Source: a virus (Duplodnaviria > Caudoviricetes). Taken from it: a stretch of 39,999 bases of DNA. This document shows positions 1 to 39,999 of this stretch, in pieces. Within the stretch, counting starts at the first letter, position 1, and each line of letters opens with the position of its first letter. A program made the translations under genes and the position numbers. Below the pieces are notes generated by a model, which had not been told where the DNA came from, did no database searches, and worked only from the letters and a program-made list of their open reading frames with translations. The stretch spans positions 1 to 39,999 of the IMG/VR virus record IMGVR_UViG_3300011338_000870. One strand, written 5' to 3'.

Positions 1-193
1 CTATCGGCCTTCATGCCGGATACTAGCAATCCAAGCGACTTTTACGGCTCTGCGGAGCACGATCAAGTTTCTGGGACTGATATGTTTGGGCAACAGATAG
101 CAATAGATAAAGATCAGTTAGAATAAAAAACTTAAACTCCGGGATAATTACCTGGCTTTGAGGAATGCTTGAAAGAGTTATACGAGAACACAA
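1..193. repeat. Terminal direct repeat, left copy (circular-assembly overlap or terminal redundancy)
   Basis: Matches 39807-39999 except 52 G vs 39858 T and 164 A vs 39970 C. Confidence 0.97.
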
Positions 194-2283
194 AAACTGC
201 GGAGGGCTTTATCAAAAAAGCCTTCGAGGAAGACCAAACGAGCAAGAATATGCTTGTTCGGTTATGGGAGAGGAACGCTGCGTTTGCTAATGGCAACCAG
301 GCGATTATCCCTCAAGCGTCTTCTACCATGCAGTTTAGCGGGTCCAACCTTTACGCAAGCGACAATCAGTCGTTACGCTCCAAAGCTTATGTAACCAATG
401 AGATAGAACCCATTATTCGCACGCTAGTATCGTATGCCACCAAGGCCCAGCCTTCAGTGGATTGCTTTGCTGCGGAAAAAGATGAGGATGGGGAAGCTCG
501 GGCTGAGATAGCCAATCGTGTTTTAGATGCTAAGTATGATTTAGATAATGAAGTGATGAATTCGAAGCTTGCAGCTAATTATGGCTTTGTTTTTGGAACA
601 GCTTTTAGAAAAGATTACTGGGATTCAAGCGCTGGAAGCAAGTTTGAAGTGCCTGTTTATGATGAGCTTGGTAACGAGCAGATTGACCCAGCTACCGGTA
701 AAGTACAAATAAGAGAAATGAACTCTGGGGATAGCAAGGTTGCTATCTTGACGCCTTTTTCTATTAGCTTTGACTGGGCTTACACTGATTTTGACACTCT
801 CCCTTGGATTATGGAGAGTTATTTAATGCCCATTGAATGGGGCAAAGAGGTTTTTGATAAAGATGAGCCGGGATACACTGGAGCGGGGGCCAGGATTTCT
901 GACGGTGAGGCTATTGGCTATTCTTTACAAACATTAGAGCGTTTAAAATACGCAACTCCTTTTAACTATGGGGCTAGTGTCAATGTAAGAATGGGTGGCA
1001 AAGCTTTATTTCAAGAAATGTATGTGCAGCCTTCACAGGATATGCCCAAAGGCCGCATGATTATTTTGGCTAATGGCATTGCTGTTTATGATTCGTGGAA
1101 TAATGGGGAGGATTTGGGGAGTCCCTATTATATGCCCTATGAAAAGGCGATGTGGCATCCTTATACGATGTTCATCAATGATTTGTACGTGGGGCGAGCC
1201 TTGGGGAAATCATTAGTTGAATCTATTCTGCCTATTCAAATCCGTTTAAATGAAATCAACGGGGCTATTCTTCAGAACGCGAACACCTTAGCTAAAGTAG
1301 ATATTTTAACCCCCGAGAACTCTCTTAAAAGAGGGGTTTTGAATGGCCAAGGGGGACAAGTTTATACCTTTAAGCCTCACCCTTCGGGGCTAAAGCCTGA
1401 AAAATGGCCTGGTGTAGCTTTGCCTGCTCAGTTTTTTAATGAACGTGAAATGCTTATTGAAACAATGGTACGTATAGCCGGCACCAATATGGTTATGTCC
1501 GGTAATCCGCCTAAAGGAGTGACCGCCGCCGCTGCAATTTCTCAGTTACTTGATAATGCAAACGGTCAACGTAGCGATTATATGCTTTCATGGGTTAAAT
1601 TTCATGAGCAAGGATTTACTAAAAAGCTTCGCATCATTCGCAACTTCGCCAAGTTCCCTAATAAAGACATTATTGATTATTTAAGAATGATCTCAAAGGA
1701 CGCGCTAGACACTGAGCTAGAGTCTTTTGTGGGGGAAGATATTGGGAACGGCTTAACAGTTCGTATTGAGCCCGAGTCAATGATCCCTAGATCTGAGACA
1801 GCTACTAGGGAACTATTCAAAGAATTTGCTAAGGAAGGCTTACTTGGCCCAGTGGCTGAAGATTCTCCTCGTGGAGCTAAGCTTCGTAAAGAGATGCTAG
1901 CTAAGTTTGGTGAAAAGGGTTTTGAAGTAGATCAAGCTGCCGACGTAGACAAAGCTTATTGGGAAAATGAGCAAATGATTAAAGGTCGCCCCGCAGCATT
2001 CTGGGCCGACGATGATCATGACATTCACCTTAGTTGCCACATGTCTAAATTTAAAGAGCCTAAGTTTATTACTAAGTCTGGGCCTCAAGCTCAGCAAGCC
2101 TATTTAGCTCATATTGCTCAACACAAACAGGCTATTCAACAAAGACAAATGCAAATTCAGCAAGCTCAGATGATGCAAGGGGGTGCCCCTCAAGGCCCGG
2201 CTATGCCTCATCCACAAGGGCCTCCGCCTCCTCAAATGAGTGCGGGGCCACAAGCGCCGGGAGCAGGCCCAAGTTTGCAGTAA
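169..2283 (+). CDS. Portal protein (podovirus/P22-like)
   Basis: 704 aa, helical, Q/P-rich C-terminal tail; lies between terminase (across the circular junction) and scaffold/capsid; TTG start with GAGGA RBS. Confidence 0.85.
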   Translation: MKELYENTKTAEGFIKKAFEEDQTSKNMLVRLWERNAAFANGNQAIIPQASSTMQFSGSNLYASDNQSLRSKAYVTNEIEPIIRTLVSYATKAQPSVDCFAAEKDEDGEARAEIANRVLDAKYDLDNEVMNSKLAANYGFVFGTAFRKDYWDSSAGSKFEVPVYDELGNEQIDPATGKVQIREMNSGDSKVAILTPFSISFDWAYTDFDTLPWIMESYLMPIEWGKEVFDKDEPGYTGAGARISDGEAIGYSLQTLERLKYATPFNYGASVNVRMGGKALFQEMYVQPSQDMPKGRMIILANGIAVYDSWNNGEDLGSPYYMPYEKAMWHPYTMFINDLYVGRALGKSLVESILPIQIRLNEINGAILQNANTLAKVDILTPENSLKRGVLNGQGGQVYTFKPHPSGLKPEKWPGVALPAQFFNEREMLIETMVRIAGTNMVMSGNPPKGVTAAAAISQLLDNANGQRSDYMLSWVKFHEQGFTKKLRIIRNFAKFPNKDIIDYLRMISKDALDTELESFVGEDIGNGLTVRIEPESMIPRSETATRELFKEFAKEGLLGPVAEDSPRGAKLRKEMLAKFGEKGFEVDQAADVDKAYWENEQMIKGRPAAFWADDDHDIHLSCHMSKFKEPKFITKSGPQAQQAYLAHIAQHKQAIQQRQMQIQQAQMMQGGAPQGPAMPHPQGPPPPQMSAGPQAPGAGPSLQ

Positions 2284-2298
2284 AGATTTTTTATTAAC

Positions 2299-2350
2299 CG
2301 AGTGGTCGACGTAATCGACTTAGTGATTAGCGAGTGGCTACGTAATAGCT
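2299..2350 (+). promoter_or_regulatory. Tandem RNA hairpins with identical CGTAA loops in the scaffold leader
   Basis: CGAGT-GGTCGA-CGTAA-TCGACT (2299-2320) and CGAGT-GGCTA-CGTAA-TAGCT (2331-2350), directly before the RBS AAAGGGG. Confidence 0.7.
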
Positions 2351-2364
2351 AAAGGGGAATCAAC

Positions 2365-3252
2365 ATGGAAGGACAAGCAGAAGGCGTAATGCAAGACGGC
2401 GGCGCACCACAAGCCGACGTTTCTGGTTCATCGCCGGAACCAGTAGAGAGTGGCTCGCATGATAATGGCAACAGCCATGAGTCTCAAGGGCAGTCTGGGT
2501 CTTCTGATCAACAGAAGAGTAAAGACTATAACTTTAGACAAATGCGGGAGAATTTAAGTCGTTTAGAGGCTGAGCGTAAGCAATGGCAATCTGAAAGGGA
2601 AACTCTTCAGGGGGCTGCTGCAATCGATCAAATGTTAAGAGCTGACCCTAGAGCTGGGCTAAAGCAAATTGCCCAACAATTAGGAATAGATATCAAAACT
2701 TTGCTCGATGCTCAGCCTCAGATACCAAAGATAGACTACAGCCAATATGATCCAGAAACTGCAAGCTTGCTTAAGTATTTGGATGAGAAGGCTTCTAAGG
2801 TTGATGCTTTGGAACAGTGGAAAAATCAGTTTGAGCAGAAGAGCGAATTAACACAACGGCAACAGCAAGAACAGTTTGTTCAACAGAATGTAAAGAATTT
2901 AGAAAATCGTTTCTTTGAGGATTTAGTGAAGGATGGTTTTTTAGATAAGAATGGCAAAGGCAACATGGAAGTTGTGGACCTTATCAAAGATGCTATTTTA
3001 TCAAAGCTTGCCCAACAAGTAGATCCAAGATTGGCAACGATTGAACAATATCAGACGGCTCGTACCCAAGTGTTAAAAGGTTTGTCTGCTCATAAAAGCA
3101 AAACTTTACAAAATACAGTCACGCAAAGCGTTCCTTCCACCGGTTCAAAGAATGGTGCAGCAACTACTGCTAATCCAGTTATGAGTCGAGAGGGAAGAAT
3201 CGCCGCACTTGCCCAAGCTGCAAAAGCTAACACCACTTGGGGATTTGAATAA
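2365..3252 (+). CDS. Capsid scaffolding protein
   Basis: Disordered acidic N-terminus, coiled-coil body, position between portal and major capsid gene. Confidence 0.8.
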   Translation: MEGQAEGVMQDGGAPQADVSGSSPEPVESGSHDNGNSHESQGQSGSSDQQKSKDYNFRQMRENLSRLEAERKQWQSERETLQGAAAIDQMLRADPRAGLKQIAQQLGIDIKTLLDAQPQIPKIDYSQYDPETASLLKYLDEKASKVDALEQWKNQFEQKSELTQRQQQEQFVQQNVKNLENRFFEDLVKDGFLDKNGKGNMEVVDLIKDAILSKLAQQVDPRLATIEQYQTARTQVLKGLSAHKSKTLQNTVTQSVPSTGSKNGAATTANPVMSREGRIAALAQAAKANTTWGFE

Positions 3253-3268
3253 GTGACAGGGGGATAAA

Positions 3269-4486
3269 ATGGATACAACTACTAGCTCGTTTGCCAATTA
3301 TAAACGCATTTATGGAGAAAACAGTGATTCGTTCGTTAACGAACAGAACTTGCTTGCTCCTTCATGGAAAAAGTTCAAACTTTCTCCATTAAAACTCTCT
3401 CCTCAAGGAACTTACTTGGTTGTTAGTATGACCGGTAACGAAACTGGTGGAGCGATTAACGAAACTCAGGCCTTCCAAAATCCTGGAGATTTCAACCCAC
3501 AAAATCCTGTAATTTTACCTAAAACCAACGTTATTCCTATTGCTGTTACTGGTAACGCAATCGAACTTTCTAAAAATAACGTTCAGGCATTTGCTGCAAC
3601 TCAAGATGCAATCATGACCGATGGTCAAAAACGTCTTGTATCTGCAGTTAACCGTCAGGGCTTAAACAAAGGTACCGGTCAATTAACTTTGGCTAACGGT
3701 GCTGGCGTTGCAACCACAGCATTAATTGTAGATAACGCACTTCCTTTCCGTAGAAATATGCGTTTGGATTTATGGACTGGTCTTCCTCCTGCATTAGGTG
3801 GAGCGGGTGTTAAAGAAGTAAACGGCGCAACTGTTACTGCTGTTAACTATTCTACTAACACCCTGACTTTAGATGCAGCTTACACTTGGTCAGATAACGA
3901 TATCATCGTTCTCTACACAGTGCTTGATAACCCTCCTGTAGGCGGAAAAGAAATCACCGGCTTACAAGCTATCTGTGACACCACCACTTATTCTACAACC
4001 TTCGAAGGTTTGTCAGTATCAACAAACCCTGAATGGGTAGGTAACGTAATCGCAGCAGGTGGCGTTCCTGTTTCTCAGGATCTATTACAACAAACCTATA
4101 ACCGTATCCGATCAATCGGTGGCGGAAATCCTAACTTCCTTCTTTCTAATAACGGGCAACAGAGAGTGTTCTTAAATTCTGAACTTCAAAAAGTTCGATA
4201 TGAACCTGCAACTGTAAAAGGTGGCGCTACTGTTCTTAAATGGATGGATATGGAATGGCTCTACGACAAGGATTACGACATCGGTGAAGTTGGTATGTAT
4301 GACTTAGATCATGTTGAAAAATTACAAACTCGCGAAATGTTCTTAGCTGATTACTCCGGTAACACTGCTTATCAAGTAGTTGGATATGATCAAATCGGTA
4401 TGTACTACAAATATGTGGCGAACTTAGCCTCTGATAAACGTAATGCTCACGGCCGTTTGACTGGCTTAACTGAACCTACGTTTTAA
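3269..4486 (+). CDS. Major capsid protein
   Basis: 405 aa after scaffold; highly-expressed codon style; C-terminal RNAHGRLTGL motif typical of podoviral HK97-fold capsids. Confidence 0.85.
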   Translation: MDTTTSSFANYKRIYGENSDSFVNEQNLLAPSWKKFKLSPLKLSPQGTYLVVSMTGNETGGAINETQAFQNPGDFNPQNPVILPKTNVIPIAVTGNAIELSKNNVQAFAATQDAIMTDGQKRLVSAVNRQGLNKGTGQLTLANGAGVATTALIVDNALPFRRNMRLDLWTGLPPALGGAGVKEVNGATVTAVNYSTNTLTLDAAYTWSDNDIIVLYTVLDNPPVGGKEITGLQAICDTTTYSTTFEGLSVSTNPEWVGNVIAAGGVPVSQDLLQQTYNRIRSIGGGNPNFLLSNNGQQRVFLNSELQKVRYEPATVKGGATVLKWMDMEWLYDKDYDIGEVGMYDLDHVEKLQTREMFLADYSGNTAYQVVGYDQIGMYYKYVANLASDKRNAHGRLTGLTEPTF

Positions 4487-4497
4487 CTTTAATTATT

Positions 4498-4526
4498 AGG
4501 CTTGGGGGTTAAAAGCCCCCCTGCCT
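4498..4526 (+). terminator. GC-rich hairpin after the capsid gene (terminator or mRNA-stabilising stem)
   Basis: AGGC..GGGGGT-TAAAA-GCCCCC..GCCT; only a weak U tract follows. Confidence 0.5.
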
Positions 4527-4531
4527 CTTAT

Positions 4532-5056
4532 ATGAATAAAGAAACTACTCAAGAAGACATTACAGGTGCGAAGTTTGGGGAGCGTTATAGCTTAATTTTA
4601 ACAGACCCAACTTTTGAAAGGCGTCTGCATGCCTATGACCCAAACTTGAAATTGATGTTTGATCAGTTTTCTAAACGTTGGGCTATTTTGGTTTGGCGTG
4701 AAGATAATACTGGATGGCAGATTTTAATGAAGTGTGAAGACGACTTCGGAAATCCTATGCCTTTGGATGATCATATTTTTGAGCACTTAAATTGGATGAG
4801 AAAACAATACGACGAAAAGCACAGAATGGGCGGAGATAGATTCTATGATCATCTTTTATCTCAAGCTGACGATCAACAAGAGAAGATGAGACAAGCTCAG
4901 TCTGAAGAGAACCAGTACCGTATTCGTACAGACATCAATCAATGGCGCAAAGGATTTAACGAGTTACAAGGTCTTCCAAGAAATGATGCTATCGCAGGTT
5001 ATCCAAAAGTTACTTATAAACCAAAACCAAGAGGAATTATATGCCCAGTTATCTAA
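4532..5056 (+). CDS. Hypothetical protein (head module)
   Basis: ORF; start moved to ATG 4532 because the TTG at 4502 lies inside the hairpin. Confidence 0.7.
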   Translation: MNKETTQEDITGAKFGERYSLILTDPTFERRLHAYDPNLKLMFDQFSKRWAILVWREDNTGWQILMKCEDDFGNPMPLDDHIFEHLNWMRKQYDEKHRMGGDRFYDHLLSQADDQQEKMRQAQSEENQYRIRTDINQWRKGFNELQGLPRNDAIAGYPKVTYKPKPRGIICPVI

Positions 5057-5562
5057 ACGTTTACAATGCAAGTGTCGAACCTTTTAAGACTCAAATTAAT
5101 AGTAAAGGTTATCGATTTTTACCCGGATCGCTCACAAAGATTCCAGAGCAATTTGATTTTGCTCTTCCTCAATATGAGAAGCACGGTCTTGTTGTGATTA
5201 ATCCAGGCGATAATCTCAAGGCTAAAGAGAAGCAAGCGCGCATGGCTTATCTGGGTTATTTAATTGAGCAAAGGTCATACTTCAGAATGTACATGGATGA
5301 AAAGCGTCGCAATGGTGTGACTATTGATACGCCTCGTCGTTTACAAGAAATTGAGCAGCTTATCGAAGAATTGACCGACATGTATAAGAACGATGATTCG
5401 TTTCTTCCTGTGAAATCCTTTAAAGATTTAGATCCTATTGATGAAAAGAAATTATTCGCAGGCGAAGTTCAAGTAAATACTGTTGAAGAATTAGTAAGGC
5501 GTAAACCTGGCCGACCTAAAAGTTTTAAAGAAATCAATATTGAAGAGGAGATTAAAAACTAA
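5041..5562 (+). CDS. Hypothetical protein with C-terminal AT-hook-like motif
   Basis: GAGGA RBS; RRKPGRPK near the C-terminus. Confidence 0.7.
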   Translation: MPSYLNVYNASVEPFKTQINSKGYRFLPGSLTKIPEQFDFALPQYEKHGLVVINPGDNLKAKEKQARMAYLGYLIEQRSYFRMYMDEKRRNGVTIDTPRRLQEIEQLIEELTDMYKNDDSFLPVKSFKDLDPIDEKKLFAGEVQVNTVEELVRRKPGRPKSFKEINIEEEIKN

Positions 5563-6299
5563 TGTCAGACCTCGGAACTATTCGATCAAATGTTCGTCGA
5601 AATTTGTCTGATGCTGCTGCTCAGTTTTATACTGATGCGGAATTGAATCAGTATATTGGTGAAGCTTATCAATATTATACGATGATTATGATTGACGAGG
5701 GTGAAGGTTATTTTGAGACAAGTAGAAATCTAAGTTTTGTAGCAGGGAATCCCTATATTAATTTGGACGGTTTTACTCCTGATTTTTATACGATTGTAAA
5801 AGTAGAGCGATGGTTAAGCAATACTAGTTCTGTCCCTTTAAAATTAAATGAGAGACGTTTTAAGATTAATACAACTATTGCGATAGCAACAGGAGACGCT
5901 TATCGGCCTACTTATACTTTAAAAGGAAGAGATTTGGTTATTGAGCCTACTCCTACTTCTACAGAAAGCCCAGCTATTCATGGGCAAGTAAATAGTGGTT
6001 TATTGCTTTGGTATAATTATGTTCCTGACTTTCCTATATCAAATAGTGCCGACAATTTTAGTTTTAGCACGGACTTTCCTACTATGTGGGAACCGATGAT
6101 ACAGCTTTTTGCAACTGTTCGAGCGATGGAATCCAAAGAAGGTATTGGCGGAGTTTGCGACACCCAAACTTTTAGAACTACCCTAGCTACTTGGGAACAA
6201 AGATTGATGGACAGTTTAGAGAGAGATGAAACGCCAGAATCTGTTGAGCAGATTGGTATGGATTATTCTTGGAACATTTACACAAGTGGATTTTTTTAA
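5562..6299 (+). CDS. Head-tail adaptor (tail tubular protein A-like)
   Basis: N-terminal IRSNVRRNL...YTDAELNQYI helix pattern and central IEPTP motif typical of podoviral adaptors; synteny. Confidence 0.7.
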   Translation: MSDLGTIRSNVRRNLSDAAAQFYTDAELNQYIGEAYQYYTMIMIDEGEGYFETSRNLSFVAGNPYINLDGFTPDFYTIVKVERWLSNTSSVPLKLNERRFKINTTIAIATGDAYRPTYTLKGRDLVIEPTPTSTESPAIHGQVNSGLLLWYNYVPDFPISNSADNFSFSTDFPTMWEPMIQLFATVRAMESKEGIGGVCDTQTFRTTLATWEQRLMDSLERDETPESVEQIGMDYSWNIYTSGFF

Positions 6300-6308
6300 G
6301 GAGACTTT

Positions 6309-6734
6309 ATGGCGGATGTTACTTTATCGACTTTAAACTGCAACCCCCCAAAGGGATTACCGGATAGTTTGGATGGTCTAGTTTTGACTGTTTCCAATAC
6401 TCAACTTCCCGATGCGGACACTTCATTTTTTTACTTTAATGAAGCGGCCGCTGGTTTTAATACCTTTACTCTTCAATTTACTATCCAAGCGACTACGTTA
6501 ACCTTTGAAGCAACCAATGACTTGCCTTCGGTGGCAAACGGATCAGCGGTTTGGTCTGATATTACAAATATTATCACCATGAATTCTCCAGCTGGAGCAG
6601 TAAGCAGTGTCACGGCGACTGGAACCTTAACTGTGGCTGCCCCTCTTCCGTGGTCTAGACTAAGAATTAGAAGGCTTACCACTAATGCTACCAATGCTCT
6701 TGCTTTGAGATTGACGAGAGGACGGGTGAACTAA
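6309..6734 (+). CDS. Putative virion structural protein (beta-rich)
   Basis: AAGGAG RBS; T/A/S-rich beta-sandwich-like composition in the tail module. Confidence 0.6.
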   Translation: MADVTLSTLNCNPPKGLPDSLDGLVLTVSNTQLPDADTSFFYFNEAAAGFNTFTLQFTIQATTLTFEATNDLPSVANGSAVWSDITNIITMNSPAGAVSSVTATGTLTVAAPLPWSRLRIRRLTTNATNALALRLTRGRVN

Positions 6735-7525
6735 TGGCCAATTACTATTACGGCCCCGGCGGTGCTGTTGGTGGCCCTCCTGGCGCAGCAACTTGGACTC
6801 CTGAAGGAGCGACTGCTTCTACTGTTGGTGGAATTACAGCAGGGACCAATTTGGGTGTTGTCCCAGTCTCAATTGAATCTACTTTAATTTCTATGTTCTA
6901 CCCTTATCAAAGCCCGCTAGTTTCTTTAGCAATAAATCCAGCAGCAGGATTAAGAGAATTTGGGAATACAGTAGCAGCACCTATTCTTACGCCCACGACT
7001 ACAAGACGCTCTAACAACATTACAACACTTACATTAACCCGCTCTGGAATAGGTTTAATCCATACTTATGGCGCTCCTAACCCCGCAGGTGGTGTTGAAG
7101 CTCCATACACCGATGTTTCTGGAGCTGTCACAACGACAACTACTTATACAGCCACAGTAGGTGACGGGACTTCTACTTCGACCGGCACTCAAACCTATTC
7201 GTTTGTTTATCCATACTATTACGGCTCAGATGCTCCTGCTTTAACAGGAGCTCAAATTAGATCTCAATTAACTACTTTAGTCGCAACGCAAGCAAGCAGA
7301 ACGTTGGCTTTCACTCCTGTGGCTCAAGTGTATTATTATGCTTATCCTGCAACTTACGCGAACTTAACCAGCATTATTGATCAGAATGGGTTTAACATCA
7401 CGGCTGACTGGACGCTGAGAAATCCTGTGGTGATTACAGGTTTAGATGGAACGCCTCAGAACTATAAGGTTTATGAGTTTAATAATTTAACTTCATTATC
7501 GCAGAACATTACGTTCAATCTTTAG
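6734..7525 (+). CDS. Putative fibre/spike-associated virion protein, Ig-like
   Basis: Thr/Gly-rich; YYYAYPATY..LTSIIDQNGF motif seen in phage fibre-associated proteins. Confidence 0.6.
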   Translation: MANYYYGPGGAVGGPPGAATWTPEGATASTVGGITAGTNLGVVPVSIESTLISMFYPYQSPLVSLAINPAAGLREFGNTVAAPILTPTTTRRSNNITTLTLTRSGIGLIHTYGAPNPAGGVEAPYTDVSGAVTTTTTYTATVGDGTSTSTGTQTYSFVYPYYYGSDAPALTGAQIRSQLTTLVATQASRTLAFTPVAQVYYYAYPATYANLTSIIDQNGFNITADWTLRNPVVITGLDGTPQNYKVYEFNNLTSLSQNITFNL

Positions 7526-7532
7526 GAGTCTT

Positions 7533-9299
7533 ATGTCGATTAATATTGCCTCAAATTTTGAACTTTTTGCAGCTCTTCCTTTAGATGCTAGAACTCAAGT
7601 CGCAAATATTGCAGCAAGAAATGCAATTACTGCCGGTCAACGATATGAAGGCTTGTGGTGCTATGTTGTCGATTCAGATGGCGGTGGAACTCCTGCAACC
7701 TATCAATTGCAAAATGGCATCACCAATAGCGACTGGATTTTAATTAATTCAGGAACAGCCATTACAGGAATAGGATCCGCTGAGTGTGTGGCTGTATGGG
7801 GTAGCGCAACTAACCTAACTGCAAACATAAACTTTACAAGATCAAACGCAACGGGGATTGTAAACAATGAACAAGGTTTAGATGTTGGTGTAAATACCAC
7901 AACTACTCGCTATGTTAGCCCTACCGGATCTGATTTAGCCGATGGTCTAACAGCGCTTACCCCATGGCAAACCAGGCAACATGCTTTTAATGAAATGGCA
8001 GCTTTCTTGCCTGGGACTTATGAAATTGTTTCAGCAGTAGGAACTTACAACGAAATTTTAGATTCGCCATATTCTTCAATGGGAAGAGCGCTTGATTCAT
8101 CAGGAACAATTGTTAACAATACAGGAGATGAAACGACTCCGGCTAATATTGTAGCTGCAGGATCTGGTGATCTTTATACCAATGCTATTTTTGGGCGAGG
8201 ATATTCTGGAGCAATGAGATTTGCAGGATTTAGGTTTGTTGGAGATGCAACAGGATCTGCTTTTGTCAATGAAACGGGAGGCACGATTTTTCTTAGAAAT
8301 TGTGAATTTGCTCAAGTTCAATATTGTGCAGATGCTAATTTGAATTCTAAGATTTTTATTGAGCCTCAATCGGCAGGAGCTGGAATAGTTGCAGATAATA
8401 TTTATGGATTATTACAACTGACTCTAGGAGGAATGTCTTACGTTTCTAGCAATGTAACTGTAACTAATTTTACAGGGGCTTTGTTTTTAGTAGCACAAAA
8501 TTCAAGTCTACAATTTGATAGCAACTTAACAATTGCGGCAACCGGAACAAATGCCACATCATTTTTTAATGGTAAAGGCGGTTTAATAAATACAGGATCA
8601 TTAAATCAATTTATTCATACTGATGGCGGAACAAGTATTGTATTAAATGATTTTACTACTTTTAATGGTGGCACTGACAACGTTTATGAATTTGCAAACT
8701 GTGCAAGAGTTGCAGACCTTTCACAAAATGCTTTATTTATTACTTCTGCAGATGGTTCAGGATCTTATTCAGTGTCTGGTGGAACTCCCATTTCTGCAAA
8801 CTTCTCAATAACCGGGCAATCTGCTGTTTATAATCGATTGAATACAGGTACTGGAAACCCTGAAATTCCGATGACTTGGTTTACTTCTGAGGATTTATCT
8901 ACTTCTCGCTATGTTTTAGCTACAGACTGGCGATACAAAAGCTCTCAGACAATCAATGTCCCTGGAGTATTAACTCAAGCAACGACTGCCTTTTTAACCA
9001 GTGATGGTTTGTCCGGTACAGCTTTTCCAATTTATACAGCTGAGAAAAACGAAATATTCCCTAGATTTAGAATTCGAACAAGAATTGCAAACGGTCCTGC
9101 GGCGGGCCCCACTTCTGTAACAGATACCTATACAATTTATATAAATGGTGTGGCGAGCACAATGGTTTTAGCTGTTGGTGATTCGACGGGGGGTCTTTGT
9201 ATTACAAATCCTCAAGTTTTAGCACCCGGAGATCAGGTGGCATTGTCTGTAACCTCTGACGCAAACACTTTAGCTCAAGACATTAGTATTACTTTTTAA
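7533..9299 (+). CDS. Tail spike/fibre protein with probable beta-helix
   Basis: N-terminal PLDAR...RYEGLWCYV module; YVSPTGSD..DGLT..TPWQT motif typical of the start of right-handed beta-helix domains. Confidence 0.7.
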   Translation: MSINIASNFELFAALPLDARTQVANIAARNAITAGQRYEGLWCYVVDSDGGGTPATYQLQNGITNSDWILINSGTAITGIGSAECVAVWGSATNLTANINFTRSNATGIVNNEQGLDVGVNTTTTRYVSPTGSDLADGLTALTPWQTRQHAFNEMAAFLPGTYEIVSAVGTYNEILDSPYSSMGRALDSSGTIVNNTGDETTPANIVAAGSGDLYTNAIFGRGYSGAMRFAGFRFVGDATGSAFVNETGGTIFLRNCEFAQVQYCADANLNSKIFIEPQSAGAGIVADNIYGLLQLTLGGMSYVSSNVTVTNFTGALFLVAQNSSLQFDSNLTIAATGTNATSFFNGKGGLINTGSLNQFIHTDGGTSIVLNDFTTFNGGTDNVYEFANCARVADLSQNALFITSADGSGSYSVSGGTPISANFSITGQSAVYNRLNTGTGNPEIPMTWFTSEDLSTSRYVLATDWRYKSSQTINVPGVLTQATTAFLTSDGLSGTAFPIYTAEKNEIFPRFRIRTRIANGPAAGPTSVTDTYTIYINGVASTMVLAVGDSTGGLCITNPQVLAPGDQVALSVTSDANTLAQDISITF

Positions 9300-9308
9300 A
9301 GGGACCTT

Positions 9309-9749
9309 ATGGCAACTTTTGATAAAATGCAGGTTGAAGAAACAAATATAGGATCACTCACCCTGACCACAGGAACGAATTTGCAATATGGAGTTGTGTT
9401 CCCTCCTGTGAGTGTGGACGCAACAGCGGCGGCTACAACCGTTCTGTATACGTTCCCTTCTACCACTACAAGCGATGGTGTAAAAATTACCGAATGGGAT
9501 TTTCAAATTGAAGGAGCGACCGGGACACCTACTGGAACGCTGACTATCAATATCGGCACAAACAATGCGGGAGGAAATAATAATATGATTCCATCCACAG
9601 CGTTGACCGGGCTCAATACTAATTTTGAATCTTTTACTTATCGAGAATCTTTAACAGTAAGAGCCTTTGCAGGTGATGTAGTACGATTTCAAATTACAGG
9701 AGTTTTAAGTTCAGGGAATGTTGTAATTACACCTAGAGGAATTAGATAA
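9309..9749 (+). CDS. Putative virion structural/decoration protein
   Basis: Beta-rich, T/G-rich ORF with RBS in the structural operon. Confidence 0.6.
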   Translation: MATFDKMQVEETNIGSLTLTTGTNLQYGVVFPPVSVDATAAATTVLYTFPSTTTSDGVKITEWDFQIEGATGTPTGTLTINIGTNNAGGNNNMIPSTALTGLNTNFESFTYRESLTVRAFAGDVVRFQITGVLSSGNVVITPRGIR

Positions 9750-9758
9750 GGGGATTTT

Positions 9759-10289
9759 ATGGCAACTGGTTTACCATTAATGGTTGATTCGACAAGCGGG
9801 CAACAAATCATTGGGCTTTCTTCAGACTCTGTTATTACAAATTTAAATGGGGCAACCACAAACGGAATTGTTGCTCGCACAGGCAATGGAGTTTTTGCAA
9901 GCAGCTTAGGGGATGTTGTGGTAGTTCAGTTATCTTTTTCTGCTTTTGCAGTAGCTGCAACAACTGCTTCTGTTTTGATTGGAACGATGCCAGCTAATTC
10001 TTTACCTATTGAAGGTTCTGTTTATGTGGAAGTGGCAGGGGATAGTGTTGCAACTCTTGATTTGGATGTACGGTTTGGGTCTGTAGCTTTAGGAATAGCT
10101 TGTAATGGGTTAGTAGCTCTTCCAGCCGAATATAGTTCTCATTTTAATACAAATGCAGGAATAATTCCAAGACAACCAGCGGCAGTGAATGTGTATGCGG
10201 TAGCAAATTCAACAGGTGGAAACTTAAATACAATGACTACAGGAACATTTGATTTTGCGTTTTCTTATAACACGGCAAGAGTGGGATAA
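9759..10289 (+). CDS. Putative virion structural/decoration protein
   Basis: Beta-rich, A/G/T-rich ORF with RBS in the structural operon. Confidence 0.6.
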   Translation: MATGLPLMVDSTSGQQIIGLSSDSVITNLNGATTNGIVARTGNGVFASSLGDVVVVQLSFSAFAVAATTASVLIGTMPANSLPIEGSVYVEVAGDSVATLDLDVRFGSVALGIACNGLVALPAEYSSHFNTNAGIIPRQPAAVNVYAVANSTGGNLNTMTTGTFDFAFSYNTARVG

Positions 10290-10296
10290 GTAATTA

Positions 10297-12444
10297 ATGG
10301 CCATAGCTCTACAAACTATTCCTTATTTCGATAATTCTGGAGGGCTAAACACAAAATATAGCCCTACTAAAGTTCCAGAAGACGAAGCATCGCTTTCTTT
10401 GAATATTGATTATTCAGTAGATGGGGCATTTCTTACTCGTAACGGTACAAACATTTTAAATATTGCCGGGGCTCCTCCTATCCCCACCCAGATGGATCAG
10501 CTAAAAACTTTGCTCATGTTTGATTATAAAAAATCAGACGGCACAAGTTTACAAATTGAGACTGTAGGAACAACAATAAAGAGTGGATTAGTTACTCCTG
10601 TAAGCCTTGTTACAGGACTTTCTGCGCTTCTTCCATACCCTGACATGGAAAGCTTCACCACTAACGATGATGAGTATCTTGTTTGGGGCAATGGTGTTGA
10701 TGAGAATTTAAAGTTTGATGGAACTATTTGGACGAATCTTTCTTTACCAAGACCCACTCCTCCAACTTTTGCTGCAAATGGTGTTGGCGTATTGCCTAGC
10801 GGTACTTATAATTATTATGTAAGTTTTGTTCGAACGGTGGGTGGAATAATTGTTCAAGAAAGTGAACTTAGTTTAGTTGCCTCACATACAATCGTAGGCC
10901 CTGTATCTATTAATTTAGTAGTGCCTGTATGTACAGAGACTTTGCTACCTGGTGTAACCGCTCAATGTAACGGTAGGGTTATTTATCGAGAAAATATTAC
11001 AACTGGAGACATTGTTCGATTAACAGCTGGAGTAACCATTGCTGATAACGTAACTACAGCTTACAATGATAATATTTTAGATGCAAATTTAGCCAATAAT
11101 ATATTTGCAGATTTTAATTATCAAGCAGCGCCTAAAAGTAAAGTATTTGAAGCTTCTGGTTTTAGAATGATTTATGTGGACGCTGCTAGCCAAACGGATG
11201 TTTACGCAAGCCAAGCCAATAAGCCTTGGAATGTTATTATTAGTAGTCTTGAATTATTTGATGGGCCTGTAAAATGTTTAAAGCGAGTTTTTAATGCCCT
11301 TATGATTGGGACAGACCGATCTATTTGGGTAAACAATGGGGATTTTGCAACAGTAGAATCTAGACGCGTTTCTTCTGCTATTGGAATTTTAAACAATCGT
11401 TGTGCGGTAGAGCAAGACAATGGTGTTTTAGCAATTTTATCCACCAACAAAAAATATTTTACTCTTACAGCCACAGATTTTTCTCAAAACGAAATTAGAT
11501 TTACAGATCCTCTTTCCTTAAAGATTGACCCAATTTTTCAAACCATTAATAGCTCAGATCCTGAAGTACCTTGCATGGAGTCCTATACTGCCCCGAGCAT
11601 AAATAAAGTTATTATTTCAGTACCCATAGGTGGGACTACAAATAATACTTTAATCATTTATAATGATGCTCAAGCCATTTTAAAAGGTAAACCTTGCTGG
11701 CAAATTTGGGATAATATAAAGGCTTCGGCTTTAAGACAAATGACCATTAGTAGCCAGATCAGTTTATATTCTGGTGATTATAATGGGTTTCTTTGGAATC
11801 TAGATAACTCTACCATAAACGGTGATGGCGCAGAAGAAAATGGAACAGCCACAAGCGGAAGTACTACTACAATTGTAGATACAACTCGTGTTGGCCCAAC
11901 AGCTTGGATTGCAAACTCCTTTGTAGGAATGGTTGTTCGAGGAATTGGTGGGACTGGAATTGATCAAGCTTCTACTATTATTTCGAACACAACTAATACC
12001 TTAACATTTTCAGCAGTGCCTGTGGCTTTTGATGCAACTTCTCAATACACCATTGGGGGCTATGATGTTCATCATTACTCAAATTGGAAAGCCGTAGTTT
12101 CTGGATATGATTTTTTAAAACAGCTCTGGTTTATTTGGGTAAATGCAAATGCTTCTGGTGATTATCCTGTTCAGCTTATTCTTCAGTTAGATTTTGATCA
12201 AACCACTTCAAACCAAATTAATATTGATTTAAACTTAGCTGCTTTAAATGCAATTTGGGGCGGCTTTTTATGGGGTGCTGCAATTTGGGGTGCGTTTAGT
12301 GTTTTTCAAGATAGAGTCCGACAATTTTCAAGATTCAGGGCAATAAGACTTGGATTTGCGACAAGAGAAGCTGGCAGATTTTTTCAAATTAACGGATTTT
12401 CTTTATCAGTTCAAAATAAGAATTTATTTTTTAGGAGTACTTAA
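10297..12444 (+). CDS. Tail nozzle / tubular protein B (P22 gp10/T7 gp12-like)
   Basis: 715 aa beta-rich; N-terminal GGLN...NIDY..DGA..TRNG pattern; C-terminal WG..WG..W motif; precedes ejection proteins. Confidence 0.7.
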   Translation: MAIALQTIPYFDNSGGLNTKYSPTKVPEDEASLSLNIDYSVDGAFLTRNGTNILNIAGAPPIPTQMDQLKTLLMFDYKKSDGTSLQIETVGTTIKSGLVTPVSLVTGLSALLPYPDMESFTTNDDEYLVWGNGVDENLKFDGTIWTNLSLPRPTPPTFAANGVGVLPSGTYNYYVSFVRTVGGIIVQESELSLVASHTIVGPVSINLVVPVCTETLLPGVTAQCNGRVIYRENITTGDIVRLTAGVTIADNVTTAYNDNILDANLANNIFADFNYQAAPKSKVFEASGFRMIYVDAASQTDVYASQANKPWNVIISSLELFDGPVKCLKRVFNALMIGTDRSIWVNNGDFATVESRRVSSAIGILNNRCAVEQDNGVLAILSTNKKYFTLTATDFSQNEIRFTDPLSLKIDPIFQTINSSDPEVPCMESYTAPSINKVIISVPIGGTTNNTLIIYNDAQAILKGKPCWQIWDNIKASALRQMTISSQISLYSGDYNGFLWNLDNSTINGDGAEENGTATSGSTTTIVDTTRVGPTAWIANSFVGMVVRGIGGTGIDQASTIISNTTNTLTFSAVPVAFDATSQYTIGGYDVHHYSNWKAVVSGYDFLKQLWFIWVNANASGDYPVQLILQLDFDQTTSNQINIDLNLAALNAIWGGFLWGAAIWGAFSVFQDRVRQFSRFRAIRLGFATREAGRFFQINGFSLSVQNKNLFFRST

Positions 12445-12737
12445 TGGCTTACAGAATGGGTTTTTGTCCACAATGTGGCACTCAAATTATGACGCAGGAT
12501 ACAGCAAGGCAATGGCATATAAAGCCTAACTTGTATCGTCAGCTTGATCTTGTTTTTGGGCCTAATACTTTAGTTAATAAAGTACGAACTATGATTTGCT
12601 CAACATGTATTGAAGCCCCCGATTTAACTATTTTAATGGATTCAATTTTAAACAAAGATTCTCAAGCGACAAATGCTGATGCAAAATATATTATTGAAAA
12701 TAGTGGCATACCTATAAGCACTGAAAGGGTGGGATAA
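12444..12737 (+). CDS. Small zinc-ribbon protein
   Basis: CPQCG...CSTC; AGGAG RBS; TAATG coupling. Confidence 0.65.
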   Translation: MAYRMGFCPQCGTQIMTQDTARQWHIKPNLYRQLDLVFGPNTLVNKVRTMICSTCIEAPDLTILMDSILNKDSQATNADAKYIIENSGIPISTERVG

Positions 12738-13622
12738 ATGGCAGTTTTAGCTATTATATTACTCAATGGAACAACCGCCGACGCCAATCAAGTAATGAGT
12801 GATTTCTATCCGCTCTATCAAGACATGGCTCCTGTTAACGTTGCTGCTGGAAATAAAACTGGAACAGGTAGGTTTGTTTTAGATACAGGGCCAACTATTA
12901 CTAATCCTATTTTAGTAGGACCAACTTTTTCTGGGAGTGTTCCACAGCTTACTCCGATTGGTTCTATTATTCCTTTTTATGATTTTAACGCCTTGGTGAC
13001 TTTTAATACTACTTATTGGAAATATTGTAATGGGACGGCAATCGTAAACGCCTCATCACCTTTAAACGGTCAAACTGCTCCGGATTTATCAGGAAGAGCT
13101 TTGGTAGGTTTCGGAACAGATGGTGGTGGGGATATCGGGACGGCCGCGTGGGCAACTGCTGCGGTGGGTAACGCTGGGAATACAATCAATTTAGCTCATG
13201 CTCATACGGTAGCTGGTCATACCCATAGTATTTCAGGCCTTACTTATTCAGGTACTACAGCAGGTGCCACGACAGGCACTGGAACTTCTGGCGGATTTAC
13301 CCTAACAATCGCTGAAATGCCATCACATACCCATGATGTTTTATGTTACACGGCCCCCGGAGCAACTCCTGCACAAGTGACAGGCGAATTAATTAGCAAT
13401 TCTGCTTCATTTAGTGCAACGGGCGCAGCACTGGCAACCGGTGGCGGAGGGTCACATTCTCATAGTGTCCCTTCTTTATCAGTCCCAGGGCTTACATATT
13501 CTGGGACTACAGCTGGAGCAACTAGTGGATCAACAAGCCCTGCAACAGATAGTCAACTTTCAGCAACGCAATCAATCCAGCCAATTTCAATTCGCGTGCG
13601 ATTCATAATGAGGGTATTATAA
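12738..13622 (+). CDS. Tail fibre with collar-like domain and HxH needle
   Basis: PIGSIIPF...W..CNG...PDLSGR collar motif; LTIAEMPSHTH; several HxH motifs. Confidence 0.8.
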   Translation: MAVLAIILLNGTTADANQVMSDFYPLYQDMAPVNVAAGNKTGTGRFVLDTGPTITNPILVGPTFSGSVPQLTPIGSIIPFYDFNALVTFNTTYWKYCNGTAIVNASSPLNGQTAPDLSGRALVGFGTDGGGDIGTAAWATAAVGNAGNTINLAHAHTVAGHTHSISGLTYSGTTAGATTGTGTSGGFTLTIAEMPSHTHDVLCYTAPGATPAQVTGELISNSASFSATGAALATGGGGSHSHSVPSLSVPGLTYSGTTAGATSGSTSPATDSQLSATQSIQPISIRVRFIMRVL

Positions 13623-13873
13623 TGAGTGGAGTATTACCTTTTATTCCTAAAGAAAATTCAGACATTCCTGATTATTATGGGATGAAAATTCTATATGTGA
13701 ATGGGAAGATTGAAGAAATAGATGGCTCGCATACAATAATTAAAGATACTTCTACAGTTGAGATTCTAAGCAAGGATGATGTTTTTAGCTTTGTGCCTAT
13801 TAGCAGTATTCAAAGAATTGAATTTGATAAAAGATTTTCAACGATTGTTTCTTTGAGGAATAAAAATAAATGA
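13622..13873 (+). CDS. Hypothetical protein
   Basis: Translationally coupled ORF. Confidence 0.65.
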   Translation: MSGVLPFIPKENSDIPDYYGMKILYVNGKIEEIDGSHTIIKDTSTVEILSKDDVFSFVPISSIQRIEFDKRFSTIVSLRNKNK

Positions 13874-14337
13874 ATTATTCCGACATAAAACTAGAATGGT
13901 TTGGCGGTAATATAGATGCTTTAGAAATGTGTAAAGCATTAAAGGTTCTACTTCATACTTGGGATGATATTATTGATAAAGATAAGCCTGTAAGTGATGA
14001 GCTTATTAATAATGCTTTTTTAATTTGTTTAGTTCACCTTCAAATCAATCCTTTTTATATTCGCATTCAGCCTGCTATAATTCCCATGTGGATTACTATT
14101 GTTTCTAGCTATGAAACAGCAAATAAATTTGAAAAAGACAAAGATCCAAAAGGTTTAGAAATATCTCACATGCTTCGTTATGCAGCCGGAGAGATTGTTG
14201 CTTATGCGATTTATGTTTGTGTGGGAGCGGAAAGAGCTAGAGAAATATTACCTGATTTTTGGAAAGCTTTTGCATCAGAAAGTTATGAAGATTACCGACA
14301 AGAGCATTTAGGAGATAAAAATGATTCAATCAATTAA
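13870..14337 (+). CDS. All-helical DDxxD protein (isoprenoid-synthase-like motif)
   Basis: HTWDDIIDKD motif in a helical 155-aa protein; function is inference. Confidence 0.55.
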   Translation: MNYSDIKLEWFGGNIDALEMCKALKVLLHTWDDIIDKDKPVSDELINNAFLICLVHLQINPFYIRIQPAIIPMWITIVSSYETANKFEKDKDPKGLEISHMLRYAAGEIVAYAIYVCVGAERAREILPDFWKAFASESYEDYRQEHLGDKNDSIN

Positions 14338-15547
14338 ACTTGGTTTAGATGGTGGCGGTGGTGGCGGTGGTGGCTATGTTTCGCCTAATATAGACAGGTT
14401 TGAACAGGGTGTTGCTAATGGTGCTTTTAATAGAGCTGGCGCTAACCCTGCTACAGCACAATATAACTATAATCCTAATCAAAGCTATGGTGATCCTAAC
14501 ACCCAAATGACTTATCATAGCCCGGGCGGTGATGGATCTCCTGGCGGTTATGCTTCCGGGCAGCAACATTATTTAGAACCTTTAGCCGGAGAAGGTTCTT
14601 GGGGCAGAAATGCTTCAGGAACTAGAAATGGTGTCGTGGCCAGAAGTGGCGTTAATCAATCCACAAACCAGCCTCTGGATACGAATAAAGCAAATTATGG
14701 AATGCCTCCTATGCGTGGAGGTTCTACTAGTAGCAGCACTGCAAAGACAGGTGGTCAACAAGATGACCCTTATGCTAAATATGATTTTAGCAATGTTGGA
14801 ACGCCTTTAACAGGCCCCAACGCTGTAGGCTATGCTGCTCAAGGATATGATTTTTCTCCTATCAATCAAGCAATTGAAGGCTACAGAACTCCTGCGCAAT
14901 TAACTCAAACTTATAGTGGTTCTACTTATAACCCTTACCAGTATAATTTTGATAACTTACCTTCAGAATATACAAACACAGCTTATCAATCGGGTGCGTC
15001 AGATATTAATCGCGCCGGTTCAAATAGTTTAGCTCAATTACAAGAAAGTCTGGGAACTAGAAAACCCGGATTACTAGCGAATGCTGCAGAAAACTCTCAG
15101 CGTAATACTAATAAAAACTTATTAGGATTAAATACCAATCTTCGCTTGAACGAAATCAATCAAAATCTTGCAACTCAACAAGCACAACAAAAAGCACAAG
15201 CTGGTGAGAATTTAGGCGCTGCTAACTTTAATGCTGGAGAAGGTTATAAAGGCTATGAGTCTAGAGCAAATCTAGAAAAAGCAAATGCTGATAATATCTT
15301 TAGAAACTTAGGGGCTTTGGCTTCAACAGGACAGCAAAGAATTGGTACTGAAGCTGGGCTAGTTAAAGATCAGCAAGCGACTCAAGATCAGGCTCTTCAA
15401 TATTTAATGAATTTGTATCAAGCTGCTACTGGACAAGCAAATCAATCTGCCGCTCTTGATAACCAAGCAAGACAAGCCTCTGCTGCTCAAATTGGCGGCC
15501 TTGGCTCTTTAGCTGCTGGGGTTGGTGGGTTGGCAGCATTTCTTTAA
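14321..15547 (+). CDS. Ejection (internal virion/pilot) protein
   Basis: G/Q/N/A-rich, hydrophobic glycine-zipper C-terminus; synteny. Confidence 0.7.
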   Translation: MIQSIKLGLDGGGGGGGGYVSPNIDRFEQGVANGAFNRAGANPATAQYNYNPNQSYGDPNTQMTYHSPGGDGSPGGYASGQQHYLEPLAGEGSWGRNASGTRNGVVARSGVNQSTNQPLDTNKANYGMPPMRGGSTSSSTAKTGGQQDDPYAKYDFSNVGTPLTGPNAVGYAAQGYDFSPINQAIEGYRTPAQLTQTYSGSTYNPYQYNFDNLPSEYTNTAYQSGASDINRAGSNSLAQLQESLGTRKPGLLANAAENSQRNTNKNLLGLNTNLRLNEINQNLATQQAQQKAQAGENLGAANFNAGEGYKGYESRANLEKANADNIFRNLGALASTGQQRIGTEAGLVKDQQATQDQALQYLMNLYQAATGQANQSAALDNQARQASAAQIGGLGSLAAGVGGLAAFL

Positions 15548-15558
15548 AAGGTGGAAAT

Positions 15559-16398
15559 ATGGATTACAATTTAACACAAGAAGAAAATCCTCTTAAAAAG
15601 CTAAATCTATTATTTGGGAATTTAAATCCTCAATTAGATCCAAGCAATTTACCAAATCCACAGGCTCAAAGTTTGCCTACGCCTCCTAGCTCGAACATCG
15701 TTGGAGATTTAACAGCGCCTCCTTCTCCAATTGCAGCTCAGGCTCCACAGTTCACAGATAAGTCTGCACCAAATGGATTTGCTTCTGCTTTAACAGATCA
15801 AACTCCTGTAAAGAAGCCGGGTTTATTTGATAATTTCTTTGGCAATAAACAAGAAGCCGCTCAAACTGATGAATATGGACTTCAAAAGCCTGCTCAAAAT
15901 AAATTAAGCATGTTTGCTAAAATATTAGGAGTGGCTTTGCCTACTATTTATGGTGCTACTAAGGGCATGCCTTTATATGGAGCTTTGTCAGGAATAAATT
16001 CATTAGGAAAAACAGAAGAGAATCAAAATAAAATGTTTAATGATTCTTATCTGAAAAATAGAACTCTTGCTCAAACAGCTTTAAATCAAAAAGAAAGCCA
16101 TGCTCAAACAGCCGCGGCTCAAGCTTTAACAAAGTCAGCGCAAGATATTACCAAAGAGCATTATGCTAATCAAGATAAGTTGGGGCAGTCTAATTTAGGT
16201 CTTAATAAAGAAAAAGTTAATATTGAAAGAACAAAAGCTAATAGTCCAACTAAAGGCCTTAGAGAAAATAAAGACGAAAAATATATTAACCTTATGAATA
16301 GGGTTGGATCTTCTGGTGTTAATTCTCTTACTCCGGGAGAGCGTGATTGGTTAAGTACTGAATTTGATCGTAGAAAAAAGGTGGCTGGCGAGCAATAA
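15559..16398 (+). CDS. Ejection (internal virion) protein
   Basis: Central hydrophobic glycine-rich segment plus coiled coil; synteny. Confidence 0.65.
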   Translation: MDYNLTQEENPLKKLNLLFGNLNPQLDPSNLPNPQAQSLPTPPSSNIVGDLTAPPSPIAAQAPQFTDKSAPNGFASALTDQTPVKKPGLFDNFFGNKQEAAQTDEYGLQKPAQNKLSMFAKILGVALPTIYGATKGMPLYGALSGINSLGKTEENQNKMFNDSYLKNRTLAQTALNQKESHAQTAAAQALTKSAQDITKEHYANQDKLGQSNLGLNKEKVNIERTKANSPTKGLRENKDEKYINLMNRVGSSGVNSLTPGERDWLSTEFDRRKKVAGEQ

Positions 16399-16399
16399 T

Positions 16400-18907
16400 A
16401 TGGCAGCATATGAACGGACTCAATTAGATGATGAAATAGAAAAGGCGGCTGGATATAATCCGGCTAAGCCAAAAGTTGCTGCGCCTGTAGATGATTATTC
16501 AGGATCTACAAGAGTAGACCGCCACAACAATCCAATTGCTGTAATGGCAGCGCCTTCTTTTCAAAGTATATTAGATAAAAATGGAATCAATTACGAGGCT
16601 GGTGACGCGTTCCCTGACAATGAAGGTGGCTCTAAATATAGAACTCTTAAATTCTCTAATCCTCAAAGTGGAAATGCTGCGGCTAAGGCAATTTTAAGTA
16701 ATTCTCCATCTGCATTTAATTGGTATTTAGGAAGCACTGGTAAAAAAGCTGCTGAAACATTTCCTAGCGTAAGAACTCCTGAAGATTTTGCCGCATTAGA
16801 CGAAACCTCTAAAAATAATTTTATAGATTCTATTGCTCAGGCAGAGGGAACAACAGGTAAAGTTTTATCTAAAAATTTAAATCCAATTTCTTATAAATAT
16901 GAAAAAACGCCTTTAGATGAACAAATTGAAAAAGCGGCAGGATATCAAAGTACTGCAATAGATCCTATGCAAGGAACTACGGCGCCTAACTATAGAAAGC
17001 TCATTCAAAAAGGATTTATAAACGCAGCCCCACGGGCTGAGCAACTTTTAGGAATAGATAAAGAGCCTGAAGGTTTATTAAAAAATATCAATAAAGGTAT
17101 TATTGGCGCTGCAGTTGGGTTTCCTTCTCAGGTGGCAGCTTCTGCTTTAGGAATTCCTGAAGAGGTTAAATATGCCGCTACAAATCCAATAGATTATTTA
17201 AAAGAAGCAGGTGGGCAAACGGCGGACATGATAGCTCAGCCTTTTGACCCCCGCAATTATACATTAGATAAAATTTATCAAGATCCTATTGCTGCAATAA
17301 TGAACGCGGCAACCGCTTTTGGTGTTGGCCATGCAGCTTTAAAAAAGCCTACACCTTTAACTTTTCCAAAAGAAAATTTAATTGAAAAACCTGCTGAAGT
17401 TACGCCTTCGGGATGGGAACCCCCTCCAGAAGCACCCGCGCCTTGGCCTGCTCAAAAAATTATTAAGGCTTCACCTGAAGAACAAACAAAGATTGCATTA
17501 GAACAAAAAATTAAAGATTGGGCTGCACAAAAAGAAGCTGCACAAGCTCCTCAGAAGATTATTAAAGGAGATTTAAATGGTGCTATCCCCGGGCAAATTG
17601 AAAAAGTAAATACTGAAATGAGTCGGCTTCCAGAACCTACTGAGATAACTCCGATAGATGAAGGTTTCAAACCTACCTATCCTGATAGAAGCGAATTTAC
17701 TCCGTTTAAAAAATTAGACAAAAACACTCAAATCTCTCTTCAAGGATTAAGAGACGAAATAAATAGTTCTACAAATGATGGTTTGGGAAATGGTCGTGGA
17801 GGTGGTTCAGATTTTCCAATACAAGGACTTGGTTCAAAGATAAATCAACTAAAAGCTTTAGACGCTTATATTGAAGGAAGAACAAGAAAGCTCGGCACTG
17901 CTCAGCTAGATAAAATTAAAGAATATTTAAAGCATGTCGATAATAAAACTGAATCAATTTACGGTGAAAAAGCTTATTATCCTCAACCTCCTTTAGATTA
18001 TTTAACCCCTGTTCCTGTAGATGCTGTTCCTGCAAAGGCTCCTGCTCCACTCCCTGAAGTTGAAGTTGCAGAAGCACCTAAACTAAGTTTAAAAAAGATT
18101 AAGAAAGTTATTGAACAAGGAGTGCAAAATGCCACTGAAAAAGGGATCGTCCCAGAAAACAATATCCCAAAATATCAAGGAATTCCACAAGGGGCCAACA
18201 TACCAAAAAACATTGCAGAAATTCGGCAAGACAACGGCGGACAGACAGGCTATCGCCGCCTCGGAGTTCAGCGCGCATCAGTCGAGCAAGAAGCGCCAGT
18301 TCAAAGGTCTCTTCGGAAGATAGTTCCAGAGATTAATATTCCTCCTTTAGAAGATCCTGTAAGGCCTCAGCTTAATATTAAAGCGAGTGGTGTAGCTCAA
18401 TCCATAGCTGAGAGAGCGGCGGAACGCGGGCACGCTCCTATTGAAGATTTAGCCAAGTTTGAAAGCAAGACTTTTAAAGATCAGGATGCCAGAGTTAGCA
18501 ATTTAATATCTTCAAATCCTGAAATGGCTAGAAAGATTGTAAGAGGGGAAGCTTCTTTACCAGAAGGTTTGAGCAGCTCTAGATTTTTAAAAGCAGCGGA
18601 AGAACATTTTAAAAATGACCCTCAGGCTACTATAGATTTATCTAAGTCTAAATTAGCGACTGACGCTAGTGTTCACGGGCAAGAGCTTGGTTTTATGCGC
18701 GGGGTTGATCCTACTTCTGCTGTTAGTGCTGTAAAAAAGTTAAGAGAAGATATTCGGGCCACTGCTGAAAAAAGGCTTGGAAATGTTGATGCTGCGGAAG
18801 CTTTAGAAAGCCATAAAATTGAACAGCATGTAAATAAATTTGTTGAAAAAGAATTATCAAACACAGCTCAATGGAAATCTTTTATTGATAGTATTATTTG
18901 TAAATAA
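16400..18907 (+). CDS. Large ejection protein with N-terminal lysozyme-like (RHNNP) domain
   Basis: Start more likely ATG 16400 just after the previous stop; RHNNP...IAQAEG motifs resemble RNNNP-type virion muramidase-like domains. Confidence 0.65.
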   Translation: MAAYERTQLDDEIEKAAGYNPAKPKVAAPVDDYSGSTRVDRHNNPIAVMAAPSFQSILDKNGINYEAGDAFPDNEGGSKYRTLKFSNPQSGNAAAKAILSNSPSAFNWYLGSTGKKAAETFPSVRTPEDFAALDETSKNNFIDSIAQAEGTTGKVLSKNLNPISYKYEKTPLDEQIEKAAGYQSTAIDPMQGTTAPNYRKLIQKGFINAAPRAEQLLGIDKEPEGLLKNINKGIIGAAVGFPSQVAASALGIPEEVKYAATNPIDYLKEAGGQTADMIAQPFDPRNYTLDKIYQDPIAAIMNAATAFGVGHAALKKPTPLTFPKENLIEKPAEVTPSGWEPPPEAPAPWPAQKIIKASPEEQTKIALEQKIKDWAAQKEAAQAPQKIIKGDLNGAIPGQIEKVNTEMSRLPEPTEITPIDEGFKPTYPDRSEFTPFKKLDKNTQISLQGLRDEINSSTNDGLGNGRGGGSDFPIQGLGSKINQLKALDAYIEGRTRKLGTAQLDKIKEYLKHVDNKTESIYGEKAYYPQPPLDYLTPVPVDAVPAKAPAPLPEVEVAEAPKLSLKKIKKVIEQGVQNATEKGIVPENNIPKYQGIPQGANIPKNIAEIRQDNGGQTGYRRLGVQRASVEQEAPVQRSLRKIVPEINIPPLEDPVRPQLNIKASGVAQSIAERAAERGHAPIEDLAKFESKTFKDQDARVSNLISSNPEMARKIVRGEASLPEGLSSSRFLKAAEEHFKNDPQATIDLSKSKLATDASVHGQELGFMRGVDPTSAVSAVKKLREDIRATAEKRLGNVDAAEALESHKIEQHVNKFVEKELSNTAQWKSFIDSIICK
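18129..18323 (+). CDS. Nested out-of-frame small basic protein (MPLKKG family)
   Basis: AAGGAG RBS at 18117-18122, ATG 18129; MPLKKGSSQKTISQNI...RQAIAA matches a small phage protein pattern I recognise; wholly inside 16400-18907. Confidence 0.7.
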   Translation: MPLKKGSSQKTISQNIKEFHKGPTYQKTLQKFGKTTADRQAIAASEFSAHQSSKKRQFKGLFGR

Positions 18908-18915
18908 GGAAACGC

Positions 18916-20607
18916 ATGGCCTTTTGTTTAATAAAACCAGTGGCAGAGCAATTTAAGAGAATGATTGAGAGTGGTGAGTTGCGTGCGAGTGATCTTATTA
19001 AGATGACTTCTGAGCAAAGGCATGCTGCTTTTGCTAAAGTTGTTGGTGCTGAAAATGCAAAGCCTGTAAATTCTTTATTTGAAAGTAGATTGCTTTTAAA
19101 AAATCAAAAAGCCGCTTTTTTAAATTGGGCAGATAAAATTGTAGGAAACGCCAAAGCTCGCCCTGATATTATTTCTAAAATCAATAAACTAGACCGAGTA
19201 TTAAACCCAGCTGAAAAATCAGCATTTTTAAAAGATTTAGCAGCTCAAAAATTAGGGACAGATGTTTCTTTCGAGCAGGTTAAAAAAATTTCTGAACTTG
19301 CTTCACAAGTAAGAGCTTTTAAAGAAAGTGCTTTAGCTGGAAAAGACCGAGTAAAGTATGGCGAGAAGTTAGTAGAGTTTCATGATTATATGAATTCTTT
19401 AAAAGAAAGCAGAAATAAAATTTCTTTAAAAGATATTAAAAACGCTCCTGTCCAGTCTTTGGGAAAAGGGATTTCTAATTTAGGCGGATTAGCAAAGTCT
19501 TTAAAAGCGTCTTTAGATAACAGCGTTATCGGAAGACAAGGCCTTAAAACTTTATTTTCTCATCCTTCTGTTTGGCTCAAAAATTCAATTAAAAGTTTTG
19601 AAGACATGGTGAGGGCGTTTGGAGGGAAGGAAGTAGTCAGCAAAGTAAAAGCAGAAGTCCTTTCTAGGCCAAATGCTTTAAATGGTTTGTATGAAAAAGA
19701 GAAGCTTGCTTTAGGAAATATAGAAGAAGCTTACCCTACTAGCTTGCCTGAAAAAATTCCAGTCTTAGGAAGAGCTTTTAAAGCTTCTGAGGCTGCTTTT
19801 AATGCTTTCCAGCTTAGAACAAGAGCAGATGTTTTTGATAAGTTAGTTCAAATTGCAGATAAAACCGGTGGTGATATTAAAGGCATTGGGCAACTTGCTA
19901 ATTCTTTAACTGGCCGGGGGAATATTGGCAAATTTGAACATGCAGCCACAACTTTAAACAATCTTTTTTTCTCTCCAAGATTCCTTAAAAGTAATATTGA
20001 TTTTTTAACTGCTCATCGTTTTGATTCTGATATGGGTTCTTTTGCAAAAAAAAGAGCTGCAATAAATTTAGCAAAAACAATTGGTGGAATTGCTAGTATT
20101 TTGGCAATTTCTAATGCTGTGGCTCCCGGCTCTGTTGAAGTTGATCCTCGAAGTTCTAACTTTGGTAAAATTAAAATAGGTGACACTCGGTTTGATGTTT
20201 CTGGGGGCATGAGTTCTATTTTAACTTTAGCGGCACGTTTATTTTCTATGTCTACCAAAAGTAGCCTCTCTGGAAAAGTTACACCTTTAAATAGTGGCGG
20301 TTTTGGCTCTAGAACTGGTGTTGATGTTGTTGAAGATTTTATTGAAGGGAAGTTGGCTCCTATTGCTGGAGTTTTAAGAGATTATTTAAAAGGTCATGAT
20401 ATGTCTGGCCAAAAACCTACTTTAGCATCTACAGCAAATAATTTGCTAACACCTCTTCCCATTACAAACTATAATGAACTTAAAGATCATAAAAATTCAG
20501 CCCCAATGTTGGCCGCAATGATTGCAGACGCATTGGGTATTGGTACAAACACTTATTCAAAAGACGATTATAAGAAGAAAAAAACACTTAACAAAATAAA
20601 GGATTAA
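18916..20607 (+). CDS. Large helical ejection/internal virion protein
   Basis: 563 aa, basic and helical; last large gene before lysis, where podoviruses keep the largest ejection protein. Confidence 0.6.
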   Translation: MAFCLIKPVAEQFKRMIESGELRASDLIKMTSEQRHAAFAKVVGAENAKPVNSLFESRLLLKNQKAAFLNWADKIVGNAKARPDIISKINKLDRVLNPAEKSAFLKDLAAQKLGTDVSFEQVKKISELASQVRAFKESALAGKDRVKYGEKLVEFHDYMNSLKESRNKISLKDIKNAPVQSLGKGISNLGGLAKSLKASLDNSVIGRQGLKTLFSHPSVWLKNSIKSFEDMVRAFGGKEVVSKVKAEVLSRPNALNGLYEKEKLALGNIEEAYPTSLPEKIPVLGRAFKASEAAFNAFQLRTRADVFDKLVQIADKTGGDIKGIGQLANSLTGRGNIGKFEHAATTLNNLFFSPRFLKSNIDFLTAHRFDSDMGSFAKKRAAINLAKTIGGIASILAISNAVAPGSVEVDPRSSNFGKIKIGDTRFDVSGGMSSILTLAARLFSMSTKSSLSGKVTPLNSGGFGSRTGVDVVEDFIEGKLAPIAGVLRDYLKGHDMSGQKPTLASTANNLLTPLPITNYNELKDHKNSAPMLAAMIADALGIGTNTYSKDDYKKKKTLNKIKD

Positions 20608-20609
20608 TT

Positions 20610-20978
20610 ATGAAAATGGATATGGAAGACGAAGGTAAGCTAGGAAGAGTTAAAAAGTTAATGGAAATGATGAAAGCCATGCACGCAAGTGAAGACGGCG
20701 AAGAAGCTGGCAGCCCTCAATTAGGGAACGGAAGCAATCCTTTCGCTGGAGCTGAAGACGATGACATGAAGCTTTTAAAGCAAAAGATGATGGAAGACGA
20801 AAGTATGGAAGGCTCAGAAGGAGACGAAGAAAATGAATCCCCTGAATATCAAGCGTTAGAAGATAAAATGGGAACTGAAAAGCATGAAGGCCCTACTCAT
20901 CTGTTTGGCAAAAAGCCTCATGAAGGTTTAAAAATCATGATTGCCTTAGCTAATGCTCGCAAAGGTAACAGAGCTTAA
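20610..20978 (+). CDS. Acidic, Met/Glu-rich disordered protein
   Basis: AAGGA RBS; low-complexity acidic composition. Confidence 0.65.
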   Translation: MKMDMEDEGKLGRVKKLMEMMKAMHASEDGEEAGSPQLGNGSNPFAGAEDDDMKLLKQKMMEDESMEGSEGDEENESPEYQALEDKMGTEKHEGPTHLFGKKPHEGLKIMIALANARKGNRA

Positions 20979-21335
20979 ATGAGTGCTTTACTACAACAAC
21001 AATTTGCATTTTCCAGACTTCTGCCTAGGCTAATTGACGAAGCTCATCGCCTAGGCTTTGAAGTACAGTTTGGCGAGCTATGGCGCACTCCTGAGCAAGC
21101 AAGATGGAACGCGGCTCATGGTCTAGGAATTGTGAACTCTAATCACTGTAACCGTATAGCGGTTGATTTGAACCTATGGAAAGACGGGCATCTATCTGGT
21201 GACATAGATGATTATAGACCGCTTGCTGAATTCTGGAAGAGCTTGTCTAGGACAGAGGCAATTTGTGTCGCAGGAGTAGATTTTAAAAAGCCTGATATCT
21301 TTCATTTTAGTTTATTTTTTAATGGCATTAAATAA
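20979..21335 (+). CDS. Endolysin, M15 family zinc peptidase
   Basis: R(TPEQ)...SNH-x6-D...D..HF catalytic pattern. Confidence 0.9.
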   Translation: MSALLQQQFAFSRLLPRLIDEAHRLGFEVQFGELWRTPEQARWNAAHGLGIVNSNHCNRIAVDLNLWKDGHLSGDIDDYRPLAEFWKSLSRTEAICVAGVDFKKPDIFHFSLFFNGIK

Positions 21336-21380
21336 ACAAAGCCCTTACAATTATAGAAACAACAATTAGGGGGATGGGAT

Positions 21381-21587
21381 ATGTTAAAATCAGGGTTTAA
21401 AACTTCTGAATTTTTACTTACAATTTTATCTTTAGTTTATACTAACGTAACTAGCATTGCAGGTTTTCTTGATCCAAAAATTGCTGCCGTTTTCACTGCT
21501 ATTGTTAGCGGCGCTTATGTGATTTCAAGAGGAATTGCAAAGCAATCTGACGCTGCGTTATCTGATCCTCAAATGGATTCTAAATGA
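21381..21587 (+). CDS. Holin
   Basis: 68 aa, two TM segments, G.KTSEF and Y.ISRG.AK motifs; next to endolysin. Confidence 0.75.
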   Translation: MLKSGFKTSEFLLTILSLVYTNVTSIAGFLDPKIAAVFTAIVSGAYVISRGIAKQSDAALSDPQMDSK

Positions 21588-21817
21588 ACAAAATTTGGCC
21601 CTTTGTAAAGTTCTGTCTTTATAGCTTTGCTTATCTTTTTGGACACAGAAATGCTGTAATTGAGATGGAAGCTAAATCAAATAAGTCAGCATTAGATGAG
21701 GCCACAACTGTTTTAGATAAAAGAGAAAAGGTGAGGGCTAAATATGACAAGATACGTAATTCTATTCCTAATAGTTGGCCTGATAAGTTGCGGAAGACAA
21801 ATAAAGATTCAAAGTAA
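21584..21817 (+). CDS. i-spanin (Rz-like)
   Basis: N-terminal hydrophobic segment plus coiled coil; overlapped by a lipoprotein gene. Confidence 0.65.
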   Translation: MNKIWPFVKFCLYSFAYLFGHRNAVIEMEAKSNKSALDEATTVLDKREKVRAKYDKIRNSIPNSWPDKLRKTNKDSK

Positions 21818-21956
21818 CCCACTAGCAGCTCCACAATGCGCTGCAAGCGTGCAAAAGTTTAAAGACATGCTTTCGGAGTCTCAGCCTACCTTGGTAGAGC
21901 CTACCCCTTGGGAGCTTGTAGATTTGGTTGAATGTTTGGAATTATTATCTAATTGA
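21744..21956 (+). CDS. o-spanin (Rz1-like) lipoprotein
   Basis: Signal peptide with LISC lipobox; starts inside the i-spanin gene with GAGGG RBS. Confidence 0.7.
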   Translation: MTRYVILFLIVGLISCGRQIKIQSNPLAAPQCAASVQKFKDMLSESQPTLVEPTPWELVDLVECLELLSN

Positions 21957-22138
21957 TCTTCCATGGGTCTACATCTTTTTTCTCTAGCTCTTCTATTATG
22001 CCCTGATTTAATCTCTCCATAAAAAGGAGTTGGGTTATATTTCCCACCTAAGTGTTCAGCACAGTAATATTTATCGTTTACTTTATTGTAAGCAGGTCTT
22101 GGACAAGTTTGAGTTCTTTCGCAATTCATTGGTAGCAT
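21881..22138 (-). CDS. Hypothetical Cys/His protein
   Basis: C-x4-C...YCAEH motif; overlaps the o-spanin end convergently and lies beyond a terminator, so uncertain. Confidence 0.4.
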   Translation of the reverse strand: MLPMNCERTQTCPRPAYNKVNDKYYCAEHLGGKYNPTPFYGEIKSGHNRRAREKRCRPMEDQLDNNSKHSTKSTSSQGVGSTKVG

Positions 22139-22145
22139 AACATTT

Positions 22146-22222
22146 AAAACAAAACCCTGAGCCAGTAGAAAGGGTTAGTAACGCCCAGCCCAGGGTATGC
22201 TTTTTACCCTCTTTAAGGTAAA
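22146..22222 (-). ncRNA. Candidate ~75-nt small RNA / intrinsic terminator with anti-RBS loop
   Basis: Minus strand: TATAAT at 22229-22234, hairpin TTTACCTT/AGGGTAAA, then stem ACCCTGGGC/GCTCAGGGT (22154-22196) plus TTTGTTTT; loop carries CTAACCCTTTCTA. Confidence 0.6.
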
Positions 22223-22225
22223 TCT

Positions 22226-22549
22226 TTAATTATATTCATTTTTAAAGCTGATTAAAGCACCTTCGGGTAAAATGCCCGCTTGTACTATTTCACATTCTGA
22301 CAGGCGCTTCTCTAGGATAAATACTTCTGAATTATTCCACAAGCCTAAAGAGTCAGAAATTGAATCTAAAAACCCTTTTTTTTGAACTGTAGAGACAGTT
22401 TCCAAGATAGTAAAAGCAAGCATAGAAGCTTGTTTAGCATTTTCAGAAGAATATTTTATTAATGCTTTTAGTCTTTCTAGAAACAAATCTAAATCATCGG
22501 AATCTTTAATTAGCAAATCTGAAAAGAATTCTTGCTTAGAACATGACAT
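22226..22549 (-). CDS. Hypothetical protein
   Basis: ORF with GAAAGGGTTA RBS motif. Confidence 0.7.
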   Translation of the reverse strand: MSCSKQEFFSDLLIKDSDDLDLFLERLKALIKYSSENAKQASMLAFTILETVSTVQKKGFLDSISDSLGLWNNSEVFILEKRLSECEIVQAGILPEGALISFKNEYN

Positions 22550-22559
22550 GTTAACCCTT

Positions 22560-22844
22560 TCATTTTTTTACAAACATAAATACTATTTGTACAAGTATGC
22601 CTATCAGACCAATTATAATTGAAAAGTAAAGTTTGTTTACTTTAGCAAGTAAGCTTTCTCTCCAATTATATGACTCCTTAAGAGTCATTTTGTTTTCATC
22701 TTTGAGATTATCAATCTCTTTAAGTATTTTATCAAAACTAGCATCCCAGCGCTCTGAATGAGAATCAAAACGTTCTTCTAGAATATTGATCTTTGCATCA
22801 TGCTCAATAGTCATATGGATAAAACTCTTTTCTGTTGGGGGCAT
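22560..22844 (-). CDS. Coiled-coil protein with C-terminal TM helix
   Basis: Heptad-like N-terminal part and LYFSIIIGLIGILVQIVFMFV tail. Confidence 0.65.
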   Translation of the reverse strand: MPPTEKSFIHMTIEHDAKINILEERFDSHSERWDASFDKILKEIDNLKDENKMTLKESYNWRESLLAKVNKLYFSIIIGLIGILVQIVFMFVKK

Positions 22845-22889
22845 ACAATAATAATATCATATGCTTATACATCAAACAAATAAGAATAG

Positions 22890-22952
22890 TTACTTTTTAA
22901 AAAAAGTTAGAATGGTTTTAGCAAGAATAACTAACAATACTTTAAAGTCCAT
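22890..22952 (-). CDS. Possible 20-aa amphipathic peptide
   Basis: MDFKVLLVILAKTILTFFKK; ATG immediately follows the stop of the upstream ORF. Confidence 0.35.
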   Translation of the reverse strand: MDFKVLLVILAKTILTFFKK

Positions 22953-23129
22953 TTAAGGATCGCTAGAAACTTTAGGCATATTTTTAAGCATCATTGCATG
23001 AGCATCTAAATGAAGCTGATGAAGATCTTTTCTAGGCCCTCTTTTCTTACCTTTAGGCCAGCCTTTTTTATTTGAGACAAATTCTAATTTTATATCTTTT
23101 CTATTTTTACTTCCTTTTGTTCTAGCCAT
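22953..23129 (-). CDS. 58-aa basic protein with AT-hook-like motifs (not in the ORF track)
   Basis: MARTKGSKNRK...KKGWPKGKKRGPRK...; perfect TAGAAAGGGTTAGA RBS. Confidence 0.75.
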   Translation of the reverse strand: MARTKGSKNRKDIKLEFVSNKKGWPKGKKRGPRKDLHQLHLDAHAMMLKNMPKVSSDP

Positions 23130-23141
23130 ATCTAACCCTTT

Positions 23142-24338
23142 CTAGGTTTGAGTGTTTGTCGCATAATGCGAAAATACTTTAAAATAATCTAATGTCTTTA
23201 AATTGAATGTAGAAGGTTTTGCTTTGGAGGAGAGTTCTTCCCAGAGGGCTATAAATCTAGGAATGATTACAGCCCAATCAAAATGCTTAATCTGGAGTAA
23301 GCATTGGATAGCCATGTTCTCTCTAATTTCTTTGTTTTCAATTAACCATAAAGTTTTATTTATAAACTCTTCTTTATCCACTTCTACACATGCTGAAAAT
23401 TGCATTTGATTTATTCCATCATATTGAAAAGGTAAAATCTCTCCCTTAGGCTTAAGAGTAGTAGGAATAAGAAAACCAGTGACACCCTCTTGAACAATAT
23501 CCCGATATCCACTCCAATCATAAGCAACGATGGGCAGCCCTGAAGCCATAGCTTCAAGTAAGGAAAGCCCAAATGTTTCTTGAGTGTTATTAGAAGGAGC
23601 TAGGAAGATATCTGCTTCGCTTAGAAGCTCTCTTTTTCTTTCTTCTGAAATATTAATTTCTATTTTAACATAAATATTTAATTCTTTAGCTTTTTCCTGA
23701 ACATGACCAGAGTATCGTACGTAACCAGTAGAATCCGCACCAGCTAGTGTAAGGTGTATTTTTTTTGTTGTTAGTTTAGAAATCTCTTTCACCATCTCTA
23801 AAAGAGGAAATAAATCTACCTTCGTATATTTACAAAATCTTCCTAAGTAGAGAAGTCGAATCACATCATCTTTTTTAGGCGCTTTAAAGTAAGAGCTAGA
23901 GTCTATGCCTAGGGGGATGATGGGAAGGATTATAGATTCGCTCATAGAATGGCTTGAAAGCATCTTTCTAACAGCTTTTTGAGCAGCATTACTTGTGCAA
24001 ATCAACGTATCTGATTCGGTAATCCCTGCAATCATATTCATGTACATCCACTCCATAAATGGAGCATGCCCAAGTGTGTGCGTAATACCAGTCACAGCCA
24101 TTGGCTTAGGGTTATAAGCCTTTAAAGAGAGTGCCCTATACATGTCTGGCCCTGGATAATGAAGAACATCTATAGGATTCTCTTTTAGAAAAGTAGGGAT
24201 ATCCACCAGACTAGGGTCTAGAATAGAGACCCTATGCTCTCCAGCATATTTCACTAAAGCATCTAAAAAGGTCTTATTGGCTATATGCCTACCCATCAGC
24301 TTTAGCGGTTCTTTGTATATTAATACTCCGATGTGCAT
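23142..24338 (-). CDS. Glycosyltransferase, GT4 family (GT-B fold)
   Basis: LYLGR, ETFGLSLLEAMASGLPIV (E-x7-E), G..DIV..GVTGFL motifs. Confidence 0.93.
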   Translation of the reverse strand: MHIGVLIYKEPLKLMGRHIANKTFLDALVKYAGEHRVSILDPSLVDIPTFLKENPIDVLHYPGPDMYRALSLKAYNPKPMAVTGITHTLGHAPFMEWMYMNMIAGITESDTLICTSNAAQKAVRKMLSSHSMSESIILPIIPLGIDSSSYFKAPKKDDVIRLLYLGRFCKYTKVDLFPLLEMVKEISKLTTKKIHLTLAGADSTGYVRYSGHVQEKAKELNIYVKIEINISEERKRELLSEADIFLAPSNNTQETFGLSLLEAMASGLPIVAYDWSGYRDIVQEGVTGFLIPTTLKPKGEILPFQYDGINQMQFSACVEVDKEEFINKTLWLIENKEIRENMAIQCLLQIKHFDWAVIIPRFIALWEELSSKAKPSTFNLKTLDYFKVFSHYATNTQT

Positions 24339-24431
24339 ATTCTCCCCTAGAGCGTAAATCAGGCAATCCCTGATAGCTTAAGTTTTAACAGTTTAATAAG
24401 AAGAGAGTCCTTATTTATCCCCTCCCCCTAA

Positions 24432-24462
24432 AGCCCTGGATTAGTCCGGGGCTCTTTTCTTC
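24432..24462. terminator. Intrinsic terminator-like hairpin
   Basis: AGCCCTGGA-TTAG-TCCGGGGCT followed by CTTTTCTT on the + strand and TT on the - strand. Confidence 0.65.
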
Positions 24463-24716
24463 TACCTACTAAATAATCTATTGAGAGGTCTTGCTGTGCA
24501 AACAGCAATCCCAACTCCCGGACTAACGACGCTACCCACTGGAGAAGCAAAATAAGCGCTTAAATGTTCATTAGCATTACAAAAAGATTCTGGAGGAGGA
24601 TAAGTAGCAGCCGGTGATTCATTACAAACTAAATGGCTTTCACCTGGCAGCAAAGCTATGCGCCCAGCAGTATCTGTAAAAAATTCGTGATACACTCTGT
24701 AATTAATACAAGTCAT
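24462..24716 (-). CDS. Hypothetical protein
   Basis: ORF with AAGGA RBS just downstream of the tRNA. Confidence 0.55.
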   Translation of the reverse strand: MTCINYRVYHEFFTDTAGRIALLPGESHLVCNESPAATYPPPESFCNANEHLSAYFASPVGSVVSPGVGIAVCTARPLNRLFSR

Positions 24717-24738
24717 TATTAGTCCTTTTTAATTGTTA

Positions 24739-24810
24739 CGGCCCCGCTTGGAATCGAACCAAGAATATCAGTTTTGGAGACTGACGTGATGCCATTTCCA
24801 CTACAGGGCC
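24739..24810 (-). tRNA. trnW: tRNA-Trp (CCA), 3' CCA not encoded
   Basis: GGCCCTG/CGGGGCC acceptor, TCAGT-CTCCAAA-ACTGA anticodon arm, CTTGG-TTCGATT-CCAAG T arm, discriminator G. Confidence 0.93.
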
Positions 24811-24818
24811 TATCCATT

Positions 24819-25004
24819 CTAGGATGTAATGTCCTCAGCCTCGGAAGGCGGAGGGCTAGAATCTTCTTTGTAACCACACCAAGCACATTGCCCAGAAGCT
24901 ACTGCTATTGAGTAGTTTTCTTTGTTGCATTTATAACAATGTACTAAATATAATTTCCCTTGCTCATCTCTAAAGTTAGGTTGCATATCTTGTATATTAT
25001 CCAT
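24819..25004 (-). CDS. Small zinc-ribbon protein
   Basis: CYKC...CAWCG. Confidence 0.7.
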   Translation of the reverse strand: MDNIQDMQPNFRDEQGKLYLVHCYKCNKENYSIAVASGQCAWCGYKEDSSPPPSEAEDITS

Positions 25005-25403
25005 TTAAACCTCTTTATTTTCTTCTAATACTTGTAAGATTTTCTTTAAAACTTCTTTAGCCTTCTCTTTGGTGCGGAAGACACGGTTTTGTTCTAGAAG
25101 CCTTTGATCAGGTTCAAAGTTCCACCAATTTGTTGAAGTAACCTGAAGCATAAAATCACTAGACATTATTGTGTAATATTCTTCCCCCTCTTCAGGCAAC
25201 CAACGATCGGGGAGAGGTTCAAAGCAATCAGGGTAGTCTATAATTTGAAAGCCCATATATGAAAAGCCTGAGTCAGTTATAATTTGATCTTTCTTAAATC
25301 CCGGACAATCAATCTTACATCTATACTTTTTCATTGGTTTGCTTTCTGGTTTTATAGAATTTATTTTATAAAGTTCAGTAATAAATTGAGAGCCAAATAT
25401 CAT
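25005..25403 (-). CDS. Hypothetical phage protein
   Basis: W.PEEGEEYY...N.FRTKE.A pattern common in phage hypotheticals. Confidence 0.7.
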   Translation of the reverse strand: MIFGSQFITELYKINSIKPESKPMKKYRCKIDCPGFKKDQIITDSGFSYMGFQIIDYPDCFEPLPDRWLPEEGEEYYTIMSSDFMLQVTSTNWWNFEPDQRLLEQNRVFRTKEKAKEVLKKILQVLEENKEV

Positions 25404-25549
25404 TTCCTCACCCCATTACACGCCATCAGATTGTTTTCGAGCATGGCGATTTTGTTTCCATACGTTAGCTTTCCTTGCCAAAATCCCAAAGCAAAGCCTA
25501 TAAATAAGCAAATCGACATAGCGCAAAATAATATTGTATCTGCCTTCAT
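25400..25549 (-). CDS. 49-aa membrane protein (not in the ORF track)
   Basis: MKADTILFCAMSICLFIGFALGFWQGK...; ATGA overlaps on both sides. Confidence 0.65.
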   Translation of the reverse strand: MKADTILFCAMSICLFIGFALGFWQGKLTYGNKIAMLENNLMACNGVRK

Positions 25550-25758
25550 TCCCCATCCCCTTCATTCAAGATTTTATCGATTCTCTTAAGATGAGCTGAA
25601 TAAGAAACCCATACTGTACTAGAGTTTTTAAGATTTATAAAAGCTTGTAGTTCTCTATTAATTTTAATAAGTTTATCTTTCTCTTCAGAACATTGAGAGT
25701 TAGAAAAGCAAAATTTTTTCTTCTCAATCTCATCCAAAAATTCATCGAGTGTTTTCAT
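25546..25758 (-). CDS. Hypothetical protein
   Basis: Coupled ORF (ATGA overlaps). Confidence 0.65.
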   Translation of the reverse strand: MKTLDEFLDEIEKKKFCFSNSQCSEEKDKLIKINRELQAFINLKNSSTVWVSYSAHLKRIDKILNEGDGE

Positions 25759-26123
25759 TTCTCCCCTATCCCCTCATCTGCTGCTTTAATTAAGGCGTCT
25801 GCGAGAGAAAGAGCAGTTTCCGAAACAATTAAAGCTGTGTCTACAGTGTGTTTTTTAGAGGCCATATCTATATTATACATCAACTGATGATTTGAAATTA
25901 TACCATTCATAGCTGCCTTAGCAAACTCATCCCTCCTCGCCTTCTGAATCATCTCATCGAGCCATGGAGTGCCGGATTCAGGGACTTTGAGGTGAATGGC
26001 TGCGTATTCTTGTAGTCGCATCCCTTCCCATTCTTGCATGGTTACAGAGCCATCTATTCTTTCATGTCTGAAAGTTACTGGGAAAGCAGGTTCTGCTTTT
26101 ATATCTTTTGATTCATTCGACAT
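25755..26123 (-). CDS. Hypothetical phage protein (PAFP...GM.L..Y.A family)
   Basis: Motifs PAFP, GMRLQEYAA, RDEFAKAAM, ADALI; start re-assigned to ATG 26123. Confidence 0.7.
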   Translation of the reverse strand: MSNESKDIKAEPAFPVTFRHERIDGSVTMQEWEGMRLQEYAAIHLKVPESGTPWLDEMIQKARRDEFAKAAMNGIISNHQLMYNIDMASKKHTVDTALIVSETALSLADALIKAADEGIGEK

Positions 26124-26125
26124 GG

Positions 26126-26278
26126 TTATTCCTTCCTCTCCCATACTTTGCCGCAGGAGCATTCTTTTTTATACGCACCTTTACCATCACCTTTATGATA
26201 TTCCGTTTTATACGGATGCCCAAAGTTCAGAATTGCGCAGAGGATTTGTTTAAGTAGGATTTGTTTAAGTTTTCTCAT
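26126..26278 (-). CDS. 50-aa Cys/His protein with 5-aa duplication (not in the ORF track)
   Basis: MRKLKQILLKQILCAILNFGH...ECSCGK; AAGGGTAGA RBS. Confidence 0.6.
   Translation of the reverse strand: MRKLKQILLKQILCAILNFGHPYKTEYHKGDGKGAYKKECSCGKVWERKE
26241..26270. repeat. Perfect 15-bp tandem duplication
   Basis: AGGATTTGTTTAAGT x2. Confidence 0.9.
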
Positions 26279-26454
26279 TCTCTACCCTTAGTTTTAGTAA
26301 TTTTTGTTGTATTACAATTTAATTATTTATAAACAAGACATTCCTCTTGAATAACCGACTTATCAAAAGCAATAATATCTGGAATTAATATTGAGGGTTG
26401 ATAATGAGGTCGACTCCAATTATTATCACCACATTTTGAACATTTTTCATCCAT
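26275..26454 (-). pseudogene. Zinc-ribbon gene interrupted by in-frame TAA
   Basis: MDEKCSKCG...ECLVYK*LNCNTTKITKTKGRE*; TAA at 26323-26325; the distal stop overlaps the next ATG. Confidence 0.55.
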
Positions 26455-26511
26455 CCCTATTCTCCTTTGCTTTATGGTTGTGTTCCCAACTTCTTATTCT
26501 TTGATCAGTTG

Positions 26512-26925
26512 TTAGCCTTCCATCGCCAGCTTGATCGCCCTGCGCACCTTCTCAAAATCGCCACGCGAAAACAGACAACCTCCGAACTCATCGTCCCGGC
26601 AATACATTTCGTTGTCCAACCAGCGCAACACCTCCAGCATTTCAGGGGCAGCGGCAATCAATTTTGCGTTGGCCTCGTGTTCTTCCTTCGTAATGCTTCG
26701 CGGGTCGCCTTTTCCACAATCGAAATAGTTAACCATCGCAACATGCTTGCAGCCGGATGAAATAGCGGTTTTCACGTTCACATCTTCAATCCGCCATGGT
26801 GCATTGCTGTGTACCGGGTAATCTTTACCACTGTAGGGTGTTTTCCCGTCCGTTATAATTGTTGGCGCTTCACTGTCTTTGCAAACTGTTCCACGGTAAG
26901 TGTTCCCGTCTCCATAACTATTCAT
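26512..26925 (-). CDS. Hypothetical phage protein (ANAKLIAAAPE family)
   Basis: APW...EANAKLIAAAPEML motif. Confidence 0.75.
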   Translation of the reverse strand: MNSYGDGNTYRGTVCKDSEAPTIITDGKTPYSGKDYPVHSNAPWRIEDVNVKTAISSGCKHVAMVNYFDCGKGDPRSITKEEHEANAKLIAAAPEMLEVLRWLDNEMYCRDDEFGGCLFSRGDFEKVRRAIKLAMEG

Positions 26926-27136
26926 TATGTACCTCCACTTCCTCTGCCATAATCTTCAGAAACTCTTCAAAGTTATATGCCACCTTATAATTTTCACCAT
27001 CCCTCGTGGTTATGTGCAGCGTATGATTTGATCCACACGCCACAGCCACAGAAACGATATGGTCTATACGCATACAAATTGAGTGCGTTTCGGTGTAGAT
27101 CATTACAAACCCTTTTGGGATCTTCGGCTCACTCAT
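26918..27136 (-). CDS. Hypothetical protein
   Basis: Coupled ORF with GGAGG RBS. Confidence 0.7.
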   Translation of the reverse strand: MSEPKIPKGFVMIYTETHSICMRIDHIVSVAVACGSNHTLHITTRDGENYKVAYNFEEFLKIMAEEVEVHNE

Positions 27137-27564
27137 AAACCCTCCTTATCAAGCCCATCCTGCACAAATTTAATAATCGCCTCTTCCGCCTTCTTGTCCC
27201 GGTCAATATAAAAACGGTACAGCAATTCTTCTGCTTTCAATGCCCGCTGGTACATATCCTCAGCGTGGGCTTTTGCGTGTGCTGCCGAACGATCCGCATC
27301 GATAAACTTTCCCAGCGGTTTCCATTCCATAGGCATTTTTGAAAACGGGTTCCATGCGTGCGGCTTCCATTGCAGTGTCCCGCCACATTGCGAGCACATC
27401 ACACAGGGGTCAATCACAACCTTTCCGTCCTCGTCTACGATTGCGATCTGGTAAACCCATCGGCCATTGTTGGCTTTCGTGCGTATTACAATTTCATCTC
27501 CTGTGTATTTCGCCAACGGGAAACGAGCATCGTCAATGCTTATCCATCCGTTTTTATCTGACAT
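27133..27564 (-). CDS. Hypothetical phage protein (DUF551-like WIS start)
   Basis: GWISIDDA.FP...HAW.P pattern; GGAGG RBS. Confidence 0.65.
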   Translation of the reverse strand: MSDKNGWISIDDARFPLAKYTGDEIVIRTKANNGRWVYQIAIVDEDGKVVIDPCVMCSQCGGTLQWKPHAWNPFSKMPMEWKPLGKFIDADRSAAHAKAHAEDMYQRALKAEELLYRFYIDRDKKAEEAIIKFVQDGLDKEGL

Positions 27565-27746
27565 AAATCCTCCAAAAATAGGCTAACAAGTCGTTTCACT
27601 CGGACTGGCCAAAAGCGGCCAGCCGGTGAACTCAGTCGATCTATCCACATTTCGTCTTTATCTGGATTCAAAGAAAGCCATACCTTCTTCTTTTCCTGAT
27701 AATTACGAAACCACCTATTTCTTTTTCTTTGTCGTCCTGTTTTCAT
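27540..27746 (-). CDS. Hypothetical basic protein
   Basis: Coupled ORF. Confidence 0.55.
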   Translation of the reverse strand: MKTGRQRKRNRWFRNYQEKKKVWLSLNPDKDEMWIDRLSSPAGRFWPVRVKRLVSLFLEDLCQIKTDG

Positions 27747-27943
27747 TTAGACCATTCGTTCCATAAGCTAATCATATACTCCGCGATTTCTTTGCGTTCT
27801 TCTGGGGTGACTTTATATTCATCAACTTCTCTTCCATCTTCTACGTAAATAGTTTCTTTGTTCCAACCAGGATGAATAAAACCAATACAAGAATCAAAAA
27901 CCCTTCCACTATCTAATACATATTTTATTTCATCATACTTCAT
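27743..27943 (-). CDS. Hypothetical protein
   Basis: Coupled ORF with GAGG RBS. Confidence 0.7.
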   Translation of the reverse strand: MKYDEIKYVLDSGRVFDSCIGFIHPGWNKETIYVEDGREVDEYKVTPEERKEIAEYMISLWNEWSK

Positions 27944-28313
27944 CTGAACCTCTTTTAGATTTTAAGATATTTTTGAGCATTTCATTTTCTCTTAAAATTA
28001 TACTGATTTTTTTCACGTCTGGTTCTTTTACTTCTACGGATTCAAGCGCATTGTCTATATTTGGATGAGCTCTTAAGCCTTCTGTGAAGACTGTGCTTTC
28101 ATAATAATTTATTTTAGAAAAAGCTGAATCAATAATATTGTTTTGAGAATTAATTTGAGACTCTAATTCACGAATAGTTTTCACCAAAGCAGCAACTCTT
28201 TCTGGGCATCTAGCAATAAAATCCCAATCTCTACTATTAAGAGGAGCTCCACTTACCCAATGAATCTGCTTTAACTCTTCTTCTATTTTGTCTATGTCTA
28301 GTGGTTCGGTCAT
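27933..28313 (-). CDS. Hypothetical phage protein (Ea22-like FIA..P..V.AL motif)
   Basis: DWDFIARCPERVAALV; GGAGG RBS. Confidence 0.65.
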   Translation of the reverse strand: MTEPLDIDKIEEELKQIHWVSGAPLNSRDWDFIARCPERVAALVKTIRELESQINSQNNIIDSAFSKINYYESTVFTEGLRAHPNIDNALESVEVKEPDVKKISIILRENEMLKNILKSKRGSDEV

Positions 28314-28570
28314 TCTGCCTCCGCTGCTTTGATTGCTTGTTCTAAAATAGAATAAGGTTCATCTCCTAATATTTCAGGAATAGAGTTATAGCTTAAAGCT
28401 TTTAAAGCTTCTTTACACGCTTCTAAGAGTGGATAAAAATGACTCGCTTGCTTGCAGAATATAGAAGCATCTCTAAAGTCTTCAATAAGTTCTTTATCTT
28501 TAAAGAACTGAAGAAATTCTCCACAGGGATGCGCTCTAAATTTATAAATATGTTTCTTTTCTTGCGTCAT
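28310..28570 (-). CDS. Hypothetical phage protein
   Basis: LLEACK...AIKAAE motif; AAGGAG RBS. Confidence 0.7.
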   Translation of the reverse strand: MTQEKKHIYKFRAHPCGEFLQFFKDKELIEDFRDASIFCKQASHFYPLLEACKEALKALSYNSIPEILGDEPYSILEQAIKAAEAE

Positions 28571-28582
28571 AAATTCTCCTTA

Positions 28583-28668
28583 TGCACGACCCACGAATCG
28601 AACGTGGACAATAACTAACAGAACGTCTTCTGATATAGCCATAGACTCTACCATTAAGCTAGTCGTGC
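28583..28668 (-). ncRNA. tRNA-like RNA with extended hairpin in place of the anticodon loop
   Basis: GCACGAC/GTCGTGC-A acceptor, GCTT-AATGGTA-GAGT D arm, CCACG-TTCGATT-CGTGG T arm; middle ATGGCTA/TAGTTAT plus CAGAA-GACG-TTCTG. Confidence 0.8.
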
Positions 28669-28683
28669 TAAATTCACATCCTT

Positions 28684-28817
28684 TGAGCGGGCCAGAATTG
28701 CACTGGCTAGCTAAGTCAGCCGTGCTGGCTACCACGACCGGATTCTAGCAAATTGATTATGGTTCAAGCTTAAACTCTGCCCACGTAACTACGTTTCGCT
28801 GTCAACGCCGCCGCTCG
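28684..28817 (-). ncRNA. ~134-nt tRNA-like RNA with a two-hairpin insert in place of the anticodon loop
   Basis: GAGCGG/CCGCTC acceptor, GCGT/ACGT D-like stem, AGTTA/TAGCT stem, GCCAG-TGCAATT-CTGGC T arm; flanks 28673-28829 also pair. Confidence 0.7.
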
Positions 28818-28841
28818 CAGGAATGTGAAAGATTAATCTTA

Positions 28842-29153
28842 TTATTCTTCGTCTTCTTCTTGATCTTCTGAAGGATCATAATCAGGATTTGTTTTATAAA
28901 CGTTCAATATCTCTTTATCAGAAACACCTGGAATTTTTGGCAAATAAGCAATATCATGTTCTCCTTCACAAAAAGAACTCGAATCATCTTCAAAAATTAT
29001 TCTAAATAATTGGAAACATGGGCTTTCTGAATCAAATTCAGTTGAAATATAGCCCTGCACTTCTTTTATTTTTTTACCAGCAAGTTTCTCAAGATTAATC
29101 CAATTTCCACCTGAAGAATCAAATTCAGCTTTTACATCATTGTGACTTTTCAT
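28842..29153 (-). CDS. Hypothetical protein with acidic tail
   Basis: ORF with GGAGAGGG RBS; EGEHD motif. Confidence 0.75.
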   Translation of the reverse strand: MKSHNDVKAEFDSSGGNWINLEKLAGKKIKEVQGYISTEFDSESPCFQLFRIIFEDDSSSFCEGEHDIAYLPKIPGVSDKEILNVYKTNPDYDPSEDQEEDEE

Positions 29154-29177
29154 ACCCTCTCCTCTTCCGTACTTCCT

Positions 29178-29345
29178 TTAAATTTTATCCATTCGATCAT
29201 GATTAACTTTCTTTTCTGCTTCTTCAAAAGCAGAGGTTAACAATTCATATTCTTCATCGGTTAAAGTTTTAAAAATTTGTTCCATTACTGTTTTTAAAGG
29301 AACTCCAACTTTTGAGTTTTTAAAATAAACTAAATTTTTATCCAT
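29178..29345 (-). CDS. 55-aa hypothetical protein (not in the ORF track)
   Basis: MDKNLVYFKNSKVGVPLK...; fills the gap and overlaps the upstream stop. Confidence 0.55.
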   Translation of the reverse strand: MDKNLVYFKNSKVGVPLKTVMEQIFKTLTDEEYELLTSAFEEAEKKVNHDRMDKI

Positions 29346-29769
29346 CTATTTTAATCCATAGATCAGCTTCGATATCTGATTGTTCATTACTAATCTTGGA
29401 GTCTATGCCAAATGAATTAAACTTTACATTCTTCAGCACCACTCGTAAGGGCTTGTCGGTTTGAAGCTTGCCTAAGCTACGTTCATTAATTAATTGTTTT
29501 AAGAAATCTGAAGAGAATAAGCCTTCAGGCGTTTTTTCTTTAAGTGAATTAATAACACAAGGACTCATCAATACTTCTTGCTTGGGTTGTGTGTCGTAGG
29601 GGAGCCAGTCATTTATTTCACTATCATGAGCATCACATTCTCCCAATTCTGTTTTTCCAACAGAAACCCCCATGCTAGTGATAGCTAATAAAGTAAAAAC
29701 ACGTCGACTTTTACTATCCCAAACTCCTCGCTTAAACTTCTGCCCAATATGTTCTTTATTTAGTTTCAT
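29338..29769 (-). CDS. Hypothetical protein
   Basis: Coupled ORF. Confidence 0.65.
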   Translation of the reverse strand: MKLNKEHIGQKFKRGVWDSKSRRVFTLLAITSMGVSVGKTELGECDAHDSEINDWLPYDTQPKQEVLMSPCVINSLKEKTPEGLFSSDFLKQLINERSLGKLQTDKPLRVVLKNVKFNSFGIDSKISNEQSDIEADLWIKIDG

Positions 29770-29963
29770 TTTATAATTTCCTGATATTTTTCAAAACTTA
29801 TTATCGCCTCAAAATACAGCTTAAGTTCTTTTATTTTAATAACACGTCTACGCCTATAGATATCCTCTAATTCCCATGTGTCCGCACCATAATCGGTACG
29901 TATAATGTAGAAGATTTTACCATTTCTATTGTCTCGTAATCTTGGAGCACGCTCCAATTTCAT
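29766..29963 (-). CDS. Hypothetical protein
   Basis: GAGGTG RBS, coupled. Confidence 0.65.
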   Translation of the reverse strand: MKLERAPRLRDNRNGKIFYIIRTDYGADTWELEDIYRRRRVIKIKELKLYFEAIISFEKYQEIIK

Positions 29964-30094
29964 CTTCTCACCTCAGTTAAAAGCTTATGAACAATATCGT
30001 AAGATTTCCTTGCAGAAGCTAGTGCCTTATGAGCAGGGAACAAAGGAAACATCTTACGGATAGAGAGATAGAGGCGTTTAAGATCTTGATTCAT
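29960..30094 (-). CDS. 44-aa hypothetical protein (not in the ORF track)
   Basis: MNQDLKRLYLSIRKMFP...; ATGA overlaps at both ends. Confidence 0.6.
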   Translation of the reverse strand: MNQDLKRLYLSIRKMFPLFPAHKALASARKSYDIVHKLLTEVRR

Positions 30095-30348
30095 ATCTTA
30101 TGCTCCACAAAGATATTAGGTTCATCAGGATTCGAAGTGTCCTCTTCTTCACACTCCCAAATTTCAAAACAATCAGGATGAAAAGCAACATCTCGGCTGT
30201 TATCAGCAGGATCTTCTGCAAGAGTAAACCTGTCATAAAGATCCAAGTCTAATTTGCAGTAGAAGCAAACTTGTTCTAAGTTTTGATATTGTGTGGCTGT
30301 TAAGCCTTCTGGATATTCTTCGCGTGGTGTGTCTCTATAGCAGTTCAT
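30091..30348 (-). CDS. Small zinc-finger protein
   Basis: CFYC...FHPDC; AGAAAGGGTTAGA RBS. Confidence 0.7.
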   Translation of the reverse strand: MNCYRDTPREEYPEGLTATQYQNLEQVCFYCKLDLDLYDRFTLAEDPADNSRDVAFHPDCFEIWECEEEDTSNPDEPNIFVEHKI

Positions 30349-30384
30349 TTTCTAACCCTTTCTTAAAATGAATTGTTTATTTAT

Positions 30385-30543
30385 TTAATATATTTCACTA
30401 GCTTTTATTGCTTTTTTACGTCCGCCTAATTTTCCATTAGCTTGAGAAGCTTTAGTTTTGGCTTTAGATTTAACTTGGCCACCTTTTTTACCGGCTTCAC
30501 TTAAGAAGTTCTTAATTTGTTTGGAGATTGTTTCTTTCTTCAT
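30385..30543 (-). CDS. 52-aa basic KGG-type putative DNA-binding protein (not in the ORF track)
   Basis: MKKETISKQIKNFLSEAGKKGGQVKSKAKTKASQANGKLGGRKK...; directly downstream of a promoter. Confidence 0.75.
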   Translation of the reverse strand: MKKETISKQIKNFLSEAGKKGGQVKSKAKTKASQANGKLGGRKKAIKASEIY

Positions 30544-30552
30544 TTTATAATC

Positions 30553-30581
30553 TTTCTAGCTAAGCAGCTTTGGTTTGTCAA
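30553..30581 (-). promoter_or_regulatory. Sigma70-type promoter with 19-bp operator
   Basis: TTGACA-17 bp-TAGAAA; contains AACCAAAGCTGCTTAGCTA (30557-30575). Confidence 0.65.
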
Positions 30582-30944
30582 CTAATTAAAATAATTATTT
30601 ATACAATTCTCAAATTCTTCGAAAGAATAACAGATTTTAGTTTTGTATCCTCTTGCTTCCATCAATATCATAAACTCTTGTTGTTCTTTAGTGGGTTTAT
30701 TGTAGCCGGTTTTCATTTCTATCCATAGGCCATGAAACTCTTTAATAGGCTCAGGGATAAACAAATCGTACACACCTGCGCGAACCCCTTCTCTCTTCAG
30801 TTTAATGGCAACAAGAAGGTTTCTGAGCCCTCCATTGCCTATTGCAAAGATGACTCTCTTGGGAAATTGCATTTTAAACCAATTAACACACTGGCATTGG
30901 AGTTGATGCTCTGAAATTTTAGGCTTTGATGTTTTTGTTTTCAT
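30582..30944 (-). CDS. VRR-NUC domain nuclease (Holliday-junction-resolvase-like)
   Basis: SEHQLQ...NGG.R...GV.AGV.DL...IEMK....PT.EQ. Confidence 0.88.
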   Translation of the reverse strand: MKTKTSKPKISEHQLQCQCVNWFKMQFPKRVIFAIGNGGLRNLLVAIKLKREGVRAGVYDLFIPEPIKEFHGLWIEMKTGYNKPTKEQQEFMILMEARGYKTKICYSFEEFENCINNYFN

Positions 30945-31266
30945 TTTCTTTCCATTTTATCCATGCGAGGCAGATTGCTTCAGGTGCTGTCGTTCCAATA
31001 GAACCTTCATCATATTGATCTGAAATGGCATCTTGAATTAAATCTCCAGTATTCTTGAACACATGATAATAAACTTTAAACTTAACATCTTTTCGATCTA
31101 TATGCTTGAGATATGCTCCAGGCATCTCTTCAAACAATTCCCAAGCATCTAAAATTTTTAAACTCCAATAAGGAACTAGCTTATCAGCAGCTAAACCATA
31201 TTGTGTTTTATGATAATCAATTCCTTTTAATTTTGCTATTTGTTCATCAAGTTTAGTATGAATCAT
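30919..31266 (-). CDS. Phage ABA-sandwich-like protein
   Basis: P.WS..I.DAW.L...TAPEAICLA pattern. Confidence 0.7.
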   Translation of the reverse strand: MIHTKLDEQIAKLKGIDYHKTQYGLAADKLVPYWSLKILDAWELFEEMPGAYLKHIDRKDVKFKVYYHVFKNTGDLIQDAISDQYDEGSIGTTAPEAICLAWIKWKENENKNIKA

Positions 31267-31655
31267 CTCTTCTCCCCAAACACAGGCTTCTTTAACTCAC
31301 TAAAGAGCTGACTATCAATAATGGCTGTCCCTTCAATAATCTTTACACACCGAAGCACATTAAAAAGATGCCCCACTTCATAATCAAGCAAACTAGCTTC
31401 AGGCCTCCAGCCAGCTTTCACTAACTTCTCTTTTACCCCTTCAAAGTAATCATGGAGCCAAGATGGATTTTTATTGTTAGTCTCACAAAGACGAAACATC
31501 TCTTCGTTCCCGCAATAGCGTATAGGGCCTTCAGGGGTATCGTGACGTAAAAGGATAGGCTCCTCTATAGATCTGCGCACAGTGAGGCGTTTAAGCTGAT
31601 CCATTGGCATTTCTAGGATAGTGTCGCCTTTGAGTTTATATAGTTTCCAGGTCAT
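31263..31655 (-). CDS. Hypothetical protein
   Basis: Coupled ORF. Confidence 0.65.
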   Translation of the reverse strand: MTWKLYKLKGDTILEMPMDQLKRLTVRRSIEEPILLRHDTPEGPIRYCGNEEMFRLCETNNKNPSWLHDYFEGVKEKLVKAGWRPEASLLDYEVGHLFNVLRCVKIIEGTAIIDSQLFSELKKPVFGEKR

Positions 31656-31882
31656 AAATCTTCAATCCCCACTATCTTTTCACTAGTCACGCTAGATTTA
31701 GGCTCAGGGGCTCCCATAAGAGCTTCCCTATAAGTATTTTGTAAAACATGGTCATTTGGGTATAATGCCAACATCTCTTCATGCCATTTAATTTTAAAAG
31801 CCCTTTGGTCACATTCAGGTGTTGAAAGGAGCTTTTGTACAAATTGACAGTAGTCTTTGCCTGAAGGGTGAGATTGACTCAC
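31652..31882 (-). CDS. Hypothetical protein
   Basis: GAGGAG RBS, GTG start, coupled. Confidence 0.65.
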   Translation of the reverse strand: MSQSHPSGKDYCQFVQKLLSTPECDQRAFKIKWHEEMLALYPNDHVLQNTYREALMGAPEPKSSVTSEKIVGIEDL

Positions 31883-32064
31883 GATACATTCTCCTCTTTA
31901 ATCCATCCTTTAGCTAAAAGCTCATTTAAACAAGTGACGCTCTTATCAATACAGCTCTTGCAATAGCCTTCTAAGAGGTCTAAATCTTTAATCCTGGCTA
32001 GGCACATCTTGCAGTTATAATAATTATACTTAAGCTTTTCTTCATTTGGCTCTAGTTCATTCAT
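31879..32064 (-). CDS. Small zinc-finger protein
   Basis: CKMC...GYCKSC; TAGAAAGGGT RBS. Confidence 0.7.
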   Translation of the reverse strand: MNELEPNEEKLKYNYYNCKMCLARIKDLDLLEGYCKSCIDKSVTCLNELLAKGWIKEENVS

Positions 32065-32089
32065 AATTTACCCTTTCTAAATTGTTTTA

Positions 32090-32680
32090 AATTTTGAGCG
32101 CAAAAAACCTTCGCATCTGAGTAGAGTAGTTAACCCAGAAATAATTAACTCGGAATATGTTGCAGCTCTGGTCCTTAAGCTAAGCGTACAATTGTATATT
32201 ATCTGGCATGTGTTCACTTATTATCGCGGGCACCACCCCGCTGTAGTCCTGCATCTCTAATTGGCCCTCATTGAAGGGGCGCACCAGCTTGTCCCGTATC
32301 TCCCCCTGCTGCAGAGGATTAAGGCGCCTGGAAGCTACAGTTTGGAATAACTACCCGTAAGACTACCGAGCACTGTATGAAGACGGCGCACAATTGTAGT
32401 TAACCTAAGCTATCTCCCTCTAAATATCTCTCCATCTTTTAAATGAGGGATTAGGAGTGAGCGCGTTTAAAGTGGGGCGCACAAGATCACTTAAAGGATT
32501 AGCTGGAATGGAATCGTGTGATCCCAAGCAAAGGTATGGGTTTAAACATTACTGTTTAAATATTCCATCCCAGCAAATACTTTAGTTGTTCATTTCTATA
32601 TTGGATTCCCCTTGCTATTGACTTCACACGATTGAAGTATTGAAGTTTTGTTGATGGTAAAATCTTAATTAAGATTTAAA
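32090..32680. ncRNA. Large structured non-coding region (candidate ncRNA and/or replication origin)
   Basis: No ORF of 60 aa or more in any frame; visibly GC-richer than flanks; many nested inverted repeats and short direct repeats. Confidence 0.55.
32660..32677. promoter_or_regulatory. Perfect 18-bp palindrome
   Basis: AAATCTTAATTAAGATTT. Confidence 0.6.
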
Positions 32681-32683
32681 TAA

Positions 32684-33112
32684 TTACAAGCCTTTTTCTA
32701 TCTCAGACTTACGAAAACTTATAACTGTGCGTAATATATCAACTTTTAATATTGCCATTTCGTATTCTACTTTGGCTTGTTGGAAGTTTCTGTTTGCTTC
32801 TGTAAGTCCTTCTTGAAATTGTTGCCATTCTTCAGAAGAATATGCTGCATCTTCTTTTTCATTATTAGGAATTTTAGGGCTATAAACTGTTGCTCCGGCA
32901 GGAACTATTGTGCCAACAGGTAAAGGTTTAGCTCTTATGTTTACTTTTAAAGTAGCAAGAATAGGTTTAGCTTTATTTTCAATCTGCTCATAGTTTACTT
33001 TAGCCTCGGCAAACTTCTTATAACAAACATGAGCCCAAGCCCCTCTTGAAATTAATTCATTTAATAACTGCTCGTGAGGCATTAAATAATAATTAGGGGT
33101 TTCAGTTTCCAT
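32684..33112 (-). CDS. Coiled-coil protein, possibly a recombination mediator
   Basis: Two long helices ending LRTVISF.K.E, reminiscent of UvsY-like proteins; near SSB and exonuclease. Confidence 0.5.
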   Translation of the reverse strand: METETPNYYLMPHEQLLNELISRGAWAHVCYKKFAEAKVNYEQIENKAKPILATLKVNIRAKPLPVGTIVPAGATVYSPKIPNNEKEDAAYSSEEWQQFQEGLTEANRNFQQAKVEYEMAILKVDILRTVISFRKSEIEKGL

Positions 33113-33503
33113 AAGCCCTCAACACACAAGAAACATTCTGAGTATATCCATTTGAGCGTTGAGTGTAAGTAAATATGCCAGAATTAATCGAACCCCGCAT
33201 ATTAGTTACTTCACCCGCTACAGTTCCAACATAATCAATACTATCACAGCCCGTTTGAGACCAAGTAAAAGCAACTCCATCCGAAACTCCTGTCCCATCT
33301 CTAAACCATCCTCCAACACCTACTTGATTGCCAGCTCTACAATCCCAGTAAGTCGAAGCGTCTTGAGCATTGTTGCCATTTAAAAAATCAGCCATATGGA
33401 AATTGCAGTTTTGTTCGGAAGCATCTAAACCGATTAAGTCTTCGCCACTTGCTCCGCCACAACTTGAAAATAAAAGTAAAAGTAAAATTAATGTCAATCG
33501 CAT
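33102..33503 (-). CDS. Lipoprotein
   Basis: Start re-assigned to ATG 33503 (AGAAAGGGTT RBS); MRLTLILLLLLFSS-C lipobox; beta-rich, 4 further Cys. Confidence 0.8.
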   Translation of the reverse strand: MRLTLILLLLLFSSCGGASGEDLIGLDASEQNCNFHMADFLNGNNAQDASTYWDCRAGNQVGVGGWFRDGTGVSDGVAFTWSQTGCDSIDYVGTVAGEVTNMRGSINSGIFTYTQRSNGYTQNVSCVLRAYGN

Positions 33504-33571
33504 AAAACCCTTTCTGAAAAATAGTTGGGCGAAATTATTGCGCACAAATCACCCAACTTAATTAATTGAAT

Positions 33572-34078
33572 TTAAAACGGTATTTCACTATCAAATTTAG
33601 GCTCTTGAGTAGGAAGAGGGGGCTCTTCTTCTTTTTTAGCAGAATTAGCAGCTTTAGCAGGGCCTAATTGTTTAAGCTCTATACTTTGAAGCGCTTTCCA
33701 TTCATTGTTTGTTAATTCTTTTTTAACAAAGACAGAATAGGTTGTATTTTTTTCAACGCCTGTACGTTTAATTTTAAATATGTTTTGTTCGCCATATTCA
33801 AGGATTGCATCTTTGATTGCGGTAATAAACCCATAACCGCCAGAAACAATCTTTGCTGAAGATGCTCCGACAGGAATAAAATTAAGCTTAAACTTAAAAG
33901 AAGAGCCTTCAACTTTAGTGGGATATTCTTTGTATGGTTTTTCTTTAAAGATGGTGAAGAAGCAATAAGGATCACCCATAAAGACACCTTCTATAAATTG
34001 CCCGTCTTTAAGTTGTACGTAATCCTCTTTTGAAAAACTATTACCGTCATTTTTACCGAATGTGTCTACCCATGACAT
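33572..34078 (-). CDS. Single-stranded DNA-binding protein-like
   Basis: KIKRTG....TTYSV motif and acidic C-terminal DSEIPF tail. Confidence 0.7.
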   Translation of the reverse strand: MSWVDTFGKNDGNSFSKEDYVQLKDGQFIEGVFMGDPYCFFTIFKEKPYKEYPTKVEGSSFKFKLNFIPVGASSAKIVSGGYGFITAIKDAILEYGEQNIFKIKRTGVEKNTTYSVFVKKELTNNEWKALQSIELKQLGPAKAANSAKKEEEPPLPTQEPKFDSEIPF

Positions 34079-34146
34079 ATATTTTCTCCTGTTTAAATGT
34101 GCTCTAAGAGCGGTTAATAAATTGATTTTATTATGTATTTTTGTTA

Positions 34147-35010
34147 TTATTTTACTGTGACTAACTTACGAGTTTTTAACTTTTCAACAGGTTTATCCAC
34201 AGCTGTGAATTGTTTATGATACCACTGGGGGGCGTCAAAATATTCCCAGCATTTAATTGCGGCTTTTGCTCCTTCTAACGCTCTTTCTAATTTTAATGCG
34301 CCGTAATTATAGAGTTTAATCTGTGAAGGATTTTCTCGCTCGATATTAATAATTAAACCGGAAGAGCAATCGATTCCCCGAGACTCAAGCAGCCCTTGGC
34401 GGTATATAGCGAGTTGAGCAGTCATCTTAGGCTCATAGATGGAGCCCGTTTTAAAGTCGCTCATAACGAAACCTGGCACTAATGGGTCGCTATTCTTAGA
34501 GAGGTAAGGCGTTAAATGTTTGATGGAAGATTCGTTTAACCTGAAACAAACATCAAAACGCCCGCACACTCTCAAAACATGACTTGTCACTTGCTCTTCT
34601 AAGCCAATCACTTCGAGCCCTGAATCTTTATAAAACTCACGAAAAGTATTTAAGGCAATTTCAACATCAGGATTTTCAGAAGTAAAACCTTTACCATTTA
34701 AAAAGCCTTCAAAGCCCGAATGACAATCAGTCCCAAAGTCTTGAACGCGTTTACCTTCTAAAGAAGGCCCAGCTAAACCTACTTCACAAGCCCAATTTAA
34801 GCACGTAGCAGATTCAAGGCGCTCTTTTAACGAGTCATGAGTAGCAAGCCCGCGCAAAGCAAAGATTATTGCTTGAGAAGCTTGCTTGATTTTCCATTGC
34901 TCGAGTCCATATGAAGAACCTGCGCTACTTAAAACAGTAGTAGCTCCGGGATAGTAAGCGTTTCTTTCTTCACAGAAATAATAACCATTTTTACGTTTAA
35001 TCTCAGCCAT
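34147..35010 (-). CDS. PD-(D/E)XK exonuclease (Cas4/RecB-like)
   Basis: YP..TTVL, GT..H, E...GRFD, DFKTG, QLA.Y motifs; start may be ATG 35010 or 35088. Confidence 0.85.
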   Translation of the reverse strand: MAEIKRKNGYYFCEERNAYYPGATTVLSSAGSSYGLEQWKIKQASQAIIFALRGLATHDSLKERLESATCLNWACEVGLAGPSLEGKRVQDFGTDCHSGFEGFLNGKGFTSENPDVEIALNTFREFYKDSGLEVIGLEEQVTSHVLRVCGRFDVCFRLNESSIKHLTPYLSKNSDPLVPGFVMSDFKTGSIYEPKMTAQLAIYRQGLLESRGIDCSSGLIINIERENPSQIKLYNYGALKLERALEGAKAAIKCWEYFDAPQWYHKQFTAVDKPVEKLKTRKLVTVK

Positions 35011-35150
35011 TGGAAACCACCATTTCTTCTTCATGACATTCTTGAAGATCAGCAATAAGCCTATCAAGTTTATTATTAAGAGCATCACATGACTTTTTGT
35101 AATTCAAATAGTGAAAGTCTAACTCTTCCTGCATCGTTCGACATTCAACT

Positions 35151-35348
35151 TTAATTTGCTCGAGTAGTAGTGCGTCCATAGGAACCTCTTTGTTTGAGTT
35201 GATAGACGTTGGAAGGAAGGCTTTTAAGATCTAAGCCTTGAGAATATTTCTTTGCGCTTGGCTTATCTTCTCTTTCATCGCTAGTTTTTAAGAGCTTTAA
35301 TGCTAAGAGAAATAATACTATTACTTGCATCAGTAGGAATGTTCGCAT
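35151..35348 (-). CDS. Small protein with N-terminal hydrophobic helix
   Basis: AGAAAGGGTTA RBS. Confidence 0.7.
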   Translation of the reverse strand: MRTFLLMQVIVLFLLALKLLKTSDEREDKPSAKKYSQGLDLKSLPSNVYQLKQRGSYGRTTTRAN

Positions 35349-35370
35349 TTTAACCCTTTCTTGTTTGTTA

Positions 35371-35559
35371 TTACTTATTAAAGAAAACCTTGTATCGTTT
35401 TTCTGCTTCTTCGTTTTCTAATTCTTCCAGCTTTTCTGTTGTTAATCGTATTTCTTTACCCAGCGTATAAGCCTTGTCTTCTAGTTTTTGAACTTGCTTA
35501 CGTAGTTCTTCAAGGCCAGTAATGTAGTTTTGTATTTTTAGGTATATTTCATCGGTCAT
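35371..35559 (-). CDS. Small coiled-coil protein
   Basis: Coupled ORF. Confidence 0.7.
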   Translation of the reverse strand: MTDEIYLKIQNYITGLEELRKQVQKLEDKAYTLGKEIRLTTEKLEELENEEAEKRYKVFFNK

Positions 35560-35816
35560 AAAGCACCCGTTGCTTTCATTAAGGCTATTTTATTTAATTC
35601 TTTTTGTTCTCTTTCATTTTGCTCCTTTTTACTTCCGCCACATTCATGGCAAAATGCACAGTCTTCAATTGCATAGTTCGAACAATCACAACGGCAATCA
35701 CAAAATACTGGTTGAATATTCATATTGATTTCCTTTTTGTTAAAAACTTCAAATTTGACGGCGTTTGTTTTAGAAAAATAATCTATCAATTCTTCTTTGG
35801 TGATGCCTTTTTTCAC
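35556..35816 (-). CDS. Cys-rich small protein
   Basis: CDCRCDC...CAFCHEC; GGGAG RBS, GTG start. Confidence 0.65.
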   Translation of the reverse strand: MKKGITKEELIDYFSKTNAVKFEVFNKKEINMNIQPVFCDCRCDCSNYAIEDCAFCHECGGSKKEQNEREQKELNKIALMKATGAL

Positions 35817-36011
35817 TTAAAACTCCCTTCTTTCACCATTTACTCGAAAGCCTATCACTGAAGAGAAAGCGATATTGAAATTGTAGGGGTTAGCGTTAAC
35901 GACAAAATAAAGAGAGTTAAGAGCTAAGTTGCAGTTATTGGAATAAGTAACTTTAGGTGAATATTTACAAAAGTCTAATTTGTCTCTAGGGAATTGTTCG
36001 TAGATTTTCAT
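35817..36011 (-). CDS. Hypothetical protein
   Basis: AGAAAGGGTTAGA RBS. Confidence 0.7.
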   Translation of the reverse strand: MKIYEQFPRDKLDFCKYSPKVTYSNNCNLALNSLYFVVNANPYNFNIAFSSVIGFRVNGERREF

Positions 36012-36034
36012 ATTCTAACCCTTTCTGATTATTG

Positions 36035-36148
36035 TTATTTACTAAATGCAGCGGTGTATCGTTTTTCTGCTTCTTCATTTTCTATTTCTTCTATTCGGGC
36101 TGGCTTATTTTTTGTTGCTGATAAAAATTTTGAATGGATTGCTTGCAT
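36035..36148 (-). CDS. 37-aa probably chimeric ORF (not in the ORF track)
   Basis: MQAIHSKFLSATKNKPARIEEIENEEAEKRYTAAFSK; C-terminus duplicates that of 35371-35559. Confidence 0.55.
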   Translation of the reverse strand: MQAIHSKFLSATKNKPARIEEIENEEAEKRYTAAFSK

Positions 36149-36197
36149 GGTATGTGCCCTTTTAATTTGAAAAATTACATTTTCTATTATTGTTTAT

Positions 36198-36368
36198 TTA
36201 TAAAATCTCTTTTAAAATCCCACTTACTTTTATTAAAAATTCGTTTTCATCGTGTAGATGAACGTCAATTTCCTCTCCGATAAAATTTTCAGCCGCACTA
36301 TCTATTGTGTCTGTGTCTAAAATTCCAACTGTGCCGTCCTCAAGCAAAACTTTTATTAAATTTTCCAT
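36198..36368 (-). CDS. 56-aa acidic protein (not in the ORF track)
   Basis: MENLIKVLLEDGTVG...VHLHDENE...; AGAAGGGGTTAGA RBS. Confidence 0.75.
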   Translation of the reverse strand: MENLIKVLLEDGTVGILDTDTIDSAAENFIGEEIDVHLHDENEFLIKVSGILKEIL

Positions 36369-36392
36369 TTTCTAACCCCTTCTTTTTATTGT

Positions 36393-36530
36393 TTATTTAC
36401 TTCGTGGATACCAAACATTGAAATAAATTGTGCCGTTGATGTTGTAGGTGCAGTCGTCTAAAAGAGCGCCGTTTGTTTTTTGTACAAACTTTAAAGCGTT
36501 TTCTAATTTGATAAATTTCTTTGTTTTCAT
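36393..36530 (-). CDS. 45-aa first early protein (not in the ORF track)
   Basis: MKTKKFIKLENALKFVQK...; GAAAGGGTTA RBS just downstream of a promoter. Confidence 0.7.
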   Translation of the reverse strand: MKTKKFIKLENALKFVQKTNGALLDDCTYNINGTIYFNVWYPRSK

Positions 36531-36575
36531 TTTTTAACCCTTTCATTCATCCCCGCAACATTGCGTTGATAATCA

Positions 36576-36605
36576 GTTGTAAACCAAAACAGCTTAGGTT
36601 GTCAA
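36576..36605 (-). promoter_or_regulatory. Major leftward early promoter with 19-bp operator
   Basis: TTGACA-18 bp-TACAAC; pseudo-palindrome AACCTAAGCTGTTTTGGTT (36582-36600). Confidence 0.7.
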
Positions 36606-36703
36606 TGATAAAAACAGCATGATCTGTAAAATAATTTATGCCCACTCATTAAGTTATTGATTTAATAGATAAATGTCTTTATTATTTAATTACACAAAAA
36701 ATT

Positions 36704-37084
36704 ATGACTAAGAAAAACCTTGGGGGACGACCAACAAAAATGACTCCAGATGCAGTAAAAAAACTGGAAGAAGCTTTTATGCTTGGATGTAGCGACCTCG
36801 AGGCTTGTCTTGTAGCTGGAATCTCCCGTCAATGTTTGTATGACTACCAAGATAAAACCCCAGGGTTTGCTGAGCGAAAATCTACTTTAAAAGAAGATCC
36901 TACCTATAGGGCTAGGTTAGCCGTCATTAAAGGCTTTCAAGATAGCCCTGAGCTTGCATTAAAATATTTAGAACGTAAGAAAAAAGATGAGTTTAGCTTA
37001 AAGCAAGAAATAGAAGCTTCTGGCTCTATGCAGCTTACTATTAGTTTAGGTCATGCTCAAAAGGTATTAGATGCAGCCAAGTGA
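36704..37084 (+). CDS. terS: Terminase small subunit
   Basis: GGRPTK start, HTH (EAC..AGISRQ.LY), LER motif; directly upstream of TerL. Confidence 0.85.
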   Translation: MTKKNLGGRPTKMTPDAVKKLEEAFMLGCSDLEACLVAGISRQCLYDYQDKTPGFAERKSTLKEDPTYRARLAVIKGFQDSPELALKYLERKKKDEFSLKQEIEASGSMQLTISLGHAQKVLDAAK

Positions 37085-38531
37085 AGTGCTTGAAGCTGCT
37101 AGAAATAAATTGTTGTCGTACTGTTCTTTGACAAACGAAAGTTATAAGATCCCTCAGCATATCAAGCATATAGCTGAGATTCTAGAACGTGTTGAACGCG
37201 GAGAGCTTAAGCGTGTCATCATTACCATTCCCCCTAGACATGGTAAGTCTATGCTTTGTAGCCAGTATTTCCCGGCTTGGTTTATCGGTAAGAATCCTGA
37301 TAAGTACTTAATTACAGCTACCTATGGGCAAGATCTTAGTGATGACTTTGGCCGCAAGGTACGTGACCAGCTAGACGAGCCACTATTTAAGGCTGCTTTT
37401 CCAAAAGCTATACTTAGAAGTGACTCTAAAGCGGCTGCTAGGTTCGAAACAACGCTAGGCGGTACATACTTTGGGGTAGGAGCTGGTGGCCCTATAACAG
37501 GGCGTGGCGCTCACTTAATGCTTATAGATGACCCGTGTAAGAATAGGGAAGAGGCTGACTCTGATATCATGCGAACAAAGCTTTACGATTGGTTCCGTTC
37601 TGTTGCTTATACTAGGCTCATGCCTCAAGGAGCTATCGTCATTATCACGACGCGCTGGCACGAAGAGGACCTTGTGGGACAAGTATTGTCTAATGAGAAT
37701 GCAAAAAATTGGACTGTTTTCAATCTTAAGGCAATTAGCGACGAGGGAAAGCCTTTGTGGCCCGAAGCTTATGATTTAGATGCTTTAAACGATATCAGGA
37801 AAGAAGTCCTTGAATACGACTGGAGCTGCTTGTATCAGCAAGAGCCTATCCCTCATGAAGGGATCATCTTCAAGCCTGACTGGTTAAAGCCTGGGTTAGC
37901 TAACGATAACGAATATGCTGCCTTTTACTGCGCTGTAGACCCTGCAATCAGTAAGAACGAGGCAGCCGATGAAACGGCAATATGTGTGGTTGGTCTTAGC
38001 TATAGCGACCCGGCGACTATACATGAGATTGAAACGCTGCATGGGCACTGGACGTTTGAAGAGCAGATAAAGGCTATCCAAGCGATACATAAGAAGTACC
38101 AGATTGATTGCTTCGGAATAGAAGACGTTGCTTATCAGAAAGCTCTTATCCAAGAGTGCCAGCGTTTATGGATACCAGTTACGCCGTTAAAAGCTAACCG
38201 TGACAAGGTAGCTAGGGCAATGAGTGTGAGCCATTTCTTTAGCCAAGGCAGAGTCCGCGTCAACACGCAAGACACTAGAAGACAGATGCTTAGCTTTCGT
38301 GGAGCAGGTGAAAAGAACGATTTAGCCGATGCTCTTATTCATGCTGTTGGCATGGTTAGAGATTATTCAGAGCAAAGATATTTAAAAGAAGCAAAAGAAG
38401 AGAAGTTAGATTCAAGCCAGTATTTTTGGAAGATGGCTTGTAAACAAGAGAATGAAGAAGCAAGCGAAGGACATGAAGAGCAGATTTATGACCCGGCTTA
38501 TGCTGGGCCTACAAATGAAAATTATTTCTAA
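37071..38531 (+). CDS. terL: Terminase large subunit
   Basis: Walker A PPRHGKS, GGPITGRGA, Walker B LIDDP, TRWHEEDL, YQQEP, nuclease VDPA and DLADA. Confidence 0.97.
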   Translation: MQPSEVLEAARNKLLSYCSLTNESYKIPQHIKHIAEILERVERGELKRVIITIPPRHGKSMLCSQYFPAWFIGKNPDKYLITATYGQDLSDDFGRKVRDQLDEPLFKAAFPKAILRSDSKAAARFETTLGGTYFGVGAGGPITGRGAHLMLIDDPCKNREEADSDIMRTKLYDWFRSVAYTRLMPQGAIVIITTRWHEEDLVGQVLSNENAKNWTVFNLKAISDEGKPLWPEAYDLDALNDIRKEVLEYDWSCLYQQEPIPHEGIIFKPDWLKPGLANDNEYAAFYCAVDPAISKNEAADETAICVVGLSYSDPATIHEIETLHGHWTFEEQIKAIQAIHKKYQIDCFGIEDVAYQKALIQECQRLWIPVTPLKANRDKVARAMSVSHFFSQGRVRVNTQDTRRQMLSFRGAGEKNDLADALIHAVGMVRDYSEQRYLKEAKEEKLDSSQYFWKMACKQENEEASEGHEEQIYDPAYAGPTNENYF

Positions 38532-38541
38532 GGAGTAGATT

Positions 38542-39330
38542 ATGGCAATTAGTATTTTAAGCAGAAAACCAGAAAACTTTGGTTCTCAAAGCGGCGCAGT
38601 TGGTCAAGTGCAACTAGATAGCTCGTACCCTACGGGGGGTTATTCTTTAACTCCGTCTATGTTCACTTTTAGTATAATCAATTCTTTTCTAGCCACTACT
38701 ACAGGCGGAGATATTCTAGTTTATAACTATAGCACGAACAAGCTAATGGCTTTTACTGCTGCAGCTGCAGCTGGAGCGGGAGGCAGCACCGGTGCGACTT
38801 CTGGCGGAACCCCAGCTGGGACAAATGGAACTAGCGCTGTTACAGGAACTGGTACAGGGACTGCCGATGCCCAAGTTTTTACTGGAGCACGTGCTGGAAT
38901 GGCGCCCATATTTAGTGGAACTGGCTTAACCGCTGTTGGCCAAGTAATTACTACTACAGACAACCAAAAGATGGCACTTAATGAATGTGCTGGGATGTGG
39001 TTAGTCTCTGCAACGCAGGCTACCCCTCCTAATTTAATTATTAGCAATACGGCAGTAGCCGCAGCACCAGCAGTTTTTACAGTTCAAGGTTCTGCCAATA
39101 CTGATGCCGGGGCTTATAATGTGGTAGCTTCAGTTCCTTCAGGGACCAACGCTAGTTCTGCAGTGACCGTTTCTTCGTTAAGCGGAACAGCAGCAGCTCA
39201 GACTTTTACTGGATCCGCTTTGGGAACTCATACTCATACAGTAGCAGCAGGTGGTGGTGGGTTAACAGAAGTTGCAAACGCAACAGATTTATCAGCAGTA
39301 ATCGCAAACTATATTTTAATCGGTAACTAA
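38542..39330 (+). CDS. Virion structural protein (head fibre/decoration-like)
   Basis: DSSYPTGG N-terminal motif, EVANATDLS C-terminal motif, A/G/T-rich insert; AAGGAG RBS. Confidence 0.65.
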   Translation: MAISILSRKPENFGSQSGAVGQVQLDSSYPTGGYSLTPSMFTFSIINSFLATTTGGDILVYNYSTNKLMAFTAAAAAGAGGSTGATSGGTPAGTNGTSAVTGTGTGTADAQVFTGARAGMAPIFSGTGLTAVGQVITTTDNQKMALNECAGMWLVSATQATPPNLIISNTAVAAAPAVFTVQGSANTDAGAYNVVASVPSGTNASSAVTVSSLSGTAAAQTFTGSALGTHTHTVAAGGGGLTEVANATDLSAVIANYILIGN

Positions 39331-39348
39331 TTTTTAAAGGAGATTGTA

Positions 39349-39699
39349 ATGGCTTTTAATACAACACAAACAAGTGTGATTTTAGAGGGTGGAAATACCC
39401 CAGCTTTGGTTTGGGTAACTGGAACTTATGCTTGCGATGGCGGTACAACTGGTGGCGTTATCTCCCCGGGATATAACAATGCTGCAGGGACTTTTACTGC
39501 TGCAAGTAATGGTGGAAGTGGCTGTACTCAAATTGTTGGTCCAGTTCTTTTTACACCTACCGCAAGTGATGCAACCGCCCCAGGTGGAGTAAAAGCTTTC
39601 AACGCAACTCGCTCAAGAGATGAGTTTACTCTGGTATGTACTGCTAACTCAACCGGTACATATGGAATGTATTGTTTGAACAATGGATCTCAGCCCTAA
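39349..39699 (+). CDS. Putative virion structural protein
   Basis: AAGGAG RBS; G/T/A-rich. Confidence 0.6.
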   Translation: MAFNTTQTSVILEGGNTPALVWVTGTYACDGGTTGGVISPGYNNAAGTFTAASNGGSGCTQIVGPVLFTPTASDATAPGGVKAFNATRSRDEFTLVCTANSTGTYGMYCLNNGSQP

Positions 39700-39932
39700 T
39701 GTTTGAATGTAAGGTTTGCTCGGCGCTGCTGGATCAAATCCAGTGGCTACGAGATCAAAACAAGAATTTGGCGGACAGGCTGATGGCGATTAGTAATCCT
39801 AATGCGCTATCGGCCTTCATGCCGGATACTAGCAATCCAAGCGACTTTTACGGCTCTTCGGAGCACGATCAAGTTTCTGGGACTGATATGTTTGGGCAAC
39901 AGATAGCAATAGATAAAGATCAGTTAGAATAA
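39699..39932 (+). CDS. Small coiled-coil protein upstream of portal
   Basis: TAATG-coupled ATG 39699; CKVC then coiled coil; its 3' part is repeated at 1-126. Confidence 0.65.
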   Translation: MFECKVCSALLDQIQWLRDQNKNLADRLMAISNPNALSAFMPDTSNPSDFYGSSEHDQVSGTDMFGQQIAIDKDQLE

Positions 39933-39999
39933 AAAACTTAAACTCCGGGATAATTACCTGGCTTTGAGGCATGCTTGAAAGAGTTATACGAGAACACAA
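39807..39999. repeat. Terminal direct repeat, right copy
   Basis: 191/193 identical to 1-193. Confidence 0.97.

Follow-up and report, generated by a model that had tools for sequence, protein, structure and literature searches.

The start-associated sequences (SAS) of the Cluster K mycobacteriophages are tags of which, in four Cluster K1 phages, a single copy is reversed. Pope et al. (2011), in the accessible portion of their report, leave open both the function of the SAS and whether they are bound by a protein or by an RNA (PMC3203893). The c4 RNA of P1 and P7 is, according to the accessible parts of two reports, approximately 77 nt long and cut from a longer transcript. Folded into three stems with two loops, it undergoes processing by RNase P, and its target is the antirepressor message; the loops pair at the ribosome site and block translation (PMC5320573, PMC12197685). 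B11 (6C) is a mycobacterial sRNA whose open pyrimidine-rich loops repress many mRNAs through their G-rich ribosome sites, as described in the accessible part of its report (10.1101/2022.10.27.514065). The locus presented here lies in the window, i.e. the whole stretch of 39,999 nucleotides of phage DNA that was analysed. Its layout is of the SAS type: a tag in one orientation precedes starts on the non-structural arm, and a single reverse copy (22166-22178) is placed off starts.

The window is an entire phage record, its two ends sharing an overlap of ~190 nt. The rightward genes match portal, major head, tail, endolysin and terminase genes, and the leftward arm (21881-36530) contains small ORFs, an exonuclease, a VRR-NUC protein, a glycosyltransferase and two tRNAs. 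From this gene layout, the leftward arm would be the early one. No match to a repressor or an integrase was obtained among the 68 ORFs, of which 54 are without a PHROG match, so a repressor could escape notice. The region 20600-24400 is covered at 0.84-0.93 in four river metagenome runs from a single study, with long identical pieces in the one run examined; none of the 18 runs listed is an RNA library with this region.

No cultured close relative pointing to the host was found. An alphaproteobacterial host was considered and set aside, the sole pointer being a 60% capsid relative in an uncultured Alphaproteobacteria bin, which is too weak. Two overlapping ORFs at 21584-21956 (plus strand) follow the endolysin and a holin-like ORF, and the second has a lipobox-like stretch. 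By inspection, and without a family match, the pair is spanin-like and would point to a Gram-negative host. The minus strand carries, before leftward genes, TTGACA with a similar spacer at 36600-36605 and 30576-30581, as does one of the capsid relatives (G002; L100 ~1060 and L101 ~12070); these sites probably represent an early promoter type. The same strand encodes a tRNA-Trp(CCA) at 24739-24810, the only one of the two tRNAs that passes Rfam, and a tRNA-Ile with the rare TAT anticodon at 28583-28668. The family 4 glycosyltransferase (23142-24338, minus strand) also matches the GT4-conflict profile and possibly serves in DNA modification or counter-defence.

A 12-nt tag stands directly before the ATG of nine leftward genes, all of them on the leftward arm. 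The loop 13-mer of the hairpin described below is the exact complement of the 13 nt before 23129 and of the 12 nt before 30348 and 36011. It is also a near complement, with one or two mismatches in 12, of the tags before 22549, 32064, 33503, 35348, 36368 and 36530. The motif search thus bore out the first-pass annotation, which had listed the same three perfect and six imperfect sites. Run exhaustively over both strands with at most two mismatches, the search returned 13 matches, 11 on the minus and two on the plus strand, against a shuffled mean of 4.93 (one of 100 shuffles reaches 13). Nine of the minus-strand matches precede the tagged starts, and those at 30781 and 35119 do not. The plus-strand matches are the exact one at 22167 and another, with two mismatches, at 21724. 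The earlier statement that the loop holds the only reverse copy is therefore correct at zero or one mismatch and fails at two. The exact 9-mer core occurs seven times on the minus strand, with an ATG following within 22 nt in every case, and the plus strand has a single copy; 0.14-0.27 occurrences are expected per strand. From composition, the 13-mer is expected 0.0004-0.001 times on the plus strand, for a word that was picked after the fact.

Among the minus-strand 19-mers, the loop is the only region complementary to at least eight of the 69 leaders. Hairpins with a stem of at least 8 bp and a loop of 9-26 nt were also scanned for nine exact bases of complementarity to leaders. Of the 35 such hairpins in the window, this one matches eight leaders and the next best two, and the 872 hairpins in 11 other phage records match at most three (likewise at most three for the 906 obtained when the other hairpins of the window are included). 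The scan missed the hairpin of G013, a member of the unrelated family discussed below; it is therefore strict and can overlook true cases.

The first eight bases of the tag pair at the far end of the 16S rRNA tail that is listed for several species and the last four do not, with the reservation that the tail of the host may differ (PMC6288834, accessible part). As its last four bases stay unpaired with this tail, the tag would be a Shine-Dalgarno sequence extended by a private part, and the loop a partial imitation of the 16S tail. The nine tagged ORFs gave no PHROG or Pfam match, and no candidate tag-binding protein was recognised in the searches of these profiles.

Three further observations concern the surroundings of the tags. 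A 10-bp hairpin with a U-rich tail (33523-33558, minus strand) lies directly before the tag of 33503 and is a possible attenuator. Two near-identical ORF ends of ~30 nt (35371-35400 and 36030-36060, minus strand) precede the tags of 35348 and 36011, which suggests a cassette duplication. The structural-arm gene at 12738 has a partial tag (12722-12737, plus strand), ranks ninth among the 69 leaders in raw duplex energy and falls to -8.1 kcal/mol after opening.

Table 1. Features of the hairpin locus and of the tagged leaders (coordinates in the window)
Feature	Coordinates	Strand	Remarks
Main RNA hairpin	22154..22196	-	12-bp stem (3 G·U), 19-nt loop
Anti-tag 13-mer in loop	22166..22178	-	predicted fold and exact complementarity
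U tract after stem	22146..22154	-	8 U in 9 nt (sequence)
Small 7-bp hairpin 5' of main hairpin	22204..22221	-	predicted fold
TATAAT	22229..22234	-	forms the final two sense codons of ORF 22226-22549; lacks a -35; weak as a promoter candidate
107-aa ORF, function unassigned	22226..22549	-	hairpins form its 3' flank; own start with weaker tag copy
Promoter-like site (10/12) before 107-aa ORF	22612..22639	-	possible transcript source, lead only
85-aa ORF, starting 8 nt past U tract	21881..22138	-	no Shine-Dalgarno-like leader
Tag before 22549	22551..22562	-	2 mismatches; net pairing -10.4 kcal/mol
Tag before 23129	23132..23144	-	13/13 complement; net -15.2 kcal/mol
Tag before 30348	30352..30363	-	exact; net -15.5 kcal/mol
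Tag before 32064	32067..32078	-	2 mismatches; net -11.5 kcal/mol
Tag before in-frame ATG 33503	33504..33515	-	2 mismatches; net -15.7 kcal/mol
Tag before 35348	35350..35361	-	1 mismatch; net -18.0 kcal/mol
Tag before 36011	36015..36026	-	exact; net -16.0 kcal/mol
Tag before 36368	36372..36383	-	1 mismatch, pairs as G·U; net -18.1 kcal/mol
Tag before 36530, first gene of leftward arm	36534..36545	-	2 mismatches; net -11.1 kcal/mol

The reverse copy lies at the distal end of the leftward arm, where the elements named in the first-pass annotation are all present on the minus strand in the order TATAAT, small hairpin, large hairpin and U tract. The large stem-loop had been described with a 9-bp stem and a 25-nt loop. 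The fold gives 12 bp, with 22185-22196 paired to 22154-22165 by nine Watson-Crick and three G·U pairs, and leaves 19 nt in the loop (22166-22184). The predicted pair probabilities are 0.94-1.0 for ten pairs and ~0.65 for both loop-closing pairs. The anti-tag 13-mer is predicted to be open, with a mean unpaired probability of 0.85 and an opening cost of 0.6 kcal/mol, and the loop bases beyond it (22179-22184) can, in the predicted duplexes, extend to the target start codon. The fold is stronger than that of shuffled sequences on the minus strand (z of -3.19, reached by 0 of 200 shuffles, and -2.67, reached by 2 of 200), whereas on the plus strand it is no better than shuffles (z of -1.03 and -1.67). 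The three non-Watson-Crick pairs of the stem are all G·U on the minus strand and A·C mismatches on the plus strand, which favours the minus strand as the one bearing the RNA. The Rfam search of the window gave just a tRNA at the gathering score, along with one chance snoRNA match (E 3.5).

Compared with a canonical intrinsic terminator, with its GC-rich stem, loop of 3-8 nt and U tract, the stem and the U tract are present and the loop has 19 nt; the terminator scan allows loops of 3-8 nt only and did not list this hairpin. The U tract is likely a 3' end or a partial terminator. The 85-aa ORF downstream is probably a real gene: besides itself, its search returned one good homologue (E 1.5e-8), which is 45% identical to it from residue 1 onwards, and a diverged relative retains the start region of the ORF along with the hairpin. 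With a probable gene right after the U tract, termination there cannot be complete.

On the 5' side, TATAAT was rejected as a promoter of its own, since it has no -35, lies inside codons and is absent from the 48 promoter-like sites of the scan, which found 52 in shuffles. For the same reasons, an RNA derived from a 3' end is likelier than a separate gene. The annotation had proposed either a ~75-nt trans-acting RNA or the stable 3' end of the early transcript; the second form fits better and a 75-nt gene starting at TATAAT is not supported. The homologue search with the 107-aa ORF returned only the ORF itself, and its Atlas matches stayed under 0.9.

The predicted loop-tag duplexes cover the tag and reach the AUG, and the loop has, by prediction, the exposed seed complementary to ribosome sites that is expected of a trans-acting sRNA blocking them. 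When the 69 leaders are ranked by duplex energy, the nine tagged leaders hold nine of the top ten ranks, in a ranking that is partly circular by construction and ignores the strain of a long helix within a loop. After the opening of the target is accounted for, six tagged leaders lie at -15.2 to -18.1 kcal/mol and three at -10.4 to -11.5 kcal/mol. These three overlap in energy with the best untagged leaders (-10.7 and -10.1 kcal/mol) and have no advantage over them.

Conservation of the locus was followed in relatives of several kinds. A wastewater contig of 2,908 bp (X13) holds a diverged copy of the module, in which the loop and the 3' arm (22146-22185 of the window) are identical at 36 of 40 positions, whereas its coding pieces agree at 111 of 136 and 162 of 200 (~81%). 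The part of the 107-aa ORF at 22317-22452 has 82% identity there. The alignment leaves out 22186-22316. Read gap-free, the 5' arm of X13 shows four changes, three of which still pair with the 3' arm of the window; the change at 22192 pairs only if 22158 has changed too. Of the four differences within 22146-22185, one could be placed (22154) and breaks the lowest stem pair, and the three unplaced ones may fall in the loop. The 3' arm of the small hairpin resembles the tag, and 12 nt of that arm are also kept in X13. Support from the window's own lineage is thus partial and comes from one relative. Among the sequencing runs, X8 is identical over 167 nt and X14 covers 167 nt with two differences, the placed one lying outside the stems; the marine runs X9 and X11, both of small share, did not cover the hairpin, and X17 gave nothing.

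The two closest capsid relatives (93% and 90%; G001, a 28-kb fragment, and G002, of 40.6 kb) resemble the window in the structural arm, at 65-75% DNA identity, and this likeness does not extend to the leftward arm. The 9-mer core is absent from the first and occurs once in the second, and neither has a comparable hairpin. The module is therefore not a general feature of the lineage. Ten further capsid relatives (of G001-G012) have 0-3 short core matches each, and no private tag with a matching hairpin was found in the eight capsid-relative records and L243 that were scanned.

Homologues of the hairpin were also sought by pattern. A 15-mer pattern returned 97 viral loci, about the chance level and none with hairpin and tag set. 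Further patterns gave 20 viral, three viral and four metagenome loci, all judged chance, and blastn against 50,697 phage records returned only 20-35-nt pieces with E of 0.4 or worse. The tag scan gave 84 loci, of which L125 and L176 belong to an unrelated and abundant phage family that bears a transglycosylase. Two other finds are recorded for their own sake. An unrelated viral fragment of 4,814 bp (L119) has, before consecutive small genes, six copies of a tag that is almost that of the window and no reverse copy within the fragment, and a 36.6-kb viral contig (L209:5800-10040) carries seven spaced GC-rich hairpin repeats with a GAAA-type loop.

The tag scan led to the transglycosylase-bearing family through G013. 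In this record a loop that has the core of the window's loop lies behind the last gene of a leftward module with two tagged starts (L223:12462-12506, minus strand). The anchor gene of the family is the transglycosylase. Of the 62 records of cultured phages that match it, 60 are of Streptomyces phages, so the host of the family is likely actinobacterial. Among the best 80 of 582 related loci (L244-L323), 48 have a loop with the same core, 17 a different loop and 15 neither; some of these last 15 break off shortly behind the anchor gene. An alignment of 35 distinct hairpins has 85.7% of its cells paired, and seven of the eight stem pairs change on both sides; the co-variation score is 0.661, compared with 0.239 for shuffled and at most 0.233 for slid alignments, kinship inflating the shuffle test. 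This co-variation, with its G·U pairs, fixes the RNA strand in that family.

Loop and tag also change together in this family. After removal of duplicates (7 and 3) and of loci with less than 2.5 kb upstream (3 and 4), 38 loci with the first loop and ten with the second were compared. The first tag precedes a same-strand upstream ATG in 32 of the 38 first-loop loci and in none of the ten second-loop loci, whereas the second tag does so in seven of ten second-loop and seven of 38 first-loop loci; with the word reversed as a control, the counts were 10 of 38 and 1 of 10. This split may rest on a single lineage event, in which case nominal p values overstate it. Per whole genome, the tag pattern has 1-4 matches in four genomes of the first type and none in one of the second. 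All 41 distinct loop hairpins of the family are followed by a second strong hairpin and a U-rich tail, by a loose test without a control. No published description of this family's loop hairpin was found. The window hairpin scores 12 bits against the covariance model of the family (R1), over positions 14-28 of 45 and with E 0.85, and G013 scores 33.7 bits. The window and the family therefore share the same logic and word, while the R1 match, confined to the loop, does not establish a common RNA family.

Our preferred explanation, held with moderate confidence, is that the locus gives rise to a 3'-terminal antisense RNA that acts in trans and blocks the ribosome sites of the tagged genes. The hairpin would be the stable 3' end of a leftward transcript, from which a 3' piece of perhaps 50-80 nt would be released or on which such a piece would be protected. 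The open loop of the hairpin would pair with the likely ribosome-binding sites of the nine leftward genes and lower their translation as a group. Being made from the far end of the same arm, the RNA would, from its position, build up late and subsequently exert a delayed negative feedback on the first genes of the arm. The repression of several targets from loop to ribosome site by B11 and the loop-to-ribosome-site pairing of c4 support a reading in trans. The occlusion of a set of ribosome sites, as the annotation had put it, remains a prediction that agrees with the energetics, the strand asymmetry, the conservation in one relative and the co-variation of stem and of loop with tag in the unrelated family. 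The annotation went further and saw an RNA-only early shut-off switch in a phage with no recognisable CI repressor; such a role is conjectural, as a repressor may hide among the 54 ORFs that lack a PHROG match and the nearest virion relatives are devoid of the module.

One prediction that counts against action in trans concerns transcripts starting at 23200. In the equilibrium fold of 23200-22140, the anti-tag pairs with the 23129 site in cis (p = 0.8), and this site, 1 kb upstream, is also the single perfect 13-nt match. The loop could hence fold back on its own message, at 23129 or 22549, and silence full-length transcripts, the other seven matches being a by-product of a shared ribosome site. 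The unrelated family, where only 1-3 tagged genes stand on the same strand in the few kb upstream, would agree with this. On the other hand, a transcript from the nearer promoter-like site (22605-22140) keeps the hairpin intact and its pairing with the 22549 site is ~0, and the best net pairings are those of the distant genes 35348 and 36368. Moreover, the local hairpin would be the first structure to form as the RNA is made, and fold predictions spanning 1 kb are unreliable. We consider such a cis fold-back unlikely.

The probable 85-aa gene begins 8 nt past the U tract, lacks its own ribosome site and has its start kept next to the hairpin in X13, which raises the question of whether the loop is a receiver instead. 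Tagged early mRNAs would then bind it and alter the read-through at the U tract, thereby controlling the 85-aa gene. The second hairpin and U-rich tail behind each of the 41 family loops fit a 3'-terminal RNA better than such a sensor, and binding would have to outpace termination within seconds; this makes an attenuator quite improbable.

The hairpin could also be a relic or chance product without function, a ribosome site together with its start codon having been copied in inverted orientation into the loop of an ordinary terminator. An inverted duplicate would account for the ACG that stands 2 nt past the plus-strand copy, at the place taken by ATG in the 23129 site. Such a relic would also suit the lack of the hairpin in the closest virion relatives and its presence in just one diverged relative. 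The composition expectation given above, a conservation that exceeds that of the flanking coding DNA, and the recurrence of the layout in the unrelated family and in the Cluster K phage Angelica speak against it, and we give this explanation a low probability.

Least probable of all is a tag bound by a protein on mRNA or DNA, with the plus-strand copy as a decoy in late read-through RNA (the alternative offered in the first-pass annotation) or as an operator: that copy is indeed oriented to the late genes as the others are to the leftward genes, and the accessible part of the SAS report leaves room for protein as well as RNA binding (PMC3203893), but the G·U asymmetry weakens the decoy, the plus-strand stem having three A·C mismatches and a fold no better than shuffles, a DNA site requires neither stem nor U tract, the family co-variation fixes the strand there, and no candidate binding protein was recognised.

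The classes of phage genes are usually timed by proteins. Tentatively, and with somewhat less than an even chance of being right, we propose that unrelated phage groups run regulons by RNA only: the ribosome sites of a gene class would be barcoded by a private Shine-Dalgarno extension, and one hairpin loop would imitate the 16S tail plus the anti-barcode, giving a built-in shut-off timer. The window would be one instance and the reverse SAS of Cluster K another. If true, a single short RNA that reaches a whole gene class by way of a common tag at the ribosome sites would offer a compact substitute for proteins, the start-associated sequences left open in 2011 would acquire a testable function, with the same layout available in a culturable phage, and tag and loop would make a simple programmable part for translational control.

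In a literature search whose coverage leaves most subscription journals outside, no paper on an anti-tag loop RNA of such a layout was found. The window RNA belongs to neither c4 nor B11. Unlike c4, it has one complementary loop and two hairpins, and its tag is common to nine scattered genes; the Rfam C4 model gave no match in the window. B11 is host-encoded and uses two loops of 6-7 C against generic G-tract targets, as its accessible description has it, whereas the seed of the window RNA is a private tag of 12-13 nt. The unrelated family resembles the window in its near-identical loop core and tag and in the place of the loop, at the far end of a leftward small-gene module on the same strand; it differs in its 8-bp stem, its 13-nt loop, the separate terminator behind and the 1-4 tag matches per genome.

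A further counterpart is the SAS of Cluster K. In the accessible part of the report, this is an asymmetric 13-bp tag at the position of the ribosome site of many non-structural genes, in a single orientation, with one part that pairs with 16S rRNA and one that is private, and with one reverse copy away from starts (PMC3203893). The word is different, as the window tag does not match the Cluster K 13-bp consensus in direct comparison, and the upstream inverted repeats (ESAS) were not seen in the window. The same accessible part assigns no function and does not describe a hairpin (PMC3203893). In Angelica, which has 17 forward SAS and one reverse within 31.6 kb, the reverse copy (L327:30635-30647) lies on the transcribed strand at the tip of a long predicted hairpin, inside the annotated gene 92 and with no U tract seen, unlike that of the window. 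The feature of the window is real and would, by its predicted function, be a small RNA that blocks ribosome-binding sites, SAS-like in its layout.

What the first reader, a model, noticed from the sequence alone, without database searches (positions are those of the whole stretch)
32090..32680. ~600-nt structured non-coding locus where replication genes should be, in a genome with no replication proteins
Seen: the only long ORF-free stretch inside the densely packed early arm, between the exonuclease/SSB block and the VRR-NUC block. It holds a 13-bp stem (32502-32514/32562-32574) enclosing a GTAA-tetraloop hairpin and a second hairpin (3-way junction on the minus strand). Other stems are TCCCTC/GAGGGA, CTGTAG/CTACAG, GCGGG/CCCGC and GCCC(C)T/AGGGC. 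Direct repeats are GGCGCAC x3 (32278, 32385, 32476), GTAGTTAACC x2 (32126, 32396) and ACAATTGTA x2 (32188, 32390). A T run ends the minus strand. I see no polymerase, primase, helicase or initiator gene in the complete genome. Established: lambdoid O/P genes occupy this syntenic slot, and ColE1 replicates using only a ~550-nt structured primer RNA plus host enzymes. Inference: an RNA-primed, initiator-free phage origin, or a new large ncRNA.
Basis: partly seen in the sequence, partly recalled or inferred. Interest (0 to 1): 0.82.

Follow-up and report, generated by a model that had tools for sequence, protein, structure and literature searches.

The report
Structured noncoding gap replacing phage initiator
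A 39.8-kb river phage with no recognisable replication-initiator gene has a 619-base gene-free stretch, predicted to fold as RNA, where some relatives keep their initiator gene; it likely acts as a transcription-primed replication origin run by host enzymes, as in dairy phage c2, but no relative of the stretch was found and its function is untested.

Summary
The gap is real: 32065-32683 (619 nt), the longest ORF-free stretch of a circularly closed phage genome, with no coding signal in any frame. No initiator, helicase, primase or polymerase was detected, whole or decayed, although many small early ORFs have no family. Four of eight distinct phages with the same SSB family carry a lambda-O-like initiator, two of them downstream of the SSB. 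Folding support is real but uneven. The three-way junction 32485-32591 is strong (z -5.2; rank 2 of 3970 genome windows). Whole-gap energy is unremarkable (z -0.8), and ensemble measures put the gap in the top ~5% of genome windows. The direct repeats do not exceed other genome windows. No homolog of the gap was found, so there is no covariation test. Best reading (0.45): an initiator-free, transcript-primed origin. That concept is already known from Lactococcus Ceduovirus c2 and ColE1, but this sequence, fold and position differ. Main rival (0.3): a regulatory or standalone structured RNA, with replication starting elsewhere.

The parts
32065..32683 (-). 619-nt ORF-free gap in the early operon; candidate transcript-primed origin
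32660..32677 (.). 18-bp perfect palindrome just after the upstream stop codon; longest in the genome (next is 14 bp); A/U hairpin or dimer-binding site
   Evidence: (P 0.004 vs shuffles; 0 of 122 genome windows)
32624..32633 (-). 10-nt segment fully complementary to 32512-32521 (the unpaired junction strand of domain I); possible pseudoknot or switch
   Evidence: I11; a 10-bp inverted repeat arises in 20% of shuffles, so weak
32485..32591 (-). Domain I: three-way junction; 13-bp stem (one G-U) extended by an imperfect outer stem, GUAA-tetraloop hairpin, 4-bp hairpin
32415..32450 (-). 6-bp stem with 24-nt loop (pair probability 0.80); not significant alone
32174..32411 (-). Domain II: predicted ~240-nt rod closed by two 10-bp helices (the palindromic ACAATTGT copies pair with each other), with inner helices at p 0.9-0.99; forms on the minus strand only
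32247..32306 (-). G5-A-G tract starting the second most RNA:DNA-hybrid-favouring 60-nt window of the early arm; candidate R-loop nucleation point, sequestered in domain II
   Evidence: post hoc; about 8% by chance by my estimate; QmRLFS-type G-cluster pattern not met
32126..32137 (-). Second GGTTAACTAC copy; complementary to 32343-32354, so an alternative partner
   Evidence: I9, I5
32096..32168 (-). Small 3' domain with the U6 run (32102-32107), followed by the ribosome-binding leader of the next gene
34147..35088 (-). Context: exonuclease (phrog_298)
   Evidence: E 1.5e-23
33572..34078 (-). Context: 168-aa SSB-like protein, predicted gp32-like OB fold
   Evidence: 1gpc prob 0.99, E 0.026; Z 6.5 to RB69 gp32, rmsd 3.5, 119 aligned
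32684..33112 (-). Context: 142-aa gene directly upstream; family shared with SSB-bearing relatives that also have initiators, so not the initiator
   Evidence: (E 8e-9)
31263..32064 (-). Context: three orphan ORFs directly downstream (61 aa with two CxxC, 76 aa, 130 aa); an unrecognised small initiator cannot be excluded
30582..30944 (-). Context: VRR-NUC nuclease (putative Holliday-junction resolvase)

Best explanation
The 619-nt gap is likely an initiator-free replication origin: host RNA polymerase would transcribe it as part of the early operon, the RNA is predicted to fold into a three-way junction and a long rod, and part of it would re-invade the template as an R-loop that primes or opens the DNA for host replication enzymes. 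SHOWN: the gap is non-coding; no initiator, loader, helicase, primase or polymerase is detectable; relatives with the same SSB have initiators. PREDICTED: the minus-strand fold. INFERRED: transcription through the gap (flanking genes are co-oriented); R-loop formation near the G5AG tract at 32306; priming by host Pol I/RNase H or PriA-type restart; later amplification by recombination using the phage exonuclease, SSB and VRR-NUC nuclease.
For: (1) The genome closes and must replicate, yet no initiation gene was found: PHROGs 67+37 ORFs, Pfam 50+17, NCBIfam 50, four replication PHROGs in six frames through stops at E<=10 (phrog_270 matched 2 of 2 relatives), and HMMs built from relatives' own initiators and loaders (its control HMM found the 142-aa gene). 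(2) Of 8 distinct phages with this SSB family (loci L001-L010; L002, L008 and L009 are one phage), 4 show an O-like initiator, 2 of them downstream of the SSB (L001, L010); none has a >=300-nt gap downstream of the SSB. The closest clade relative (portal 42%) keeps initiator and loader. (3) A river-sample relative, ~85% identical in two flanking genes, has 6423 unmatched letters where this phage has 4686, consistent with an exchanged replication module. (4) The fold is strand-specific: 91 pairs at p>0.9 on the minus strand vs 42+-22 in shuffles (0 of 25 reach it), 13 on the plus strand; the rod has 36 long-range pairs vs 4+-6 (0 of 250 shuffles). (5) The one strain difference listed in the gap (32384) turns a predicted G-U into A-U. 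(6) The gap holds the second most hybrid-favouring window of the early arm. (7) Precedent: Ceduovirus origins (PMC7150918).
Against: No test of origin activity was possible. No homolog of the gap was found, so there is no covariation. Whole-gap and rod MFE are ordinary (z -0.8, -0.4). Against real 619-nt genome windows the gap is only in the top ~5% (3 of 62 have as many confident pairs, 2 of 62 as many long-range pairs), and the rod window was chosen after seeing the fold. No sigma-70-type promoter or terminator lies in the gap, whereas c2 and ColE1 origins have their own promoter. GC skew turns at 36647 and 21939 with gene direction, not at the gap. There is no outstanding AT-rich unwinding element (5% of genome windows are as weak). 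The initiator slot is not fixed: L003 and L009 keep it elsewhere. The other 4 SSB-family phages are held only as 1-14 kb pieces that show no initiator. Three orphan ORFs next to the gap could hide a small initiator.
Confidence: 0.45

Rival explanations
1. The gap encodes a structured RNA that is not an origin: either a cis element of the early transcript (processing site, attenuator or antiterminator between the recombination genes and the downstream genes) or a processed standalone ncRNA. Replication would then start elsewhere, for example at the divergent region 36369-36703 (where c2 keeps its origin), or by recombination alone.
For: Strand-specific fold with G-U pairs. Long irregular stems resemble RNase III substrates (recalled). 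Duplicated GGTTAACTAC gives alternative pairings. GC-rich core in a ~38% GC genome. The phage carries other ncRNA (two tRNA calls and a tRNA-like element). GC-skew minimum at 36647.
Against: It does not explain the missing initiator. No Rfam match even at E<=10 beyond two implausible eukaryotic families. MFE density is far from that expected of an ornate RNA. No terminator hairpin.
Confidence: 0.3
2. The gap is a double-stranded DNA origin read by a protein: a small unrecognised phage initiator (61-, 76- or 130-aa ORF downstream), a host protein, or a helper phage's initiator. The palindromes and repeats would be binding sites and the RNA fold a by-product.
For: 18-bp palindrome, the longest in the genome. 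Two near-identical 13-mers 202 bp apart and two 12-mers 198 bp apart. The three downstream ORFs are orphans.
Against: The repeats are not iteron-like (dispersed, 7-13 bp) and not above other genome windows. No DnaA box in the gap. A minus-only fold that relies on G-U pairs is not expected of a dsDNA site. The 130-aa model resembles no known initiator, though the model is weak (pLDDT 59).
Confidence: 0.15
3. The gap is functionless: the decayed remains of a gene or an insertion, with one chance hairpin.
For: No homolog anywhere; MFE z -0.8; a coding window at 27601 folds as well as domain I; one minus frame runs 153 codons interrupted only by TAG.
Against: No coding signal or initiator remnant (the TAG-only frame scores -0.28, and TAG ends 5 of 67 genes). 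The genome is otherwise tightly packed. Near-identical strains in river runs keep the gap with one listed change, while nearby small genes vary between contigs.
Confidence: 0.1

Closest known systems
Lactococcus Ceduovirus (c2, bIL67, 923-type) non-coding origins with the PE1 transcript
   Same: Lytic tailed phage; ORF-free origin region; the c2 origins support plasmid replication without phage proteins and depend on a non-coding transcript (PMC7150918, passages). c2 ori types share no sequence with each other, so lack of similarity is expected.
   Different: c2 origins lie between the divergent early and late blocks and are flanked by promoters PE1 and PE2. This gap lies inside the early operon with no promoter detected and has no blastn match to any INPHARED Ceduovirus at E<=1. 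Function here is untested.
ColE1-type RNA II origin
   Same: Similar length, folded RNA, a G-tract upstream of the 3' end, no initiator protein (ColE1 details recalled; R-loop initiation stated in PMC12599619, passages).
   Different: No sequence match in PLSDB, no Rfam RNAI match, no dedicated or antisense promoter found; it sits in a phage operon.
Phage T4 R-loop origins (oriA, E, F, G)
   Same: Transcription-made R-loops beside recombination genes, followed by recombination-dependent replication (R-loops: PMC12599619; the rest recalled).
   Different: T4 encodes its own replisome; this phage encodes only an exonuclease, an SSB and a nuclease.
Lambda O/P and SPP1 G38P/G39P-type initiator modules
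   Same: Present in relatives that share the SSB (L001, L003, L009, L010).
   Different: Absent here, with no remnant.
Large ornate ncRNAs (ROOL, GOLLD, OLE) and group I/II introns
   Same: Size range; phage location.
   Different: No Rfam match; it does not interrupt a gene; whole-length folding energy is ordinary.

Membership tests
Ceduovirus-type non-coding origin | ORF-free region in a phage without a recognisable initiator | tested here: met
Ceduovirus-type non-coding origin | Located between the divergent early and late blocks | tested here: not met
   The gap lies between co-oriented early genes; the divergent region is 36369-36703
Ceduovirus-type non-coding origin | Flanked by its own early promoters (PE1, PE2) | tested here: inconclusive
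   No sigma-70-type site in the gap; host and its promoter consensus unknown
Ceduovirus-type non-coding origin | Sequence similarity to a c2, bIL67 or 923 ori type | tested here: not met
   blastn against 50,697 phage records gave only short chance-level hits to Flavobacterium and Pseudomonas phages
Ceduovirus-type non-coding origin | Supports plasmid replication without phage proteins; needs the transcript | not testable with these tools
   needs a host and cloning
ColE1-type RNA II origin | Similarity to ColE1-family replicons or RNA I | tested here: not met
ColE1-type RNA II origin | G-rich tract able to nucleate a persistent hybrid | tested here: inconclusive
   G5AG at 32306 starts the second-ranked hybrid-favouring window; G-cluster pattern not met
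ColE1-type RNA II origin | RNase H cleavage and Pol I priming | not testable with these tools
   experiment needed
Lambda O/P-type origin | Initiator gene containing or adjoining an iteron array | tested here: not met
ROOL / GOLLD / OLE / group I or II intron / RNase P / tmRNA | Match to the Rfam covariance model or ARAGORN | tested here: not met
New conserved structured ncRNA class | Covariation across homologs | tested here: inconclusive
   No homolog found; one strain change, compatible with the fold

The most novel reading that the evidence does not exclude
Within a podovirus-like lineage whose members use lambda-O-type initiator proteins, this phage has replaced the initiator-loader cassette with a ~600-nt RNA origin of a new fold (three-way junction plus 240-nt switchable rod) that works from inside the polycistronic early transcript using host enzymes alone: an independent protein-to-RNA substitution of a phage replication initiator.
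Probability: 0.25. Interest if true: 0.75.

Novelty: new variant of a known kind. Interest (0 to 1): 0.5.

Why it matters
Many small tailed phages have no recognisable replication genes, and how they start replication is mostly unknown; the sk1/c2 literature says as much for lactococcal lytic phages (PMC8965321, passages). If this gap is an origin, it gives a second, unrelated example of a protein-free phage origin, a case of an initiator gene exchanged for an RNA element within one lineage, a compact replicon for an as yet unidentified host, and a rule for annotating similar gaps. If it is a regulatory RNA instead, it is a new but orphan structured RNA of moderate interest.

Tried and rejected
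HOMOLOG SEARCHES THAT FOUND NOTHING FOR THE GAP: blastn against INPHARED and PLSDB; two exact patterns in IMG/VR; blastn and nhmmer against 43 fetched loci; two whole relative records (best 25 nt); scan look-alikes. IMG/VR scans with the 142-aa protein, TerL and the first SSB alignment gave no locus. GTDB scans with SSB and portal alignments gave no prophage, so the host stays unknown. The 33 VRR-NUC loci are otherwise unrelated phages. RNA RUN: the one RNA run holds contigs on the SSB and exonuclease genes but none on the gap; contigs cannot show absence or level, so I draw nothing from it. REJECTED READINGS: hidden ORF or TAG read-through; decayed initiator; group I or II intron, RNase P, tmRNA, hammerhead (motif look-alikes inspected by eye against recalled consensus; Rfam and ARAGORN negative); ancient ~200-nt tandem duplication (P 0.09); shared operator AACCTAAGCT (6 matches vs 4.35 expected); DnaA boxes (none in the gap); ssDNA origin (DNA fold z about -1); GC skew as origin marker (follows gene direction). 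A Walker-A-like 8-mer in the 279-aa late ORF lies in a low-complexity protein with no family. 'UvsY-like' for the 142-aa gene is my recalled impression; no database supports it. The 130-aa ORF has no fold match (weak model, so not an exclusion). My 100-nt sliding scan could not see the long rod. An earlier count said the 32384 change breaks a pair; that came from a local fold and is corrected. Schiemann et al. 2004 (c2 transcript) was not held; I know it only through PMC7150918.

Full report
SETTING. The window is one whole viral record. Its last 193 bases repeat its first 193 with 2 mismatches. The genes on either side of the join are adjacent and colinear in relative L044, so I treat it as a closed 39.8-kb genome, although IMG/VR lists it as linear with CheckV 55%. 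The plus arm encodes terminase, portal, capsid and tail proteins; the minus arm (21.9-36.4 kb) holds small early genes, a glycosyltransferase, two tRNA calls, an exonuclease and a VRR-NUC nuclease. Near-identical DNA is in four river metagenome runs of one study. The host is unknown; no GTDB prophage relative was found.

THE GAP IS REAL AND NON-CODING. It spans 32065-32683, 619 nt; the next longest gap is 335 nt. No stop-free frame exceeds 59 codons. A codon model trained on 39 of the phage's genes scores all six frames at -0.35 to -0.53, against a median of +0.19 for genes and -0.54 for wrong frames. One minus frame is interrupted only by TAG for 153 codons, but it scores -0.28, and TAG ends 5 of 67 genes. 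Rfam finds nothing at gathering thresholds and only two implausible eukaryotic families at E<=10.

NO INITIATOR IS DETECTABLE. 67 main ORFs and 37 minor frames were scanned against PHROGs, 67 against Pfam and 50 against NCBIfam; none matched an initiator, loader, helicase, primase or polymerase. Four replication PHROGs searched in six frames through stops gave no candidate at E<=10, while phrog_270 matched 2 of 2 relative records. HMMs built from three relatives' initiators and three loaders found no remnant; the control HMM found the 142-aa gene at E 8e-9. The 168-aa gene is SSB-like: a confident model (pLDDT 86) ranks gp32 and RPA OB folds highest, at middling scores. The limit: most early ORFs have no family, and the 61-, 76- and 130-aa ORFs just downstream of the gap are orphans.

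RELATIVES. The SSB family has 820 representatives at E<=0.001. Ten loci were fetched, representing 8 distinct phages. Four show a lambda-O-like initiator: L001 and L010 downstream of the SSB, L003 and L009 elsewhere. The other four are 1-14 kb pieces that show none. L009/L044 is the same clade as this phage (portal 42%, TerS 49%; capsid segment 62%) and keeps initiator and loader before TerS. None has a gap of 300 nt or more downstream of the SSB. In river run X5, a relative about 85% identical at 35391-35562 and 30586-30704 has 6423 unmatched letters between them, where this phage has 4686; its content could not be read. So the initiator is the norm in this group, its position varies, and this phage lacks it at both positions.

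STRUCTURE. A G-U pair in the 13-bp stem works only on the minus, transcribed strand. The whole-gap ensemble adds a rod from 32411 to 32174 with helices at p 0.9-0.99, closed by the two palindromic ACAATTGT copies pairing with each other. On the minus strand 91 pairs exceed p 0.9 against 42+-22 in shuffles (0 of 25); on the plus strand 13 do. The rod has 36 pairs spanning 100 nt or more against 4+-6 (0 of 250 shuffles; 0 of 388 genome windows), but that window was chosen after seeing the fold. The fair comparison, whole gap against 62 other 619-nt transcribed windows, gives 3, 2 and 4 windows as good on three measures. Energy alone is ordinary: z -0.8 for the gap, -0.4 for the rod. An 18-bp palindrome opens the gap and is the longest in the genome. 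The direct repeats beat shuffles but not other genome windows. The single strain difference listed in the gap changes a predicted G-U to A-U: compatible, but one site. No homolog was found, so covariation could not be tested.

MECHANISM. I commit to a transcript-primed origin at 0.45. The reasoning is by elimination and position: a closed genome without an initiator, one large non-coding block in the replication-recombination region, a fold confined to the transcribed strand, and a G5AG-led window that ranks second in the early arm for RNA:DNA hybrid stability (post hoc, weak). Inferred steps are read-through transcription from the early promoter region, folding that frees the G-tract, R-loop formation, priming or fork loading by host enzymes, and later recombination-driven amplification. 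Against it: no promoter or terminator in the gap, no skew or unwinding signal, no conservation. Rivals are a regulatory or standalone RNA with the origin elsewhere (0.3), a protein-bound DNA origin (0.15) and a functionless remnant (0.1).

COMPARISON. It would work like the Ceduovirus origins, which are ORF-free, need a non-coding transcript and replicate plasmids without phage proteins (PMC7150918; part of the abstract and passages of Introduction, Methods, Results 3.5 and Discussion seen). It is not a member: position and sequence differ. T4 and ColE1 R-loop initiation is stated in PMC12599619 (passages); further ColE1 and T4 detail is recalled. PMC8965321 (passages) notes how little is known of lytic lactococcal phage replication proteins. 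Other papers were seen only as search listings; none of those six searches listed a description of this phage or element. No supplements were read. Earlier scan notes propose similar readings for gaps in unrelated phages; they are unchecked and give no support.

VERDICT. Observation partly confirmed, interpretation partly supported. A real, orphan, probably RNA-structured element in an initiator-less phage; the concept has a precedent and the function is untested. Novelty: new variant of a known kind. Interest 0.5; 0.75 if the initiator-to-RNA substitution is shown.

Noticed in passing
window 28670-28830 (-): A ~150-nt tRNA-like element directly upstream of the ARAGORN tRNA-Ile call: acceptor-like stem, T-arm-like hairpin, a large multi-hairpin insert and a 10-bp flanking stem; z -3.0. 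Missed by ARAGORN and by Rfam at E<=1. Could be a tRNA mimic (Y-RNA-like or tmRNA-like; recalled comparison).
   Followed up: partly
window 28583-28668 (-): ARAGORN calls tRNA-Ile(TAT), 86 nt, but Rfam does not match it and a relaxed run reads it as tRNA-Leu with an expanded anticodon loop: an atypical or degenerate tRNA.
   Followed up: partly
window 36605 and 30581 (-): Two similar promoter-like elements begin with TTGACA and share a spacer motif; many early genes share a long leader ending in AAAGGGTT. Likely duplicated early-expression cassettes.
   Followed up: partly
window 36393-36530 (-): Unlisted 45-aa ORF with the typical leader; it shortens the truly non-coding divergent region to about 170 nt.
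   Followed up: partly
window 24000-30700: Contigs in river run X5 match this arm in pieces, with many small early genes replaced, and one joins the two tRNA regions: a hypervariable accessory region among co-occurring relatives.
   Followed up: no
window 23142-24338 (-): GT4-family glycosyltransferase, with a weaker match to 'GT4 in conflict systems'; possible DNA or surface modification.
   Followed up: no
window 33102-33545 (-): Lipoprotein-like ORF (signal peptide with a Cys) with no family, inserted between the SSB and the 142-aa gene; possible superinfection-exclusion moron (inference).
   Followed up: no
window 27601-27716 (-): The most stably folding 116-nt window of the genome (z -5.8) lies inside a 68-aa ORF.
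   Followed up: no
L003:290-2508: An IS3-like transposase pair and a 630-nt gap lie upstream of a short 119-aa initiator C-terminal ORF; possibly an interrupted initiator gene.
   Followed up: no
P0001 family (window 33572-34078): An unannotated viral protein family with 820 representatives and a predicted gp32-like OB fold, not in Pfam, PHROGs or NCBIfam: an undescribed phage SSB family.
   Followed up: partly
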